Source of the DNA: Macrostomum lignano
Taxonomy: Eukaryota
Direction of reading: 5' to 3'
Length of the DNA: 22,626 bases
Assembly: GCA_002269645.1 (NCBI GenBank)
Contig: NIVC01003407.1
Coordinates: forward strand, 1-22,626
Shown: in pieces, positions 1 to 22,626 of the stretch
Position numbering within the stretch: the first letter of the stretch is position 1
How the letters are laid out: every line of letters starts with the position of its first letter
The notes under the pieces: generated by a model
Database searches by the model: none
Told to the model about the DNA's origin: nothing
The model's input: only the letters and a program-made list of their open reading frames with translations
Translations under genes and position numbers: made by a program

Positions 1-117
1 TTAGTTAGTTAATTTGTTTAGTTAGTTAGTTAATTTGTTTAGTTAGTTAGTTAGTTAGTTATTGTTAGTTAGTTAGTTAGTTAGTTAGTTAATTTGTTAG
101 TTAGTTAGTTAGTTAGT

Positions 118-148
<31 letters not shown>

Positions 149-186
149 ATTTGTTAGTTAGTTTAGTCGTTAGTTAGCGTAGTTAG
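1..186. repeat. (TTAG)n tetranucleotide microsatellite, runs off left edge
   Basis: Directly visible TTAG tandem units with occasional TTAATTTG interruptions. Confidence 0.97.
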
Positions 187-508
187 TCAGTCGTCAGTCA
201 GTAAGTTAGTCAGTCAGTCAGTCAGTCAGTCAGTCAGTCAGTCAGTCAGTCAGTCAGTCAGTCAGTCAGTCAGTCAGTCACAGTCAGTCAGTCAGTCAGT
301 CAGTCAGTCAGTCAGTCAGTCAGTCAGTCAGTCAGTCAGTCAGTCAGTCAGTCAGTCAGTCAGTCAGTCAGTCAGTCAGTCAGTCAGTCAGTCAGTCCAG
401 TCAGTCAAGCTAGTCAGCCAGTCAGTCAGTCAGTCAGTCTGTCAGCAGTCAGTCAGTCAGTCAGTCAGTCAGTCAGTCAGTCAGTCAGTCAGTCAGTCAG
501 AGTCAGTC
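187..508. repeat. (TCAG)n tetranucleotide microsatellite
   Basis: Near-perfect GTCA/TCAG tandem units contiguous with the TTAG tract. Confidence 0.97.
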
Positions 509-1055
509 CCAAATACATACATTGTAAGAATATGCGTGTAAACGTGTTTACAACCCATAAGCCAGATTAGACCGTTTTAACAGAGTCATATGACTTTAAA
601 TTCAACCATATAGCTAGCAATATGCAATATGTATTCATATGTAAAAAGTGTTTAATAATTTTAGCTTGCATGGAAAAGGCTCATCTGGCATCTCCGCAGT
701 CACATGCCTCACGAGTCGCTCAAGCTACTGCTCTTATCTTGTATTGGATATTTGCCCTGGCACTGTACTGAAGCACTGTACATACAGCCTATGAGCAGTT
801 ACTCAGAATCTTATCTTTGAGTAATGTTTACGCAGACTAACTAATTCACAGAGCACAAATCGCAATTTTCTGTGGGAATATAAAACTCAAAATTGGGATT
901 CATGTTTATTCTTAAGCGAGTAGTCAACTCAACCATTATTTGTAGTGACTAACTAAACACCTGCAAATTTTTTGGTAAGTATTACTTTTTTAAAAACTGC
1001 ACAAATAGCTTGAAATGTGTCGAATTGGGAAAAACCTGAAGATCTTAACTTAACA

Positions 1056-3020
1056 CATCCTGACCCTCACTGATATGGGATCCTGACCCTCACTGATCTG
1101 GCATCCTGACCCTCACTGATCTGGCATCCTGACCCTCACTGATCTGGCATCCTGACCCTCACTGATCTGGCATCCTGACCCTCACTGATCTGGCATCCTG
1201 ACCCTCACTGATCTGGCATCCTGACCCTCACTGATCTGGCATCCTGACCCTCACTGCTGACATCCTGACCTTAAATGATCTGACATCCTGACCTAATGAT
1301 CTGACATCCTGTCCGTAAATGATCTGACATCCTGTCCTTAAATGATCTGACATCCTGACCTTTAATGATCTGACATCCTGACCTTAAATGATCTGACATC
1401 CTGTCCTTAAATGATCTGACATCCTGTCCTTAAATGATCTGACATCCTGTCCTTAAATGATCTGACATCCTGACCTTAAATGGTCTGACATCCCGTCCTT
1501 AAATGATCTGACATCCTGTCCTTAAATGATCTGACATCCTGTCCTTAAATGATCTGACATCCTGTCCTTAAATGATCTGACATCCTGACCTTAAATGGTC
1601 TGACATCCTCCTTAAATGATCTGACATCCTGTCCTTAAATGATCTGACATCCTGTCCTTAAATGATCTGACATCCTGTCCTTAAATGATCTGACATCCTG
1701 ACCTTAAATGGTCTGACATCCCGTCCTTAAATGATCTGACATCCTGTCCTTAAATGATCTGACATCCTGTCCTTAAATGATCTGACATCCTTAAATGGTC
1801 TGACATCCCGTCCTTAAATGATCTGACATCCTGTCCTTAAATGATCTGACATCCTGTATAAATGATCTGACATCCTGTCCTTAAATGATCTGACGTCCTG
1901 TCCTTAAATGATCTGACATCCTGTCCTTAAATGATCTGACATCCTGTCCTTAAATGATCTGACATCCTGACCTTTAATGATCTGACATCCTGTCCGTAAA
2001 TGATCTGACATCCTGTCCTGAAATGATCTGACATCCTGACCTTTAATGATCTGACATCCTGTCCTTAAATGATCTGACATCCCGTCCTTAAATGATCTGA
2101 CATCCTGTCCTTAAATGATCTGACATCCTGTCCTTAAATGATCTGACATCCTGACCTTAAATGGTCTGACATCCCGTCCTTAAATGATCTGACATCCTGT
2201 CCTTAAATGATCTGACATCCTGTCCTTAAATGATCTGACATCCTGTCCTTAAATGATCTGACGTCCTGTCCTTAAATGATCTGACATCCTGTCCTTAAAT
2301 GATCTGACGTCCTGTCCTTAAATGATCTGACATCCTGTCCTTAAATGATCTGACGTCCTGTCCTTAAATGATCTGATATACTGAACTTAAATGATCTGAC
2401 GTCCTGTCCTTAAATGATCTGACATCCTGTCCTTAAATGATCTGACATCCTGTCCTTAAATGAACAGACCTTAAATGGTCTGACATCCCGTCCTTAAATG
2501 ATCTGACATCCTGTCCTTAAATGATCTGACATCCTGTCCTTAAATGATCTGACATCCTGTCCTTAAATGATCTGACGTCCTGTCCTTAAATGATCTGACA
2601 TCCTGTCCTTAAATGATCTGACGTCCTGTCCTTAAATGATCTGACATCCTGTCCTTAAATGATCTGACATCCTGTCCTTAAATGATCTGACGTCCTGTCC
2701 TTAAATGATCTGACATCCCGTCCTTAAATGATCTGACGTCCTGTCCTTAAATGATCTGACATCCTGTCCTTAACTGATCTGACATCCTGTCCTTAAATGA
2801 TCTGACGTCCTGTCCTTAAATGATCTGACATCCTGTCCTTAAATGATCTGACGTCCTGTCCTTAAATGATCTGACATCCTGTCCTTAACTGATCTGACAT
2901 CCTGTCCTTAAATGATCTGACGTCCTGTCCTTAAATGATCTGATATACTGAACTTACATGTAGATGATTTGACATCCAGACCCTAGATGAGCTGACACAC
3001 TGGTTCTCACTGATCTGGCA
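1056..3020. repeat. 23-bp minisatellite, about 80 copies, two unit types
   Basis: Unit A ATCCTGACCCTCACTGATCTGGC at ~1056-1257; unit B ATCCTGTCCTTAAATGATCTGAC at ~1260-2945; degenerate copies to ~3020. No unique spacers. Confidence 0.97.
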
Positions 3021-3494
3021 CATGCACTCAGCAACATGTTAAAGTTTCCATACCTAAGCCAGCGGTCAACTTCTGTCAGATCTCACCCCCAAGTGACGCA
3101 ACTCAAACCACACCCACAATTCTCGTCTCAACGTTAACTGTGCAGGAGAGTTATGACCAAGAGTTTGATTAGGGTTCTCACTTGTGGACCACTGGTTTTT
3201 GGGGTTGGGGTCAGTGACGATTTGTTAGTGCAATTCCGAATTTTTTAGTCTAAATCAATCCTACATACGAAAAGTATAAGCTTGAGAGTCGATGCAAAAG
3301 TTGGTCTATGGTCGAAACTCCGAGCGCAGCGAATGCGCCGGACTGTCCCACCAAGACCCAGCTGGTTTAATCTCGTGCGCGGCCGCGAACTACGATACTG
3401 AATGCAGTTTCAGCAAGAAAGCCATAGACTATAGAACTGCCATCGAACTGCATGCCTCTTGGCTTCATCGGCCATAGACAACTTGCTCATCCTT

Positions 3495-3503
3495 TATATA
3501 TAT
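3495..3503 (+). promoter_or_regulatory. Candidate TATA element upstream of pacifastin-like gene
   Basis: TATATATAT about 100 bp upstream of ATG 3600; position only, no transcript evidence. Confidence 0.35.
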
Positions 3504-3599
3504 GGTAGATAAATTCAATCACTCTCATGGCTCTCGCTAAATCTACAGTTCATCAACTCCGCAAACCTCGCATTCGCAGTCAACTAAGCCGCAACGAGC

Positions 3600-3925
3600 A
3601 TGTCCAAGTTCCGACCAATTGTTGCTGTTGCATCTCTGCTTTTGTTGCTGCTCCTAGTAGTAGCACCGGACACCGCACTCGCAAGATGCACCCGGAGCCC
3701 TGTTTTGAACCGGCTGACTTCTGTAGAGAGACCGGCCACGGCGGCTTCACGTTCTCACCCGATGGCTGCAACACCTGCCGGTGCACTCAGGACGGCCAGC
3801 TGGAGAGCTGCACGATGGTGATGTGCCCGCAGGATATGAGCGACAAGGCCTGGACTGATCATTGCGCCGAGCTGCGTCGCAAGGCTGAGGCGCCGATCCC
3901 AGTGCAGGAAGACGAAGCTCTGTAG
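3600..3925 (+). CDS. Small secreted pacifastin-like (CNxCxC...CTxxxC) serine-protease-inhibitor precursor, ~108 aa, broken by a 1-nt frameshift near 3684-3700
   Basis: Frame from ATG 3600 gives a signal peptide MSKFRPIVAVASLLLLLLLVVAPDTALA. The overlapping frame (ORF 3527-3925) gives C-RETGHGGFTFSPDG-CNTCRC-TQDG-QLES-CTMVMC, matching the pacifastin consensus C-x9-12-CNxCxC-x2-3-G-x3-6-CTx3C except for a 14-residue first gap. Adding one base joins the two frames. Confidence 0.65.
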
Positions 3926-4449
3926 GACTGGAAATTACACCTGCTCACGCGTGGGCTTCATGTTTATTCAGATAGTTCAGCATTGCAGCTGCTTCAATTG
4001 TTGAACCGAAATACAATGCATCAGTGTTTTATGATGTGTGGTCAAATTTATTTGAAGTTAATATCACAGAAAACATCGTAACGATTGTAGTTAATTTATT
4101 TTCTAAGCCAATCGAACCTCCGCTCGCACCGATTAGCTACTGAAGATTCCTTGTTGTCTATGGTAAATGCGTTGCAAGCTGCAGCACTGATTCATAGAAA
4201 ACCCTCTCCTGTTCAAGCTTTTAGAAGTTGAGTTTATCATATTTTCTCAACCATTCGGTAAGCCTGCAAAATGGTTACAATAGGATTAAAAGAAGCTATT
4301 TAGGTAAATGATTATGCACATCAAATTAATAAAACTTTTGACGACTTCTATTGGCGTGTCAATATTTACACATCCCAAAAAACATGCAATGCAATGGCTG
4401 GCTTCGTGGAGCAAAATTATTCTCCAAATTTTAACAGACGAAGAATTTG

Positions 4450-5376
4450 TGGACGACCGGACTGCTGTCACTGCCGACAACATCCAGCGCATCCAGGCTC
4501 TGGTTGACATTGACCAGCGTGAAAGTCAGGGAACTTGCGGCAGACACTGGACTCTCTGACCCGCAAGTCATTGAGATCCTGCACCAGCATCTTCATCTGT
4601 CCAAGGTTTCTGCCAGATGGATCCCACGAATCTTGACAAGGGACCAAAAGACCGCACGGGTGCAGTACTCAAAGCTTGTCCTGGACTCCTACGATCCGGA
4701 CCCTGCCAACTTTCTGTCCTGCTGCGTGACCGGGGATGAAACGTGGATCCATCACCACGATCCCGAGTCCAAGCAGGAGTCCAAGCAGTGGCTGCCAGTT
4801 GGTTCACCTGCACCACTGAAGGCACGGACTGCATGCAGTGCGGCAAGATTATGCTCACCGTCTTCTGGGATGCCAAGGGCCCGCTGCTGCTGGACTTTCT
4901 ACCGCACAAGCAGACAGTCACAGGCGCCTACTACGCTGACCTGATCGCCCGTCTGCGCGAAGCAATCAAGGAAAATAGGCGAGGGATGCTGAGCCGAGGT
5001 GTTGTGCTGCTGCACGACAATGCGCCGGCCCACACTAGCAGGATTGCCAAGGCTGCTGTCAGTGTCGCAGGGTTTCGAGAACTGCCGCACCCAGCCTATT
5101 CACCAGACCTGGCCCGAGCGACTTCCACCTGTTTCCACATCTCAAGCGGCGCTCCGTGGACAGCGATTTGACACTGATGATGCGCTGAAGATGTGCAACT
5201 GCTTGGTTTGAGGGCTGTCGTGCAATTCTTCCAGAGTGGCATTGAGGCGCTGCGATTCAAGATGCCATAAGTGCATGCTTGGTTGGGGGAGACTATGTTG
5301 AGAAAAGCTGATCTCACTTTGCCCATATCTCCTCTCTTTCATATTAAGGCTCAGAACTTTAATAGTGCCCCTCGTA
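4450..5376 (+). mobile_element. Mariner (Tc1/mariner, D,D34D) transposon relic, 5'-truncated
   Basis: Motifs across shifting frames: RWIPRIL (WVPHEL equivalent), VTGDETW, IMLTVFWD, LLHDNAPAH, YSPDLA(P)SDF, terminal GDYVEK (stop 5309-5311). 34 residues separate the HDN and SDF aspartates. The right end reads TA-CGAGGGGCACTATTAAAG on the minus strand with TA at 5375-5376. No matching left TIR seen. Confidence 0.93.
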
Positions 5377-6093
5377 CATTGTGGAACCGGGCTCCGTCCA
5401 TCACGATGTAACACTGCCCAGCGATGTACTGACTTGGTCACTTTCTCTGACATGGAAAAAACTGAGAGTGGAAGGGCATGGACACCGCCACAGATATCCC
5501 TCTGTGGACAGCGCTGCATGGACAGGCTTAAATGAGAGCCGGCAGATTGCCTGCCGGCTTGACACACTGGTGGACCGAGTGGTGACAACTAGCAGGGAGG
5601 CTCAAAATGCTGCTGCTGCCGCTGATGAACACCTTCAATTTGTCTGGGCGCCAGGATTCGGCCGAAATTAAGCGGGAATTTCTCCTAACACCCCAGTTAG
5701 GATTAGAAGATGCCGCTCTGGATAACGGACTGGGCGTGGATTGCACTGAACAAATTATCTGCGGAATCTCTTGAACACTTCACGACAATTCACGAAGTAA
5801 AGAGAAAAGCTGCAATACTAGCTCTGCCCAATGGTTCTAACTTGATCGCAGCTGCTGACTCGATCCATTGTAGAGCATTTGAGAGTAAATACTGTACAGT
5901 ACAAGCTATGTCACCTGAACGCAGCTTTTTTGGTCCTGACGCGCTTGGAAAGGTTAAAATTAAAATGGACTTACATGTACATGAAGCCTATGGACTTTTA
6001 TGAACTTTCTTATAGCATTATGGACTAGCAAAAACAGAAATAGGCTAGCACTTGATTTAAAATCTATTTAGAAAAAAATATTAAATACGAGCT

Positions 6094-6237
6094 AAAACAG
6101 AGGAAGACGTACAGGCAATAAAATTCTTATAGCTCTGGACATAGTTTCGGAATGAGCCCTTAATTGTATTTTTTTCAAAAAAATGGTTAAATAAAACGGA
6201 GGAAGACGTACATACAGGTAATAAAACTCTAAGCTCT
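6094..6237 (+). repeat. Imperfect ~45-bp direct repeat, two copies ~100 bp apart
   Basis: AAAACAGAGGAAGACGTACAGGCAATAAAATTCTTATAGCTCT (6094) vs AAAACGGAGGAAGACGTACATACAGGTAATAAAACTCTAAGCTCT (6193). Confidence 0.8.
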
Positions 6238-6643
6238 ATAGTTTAGCGGCACAATACAGCGTCAGAATTCCGCACGTCAGCGCAACGTCAGCATACCGCA
6301 GAGTGGATCATTTTCACGAGTAACCAAAGAAAATTCTTCTTTAAAAATTTCATGAATCGACTAGATTATTTTACTCGTAACATTCTAATCAATGCATTTA
6401 AACAGTCTATGATTTTTAAATTAAAAAATTTAAGTTTTGGTCAAAACGAGTAAGTTCAACCGTATTTTCAAGAATTCAGAATTTTATTACAGGCAATAGC
6501 TGCATGTGTTGCAATTTTACCGGGCAGCTACAACATCCGGCACGACCAACTGTGCATGATTAATTACCGCTCCAGTTTGAAGACGCTGGCATTAAACTTT
6601 AATTGCAAAAATCACCGAAATACTTCCTAGCTGTCGAATTCAA

Positions 6644-6650
6644 TATAAAA
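6644..6650 (+). promoter_or_regulatory. TATA box of secreted peptide gene copy 1
   Basis: TATAAAA in context GAATTCAATATAAAAGCAAGCG, conserved exactly in copy 2, 78 bp upstream of the ATG. Confidence 0.6.
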
Positions 6651-6721
6651 GCAAGCGTGTATCGTGATTATAGGCTAAGTAATTTCAAAATCAGTTAAAG
6701 CACTGAAATACCGATTGAGCA

Positions 6722-7092
6722 ATGAACTTCAGTTTGAAATTTCGGACTCGAATCGTCGTGCTGCTACTTGTGGCAGCCACAGGCGTCAGTGGCAGCTACA
6801 ATTGCTTCTCACATTACGGCATAGAGGTCGTTCCGGGCTACGAAGAAGCGCTGATCCGTGGCTTTATGAACGATTTAGGAATGAGCCCAGATGAGCCTCT
6901 CCTTGCGATGGACTACAAGGAACTCGTAACCCAAATGATATGATGTACTGCTTGGGCGATATGGTCAAACACGACTGGGGCGACCCCTGTGACAAGCGCG
7001 AGGTGATGCAGTGTTCGCTCTGCCCAATATTTTCACAGGTGTATGCAGCATGCAACAATGCAGACGTTTCGAGATGCTATTATATTTGGTAA
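6722..7092 (+). CDS. Secreted 7-Cys peptide precursor of unknown family, copy 1 (123 aa after restoring one G at ~6937)
   Basis: Signal-peptide-like MNFSLKFRTRIVVLLLVAATGVSG. After a 1-nt shift the frame continues MMYCLGDMVKHDWGDPCDKREVMQCSLCPIFSQVYAACNNADVSRCYYIW* (TAA 7090-7092). Copy 2 is in frame across this point, confirming the reading. Confidence 0.8.
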
Positions 7093-8850
7093 TCACTGCT
7101 TATATATTGTCTGATGTACGTACCACACTGAAACCCAATCGCTATGCATAATTCACTCAGAATCTGCATGGGATTTTGATTAAAATACACGTCTACTGAA
7201 AGAACTGTTTCAGTCAAATTTCAAGCATCTATTATTGCATAAAATGGTGTTATCAATGTTTCTTTAACCTCGTGACATTCAAACAGAGTAAAAATTGACT
7301 TTGCCTGTTCATCAGTTGCACCGACACAGTCTTTAAGGTTTGAGGTGATGACTGTCAGGACTGTACAAAGAAGTGACATTTTGGAGCTTAAGAAACGTCG
7401 ACACGCACTGACCAATTTTCGGAACAAGAAATCACAACTACTCTATACAGTAGAATTTTATGAGAAAAAAACTGTTGCGGGAATATAGTAATGGATAATA
7501 AAGTCAGAATAATATAGTTGCGTAAGAGTGAGTTGATATATATATAATGGTTCTCTTCCAGCCAGAACATACACATGCAATGTAATAATCCTACAGAGTA
7601 GAGTTTTTTGTTGTCTTACACAAAAGGTCATACAGTGTCGTTGTGATATTACTCGTATTTTGCTAACGGTAGTATCGCGGTAAGCCATAGTACTTGTAAT
7701 GTTAAATCGCGGGACGCACTCGGTTGATTTTCGGTTGCATCCAGAAAGCCTAGGCAGATCTCTTCAGGTGTGATGTCAGTCGAGGAAGTCGCTTAATTGT
7801 CCTGCGAGGTAGAAGATATATGACAGACGGAGTTGGCGGTCGTACGGAATCGGCCAGCAGGTGTTGTACTTGTGTGGCTGCCTCATGGAGTGAATCGTTG
7901 TGGATGATGAAGTACCATGATGGCATTGTTTGGGCAGATATGACGCTGTTGTGATGTAACGTCAGCAGCAGTTTGGTGCTGCTGCATACGTTTCTCAACT
8001 GTTCTGCCAATTGAGCGGTTAAAGAGTTTAATCGGGTGGTGATCAGTCACTCGAAAACTCCCACTTCCAGACCTTAAGCCTGGGAACAAAATTCAGTGAT
8101 CGCGGTGGTGTCAGGCAAGCTCCAGCAAGCATCAGCGGCGCCAGTGACAACGCTCAGGACATCTCCAGTACGACCGAGAGTCGCGGTACAAGGACTTCTG
8201 CTGGCGAGGCATGTGCAGCCCGACGAAGGAGGTTCAGCAGCCACGGTGGCAGACAGCGATGACCAGGGCCTAGCGACATCACCGGTTTTCGGCGTCAGCA
8301 AGCGACTTCGGGTGCCAGAGTGCCAATCGTCGAGTCGGCTCGCGAATCGTCGGGTGTCCGTCGTGTTGGAGTCGAGTAGGAGTCCGGCGCAGCCCATTCG
8401 GCCTGATTTACTTCATTTTAGTGTATTTTTCATCATGCTTTTTGGTTCATGTTTTTTTTCAATTGACAATTTGACATTATTAAACTGTTGCTTTACTTTC
8501 ATGTCGCAAGAAAGTTTTCAACGTTAAAGTAACATCGGTAGACAGTGGTGCAATTTTTTCGTTTCGTTGCGGTTGTCACCCCGAAGTTCTTGCTTTTTTT
8601 ATTTTTCGCGTTTATTTCTCTAACATTTATCGTCCAAAATGCGTTTCCTCAACACTCGTACATTTTTCATATGCGTCAAACTCGTGTTTTCATTATTCGA
8701 ATGTTGCTAACGCAAAGACTGCTCGTCATAAATCTCGTTGTCGTGCTATAAATTATTCGCGTTTATCCTCATTGCGCCGTCGTATCTGTCCAACTCATCG
8801 AATCCTGTCTTTGTCTCCATTCAGTCTTTGTTCTTGTGACTCGCCTTTTT

Positions 8851-9311
8851 AAGGAGGGGAGGATGTTGTGCAATCGTGCCCTTTCTCGCCCTCCTGCCCC
8901 GCCCCAACCCTCCAGTCTGCCCCACCCCTCCAATCAATAATCAATGCGTACGCCGATCACGCCACCCCGCCCCACCTCCCCTGCTGTACCGTACATTTGT
9001 TCTTAAGTTATATTCATGTACGCGTAGGACCAATGAAAAATATATATTCGCTGTCTGGAGGGCAGACTCCTCCCTTGCGCGCGTTGGTCCGCCTCCGTTG
9101 GCTATTGAATAAAACGACTCGTCGATCTACCATAAAAAGTGCACGGCGAACTGCATCGGCTACGGTGTGTAAGTTCGTGTTCGCGAGTTACTGCCCTTTT
9201 TCTGCTTCTCCCTAGGGCGCGGGACGGGAGCTCTGACTGGGGACCTGGGGGTCGCAGCTTCCTGACAGGTTAAAGCTGTAGGCGTTGCTCCGGAGGACGG
9301 GGCTCACAACA
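8851..9311 (+). mobile_element. Orphan LTR A (8864-9311, 448 bp) with upstream polypurine tract
   Basis: PPT AAGGAGGGGAGGA 8851-8863; perfect 7-bp terminal inverted repeat TGTTGTG...CACAACA; internal CCAAT 9030, TATATAT 9041, AATAAA 9108 in U3-R-U5 order; no TSD, no PBS. Confidence 0.75.
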
Positions 9312-9593
9312 CTCTCAATAAACAAATAACGAAGACTCGAACAAAGGCTTACCGAACGGTATTTCCCTCAGAGATGTAGCCTTGCTTAGCTGCTCCAGCA
9401 AGCTCAAGATCTTTGGAGGCTGCTCCGAGTCTGATATTTCATCTCGGATTTTTCGATTGTATTTATACACAATCTTTTCGGCCTTGAGTCGACCTTCAGC
9501 TCAATCAATACCTATTTTCTGCTGAGTTCCTTTTTCTGCTGAAAAAGGAATTTTCACGTTCAGCGCTTGGTTGGCAAAATCCAGCCCACGAAG

Positions 9594-9735
9594 TCTCTCT
9601 CTCTCTCTCTCTCTCTCTAATTTCCTCTTTCTTTTTCAGCTCCTCTCTCCTCTTTTCTCCTCTCCTCTCCTTCTCTTCTCCCCATTTTTTTATCCTACCG
9701 CTTCTTTTCTCTCCTCTCTTTTCTCCTATCTCTCT
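9594..9735. repeat. (TC)n microsatellite and CT-rich low-complexity tract
   Basis: About 12 TC units followed by a degenerate pyrimidine tract. Confidence 0.9.
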
Positions 9736-9926
9736 CATCGTCTCTGGCCTGCAGTCATGCACTGGGTTCTCTATCTCGCATTGAAGAAAAAATGTTTTCC
9801 GACCCCTGATGTACATGTAAACAGTAACTCACTCCTGTTAGTTCACGAGTTGTCCGACGAGTACTTTAACCAATGTCGAATCACGTCGGGCTCACCAGTT
9901 GATGAGAAAGTAGAGAGAGAGGAGTG

Positions 9927-11057
9927 TGTAGTGAGTCGCTAGTTTAGTTAGGCGCCGCACTAGTCAGCTGCTTCCCTCGCCCTCGCCCCAGGCTTCTGTC
10001 TGCCGCTGGGCAGTTGCCTGTCCCTTCCCGCCTGTCCTCTGGCCTGTCCCTTGCCCGTTTGCCTGTCTGTCTGCTTGTCCTCATTTGCCCCCGTTTGCCT
10101 CGTGTTCTCGTTTTGCAGTGCCCAGACAGCTTGGTCTGGCCTGCCTCTGTTTCGTTCTCTGTTTGGCATCTCCAATTTGGAGTGCCATTCCGTTTTCCGG
10201 TCCCACGGTCACGAGTGCCTTCATTTGTGGGCCTTTTCCCCTTGTCATGTGACTTCCTTCTTTAGTCCAAAGTGCAATGATTTCATCATTGTACGCTGGG
10301 CTCGTGTTTATGGGGAGATCACGTGCGCCCGGACCCCCTTGCCTCCTCTGAGGCAGGGCCCGCTTGTTTGTTGCTAAAAATAGCAACAGAGTCACCCATG
10401 ACTCTCAGCGGGGGTCTTTCGTGCTATGGTGCAATCGATCCTCCCTATAAATGCAGCCCCTCTCATGGCTTGGCTCAGACAAGCCCTTGCTCCGGACTCC
10501 TTTCGCCTTTCCGCGTTTCCAGCATTCAGCACCTGCCAACCCGCTTTCTCTGCTGTTTCCGAGAGTGATACCGAGTTTGCCTCTGAGTTTGAACTCCCAA
10601 GACTCCCGACTTTGCGCGTGTCTGCCTCTGATTGCTCCTGCTATCAATTAGCAGGCCAGCTCGGATCGCCCGAAGCTAGCACTTTCGCTCTCACCCCGCA
10701 CTAGCCCGGCAGGGACTGCTGACGGTGGGCACCTCTGCGCGAGAACTGCTAAATCTGCACGAAGTGCGAGTCTCTTTCTCTCGTCTTAGTTATTTGCTTC
10801 TACGAGCTCAGCACCTCACCGAAGGCTGCGACTCTGCGAAGCTGGTGGCAGCACTACCTACGCTACGAGAACTAGTTTCTAAGAAAGCGGCACCTAGAGG
10901 TCACCGCCCTGCGCCAGGAGACCTACCAGGCCATCTCCAGTCGACATCGCAGAAGCCTGTACTTCACTGGTGGCAGCGCTCCTATTGAAGGCCTCTAGAC
11001 AACAACAGGCAAGACACATATACACTTCAAGTGTTTAGTGTCTAAACGCCCACTACA
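9927..11057 (+). mobile_element. Orphan LTR B (~1.13 kb)
   Basis: Terminal inverted repeat TGTAGTG(AG)...(CC)CACTACA; purine tract GAGAAAGTAGAGAGAGAGGAG at 9904-9924; TATAAAT 10446 with Inr-like TCAGAC ~31 bp downstream; GCCTGTC repeats at 10016-10080. No TSD and no internal coding region. Confidence 0.6.
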
Positions 11058-11562
11058 TCCAGACCGCAATTCTGGGAACAAAATAAAAATTTTAGCTAAT
11101 GCCACTTGTGAGTATTTATAACTTTGGACTTATGAAATAAAAAAACAATATGAAAATGAAACCTTGACATATCAACTACGTATCAATAAAATACAGCAGA
11201 GTAAACATGCTAAATTAAATGAATGGTAATCTTCACAAACCCAGATCGAATGTAATAATTGATTTTGTGATGATGTACCATCAGTGTTCACTCTGCAACA
11301 GCTTTCAATCCTTAACTCTGTATGCGACAATCCGAAGATTGGGCGATGCTATTTAAACCATGCAGTAATTATTTTCCTGTCGTAAAATATTGCTGACAAG
11401 GTGAAATATGGTCTACAGACATAAATTCGCTAAGAGGAGTGTATTGATTTCAATACATGGAGCCTTATTAATTTTGGCACCGGAAGGGAAGCCTAAATAA
11501 GAGCCAGGATCAGCACGCTTGATGCGCAACAAGGCGCAATTCGTCCAAGGCATGAGTCAGAT

Positions 11563-11607
11563 CAGGGGTCAGCAACTTCCGGCCCGCAAAGCCTCTCTAT
11601 CCGGCCC
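11563..11607 (+). mobile_element. Isolated hAT (Charlie/MER58-like) terminus
   Basis: CAGGGGTCAGCAACTTCCGGCCCGC...ATCCGGCCC resembles, from memory, Charlie-type ends (CAGGGGTCGGCAAACTACGGCCCGCGGGCCAAATCCGGCCC). No partner end found. Confidence 0.6.
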
Positions 11608-12023
11608 CCTCAGGTGCTTTTTAAACTTTACAATAGCAATCCGGCCTGCTTGTCTCTTTTCAGCTCTGCTTTTCTTTCTCCTCTCTTCTCTCCTCTTTTG
11701 TTTCCTCTCGGACGGATGCGGCACGACAATCAGCTTCTCGTGCTCATTGAACTGGTCTTAAACGTGCTCTACACGTTTCTATGTAGAAAATATATAAATA
11801 AATAAGTTTTATGAAATTGGGCAAACAGAGAGGCCTGAATATGAAAATAGCGTGCACTCAGCAAGGAACCTTGACATAGTGTATCAAGCGCGCGTTTGAG
11901 CAAAGCACTCGAAAAAGAGGAATGTTGCCAGTTTCAGGTAAATAACCCGAAATTGAGCCCTGGATCCCAAATACTGTACAATCCAACTCTGTATTTGTGA
12001 GCAAAGCCAGAGCTCTATAAGTG

Positions 12024-12030
12024 TATAAAA
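12024..12030 (+). promoter_or_regulatory. Candidate TATA box of cGLR gene
   Basis: TATAAAA 81 bp upstream of ATG 12105. Confidence 0.5.
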
Positions 12031-12104
12031 GTTTGACAGCAAAAGGCAACAAAAATTGTTCCAAAGAAAAACTTCGCAAGTCCCTATACGTGAGGTATTT
12101 AAAT

Positions 12105-13865
12105 ATGGCGCACGACCTCGCAGCTCACAGCCGATCGCTGTCCTCAGCCATGGCGACTGCCGGGTTTCGCTCAACAAACGCAGCGGTGCAGAGCGGCCTC
12201 GCAATGGCAGCTGAGGAGCTGGGCCGACTGCTGGCTAAAAGCTGCCACATCTTTGGCAGCTACGCTGACGGCTGGGGCTCCAACCTGTGCTGCATCAATG
12301 GAGACGTCGCTCCAGACTCCGACATCGACGTGACGTACATCATGACAGACGCGAGCCAGCAAATCCACATTCACCCGCAAGTCGCTGACGGACAGCGGGC
12401 CGAATTTCGACACAACGACTGCCAGCTGACTGAGCCTGCGGAGTACGAGGACGGGCACGTCAAGGCGCGCGTTCGCAGTAAGGAAATTCTCGCTATAATA
12501 TCATACTAATGCATTAGATATGAAATTTAGATATGTACAGAAACGAAATATATCATCTACATCTGTCCTGAAAATGCAGTTTTAGCGCCGAATATCGCAT
12601 TGGAAGTGTCGCAGATGTTGCCTGCAATAGACCTGATTTTGGCGCATTCCTGCTGCGGCTACCCTCACATCGAGCTGCTGCGGCCCGGATACAGGACTTG
12701 CATGTCCGATGACATCATGAGGGCGCTCAGAGAAGAGGTGCTGGGCGAGTCGCCAAGGTGCCACGCCGTCAGCAGCGCGCCGCCCGGTCTGGAGGGCAGC
12801 CGACTTCGAGTGAGCACAACCCTGCTGGAAAGGTCCGTCATGCAGCATCTCACCACCGTGCAGGGTCAGTTCTTCATCCTCGTCAAGTTCCTCATCAAGA
12901 GGGTGATCGGCAGCAGAGTGAGCGGTCTGAAGACGTACGTTGGCAAAAACTTGCTGTTCTACATGCTCGACGAGACACCGGCGAAGGACTGGAAGTCGGA
13001 CAACCTGCTGGCGCTGGTGCAGCACTCGTTGGACATTCTCGTGGCAATGATGGAGAGCTCAGACTCCGAGGACGCCTGCATGAGACATTTTTTCTTGCGT
13101 GACGCCAGAGTGTTCTTCAAGCGAGAGCACGACTCAAAATCGAGGATTGTAGCAGCCGTCCGTCAGTCAGCAGACAACCTGCTCAGCGACCTGAAACCGT
13201 TCAAAGAGTCTCTGCCTAAATTTGAGGTCAACGTGATTCTCCTTTCGTTTATCTCTTACTACCTTCTAGCAGTAGAGTTACTGGAATGCAGTGATTTCAG
13301 CTTGACAAAATACGCTTCCACAATGCAGACGGCAACTGAGCTTTGGTTAAGCATCAGGAGTGAAGCTCCGGTCGGGTCTCGGTCTGGCAGATTGACTCAA
13401 CTTTTGTCGGACGTCGAGCGCCAGATTCCAGACAGCGCTCAGGTCGGCAAAGCCTATCTCAGAGCCGCTGCTCTCTTCAAAATGGGTCAGCTTGTCACAC
13501 CAGAGCTGGAGGAGGCGGCAGGTGCATCTCTGGGCTATATTCGGTGTCCGGAGGGCGACGACAACTCCCTGACGGTGGCTTCGGCCAAGTCACTAGCTGT
13601 GGACAAGCTTGTGCAGACTCGCTGCCTGGGTGTCACAGCGGCAAACGGCCAAATAGTGGACTGCCCGAAGCTGGTTAATGAATACGGGCCGGTTGTGTCT
13701 TTGTTTGAGAAGCACCTGTGCGGCTTCAAAGTGACGAGGCAGCAAATGCTTCTGGCCTTGGCTTCCGGCTCCCTTTGCGCAAGACTCTGGATGAGTAATG
13801 TGAGTGCTCAAGAGATCGGGGGTCGCTTGTTTATTATTGGAAATGAGCTCTATTCACTCTTTTGA
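12105..13865 (+). CDS. cGAS-like receptor (cGLR) / Mab-21 nucleotidyltransferase, two exons (12105-12477, 12580-13865), ~552 aa
   Basis: NTase signature HIFGSYADG (G 12255), SDIDV (Asp 12321, 12327) and third Asp in AIDLILAHSCCGYP (12630). Mab-21 C-lobe motifs RVSTTLLERSVM, FILVKFLIK, LKTYVGKNLLFYML, DWKSDNL, MRHFFL. Phase-compatible GT-AG intron. No stops or frameshifts. Confidence 0.88.
12478..12579 (+). other. Spliceosomal intron of cGLR gene (102 nt; alternative acceptor at 12585)
   Basis: Donor GCA|GTAAGG; AT-rich interior containing the stop of ORF 12021-12509; acceptors TGCAG (12579) and TTTAG (12585), both phase 1, restoring the frame of ORF 12600-13865. Confidence 0.8.
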
Positions 13866-14903
13866 GCACCCAATTCCTAGTTAGTAGCAAAAATGGAATA
13901 CGAGCGTAGAAACGTTAGGGGAGAAAAGCTTTTAACTAGCGCCGCAGCTTCAAACTATATGCTTGAATAGAAAACTCCTGAATACTAGCGATTGCGCAAT
14001 AGGTGTCTAAATACAATTTGCACTGGTCCAAATCGAACACAAAGCACCATGCTCCGTTCTCCGCTTCAAGGCAACCGAGTACAACTCAAGGAACACTATA
14101 GTGGGCAGGCATCTGCGTCACTTGGATATTTTTAGGCAGATCAGCGTTCAAAGACAAAGCGGTCGGCAGCAAGACGCTCAAGACGGAAGAGGGGACAATC
14201 GAGGAGACCCAGACGAGTCACGAGGCGATTCGAATGACAAGAGTTCCCAACAATGAAACCATATTAGACAGCTACTCTCGTGAATTAATTAAAAGTTCAA
14301 AGCAGCTACAAGTGCTGAAAAGTATCTCGACTATCTAAAGTGAATTTCTGACTCTGCAAAATTCAGATGTTAAAGCCCTAACCGCGCTCACCCTAGTTAA
14401 CGACAGCAAGCTTTAATATTCTATACTTTTTCTAATTGTAGAAATTTTGATGGGATATTGGATATCTGTTTAACCCAGTCCGACGATTTTCACAATTTTT
14501 TATCCGAGCTGTTTGTCATGAAAAGTTGATGTGGAAGCGTAGCTCTTTACTTATTTCGACTGCTGATTAGCACTTCTTTGTCTTTGTAATGAACATGCAG
14601 CTGCCTAATCATGAAGTGAAGACGCTTCTAAAAATGGTATATAGTTAAGGAGACTGTGAATCATATTTCAAACGGTAAAAATAACCACACGACAACATGG
14701 TAATTCTGATTGGGCAGATATGAGTCTGTTTTCAAACGCTTCAAAATGAATTCTTAAATTGACAGAGGCGTAAGCGTAAGCAGGAATTCTAATTGGAGGG
14801 TGCCGCAACCTTGATTGGTGCAAATATTTGGTTTTCTTGTCTCTAGGTGGGCATCCCTTTCTCTTGGTGGGCGCCCAGCTGTCTCTTGATGTCCACGCCA
14901 GTC

Positions 14904-15130
14904 TGTTGGTAGGTGTAAAACGAGTGAGGTTTGAGATTGCGAGAAAACCGTTTTGGCGCTCAGGCCTGACAATTGATATATATTATAAGCCGAAGATTGA
15001 GGTGGGGTTTGGGTGTTGCACACGCACGGGCGCAACCGCACGTTGCAAACAACCACCCCCCATATACAAGCACGTACAAATATGACTACGAACAACATTA
15101 GAATATTTATAGGTGCATAGAATGCTCACA
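14904..15130 (-). repeat. 3' LTR of the Gypsy element (distal boundary uncertain)
   Basis: On the minus strand TGTGAGC begins immediately after the PPT; TATAATATATAT near 14976-14987. The ...CCAACA end at 14904 is the best guess; other CA ends exist down to ~14800. Confidence 0.55.
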
Positions 15131-15143
15131 CCACTTCCCCACC
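15131..15143 (-). other. Polypurine tract of Gypsy element
   Basis: GGTGGGGAAGTGG directly abutting the TG of the LTR, ~25 nt after the integrase ORF stop. Confidence 0.7.
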
Positions 15144-15253
15144 AGGGTTTAAAAGACACAACACAATGTCTATGGCAAAAGTTCACAGAAAATCAAGCAT
15201 TCACATTGGGCGATAAAAATCAGGAGGTCTTCGCTCTCTGGCCGACCGTCTCG

Positions 15254-15428
15254 GCAGCTGAGCCTCTTGCTGATTGGTCTCGGTCGCTGCAGCTGAGCCT
15301 CTTGCTGATTGGTCTCGGTCGCTGCAGCTGAGCCTCTTGCTGATTGGTCTCGGTCGCTGCAGCTGAGCCTCTTGCTGATTGGTCTCGGTCGCTGCAGCTG
15401 AGCCTCTTGCTGATTGGTCTCGGTCGCT
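15254..15428 (-). repeat. Five perfect 35-bp tandem repeats in the integrase C-terminal tail
   Basis: Plus-strand unit GCAGCTGAGCCTCTTGCTGATTGGTCTCGGTCGCT at 15254, 15289, 15324, 15359, 15394. Confidence 0.97.
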
Positions 15429-18400
15429 GTCTCATCCGGTCCGCCGTTACCGTCGAACAGCTGCACCCAGGCATCAGGCGCCTGGAGCTGAGGGTCAACC
15501 AGTCCGTCAGCAGCCTCATCTGCGGTAGCCTGCAGGTCGTCGCCGGGCCGTAAGGAGTTGCGCCGTTCCACAAATGGTTTGAGCCGGTCGTGGTGCACCA
15601 CCTGCCTGCGTCGCATCCGCACGCCGGGACCCGAGGCCGGCCGCACTCGGTAGTTGACCTCGCCGAGCCTCTTCAAGATGATGTACGGCCCGGTCCAGCG
15701 GTTACTGAGGCTTTTTGATCTGCCAGGTTTCACCACCTTGCAGCTCAGCATCACCAAGTCGCCCTCTTTGTACGGCCGGAACCGAGTCTCCATGTTGTAC
15801 CGCTCGTTGCGCTCGGTCTGTGACGCCTGCAGTTGCTGATGGACACGCGCCCGGCTGTCCAGCAGGCGCCTCTGAGTTGCCTCTGCAAAGTCCAGCGCAT
15901 CAGTGAAGCCATTCAATGCTTTGGGCAGCTTCGAGTCGATTGGCAGCCTTGGTGGCCATCCGTGCAGCGTCTGGTACGGCGACAGGCCCGTGGTCGAGTG
16001 CACCGAGCTGTTGAAGGCCCACGTGACGAAGGCAAGTTGGAGGTCCCAGTCGTCCTGATCCTCTGCCACAACCGTCGCTAGCATGTCACCAAAGGTTCGG
16101 TTTCCGCGCTCGACCAGGCCGTTGCCGCTGGGATGGAAAGGCAAAGTGCGGCTTTTCTGCATGCCGAGCCGCTGGCACAGGGACTGGAACAGATGGCTTT
16201 CGAATTGACACCCTTGGTCGCTGTGGATTGCGTCTGGGACGCCGTGCCGAAGCGCTACCTGCCTGACCATAGCGTCGGCCACCCGCTCAGCCTCGATGCT
16301 CGGTAGAGCGCAGGTCTCCATCCACTTTGAGAAGCAGTCAAAGATGCTCAGCACGTAACTGTTGCCTCGTGGTGTCCTTAGCAGCGGACCCTTGATATCG
16401 ATCTGGACCATCTCCCATATGGCCTCGACGGCAGTGGAGTCGCTTGCAGTGGTGATCGCTGCGGCCGACTGCTGTTCTTCCGCCGAAGACAAGCGGCGCA
16501 GCTGGCGACCCAGTTCTTGACGTCGTTGTGCATGCCCGGCCACCAGCAGCGGTCGGCGAGCTTGTCCAGCGTTCGGTCTGTGCCGAGGTGACCGCTGCAG
16601 GCGGCGTCGTGCGCGTCAGCCAGGAAATGCGCACGCAGGTGGCTGGGCACCACCGGTTTGCCCTGCCGGACCAGCTCACCGTGTTGCCCGATCTCGATGT
16701 CGCCATTTGCTATGAATTCTTCGAATCGCTGCTGACAGCCTTTGGACAGGTGGACGAAGCTGTCACTGATCGCCTTGAAGACATTCTGCAGAAGGCTGTC
16801 TCGGAGCTGCTCTGCCAGGAAGTCATCGCGATTTGCTAGTTGAGTGACAGCCGTCCGACTGAGCAGGTCTGGCACCACGTTCTCCCGCCCTGGCCGATAG
16901 CAGAGCGCGAAATTGAACTGCTGGATGGTGTCGAGCCAACGTGCCAGCCGACCCTCTGGCTCCTTGGTCTGCAGCAGGCCCTTGAGCGGCTGGTGATCGG
17001 TAACACAGTGAAGTCTTTCACGTTGCACAGGTAGGCTCTGAAGTGCTTGAGACTCCAAACCAAGGCGAGCAGTTCCCTGTCAGTGGCCGAGTAATTTCGT
17101 TCCGCCTTGTTGAGGGTCCTGAAGGCAAACGCCACTGGAAGCTCCGCGTCTCCGTAACGCTGGCAGAGAACCGCACCCACTGCGATGGCGCTGGCGTCGC
17201 AGCTCAGGACAAATGGTCGGCTGAAGTCCGGCAGGCGAAGCACAGGTGCTCGCCCAAGTTGGTCCTTGAGCGTCTGGAAGGCCGTCTCGCACTCGTCTGT
17301 CCAGGTGAAGCCCGTCTTCTGTGTTGCAGCATGCAGTGGTGCTGCTGTCTTGCTGAAGTCCCTGATGAATCTGCGATAGAAGCACAACATACCGATGAAT
17401 CGTCGCACCTCCTCGGCAGAACTTTGTTACTGAATCTTGGCCAGGGCCTCCACTTTGTCCGGATCCGGCCGAATTCCTTCCCGGCTGACGATGTGGCCCA
17501 GGTACTTCACGCTCCTGTGAGCGAACACCGACTTGTCCTTGTTGAGCTTCAGTCCCGCAGCTCGCAGCCTGTCAAAAACTTTGCGCAGGCTGGCCAGATG
17601 CTCTTCGAAGCTCCGACTGAACACGATCAAGTCATCCACGTAGACTAGCACCTCCTCCCAGGTCAGGCCGGACATAACGAGCTCCATTAGCCTCTGGAAG
17701 GTCGCAGGAGAGTTGCAAATACCGAAGCCCATCTTCTTGAACTGCATAAGGCCTCGCGTGGAATAGAAAGCAGTCTTGTAGCGGTCTGCCTCGTCGACCA
17801 CGACCTGGTTGAGCCCCTGCTTGCAGTCGATGGTGGTAAACCAAGAGCAGCCCGCCAGAGCATCCATCGATTGTTGCAGGTGCGGCAGGGGGTAGGCGTC
17901 CTTGATGGTCACAGCGTTCAACTGACGCCAGTCGGTGCATAGGCGGATGTCGCCGCTCTTTTTCCGGACGACGATCAGATTGCTGGCCCAGGGCGAGTTG
18001 GACGGCTCAATGATGTCGTGCTCCAGCATCTGGCCGATTTTCTGGTCGACCTGGTCACGAACCGGCAGCGGAATCGGTCGCTGGCGCTGCTTGTAGGGCT
18101 CGCTGTGGAGCCGAGGTCGTACTCGTGAGTGCTGAATAGGTCACCGTTCGCCTTGAGCAGTGCCAGTAGTCTCTGCCTTTCAGCCGCATCCAAGTCAGGG
18201 TTGACATCCCAGCAGTCCGACTGCTTGACTGTGCCAGCGCTGTTGTTGATCAGGTCGGCAGCTTCAAAAGAGCCGACGGCCTTGTTGGCGTAGAGCAGCA
18301 CCTCCTCGGAGCCTAAATTGCACACCCGGACTGGAATCTTCTGATCAGCTGAAACGGTCAAAACTCTCGAGACAAGCAAACCAGTCGCTTGGGTAAAGTT

Positions 18401-18927
18401 GGCGTCGGGCTCGAAGATGCCTTGCTCGTCTTCCGACTTGACGCGGAGCCACACCAGCTTTTCGCTGCGTGCTGGAACACTTGTGTTGCTTTCCACTCGA
18501 GCAACGAGGGTGCCGGTCACCATTCGGACGCTTGAGCTGCTGTTGAAGAACGGGACTTTCTCTCCGTTGAGGCATACGGTCCTACCAACGATGTCGATCT
18601 GAAGCTCTCGGGTGGCTTGGGTGATGAAGTCCATGCCGAGGATGAGATCCAGACTGATGTTCTCCACCACGTTGAGCTCGTGGACGACCTTGACTGACTG
18701 GCCGACTTGAATTGTGGCTCGGGAAATCCCGATGCAACTCAGGCGGCCACCATCGACCGAAGTCGGGCAGCAGCTTTCACCGGGCTCGATCTGAAGGCCG
18801 CAGACTTGCGCGAGGCTGCGGCTGATCAAGGATGTCTGTGCGCCAGTGTCGAGCAGGAAACTGACCTCCTTGCCTTGCAGAAGCGCACGCACGAAGATGG
18901 AGAGTGCAGATTGGGCACTTGATTGAC

Positions 18928-18970
18928 GGGTTGGAGCTGGCCCTTCGCTGCCAACCCTCAGAAGTTTCCC
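18928..18970 (-). promoter_or_regulatory. Programmed -1 ribosomal frameshift signal at gag/pol junction
   Basis: Slippery heptamer G GGA AAC (18970-18964); gag stop TGA (18960-18958); 6-nt spacer; then stem GGGTTGG/CCAACCC (18957-18928). pol is in the -1 frame. Confidence 0.8.
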
Positions 18971-19370
18971 GACGGCCGAGCCTTTGACGGACAGACAGCC
19001 GCGCCGTGGCCCCAGCCGGAGCAGTTGAAGCAGCGACCTTGGCCCTGAGATCCGCCAGCAGGGCACGGCGGGCGATGTGGCCTTCCTTACCGCACCGAAG
19101 CAGCCTGATGACCGCTGCTGCTGATCTCTCTGTCTGCCGCCACCGCGTCCTCTCGCGCTGCCGCCCCTCGTCACCGCAGCCGTCAGGGTCTCCAGCTGCT
19201 GCTCCAGCCGTGCCAGTCGATCGTCAACCATCGCCACTGCGGGCGAGTTGCCTGGTTTGCATTTTCTCGCGATTTGCTCCAGCCTCGTGGCCTGCTCGAC
19301 CAGCTCCTCCAGCGTGCAGGAGTCCAGGTCCCTGTCCTTGAGCAGGGTGTCGCAGTCATCAGCTGAAGTC
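18958..19370 (-). pseudogene. gag: Gypsy gag C-terminal fragment with two zinc knuckles
   Basis: TLEELVEQATRLEQ capsid-end motif; knuckle 1 CF-CGKEGHIAR-C (two 1-nt losses at ~19095 and ~19066); knuckle 2 CFNCSGWGHGAAVC intact; ends GNF*. Confidence 0.85.
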
Positions 19371-19734
19371 GATAATTTTCACGAGTAACCAAAGGAAACT
19401 CTTAATTAACAAATTCATGAATTGCTGATGTTTCCAAAACAGAGGTTGTTTTAACGTTCTAGTCAATGCATTTAAACATTTTATGTTTTTAAAAACATTT
19501 TCTGTCAAAACGAGTAATTTTTTAGTTCTTTAATTTTTTAGTTTTTAGTTTTTTAATTCCTTTTAAAGAATTCAGTGTTTTATTACATGCAGTAGCTGTA
19601 TCCCCTGTGTGTGTTAGAATTTTACGGGTCAGCTACAATAACCGGCACAATCAACTTTGCATGATTTCCGCTCCAGTTTGAAGACATTAAATTTATATTG
19701 GAAAAATCACCGAATTGCTTCCTGTCGAATTCAA

Positions 19735-19741
19735 TATAAAA
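19735..19741 (+). promoter_or_regulatory. TATA box of secreted peptide gene copy 2
   Basis: TATAAAA in the same context as copy 1. Confidence 0.6.
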
Positions 19742-19813
19742 GCAAGCGTGTATCGTGATTATAGGCTAAACAATTTAAAAATCAGTGAAAGCACTGAAAA
19801 AAACGATTGAGCA

Positions 19814-20184
19814 ATGAACTTTAGTTTGAAATTTCGAACTCGAGTCGTCGTGCTGCTGCTTGTGGCAGCCGCAGGCGTCAGTCGCGGCTACGACTGCAAC
19901 CCAGGTTACGCCATAGAGGTCGTTCCGGGCTACGAAGAAGCGCTGATCCGGGGCTTAATGAACGATTTTGGAATGAGCCAGATGAGCCTCTCATTCCCGT
20001 AGACTACAAGGAACTCGTAACCCAAATGGGTATGACGTTCTGCATGGGCCAAACGGTCAGCCACGACTGGGGCGACCCCTGTGACAAGCGGGTGGTGCAT
20101 CAGTGCTCGTTCTGCCCAATTTTTTCACCGGTGTTTTCACCATGCGACAATTCTGACGCTTCGAGATGCTATTTTGCTAAATAA
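19814..20184 (+). CDS. Secreted 7-Cys peptide precursor of unknown family, copy 2 (123 aa after restoring one C at ~19978)
   Basis: MNFSLKFRTRVVVLLLVAAAGVSRG signal. After a 1-nt shift (CC where copy 1 has CCC) the frame continues PDEPLIPVDYKELVTQMGMTFCMGQTVSHDWGDPCDKRVVHQCSFCPIFSPVFSPCDNSDASRCYFAK* (TAA 20182-20184). Confidence 0.8.
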
Positions 20185-20699
20185 TAACTATACTTATGCA
20201 TCATCATGCGGTGCCTGCTGCACGAAACCACTGACAACCAATTGGCTATGCGGATGCACTCAGAATCTGGGCTTTTGATTTAAATACACGTATTCTACTG
20301 AAAGAACTGTTGCAGTCAAATTTTAAGCCTAACTTACGAGCTCGTAATTAACAGTAGGAATACCAAGCCATTTTCCGCCCGTCGAACTACCAAAGAGGGG
20401 GGAAGTTCCCCCCCCCCCCTGACAATTTTTTTTGCACCGGAACGGAGCAACGCAGGCACAAGAAATTCAAGAACACGGGCCAACTTTTTTTGCGCACCTG
20501 CTCAAACAAGAATCAAGTCGCCAGCCCTTCAGACCGTCGAGATATTGGACGATTCTGCCAGAATGTCGGATTTTTCCCATAAGTGCTAGTGTATGATCAG
20601 TACACCCCTGTGCGACAAGCAGCACTGCGCCTCAACACAGCCTTGCCAAGTCTCCAAATTTCAATAGCTCGTCGATGTGTCTGTGTCTGCATCAGCAGC

Positions 20700-21095
20700 T
20701 GTGACTTCGTTGGTCCTTCAGCCTTCACCCATGTGGAGCTTCTGGACCTTCAACAGGTGGCACCAGCTGACTATGAACACCCTGATACGAATTTCTCGAG
20801 TTTCGCTGATCAAGCCTCGACAGTGGGCAAACCTCAACTGCTAGGTATCCTCAGCTAGTCTCTTGAGCATTCCGTCATCACCCGGACACCGTCGGCACCT
20901 TTAACAGATTACACCAGGTGATTATGGACATCCTGTTGCAAATATGTCAGGTTTTTCTTTTTATCAAGCTTCAATAATGGGCAAAACCTCAACTACCGGA
21001 CATTCTCAGCTAGTCTATCGAGCCTTCAGTCATCACCCCGACGCCGTCGGGACCTTCAATAGGTGGCACCAGATGAGTAATGACACCTGAGCGTG
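20700..21095. repeat. Degenerate ~153-bp tandem repeat, ~2.6 copies
   Basis: Marker GACCTTCAACAGGTGGCACCAG and variants at 20745, 20896, 21051; GGGCAAA(A)CCTCAACT at 20825 and 20979. Confidence 0.8.
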
Positions 21096-21496
21096 ATTTG
21101 TCGTCATGCTCGTAACATTTCTGAAGCTCTTAAAATTTTTTTAAGCACGTACATTGCTTTAGCTAAGCTTGAACTCATGTTGCTGTACATTTATATTATT
21201 AATACACATATTTTATACATAGAAGCTACATACATATTTTATTCTACAAGCTGTTTAGTTTATTCAACTATAATATTGAACCCAATTTTTAAGCAGAAAG
21301 GGTTATGCTTTTAAAAAATAAAAAAACCGATTGAATTTACTGGCACGCAAATGAAATTTAAGATCAAGTAAAGATAATTACTGGTATTATAATAAAAAAG
21401 AAACGAAAATTAGCGCAAAAGCATGATAGCTACTACCGTACATTCTCAAGAAATCCAAGAATGATGACAAAGTTTTTCATTATCTTTAAATATCCT

Positions 21497-22626
21497 TCAA
21501 TTTTCTGATGACATGCACAACAAATTCGTGGCCGGAAATCTGATCGTGCTCCTTCTGGCTGGATTTTTACTGTTGGTTGGGTCGCACAAGTAGACATCGT
21601 TTCGATGCCTCTTGCACACGAAACTAGCGCAGTTGGCACAATTTTTGTTTCGCGTTTCAGCGAGTACTTCTCCGCACTTGTGCTCCTTTCCGCCTTGCAC
21701 AGTCGGCATCGCCCTCGCTCTCCTGCTGGCCGATCGGCGGTAGCGCATTCAGATAGCTGATAATTTGGTTGAATTTTCAGCACCGTGTTGAAAAGACTAC
21801 GTAGATGAATTGACATGCCGGTTTGGGTCATTCGCACGGCGTTCAATCTGCGGTGGAAGCAACCCGGAAGCAGCTTGAAGGAGAAATTCTTTGCGAGTTA
21901 GGCCCGTGTGACCTGAAAGACGGTAAACCGTATGTCCGTTGATCCACACCACATTGAGCATGTGTCCAGTGAAAATTGTCTTTTCAAGACAGCGCGATAT
22001 GCGATGGCAGTTCATAGTGGTAACCATTCTGTTGATCGTGTCGGTGCCGGCCTTCGTTGCGTTGTAGTGCTGGATCAGCTCTGGTTTGTTTTTTGGAGGC
22101 ACACGTCGGCTGTCATGGTGATTAGTGGATAACAGAATTACAGTCCTCCGCTTGCTTGAGCACGCACGACTGTAAGAGGCCCGTCATAAAGGAACTCCGG
22201 CTGACTTGGTCTCTTGTTGCCCTTGAACTGAGGTGGCAGGCGATCAGCGGTAATGTTTACCCAAAAGCCTTCAAAGTTGTCGGATAGACGAAGCAGCACT
22301 TGCTCGCCACTCTAGTATTTGCCGACGCCACCGCTCTCCGCTTTCATCAGCAGGTTGTTGTATGCGGTGTACAATTCTGACTTGTACACATAATGCAGTG
22401 TGTCACTGCTTTCTTCGATCGGATTTCGAGCAGTCGTTGCCATGAAAAACTTCAGGCCGTTTCCTGCTGGCTTGTCCTTCATGAAGACAGCAAAGCTGCA
22501 GTCATTGCTATAGTATCGAATGAGTTGTTCATCGATACAAATGTAGGCTCCAGGCAGGACGGGCATTGCGAGGCGATCTTGAAAAGTGCTATACAGAGCT
22601 CGAATGCCGTAAATCGATCTCTGGCA
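21497..22626 (-). pseudogene. piggyBac transposase (DDE_Tnp_1_7-like core plus Cys-rich C-terminal domain), inactivated
   Basis: ICIDEQL...KDKPAGNGLKF (Asp1), NITAD (Asp2), KPELIQHYNATKAGTD (Asp3), C-terminal CRLC...CANC-x4-CKRH. In-frame TAG at 22312-22314, an apparent deletion after NITAD, and several frameshifts. Confidence 0.92.

Follow-up and report, generated by a model that had tools for sequence, protein, structure and literature searches.

Two frameshifted paralogues of a putative secreted cysteine-rich protein on a contig of Macrostomum lignano

Results

A pair of 123-codon genes, each lacking one base

The window (the whole stretch of DNA that we analysed) is an entire 22.6-kb contig of the M. 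lignano assembly Mlig_3_7 (GCA_002269645.1). It contains two 123-codon paralogues, A (6722-7092) and B (19814-20184), and one base is absent from each. A has its ATG at 6722 and a stop codon that closes at 7092; B has its ATG at 19814 and a stop codon that closes at 20184. The reading frame of A is 0 through codon 73 and then +2, with the lost base between 6937 and 6938 (AAATG^ATATG). In B, the frame changes between 19978 and 19979 (GAGC^CAGATG). If one base is restored per copy, then A has 123 codons, and so does B; apart from its 1-nt deletion, each copy is free of additional stops and indels. An initial annotation of this DNA, made without database searches, had given these coordinates and had noted that each copy repairs the other to 123 amino acids. 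Both statements are borne out, and intact versions exist on other contigs.

Each gene lies in one copy of a duplicated unit of about 0.93 kb; the copies (6302-7230 and 19367-20330) are direct repeats 13.09 kb apart. The 5' flank, promoter, and 5' UTR of A (6302..6721, + strand) are homologous to those of B (19367..19813, + strand). A TATAAAAG box is found at 6644-6651 in A, about 70 nt upstream of the ATG, and at 19735-19742 in B. In its proximal 110 nt, the 5' flank of A has 92% identity to B and 98% to Mlig014020, an annotated gene of the same family (see below). The coding sequence of A (6722..7092, + strand) has 123 codons when the G lost between 6937 and 6938 is put back; its putative signal peptide is encoded at about 6722-6793, and the mature part has about 99 amino acids and 7 cysteines. 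The coding sequence of B (19814..20184, + strand) likewise has 123 codons after insertion of the base lost between 19978 and 19979, and its putative signal peptide is encoded at about 19814-19885. On this contig, the GenBank annotation of B is just a truncated 62-amino-acid product. The 3' UTR of A (7093..7230, + strand) has conserved blocks in common with B and Mlig014020 (for instance TTTTGATTAAAATACACG), and the 3' UTR of B is at 20185..20330 (+ strand). The contig also has a pacifastin-like small gene (3600-3925), in which the loss of one G at 3681 breaks the reading frame.

Intact counterparts and relatives

B is identical, bar the one-base indel, to positions 6466-6837 of another contig, L003, where it is annotated as Mlig015797g2 (PAA87542.1). 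An intact copy of A is present on contig L005 (13744-14115, 97.4% identical), with GG where the window has G. This copy is unannotated: we found no intact A-type protein among the GenBank proteins of M. lignano, and an exact look-up of the truncated 73-amino-acid product of A gave no record. Overall, the assembly has three types of paralogue: A, which is without a GenBank gene model; B (Mlig015797); and A' (Mlig014020). Compared to the Mlig015797 and Mlig014020 proteins, A is the third type, and its intact form exists as unannotated DNA on L005 only. The gene was described initially as unrecognised, but relatives were already in GenBank as the hypothetical proteins PAA67108.1 and PAA87542.1 (BOX15_Mlig015797g1/g2) and PAA86955.1 and PAA47738.1 (BOX15_Mlig014020g1/g2). 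B is 99-100% identical to Mlig015797 (E = 3e-80), while A is 86% identical to Mlig014020 (E = 4e-67) and 74% identical to Mlig015797; the matches of A and B to annotated members have coverage of 98-100%. A promoter, a putative signal peptide, 122-123 codons, and six cysteines are common to the family (from a DNA alignment of 6 loci and a protein table of 7 copies).

Beyond this family, the searches were negative. Pfam gave no family, at E up to 10, for repaired A and B, for the proteins P0001 and P0002, or for the mature part. A set of 5.8 billion clustered proteins had no relative outside M. lignano, phmmer run exhaustively against 1.84 billion representative proteins returned family members only, and a profile search of PDB sequences gave chance matches only (E of at least 0.3). 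The initial annotation recognised no family either, and the lack of a Pfam match (E up to 10) and of a protein relative outside M. lignano agrees with this.

A and B are thus real tandem paralogues of a gene for a small secreted-type cysteine-rich protein. The gene is compact, with one exon and a TATA-box promoter, and its family is limited to M. lignano so far as public data show. Transcription of the family is supported by the annotation, because the GenBank gene models of Mlig_3_7 rest on an RNA-seq-based transcriptome (PMC5730564); this support is for the family and is not copy-specific. A full-text literature search for the identifiers Mlig015797 and Mlig014020 found no paper, and the searchable M. 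lignano papers and supplements gave no expression table with either identifier.

Features of the predicted protein

By inspection, the putative signal peptide has a basic n-region (MNFSLKFRTR), then a 12-residue hydrophobic core (VVVLLLVAAAGV, mean Kyte-Doolittle 3.1), and then small residues. This fits the initial description of a secreted-type cysteine-rich protein. The mature protein has a pI of 4.28-4.36, a net charge of -8 to -9, and no N-glycosylation sequons; the pI of the C-terminal 30-mer is 4.4-6.7. We considered a classical cationic (defensin-like) antimicrobial peptide and rejected it because the mature protein is acidic (pI ~4.3). AlphaFold2, run on an alignment of 4 sequences, gave a mean pLDDT of 38 and a pTM of 0.27, which is too low for fold comparison.

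The cysteines and three long blocks were initially said to be invariant. Within the pair this is correct: the 7 mature cysteines, EVVPGYEEALIRG, DYKELVTQM, and HDWGDPCDKR are the same in A and B. However, the cysteine of HDWGDPCDKR is not family-wide, as Mlig014020 has A for PC (a 3-nt deletion, seen on 2 contigs). In contrast to A and B, Mlig014020 is without Cys90 and keeps the other six cysteines, so Cys90 is the dispensable odd cysteine; that one cysteine was odd had been proposed initially.

In our picture, each paralogue encodes a signal peptide and, after it, an acidic ~11-kDa protein with six conserved cysteines and a dispensable seventh (Cys90); the protein would be secreted and stabilised by disulfides. 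Residues 35-72 would form a conserved and probably helical core, along with the HDWGD..KR segment, and the variable Cys-bracketed segments, N-terminal and C-terminal, may be diverging at or above the neutral rate.

Coding constraint and selection

The coding sequences are clearly constrained, with indels depleted and variable sites clumped. Just 1 of the 24 gap events in the region of A, as compared to contig L001, lies inside the coding sequence (binomial P = 5e-6). The variable residues are clumped (permutation p of about 0.012), the six cysteines are invariant in 7/7 sequences, and length, start, and stop are kept in the five intact copies.

The initial annotation counted many more amino-acid differences than synonymous ones between A and B. 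We obtained matching numbers: 33 of 121 comparable codons are nonsynonymous and 7 are synonymous only, and in the mature part there are 30 amino-acid changes and 4 synonymous-only codons. But the raw count (34 to 7, as originally given) overstates selection, as there are about 3.7 times as many nonsynonymous sites as synonymous sites. For A versus B, dN/dS is 0.95-1.16 for the gene as a whole and 1.09-1.29 for its mature part (p = 0.54-0.94 by likelihood ratio against omega = 1). The original reading was made to depend on a corrected dN/dS above 1, and for the window pair the corrected value, about 1.0-1.3, is not different from 1.

Other comparisons within the family vary. Mlig014020 versus B, in the mature part, has omega of 2.2-2.9 (p = 0.02-0.06), and A versus A' (Mlig014020) has omega of 0.63-0.78. 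With three lineages (A, B, and Mlig014020), omega under M0 is 1.2-1.65, which is not different from 1. The site test, which assumes a single synonymous rate along the gene, favours M2a over M1a for these three lineages (LRT 6.7-11.0, p = 0.004-0.036) and places 38-60% of codons at omega of 3.1-4.6. The observed LRT was reached in 0/69 null simulations and in 0/31 simulations with 4% tandem double mutations. The signal is lost once the 13 codons with multiple hits are taken out. The number of such codons is as expected from a simulated single-hit model (mean 10, range 5-16). Dropping multi-hit codons is a bias against fast sites. A McDonald-Kreitman-style table set the differences between haplotigs (7 nonsynonymous and 6 synonymous), taken as polymorphism, against those between types; p ranged from 0.008 to 0.30 among the pairs. 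Since the copies do not sample a population, we do not rely on this result. Fast adaptive evolution of the family is suggested by these tests but not proven.

Conservation between A and B extends to the TATAAAAG boxes and the signal peptide. The initial annotation emphasised the conservation of the signal peptide and the promoter; they are conserved, but the pattern partly resembles gene conversion. Synonymous divergence is equal in the signal and mature parts. The divergence of the mature region (K of about 0.15) is the same as that of the flanks (0.13-0.16).

Alternative explanations

Could these be young duplicates that evolve neutrally, under relaxed constraint and with no specific function, so that an omega near 1 reflects decay? 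This would account for the ratios of 1.0-1.3 for A versus B and 1.2-1.65 for three lineages under M0, neither of which differs from 1, and for mature K (~0.15) being equal to flank divergence (0.13-0.16). Nevertheless, we consider neutral decay to be quite unlikely, because indels are strongly kept out of the coding sequence (P = 5e-6), five intact copies retain their length, start, and stop, there is no variation in six cysteines and three long blocks, with the variable sites clumped, the nearly-neutral M1a is rejected in favour of M2a, and the gene models are transcript-based. It is far less probable still that the protein is a degenerate Frizzled-type cysteine-rich (FZ) domain and hence a small secreted binder of Wnt or lipid. 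UniRef does name 3 of the 4 annotated proteins "FZ domain-containing protein," and by our own reading C-x2-C-P-I-F-x-P-x4-C is loosely like the FLCSxYxPxC of Frizzled domains. Besides this automatic name, the likeness to the Frizzled domain (PF01392 and the PROSITE FZ profile) is one of size (~100-120 residues). But the fourth protein, which is nearly identical, is "Uncharacterized" in UniRef, which suggests a borderline automatic score. Also, the Frizzled domain has ten conserved cysteines in five disulfides, instead of 7 cysteines in A and B and 6 in Mlig014020; the Pfam Fz model is unmatched even at E up to 10; hhalign to the FZD8 domain (sequence verified against 6ahy_A) gave a probability of 0.2% over 11 columns; and the profile search of all PDB sequences returned no Frizzled chain. 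With Pfam, hhalign, the PDB profile, and the cysteine count all against it, the UniRef name is unsupported.

The remaining alternative concerns the frameshifts, which could be real if the window is a redundant and degenerating copy of a chromosome of the DV1 line that accumulates null alleles, with intact copies elsewhere keeping the function. DV1 has extra large chromosomes, and owing to its karyotype the assembly has 180 Mb of duplicated blocks (PMC5730564). All three small secreted-protein genes of the contig have a frameshift, and A is 2.4% off its intact counterpart and hence a separate copy. However, across 9.28 kb around B, a comparison of the window with L003 shows 1 substitution and 9 indel events, and this ratio (1:9 in 9.3 kb) fits errors in the consensus and not mutation. 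The frameshift in B is among the 9 events, of which 8 are single-base and mostly in homopolymers; at this site the window has CC, L001 has CCC, and L003 has CGC. All three defects are 1-nt deletions within runs of 2-3 identical bases, and neither A nor B has gained another stop codon or indel. We therefore view real null alleles as unlikely. Most likely, both frameshifts are errors of the long-read consensus, each a single base dropped from a short homopolymer, given that intact counterparts exist elsewhere and that the pacifastin-like gene, which has an intact copy (P0006, Mlig016275g4), shows the same defect: A, B, and the pacifastin-like gene are each one base short, so all three small genes of the contig are affected in the same way. 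Two points speak against errors. At about 1 indel per kb, a rate taken from redundant contigs, we estimate a chance of only about 3-9% that 2 of 2 copies would be broken. And L005 is a diverged copy relative to the contig with A: the two differ by 2.4% and by real indels, so that proof of an error in A would take reads. As they stand, our results are mainly a note on quality: the public annotation has truncated versions of three small genes of this contig, for which consensus errors are the probable cause, and paralogue A is without a gene model although the assembly has an intact copy.

A possible secreted effector

The initial annotation saw a toxin-, immune-, or reproductive-type signature in this pair. 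The cysteine-rich composition and the putative signal peptide are there, but dN/dS for the pair is about 1 and selection across the family is suggestive only. The protein might be an extracellular binding protein with a fast-changing partner, such as a gland secretion for mating, defence, or surface interactions. Cleavage at the conserved KR (92-93) could free a 30-residue C-terminal peptide with four cysteines, and Cys90 could make an intermolecular disulfide to give a dimer. A more specific proposal, which we hold to be rather unlikely, is that the family encodes a secreted effector that is specific to Macrostomum and subject to diversifying selection: gene conversion would have homogenised its 5' end (promoter and signal peptide), the Cys-bracketed variable segments would have been driven apart as in families of toxins or seminal-fluid proteins, and it would act on a mating partner, prey, or a microbe as a Cys90-linked dimer or as the KR-released four-Cys peptide.

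Conotoxin-type precursors resemble A and B: the signal peptide is conserved, the cysteine framework is fixed, the residues between the cysteines vary, the genes occur as tandem paralogues, and a dibasic site precedes a four-Cys C-terminal segment. They have no sequence relation to A and B, however, and in A and B it is the putative mature protein that contains the longest conserved blocks, synonymous divergence does not differ between signal and mature parts, and part of the 5' conservation resembles gene conversion. We know of no venom apparatus in M. lignano.

The putative seminal-fluid proteins of M. lignano, Mlig-pro1-76 (Weber et al. 2018, PMC5977470), are another point of comparison. Like A and B, they are short, often have a signal peptide (38/65), and in many cases lack homologues (31/76 have no BLAST match; PMC5977470). 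The set is defined by prostate-limited expression. In the searchable literature and supplements, we found no identifier that links this set to the A/B family, and looking for pacifastin or inhibitor terms in supplements of the seminal-fluid screen and in Macrostomum papers gave no match. Reproduction-related genes are described as fast-evolving in Macrostomum (PMC7336406, PMC8662610).

The A/B family adds one more lineage-restricted, apparently fast-evolving, and putatively secreted cysteine-rich family to a model flatworm. M. lignano is used to study sexual conflict, adhesion, and regeneration, and it is amenable to both RNAi and transgenesis. Should gland-specific expression and positive selection hold true across the approximately 100 sequenced Macrostomum species, this family would offer a compact system in which to study how new secreted effectors originate and diversify.

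A lineage-restricted family of predicted secreted proteins

Copies A (6722-7092) and B (19814-20184) are a real pair that the initial annotation described correctly, and they belong to a family that is already deposited, uncharacterized, and lineage-restricted. Three-frame translation shows that both copies start with MNFSLKFRTR and change frame once, after codon 72 in A and after codon 55 in B. If one base is put back in each copy, both reach the same stop after 123 codons, which confirms that the 1-nt frameshifts are complementary, as had been described. The alignment of A and B extends about 420 nt 5' and about 140 nt 3' of the coding sequence, and the promoter block TCGAATTCAATATAAAAGCAAGCGTGTATCGTGATTATAGGCTAA is identical in the two copies.

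With the repaired B protein as query, the matches fell into two protein clusters, both from M. lignano: BOX15_Mlig015797g1/g2 (the type of B) and BOX15_Mlig014020g1/g2 (a third paralogue). One deposited cluster member is a truncated protein of 62 amino acids, translated from frame 0 of the window's copy B. The assembly (Mlig_3_7; GCA_002269645.1) of this free-living flatworm was built by Canu from PacBio data, and its GenBank gene models derive from an RNA-seq-based transcriptome (PMC5730564), which implies that the family, if not necessarily each copy, is transcribed. By the standards of flatworm genomes the pair is ordinary; for Macrostomum biology it is moderately interesting.

The initial annotation recognized no family for these proteins, and our searches agree: Pfam gave no match even at E up to 10, neither of two large protein searches found a match outside M. 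lignano, and a PDB search found no relative. (The AlphaFold2 model has a pLDDT of 38.) UniRef names three of the four annotated proteins "FZ domain-containing." We reject this name because hhalign gave just 0.2% probability against the cysteine-rich domain of FZD8 (whose sequence we verified against 6ahy_A) and because the number of cysteines does not fit. With a pI of 4.3 and a charge of -8 to -9, the mature protein is acidic, so of the roles first proposed, an antimicrobial effector of the classical cationic kind is disfavored.

Frameshifts

To judge the frameshifts, we compared the window with contigs that bear annotated relatives. The last part of the window, from 13354 on, coincides with the end of NIVC01000226.1 (L003), which carries Mlig015797g2, an intact B. 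Across 9,283 aligned bases, the two differ by 1 substitution and 9 indel events, and 8 of the 9 indels are single bases, mostly in homopolymers. Such a 9:1 excess is characteristic of consensus error left over from long reads rather than of mutation. The frameshift in B is one of the 9 indels, the rest of B is identical to Mlig015797g2, and the site reads CCC, CGC, or CC across three near-identical contigs. From these alignments, the frameshift in B is almost certainly an artefact.

For A, the comparison is with NIVC01000227.1 (L005), which is collinear with 1-10653 of the window and contains an intact but unannotated A-type gene at 13744-14115. This gene is 97.4% identical to A and has TGGAT where the window has TGAT. 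Because L005 has diverged from the window (73 substitutions and 20 indels in 4.4 kb), we consider the frameshift in A to be only probably an artefact. In all three small genes of the window contig (A, B, and the pacifastin-like gene described below), the missing base lies within a run of 2-3 identical bases, and an intact copy of each gene is present on another contig. Overall, the frameshifts of A and B are best explained as assembly errors.

Constraint and selection

The coding sequence is constrained: when the region around A is aligned to L001, a contig with a B-type copy, the coding part (372 nt) contains just 1 of the 24 gap events seen over 790 aligned bases (binomial P = 5e-6). Of the 99 mature residues, 36 vary among the three paralogue types; these are clumped in segments (permutation p ~0.012), and the invariant runs are 13, 9, and 8 residues long. 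The proposed invariant cysteine scaffold holds for six cysteines, which are present in all seven sequences, but not for the seventh. Cys90 was lost from both copies of Mlig014020 by an in-frame deletion of 3 nt that replaces Pro-Cys with Ala (at about 10259-10270 of contigs L002 and L004), so it is dispensable and presumably unpaired. This fits the idea that there is an odd cysteine, but the covalent dimer that it was taken to hint at gains no support.

We reproduced the reported differences between A and B: 33 amino-acid and 7 synonymous-only codons among 121 comparable codons, of which 30 and 4, respectively, fall in the mature part. However, once corrected, this striking ratio comes down to an omega of about 1 for the pair. 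With Nei-Gojobori estimates and Goldman-Yang likelihood, tested against omega = 1, omega for A versus B was 0.95-1.16 for the whole gene (p = 0.68-0.94) and 1.09-1.29 for the mature part (p = 0.54-0.84). For A versus Mlig014020, omega was 0.63-0.78 (not significantly different from 1), and for the mature part of Mlig014020 versus B, it was 2.2-2.9 (p = 0.02-0.06). Between A and B, K is 0.13-0.16 for the noncoding flanks and 0.15 for the mature coding part, so the mature region averages the neutral rate; since half of it is frozen, the remainder must be fast.

Site models across the three lineages agree with this picture. The single-ratio estimate (M0) is 1.2-1.65, indistinguishable from 1, and M2a fits better than M1a (likelihood ratio statistic 6.7-11.0, p = 0.004-0.036), assigning 38-60% of codons an omega of 3.1-4.6 and the others one near 0. 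The result is stable to the choice of A sequence (repaired, or the intact L005 copy), of region (whole gene or mature part), and of codon frequencies (F3x4 or F1x4). We calibrated our implementation by simulating under the fitted M1a, and 0 of 69 simulations reached the observed statistic of 10.06 (maximum 4.5). When 4% tandem double mutations were included, 0 of 31 simulations reached 10.06 (maximum 9.5), and 3 of 32 did at an unrealistic 18%. The 13 multi-hit codons observed are in line with the single-hit null (mean 10); dropping them removes the M2a signal. Given that the test uses three lineages and assumes one synonymous rate gene-wide, we regard it as suggestive of diversifying selection on about half of the sites, family-wide.

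Probable gene conversion between copies

A and Mlig014020 differ by 1.6% in the 5' flank, 2.8% in the signal peptide, 6-7% in the mature part, and 8-19% in the 3' flank. Furthermore, the signal peptide has two synonymous sites (nt 9 and 24, in codons 3 and 8; window 6730, 6745 and 19822, 19837) whose variants are swapped between paralogues on different haplotigs: window B and the L005 A have T,A, and window A and the L001 B have C,G. Variants common to different paralogues suggest exchange between the tandem copies at the 5' end. The signal peptide and TATA region are conserved, as first noted, but part of this is likely homogenization instead of selection.

Proposed mode of action

The leader would send the protein to secretion, and three disulfides could link the six cysteines. 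C28 would plausibly pair with C77 in the N-terminal part, and the four C-terminal cysteines with one another in two bonds, as Mlig014020 keeps exactly these cysteines. The conserved KR at 92-93 is a possible convertase site that would free a 30-residue peptide with four cysteines. The fold may be held by a conserved, probably helical core, with the variable cysteine-bracketed segments in contact with a fast-changing partner.

Neighboring genes and repeats

A compact, cysteine-rich gene of the secreted type lies 2.8 kb upstream of A (3600-3925, forward strand). The ORF at 3527-3925 matches Pfam's Pacifastin_I, a protease-inhibitor domain (E = 6e-7), but one G is missing at 3681, which leaves the signal peptide (from the ATG at 3600) in a different frame from the domain. 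The intact copy is Mlig016275g4 (108 amino acids; L005 10001-10327). Pacifastin inhibitors are usually considered an arthropod family, and such a gene in a flatworm deserves attention. We speculate that the pacifastin-like gene, a Mab-21-like gene, and A/B might form a small cluster of secreted or defense-type genes.

Between A and B, two adjoining ORFs (12021-13865, forward strand) resemble Mab-21 / cGAS-like nucleotidyltransferases, with a GS...DIDV motif, a weak Polbeta match, and then Mab-21_C (E = 3e-5). They are split near 12509-12600 by a frame change or an intron, and no gene is called at the collinear loci in L001 and L003.

As the duplicated DV1 karyotype would lead one to expect, a single region is represented redundantly by the window, L001, L003, and L005. 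Window 9832-22445 matches L001 at 99.0-99.4%, apart from a 7.7-kb insertion in L001 (11457-19193, versus window 21270-21273). The repeats fit a flatworm genome: a GTTA/GTCA tetranucleotide array at the contig start (1-508); about 82 copies of the 23-nt satellite ACATCCTGTCCTTAAATGATCTG (1055-2950), also found in L005; a mariner-type transposase remnant in two overlapping frames (4447-5171, forward strand; Transposase_1, E = 2e-16); and, between A and B, a fragmented Ty3/gypsy-type retroelement (15170-19237, reverse strand) with protease, reverse transcriptase, RNase H, and integrase over several frames. Several single-base indels distinguish this element from the corresponding one in L001, and its integrase C-terminal ORF contains five perfect tandem copies of a 35-nt repeat (15254-15429).

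Follow-up and report, generated by a model that had tools for sequence, protein, structure and literature searches.

Does the gene lying between positions 12105 and 14256 of a Macrostomum lignano contig encode a working cGAS-like receptor (cGLR), and what is the long region that follows its nucleotidyltransferase (NTase) core? The window analyzed here is a whole stretch of 22,626 nucleotides (contig NIVC01003407.1) of eukaryotic DNA with many transposon remnants of mariner-like, Ty3/gypsy and piggyBac-like type. A first-pass annotation had called this gene the only long reading frame of the window without lesions, which was roughly right; the other long open reading frames (457 and 420 amino acids) are parts of a Ty3/gypsy pol split over at least five frames. 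A tblastn search with 167 proteins of the family and its relatives found no upstream ankyrin exon or extra family fragment in the window outside positions 12000 to 14300.

Gene structure and splicing

The frame opened by the ATG at 12105 (+ strand) bears FGSYADGWGS, with G51-S52, and DSDIDV, with D73 and D75. A phase-1 intron of 102 nt runs from a GT donor at 12478 to an acceptor AG at 12578-79, and after joining the frame runs on into LPAIDLILAH (D142) and then the Mab-21 helical lobe. This joining of the GS/DxD half to the third Asp, already proposed in the first-pass annotation, was confirmed by the genes at the paralog loci L001 and L003, each made up of three exons, in which the first intron is phase 1 and splits the same aligned codon and the second is phase 0. 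For both loci the NCBI exon models were rebuilt exactly (P0005 in L001, 40% identical, and P0171 in L003, 84% identical). P0171 is the NCBI-annotated paralog PAA85217.1, of 596 amino acids, with a homologous start MAHRELAAHSASLSSAM (MAH..LAAHS..LSSAM) and the same tail at its end. An alternative in-frame acceptor for intron 1 (AG at 12584-85, 6 nt downstream) was set aside as the principal form, since the annotated paralogs all read ...VRILAPN....

The 3' end of the gene required correction. The initial model ended at a stop at 13865 and gave about 552 amino acids, having missed a second intron, with a phase-0 GTGAGT donor at 13800 and an acceptor AG at 14069-70, and a third exon at 14071-14256, whose translation corresponds to the C-terminal ends of P0001, P0002, P0003 and P0171 from M. 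lignano. In tblastn, the C-termini of P0001, P0002 and P0003 match 14071-14253 and not the stretch up to 13865, and the exon 2/3 junction reads ...LWMSN followed by ATEYNSRNTIVGRHLRHL...SSQQ and the stop codon, the same as in these three proteins. The final 22 amino acids of the 552-residue model (VSAQEIGG...YSLF) are intron-2 read-through and not protein, and the read-through peptides of this gene and of L003 differ in length and content. The ATTAAA at 14288 is the only AATAAA or ATTAAA found by pattern search in 13801-14700. The second intron and third exon, seen in the paralog tails, the read-through and this signal, therefore give a product of 592 amino acids, encoded by a coding sequence (CDS) of 1,779 nt in three exons (12105-12477, 12580-13799 and 14071-14256, + strand). 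The features of the gene are as follows.

12024..12029, + strand: TATAAA hexamer, possible core promoter element, 76 nt upstream of the start codon (pattern search only)
12105..12477, + strand: exon 1, amino acids 1-124 and the first base of codon 125; predicted N-terminal spine helix and start of the NTase core (ATG, GT donor, start of P0171, intron position and phase common to L001 and L003)
12255..12260, + strand: codons G51-S52, putative "GS" activation-loop motif (sequence reading; each residue kept in 75/78 family domains)
12321..12329, + strand: codons D73-I74-D75, predicted [DE]h[DE] metal-binding pair (hhalign to SDxDVM; D73 in 77/78, D75 in 74/78)
12478..12579, + strand: intron 1, 102 nt, phase 1, GT..AG (acceptor fits ...VRILAPN... 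of P0001, P0002, P0003 and P0171)
12580..13799, + strand: exon 2, amino acids 125-531; remaining NTase core, Mab-21_C helical lobe and C-terminal extension (splice joining, tblastn)
12630..12632, + strand: codon D142, predicted third catalytic Asp, counterpart of D319 in human cGAS (hhalign; D or E in 70/78 family domains)
12912..13154, + strand: Mab-21_C (HhH/H2TH-like) match, amino acids 236-316 (Pfam PF20266, E=5.2e-5; the family profile matches 8gjy cGLR1 here)
13212..13799, + strand: C-terminal extension, amino acids 336-531, predicted family-specific helical domain with one small beta-hairpin and an IPDxA/PDCAR motif (paralog conservation, AlphaFold2, omega 0.36)
13800..14070, + strand: intron 2, 271 nt, phase 0, GTGAGT..AG (first 66 nt read through in the earlier model)
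14071..14256, + strand: exon 3, amino acids 532-592 and TGA; charged low-complexity tail (tblastn of P0001, P0002 and P0003; low pLDDT; omega about 1)
14288..14293, + strand: ATTAAA polyadenylation-type signal, 32 nt past the stop codon (pattern search)

Selective constraint

Nucleotide divergence was measured by the Nei-Gojobori method, with Fisher tests, against the 84%-identical P0171 locus L003 (dS 0.16), which was used because DNA records are lacking for P0001, P0002 and P0003. The dN/dS ratio (omega) was 0.48 over the whole CDS (p=3e-5), 0.46 in the core (amino acids 1-335; p=0.0025), 0.36 in the C-terminal extension (amino acids 336-531; p=2e-4) and 0.99 in the exon-3 tail (amino acids 532-592; p=1.0). 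The purifying selection previously suggested for the frame as a whole therefore holds for the core and extension, where omega is significantly below 1, and it is only moderate.

The locus 12105-14256 is a real, intact gene with a splice structure common to its paralogs, and the first-pass claim of an intact frame was correct, as it is open over three exons with all motif residues present. Could it nevertheless be a recent duplicate out of use, that is, an unexpressed or decaying paralog whose frame is open by chance? Transposon remains lie all around it, several copies 84 to 98% identical exist and the exon-3 tail evolves neutrally, as such a history would leave them. Against this, 1,779 nt stay open across three exons with canonical splice sites, constraint is significant in the core and extension at this dS, the motif residues are intact and TATAAA and ATTAAA hexamers stand on either side of the gene, all of which makes a dead copy very improbable.

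An expanded family in Macrostomum lignano

Searching 5.8 billion proteins gave 15 matches, all of them from M. lignano. The best were 84 to 95% identical over the 552-residue query and 98% identical to the 592-residue model, and the near-identical (98%) M. lignano proteins are annotated as "Mab-21 domain-containing." The closest UniProt entries are A0A1I8J9H0, A0A1I8HXT9 and A0A1I8IF86 (98% or more), the first of which (P0169, a cluster member) differs from the 592-residue protein at about four positions. When a profile was run against 1.84 billion cluster representatives, 687 proteins came out at E<=0.001, and 76 of them, clusters at 50% identity, had E<1e-30. The strong matches were from M. 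lignano in every case where the name was looked up, while the weaker ones (E about 1e-11 to 1e-17) were proteins of about 650 to 740 amino acids, such as P0100 and P0124. Among ten of these longer proteins scanned with Pfam, nine comfortably reached Mab-21_C and eight reached Mab-21 too.

Within the family, paralog identity falls to about 26 to 40%, and no tandem array of family genes was present at the paralog loci L001 and L002. Some paralogs carry ankyrin repeats, another cGLR-like domain or a caspase as fusion partners, and those with ankyrin or caspase hint that the family may be linked directly to cell death. In P0071 and P0167, which carry both ankyrin repeats and a caspase domain, the catalytic triad is lost (GS-D-N-S); these triad-less fusions suggest that the fold is also used non-catalytically in the M. 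lignano family. By sequence, the product of 12105-14256 appears to be a stand-alone member of an expanded Mab-21/cGAS-like NTase family, found here only in M. lignano. The family is already known as predicted cGLRs, and what is new is one further paralog and a corrected gene model.

Relationship to cGAS and cGLRs

A phmmer comparison of the protein with PDB sequences gave zero matches, and its link to cGLRs and cGAS was found only through profile and fold searches. The first-pass annotation had proposed a check against the Pfam Mab-21 and Mab-21_C models, which was answered in part: the 592-residue protein scored 23.7 bits for PF20266 (Mab-21_C), 0.4 bits short of the gathering cut-off of 24.1, and had no match to PF03281 (Mab-21 NTase) at E<=1. 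Its paralog P0171 reaches 24.2 bits for PF20266 and several other paralogs carry this domain. When the family profile was compared with the PDB, a single match was obtained, to cGLR1 (8gjy, E=0.007), over the Mab-21_C region.

Aligning the family by hhalign with the Pfam-positive distant Mab-21 plus Mab-21_C proteins gave a much longer match (99.8%, E=2e-28), whose 294 columns start at the N-terminal helix, extend through Mab-21_C to its end and pair DSDIDV with SDxDVM and PAID..A..CC.YP with D.V.A..C..WP. These distant proteins match cGLR1 (E=9e-38) and cGAS (E about 4e-23) in the PDB; in human cGAS the segment aligned with their vevDlviAf is ISVDITLAL, and their SDxD motif aligns with DEFD of 8gjy cGLR1 in a separate weak stretch (3.3 bits). 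A direct hhalign comparison of the family with human and mouse cGAS and two cnidarian cGLRs (sequences from Table S3 of Li et al. 2023) gave 94.3% and E=1e-7, covering D142 onwards only, with LPAIDLILAH paired with KISVDITLAL. The pairing of D142 with D319 was thus reached twice, directly and transitively through the alignment of distant Mab-21 proteins. In cGAS numbering, we take D73, D75 and D142 to correspond to E225, D227 and D319, and G51-S52 to G212-S213. The three acidic residues noticed at the outset are indeed all present, aligned with the cGAS triad.

The fold was modeled with AlphaFold2 on P0001, a 98% identical stand-in for the 592-residue protein (pLDDT 74, pTM 0.78). The top Foldseek match of this model in the PDB was Cv-cGLR1 (8gjw, E=9e-7), followed by dozens of cGAS chains and then by MAB21L1. 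The cGLR1 and cGAS matches had E about 1e-6, probability 1.00 and a target TM of about 0.5 over some 350 to 380 columns, with a loose superposition (rmsd 5 to 11 A). The modeled fold is of the two-lobed cGAS/cGLR type, and together with the hhalign result it bears out the Mab-21/cGAS-like identity first read from the sequence. The absence of PF03281, the sub-threshold Mab-21_C score and the looseness of the superposition were counted against a cGLR reading.

Active-site motif and its retention

The criteria that Li et al. (2023) set out for cGLRs comprise a motif, homology over two lobes and a predicted fold. Their motif rule asks for G[S/G], then [DE]h[DE]h within 8 to 20 residues and h[DE]h after 50 to 90, and IFGS-X20-DIDV-X64-IDL agrees with this spacing, X20 being the upper limit. 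The NTase core and helix bundle are both covered by the 294-column alignment, and the P0001 model places Cv-cGLR1 and cGAS on top. The protein departs from these criteria in a single detail, having F50 where the h[QT]GS form has Q or T before GS; separately, it lies below the Pfam gathering thresholds for Mab-21 and Mab-21_C. Across the family the residue before GS is V in 41/78, F in 18/78 and T in 11/78 domains; a less strict form with G[S/G] only is likewise found in the methods of Li et al. (2023), and paralogs with V, M, L or T at this position were accepted there.

Among the 78 family domains whose sequence covers the motifs, G51 and S52 are each retained in 75, D73 in 77, D75 in 74 and D142 in 68 (plus two with E), and the whole motif is retained in 66. 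The loop between GS and DxD, 20 residues with invariant G56, W57, G58 and G66 (GWG...G), is about nine residues longer than in cGAS sequences. The core is acidic (pI 6.15), unlike the nucleic-acid-sensing cGLRs described by Li et al. (2023), which are basic. The Phe before GS, the acidic core and the only moderate omega (about 0.5) were also counted against a cGLR reading. Taken together, the profile alignments, fold match, motif retention and dN/dS support, at the level of sequence and fold, a predicted cGAS-like receptor with a complete active-site motif.

A complete motif may serve ends other than cGLR catalysis. The protein could be of a non-catalytic Mab-21 type, binding a nucleotide or serving as scaffold or adaptor (a role suggested for MAB21L1 and MiD51), with its acidic residues kept for ligand binding or fold stability. 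Both of those proteins are among its structural or sequence relatives, the core is acidic, P0071 and P0167 have dispensed with the triad, and zero paralogs are flagged as active in the screen tabulated by Li et al. (2023). Nevertheless, GS, D73, D75 and D142 persist together in 66 of 78 domains despite the low identities within the family, cGLR1 and cGAS rank above MAB21L1 and MiD51 in fold and profile searches, and many true cGLRs look inactive in vitro according to the same study, so that we regard a non-catalytic role as possible but doubtful. A GS...DxD...D core is also a general feature of the Pol-beta-like NTase superfamily; with a GS-DxD loop at the cGLR upper limit and a family-specific invariant GWG...G, the protein might be an active NTase of other chemistry, producing OAS-like linear 2'-5' oligonucleotides or nucleotidylating RNA or protein. 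This we consider unlikely, given that fold and profile searches rank cGLR1 and cGAS first, rather than OAS or poly(A)/TUTase enzymes, and that the second lobe matches Mab-21_C.

The C-terminal extension and tail

The 196 amino acids at positions 336 to 531 are conserved in the aligned paralogs, with a PDCAR-type motif that reads IPDSAQ in the 592-residue protein. AlphaFold2 predicts them to be helical with one small hairpin, at a pLDDT of about 70 to 90 in the full-length P0001 model and 68 when modeled alone. The structure prediction suggested in the first-pass annotation thus gave a helical domain; modeled alone, the extension had no PDB match better than E=1.3 in Foldseek, and the sole TPR entry was at E=5.9. 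Nor was there any TPR or other Pfam family in the extension at E<=1. The earlier description of a TPR-like segment was rejected on these two results, whereas that of an uncharacterized, conserved C-terminal extension stands. Judging from paralog conservation and the model, we consider the extension to be a family-specific helical domain. The exon-3 tail of 61 amino acids, with its low pLDDT, is probably disordered.

Proposed mechanism and flatworm context

We consider it reasonably probable that the gene encodes a ligand-gated cGLR-type NTase making a nucleotide signal; its activity, ligand, product and receptor are what we infer. By analogy with characterized cGLRs, the predicted enzyme would rest in an inactive state, ligand binding would switch it on and the activated enzyme would condense NTPs into a nucleotide second messenger. 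The 196-residue helical domain and the unusually long 20-residue GWG...G loop would be the best candidates for regulation or ligand sensing.

Flatworms are usually cited as having lost cGAS-STING: loss of both cGAS and STING was reported in Schistosoma (Wu et al. 2014), and a 2026 planarian study found neither in Schmidtea. These reports were counted against a cGLR reading as well. M. lignano, by contrast, has dozens of cGLR-like genes (the 76 clusters mentioned above), most of which retain the catalytic motif, and all those examined share the extra C-terminal domain. One bold interpretation is that the Macrostomum family represents STING-independent cGLR-type signaling that arose or was retained in an early-branching flatworm as parasitic flatworms and planarians lost the pathway, in which case the C-terminal domain and GWG insert would sense a non-nucleic-acid ligand and the product or effectors would be new; we hold this to be rather unlikely. 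If a member of the family is active, it would provide a genetically tractable flatworm model of cGLR signaling and a test of whether such signaling can work without STING. The expansion as a whole is more interesting than the single 12105-14256 copy: with the family catalogued and close paralogs annotated, that copy contributes little more than a corrected gene model.

Comparison with known systems

The closest systems for which biochemistry has been attempted are five M. lignano proteins cloned for the cGLR screen of Li et al. (2023), listed as numbers 89 to 93 in their Table S3 (PAA86972.1, PAA45980.1, PAA57558.1, PAA93208.1 and PAA68676.1). They share with the 592-residue protein GS[FY]x[DE]GWG...SD[IV]D, PA[IV]D..A..CC.YP, RVSTTLLER and CM.HFF, and they have the conserved C-terminal PDCAR-containing extension of its family. 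PAA57558.1 has the sequence of P0006 (as a construct with extra N-terminal residues) and is 41% identical to the 592-residue protein, which is a different paralog from all five and is not among the entries compared in the tables of that study. The "Note" column of Table S3, which marks active enzymes, is empty for the five, and this lack of an "active" mark was counted against a cGLR reading. The active groups named in the corresponding part of the study are insects, anemones, mollusks and hydras, as well as corals, with no flatworms among them, and its Table S5 has no M. lignano entry; the authors caution that many cGLRs seem inactive in vitro because their ligands are unknown.

The nearest relatives not named as M. 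lignano are the Mab-21 proteins of about 650 to 740 amino acids (P0100, P0124 and others; E 1e-11 to 1e-17), whose motifs resemble those of the bivalve cGLRs in Table S3 of Li et al. (2023). GSxxEG, SDxD and a long extension after Mab-21_C are common to them and to the 592-residue protein, and some profile matches extend beyond the core, as far as about profile position 414. The GWG...G loop insert is absent from these longer proteins, which pass both Pfam Mab-21 thresholds (8/10 scanned), whereas the 592-residue protein passes neither. Their long C-terminal regions are partly TPR-like, with a sub-threshold TPR_2 match in one of the ten scanned (P0113), compared to none in the 592-residue protein's extension.

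In structure, the best match is the oyster Cv-cGLR1 (8gjw), and cGLR1 (8gjy) is the sole direct profile match in the PDB. What they have in common with the 592-residue protein is a Mab-21 fold of two lobes, along with the GS loop and an acidic triad, although identity is only about 13%, these proteins have some 350 to 376 amino acids without a C-terminal extension, and their loop from GS to [DE]x[DE] is of about 11 residues rather than 20. Cv-cGLR1 is described as activated by dsDNA in Li et al. (2023), whereas the core is acidic in the 592-residue protein. Human and mouse cGAS have the same fold at about 12 to 14% identity, with D142 paired with D319 in SVDITLAL, RVSTTLLER with WRLSFSHIEK and CMRHFF with LENYFIP. 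Compared to cGAS, the 592-residue protein has no evident Zn-thumb sequence and no basic N-terminal tail, and it adds the 196-residue helical domain and the 61-residue tail. Finally, MAB21L1 (5eog, 5eom) has the same fold and gives a partial structural match over some 200 to 240 columns; it is described by Li et al. (2023) as a protein with a developmental role and without a predicted functional active site, whereas the 592-residue protein keeps the full motif.

Possible splice variation and loop insert of the probable cGLR gene

Two features of the window lie within the gene coding for the probable cGAS-like receptor (cGLR):

12264-12320 (aa 54-72), family-specific insert in the loop between the GS and DxD motifs
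12578-12585, paired in-frame AG acceptors of intron 1, spaced 6 nt (cag|ttttag|)

The first of the two acceptors is the one used by the annotated paralogues; use of the second would replace Ile-Leu-Ala with Thr and yield a 590-aa isoform. The loop between GS and DxD comprises 20 residues, compared to approximately 11 in cGAS, and within its insert G56-W57-G58 and G66 are invariant across the family.

Genomic surroundings

3527-3925, + strand, ORF in which Pacifastin_I, a domain of serine-protease inhibitors, scores over the cut-off (PF05375, E=5.8e-7)
4447-5171, + strand, frameshifted mariner/Tc1-like transposase (PF01359, E=1.6e-16)
15170-19237, - strand, pol region of a Ty3/gypsy-type retrotransposon, with protease, RT, RNase H and integrase
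21797-22102, - strand, piggyBac-like fragment, a weak match (PF13843, E=1e-3)

The Pacifastin_I ORF is probably an exon of an adjacent gene. The Ty3/gypsy pol region is broken into at least five overlapping ORFs in differing frames and is therefore degenerate; its integrase ORF carries a terminal peptide of ca. 35 aa twice (RPRPISKRLSCSDRDQSARGSAAATETNQQEAQLQ).

Domain architecture of the paralogues

In two M. lignano paralogues, P0071 (PAA59752.1) and P0167 (PAA80948.1), ankyrin repeats stand between a cGLR-like domain and a caspase domain (Peptidase_C14) at the C-terminus; the catalytic motif of both is degenerate and reads GS, D, N, S. This domain order suggests a sensor joined straight to a cell-death protease. 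Many further M. lignano paralogues have long N-terminal ankyrin arrays. Another paralogue, P0016 (A0A1I8GXZ3; 1,346 aa), has two tandem cGLR-like domains (aa 22-342 and 768-1081), a layout that recalls the multidomain fusions of the OAS2/OAS3 type.
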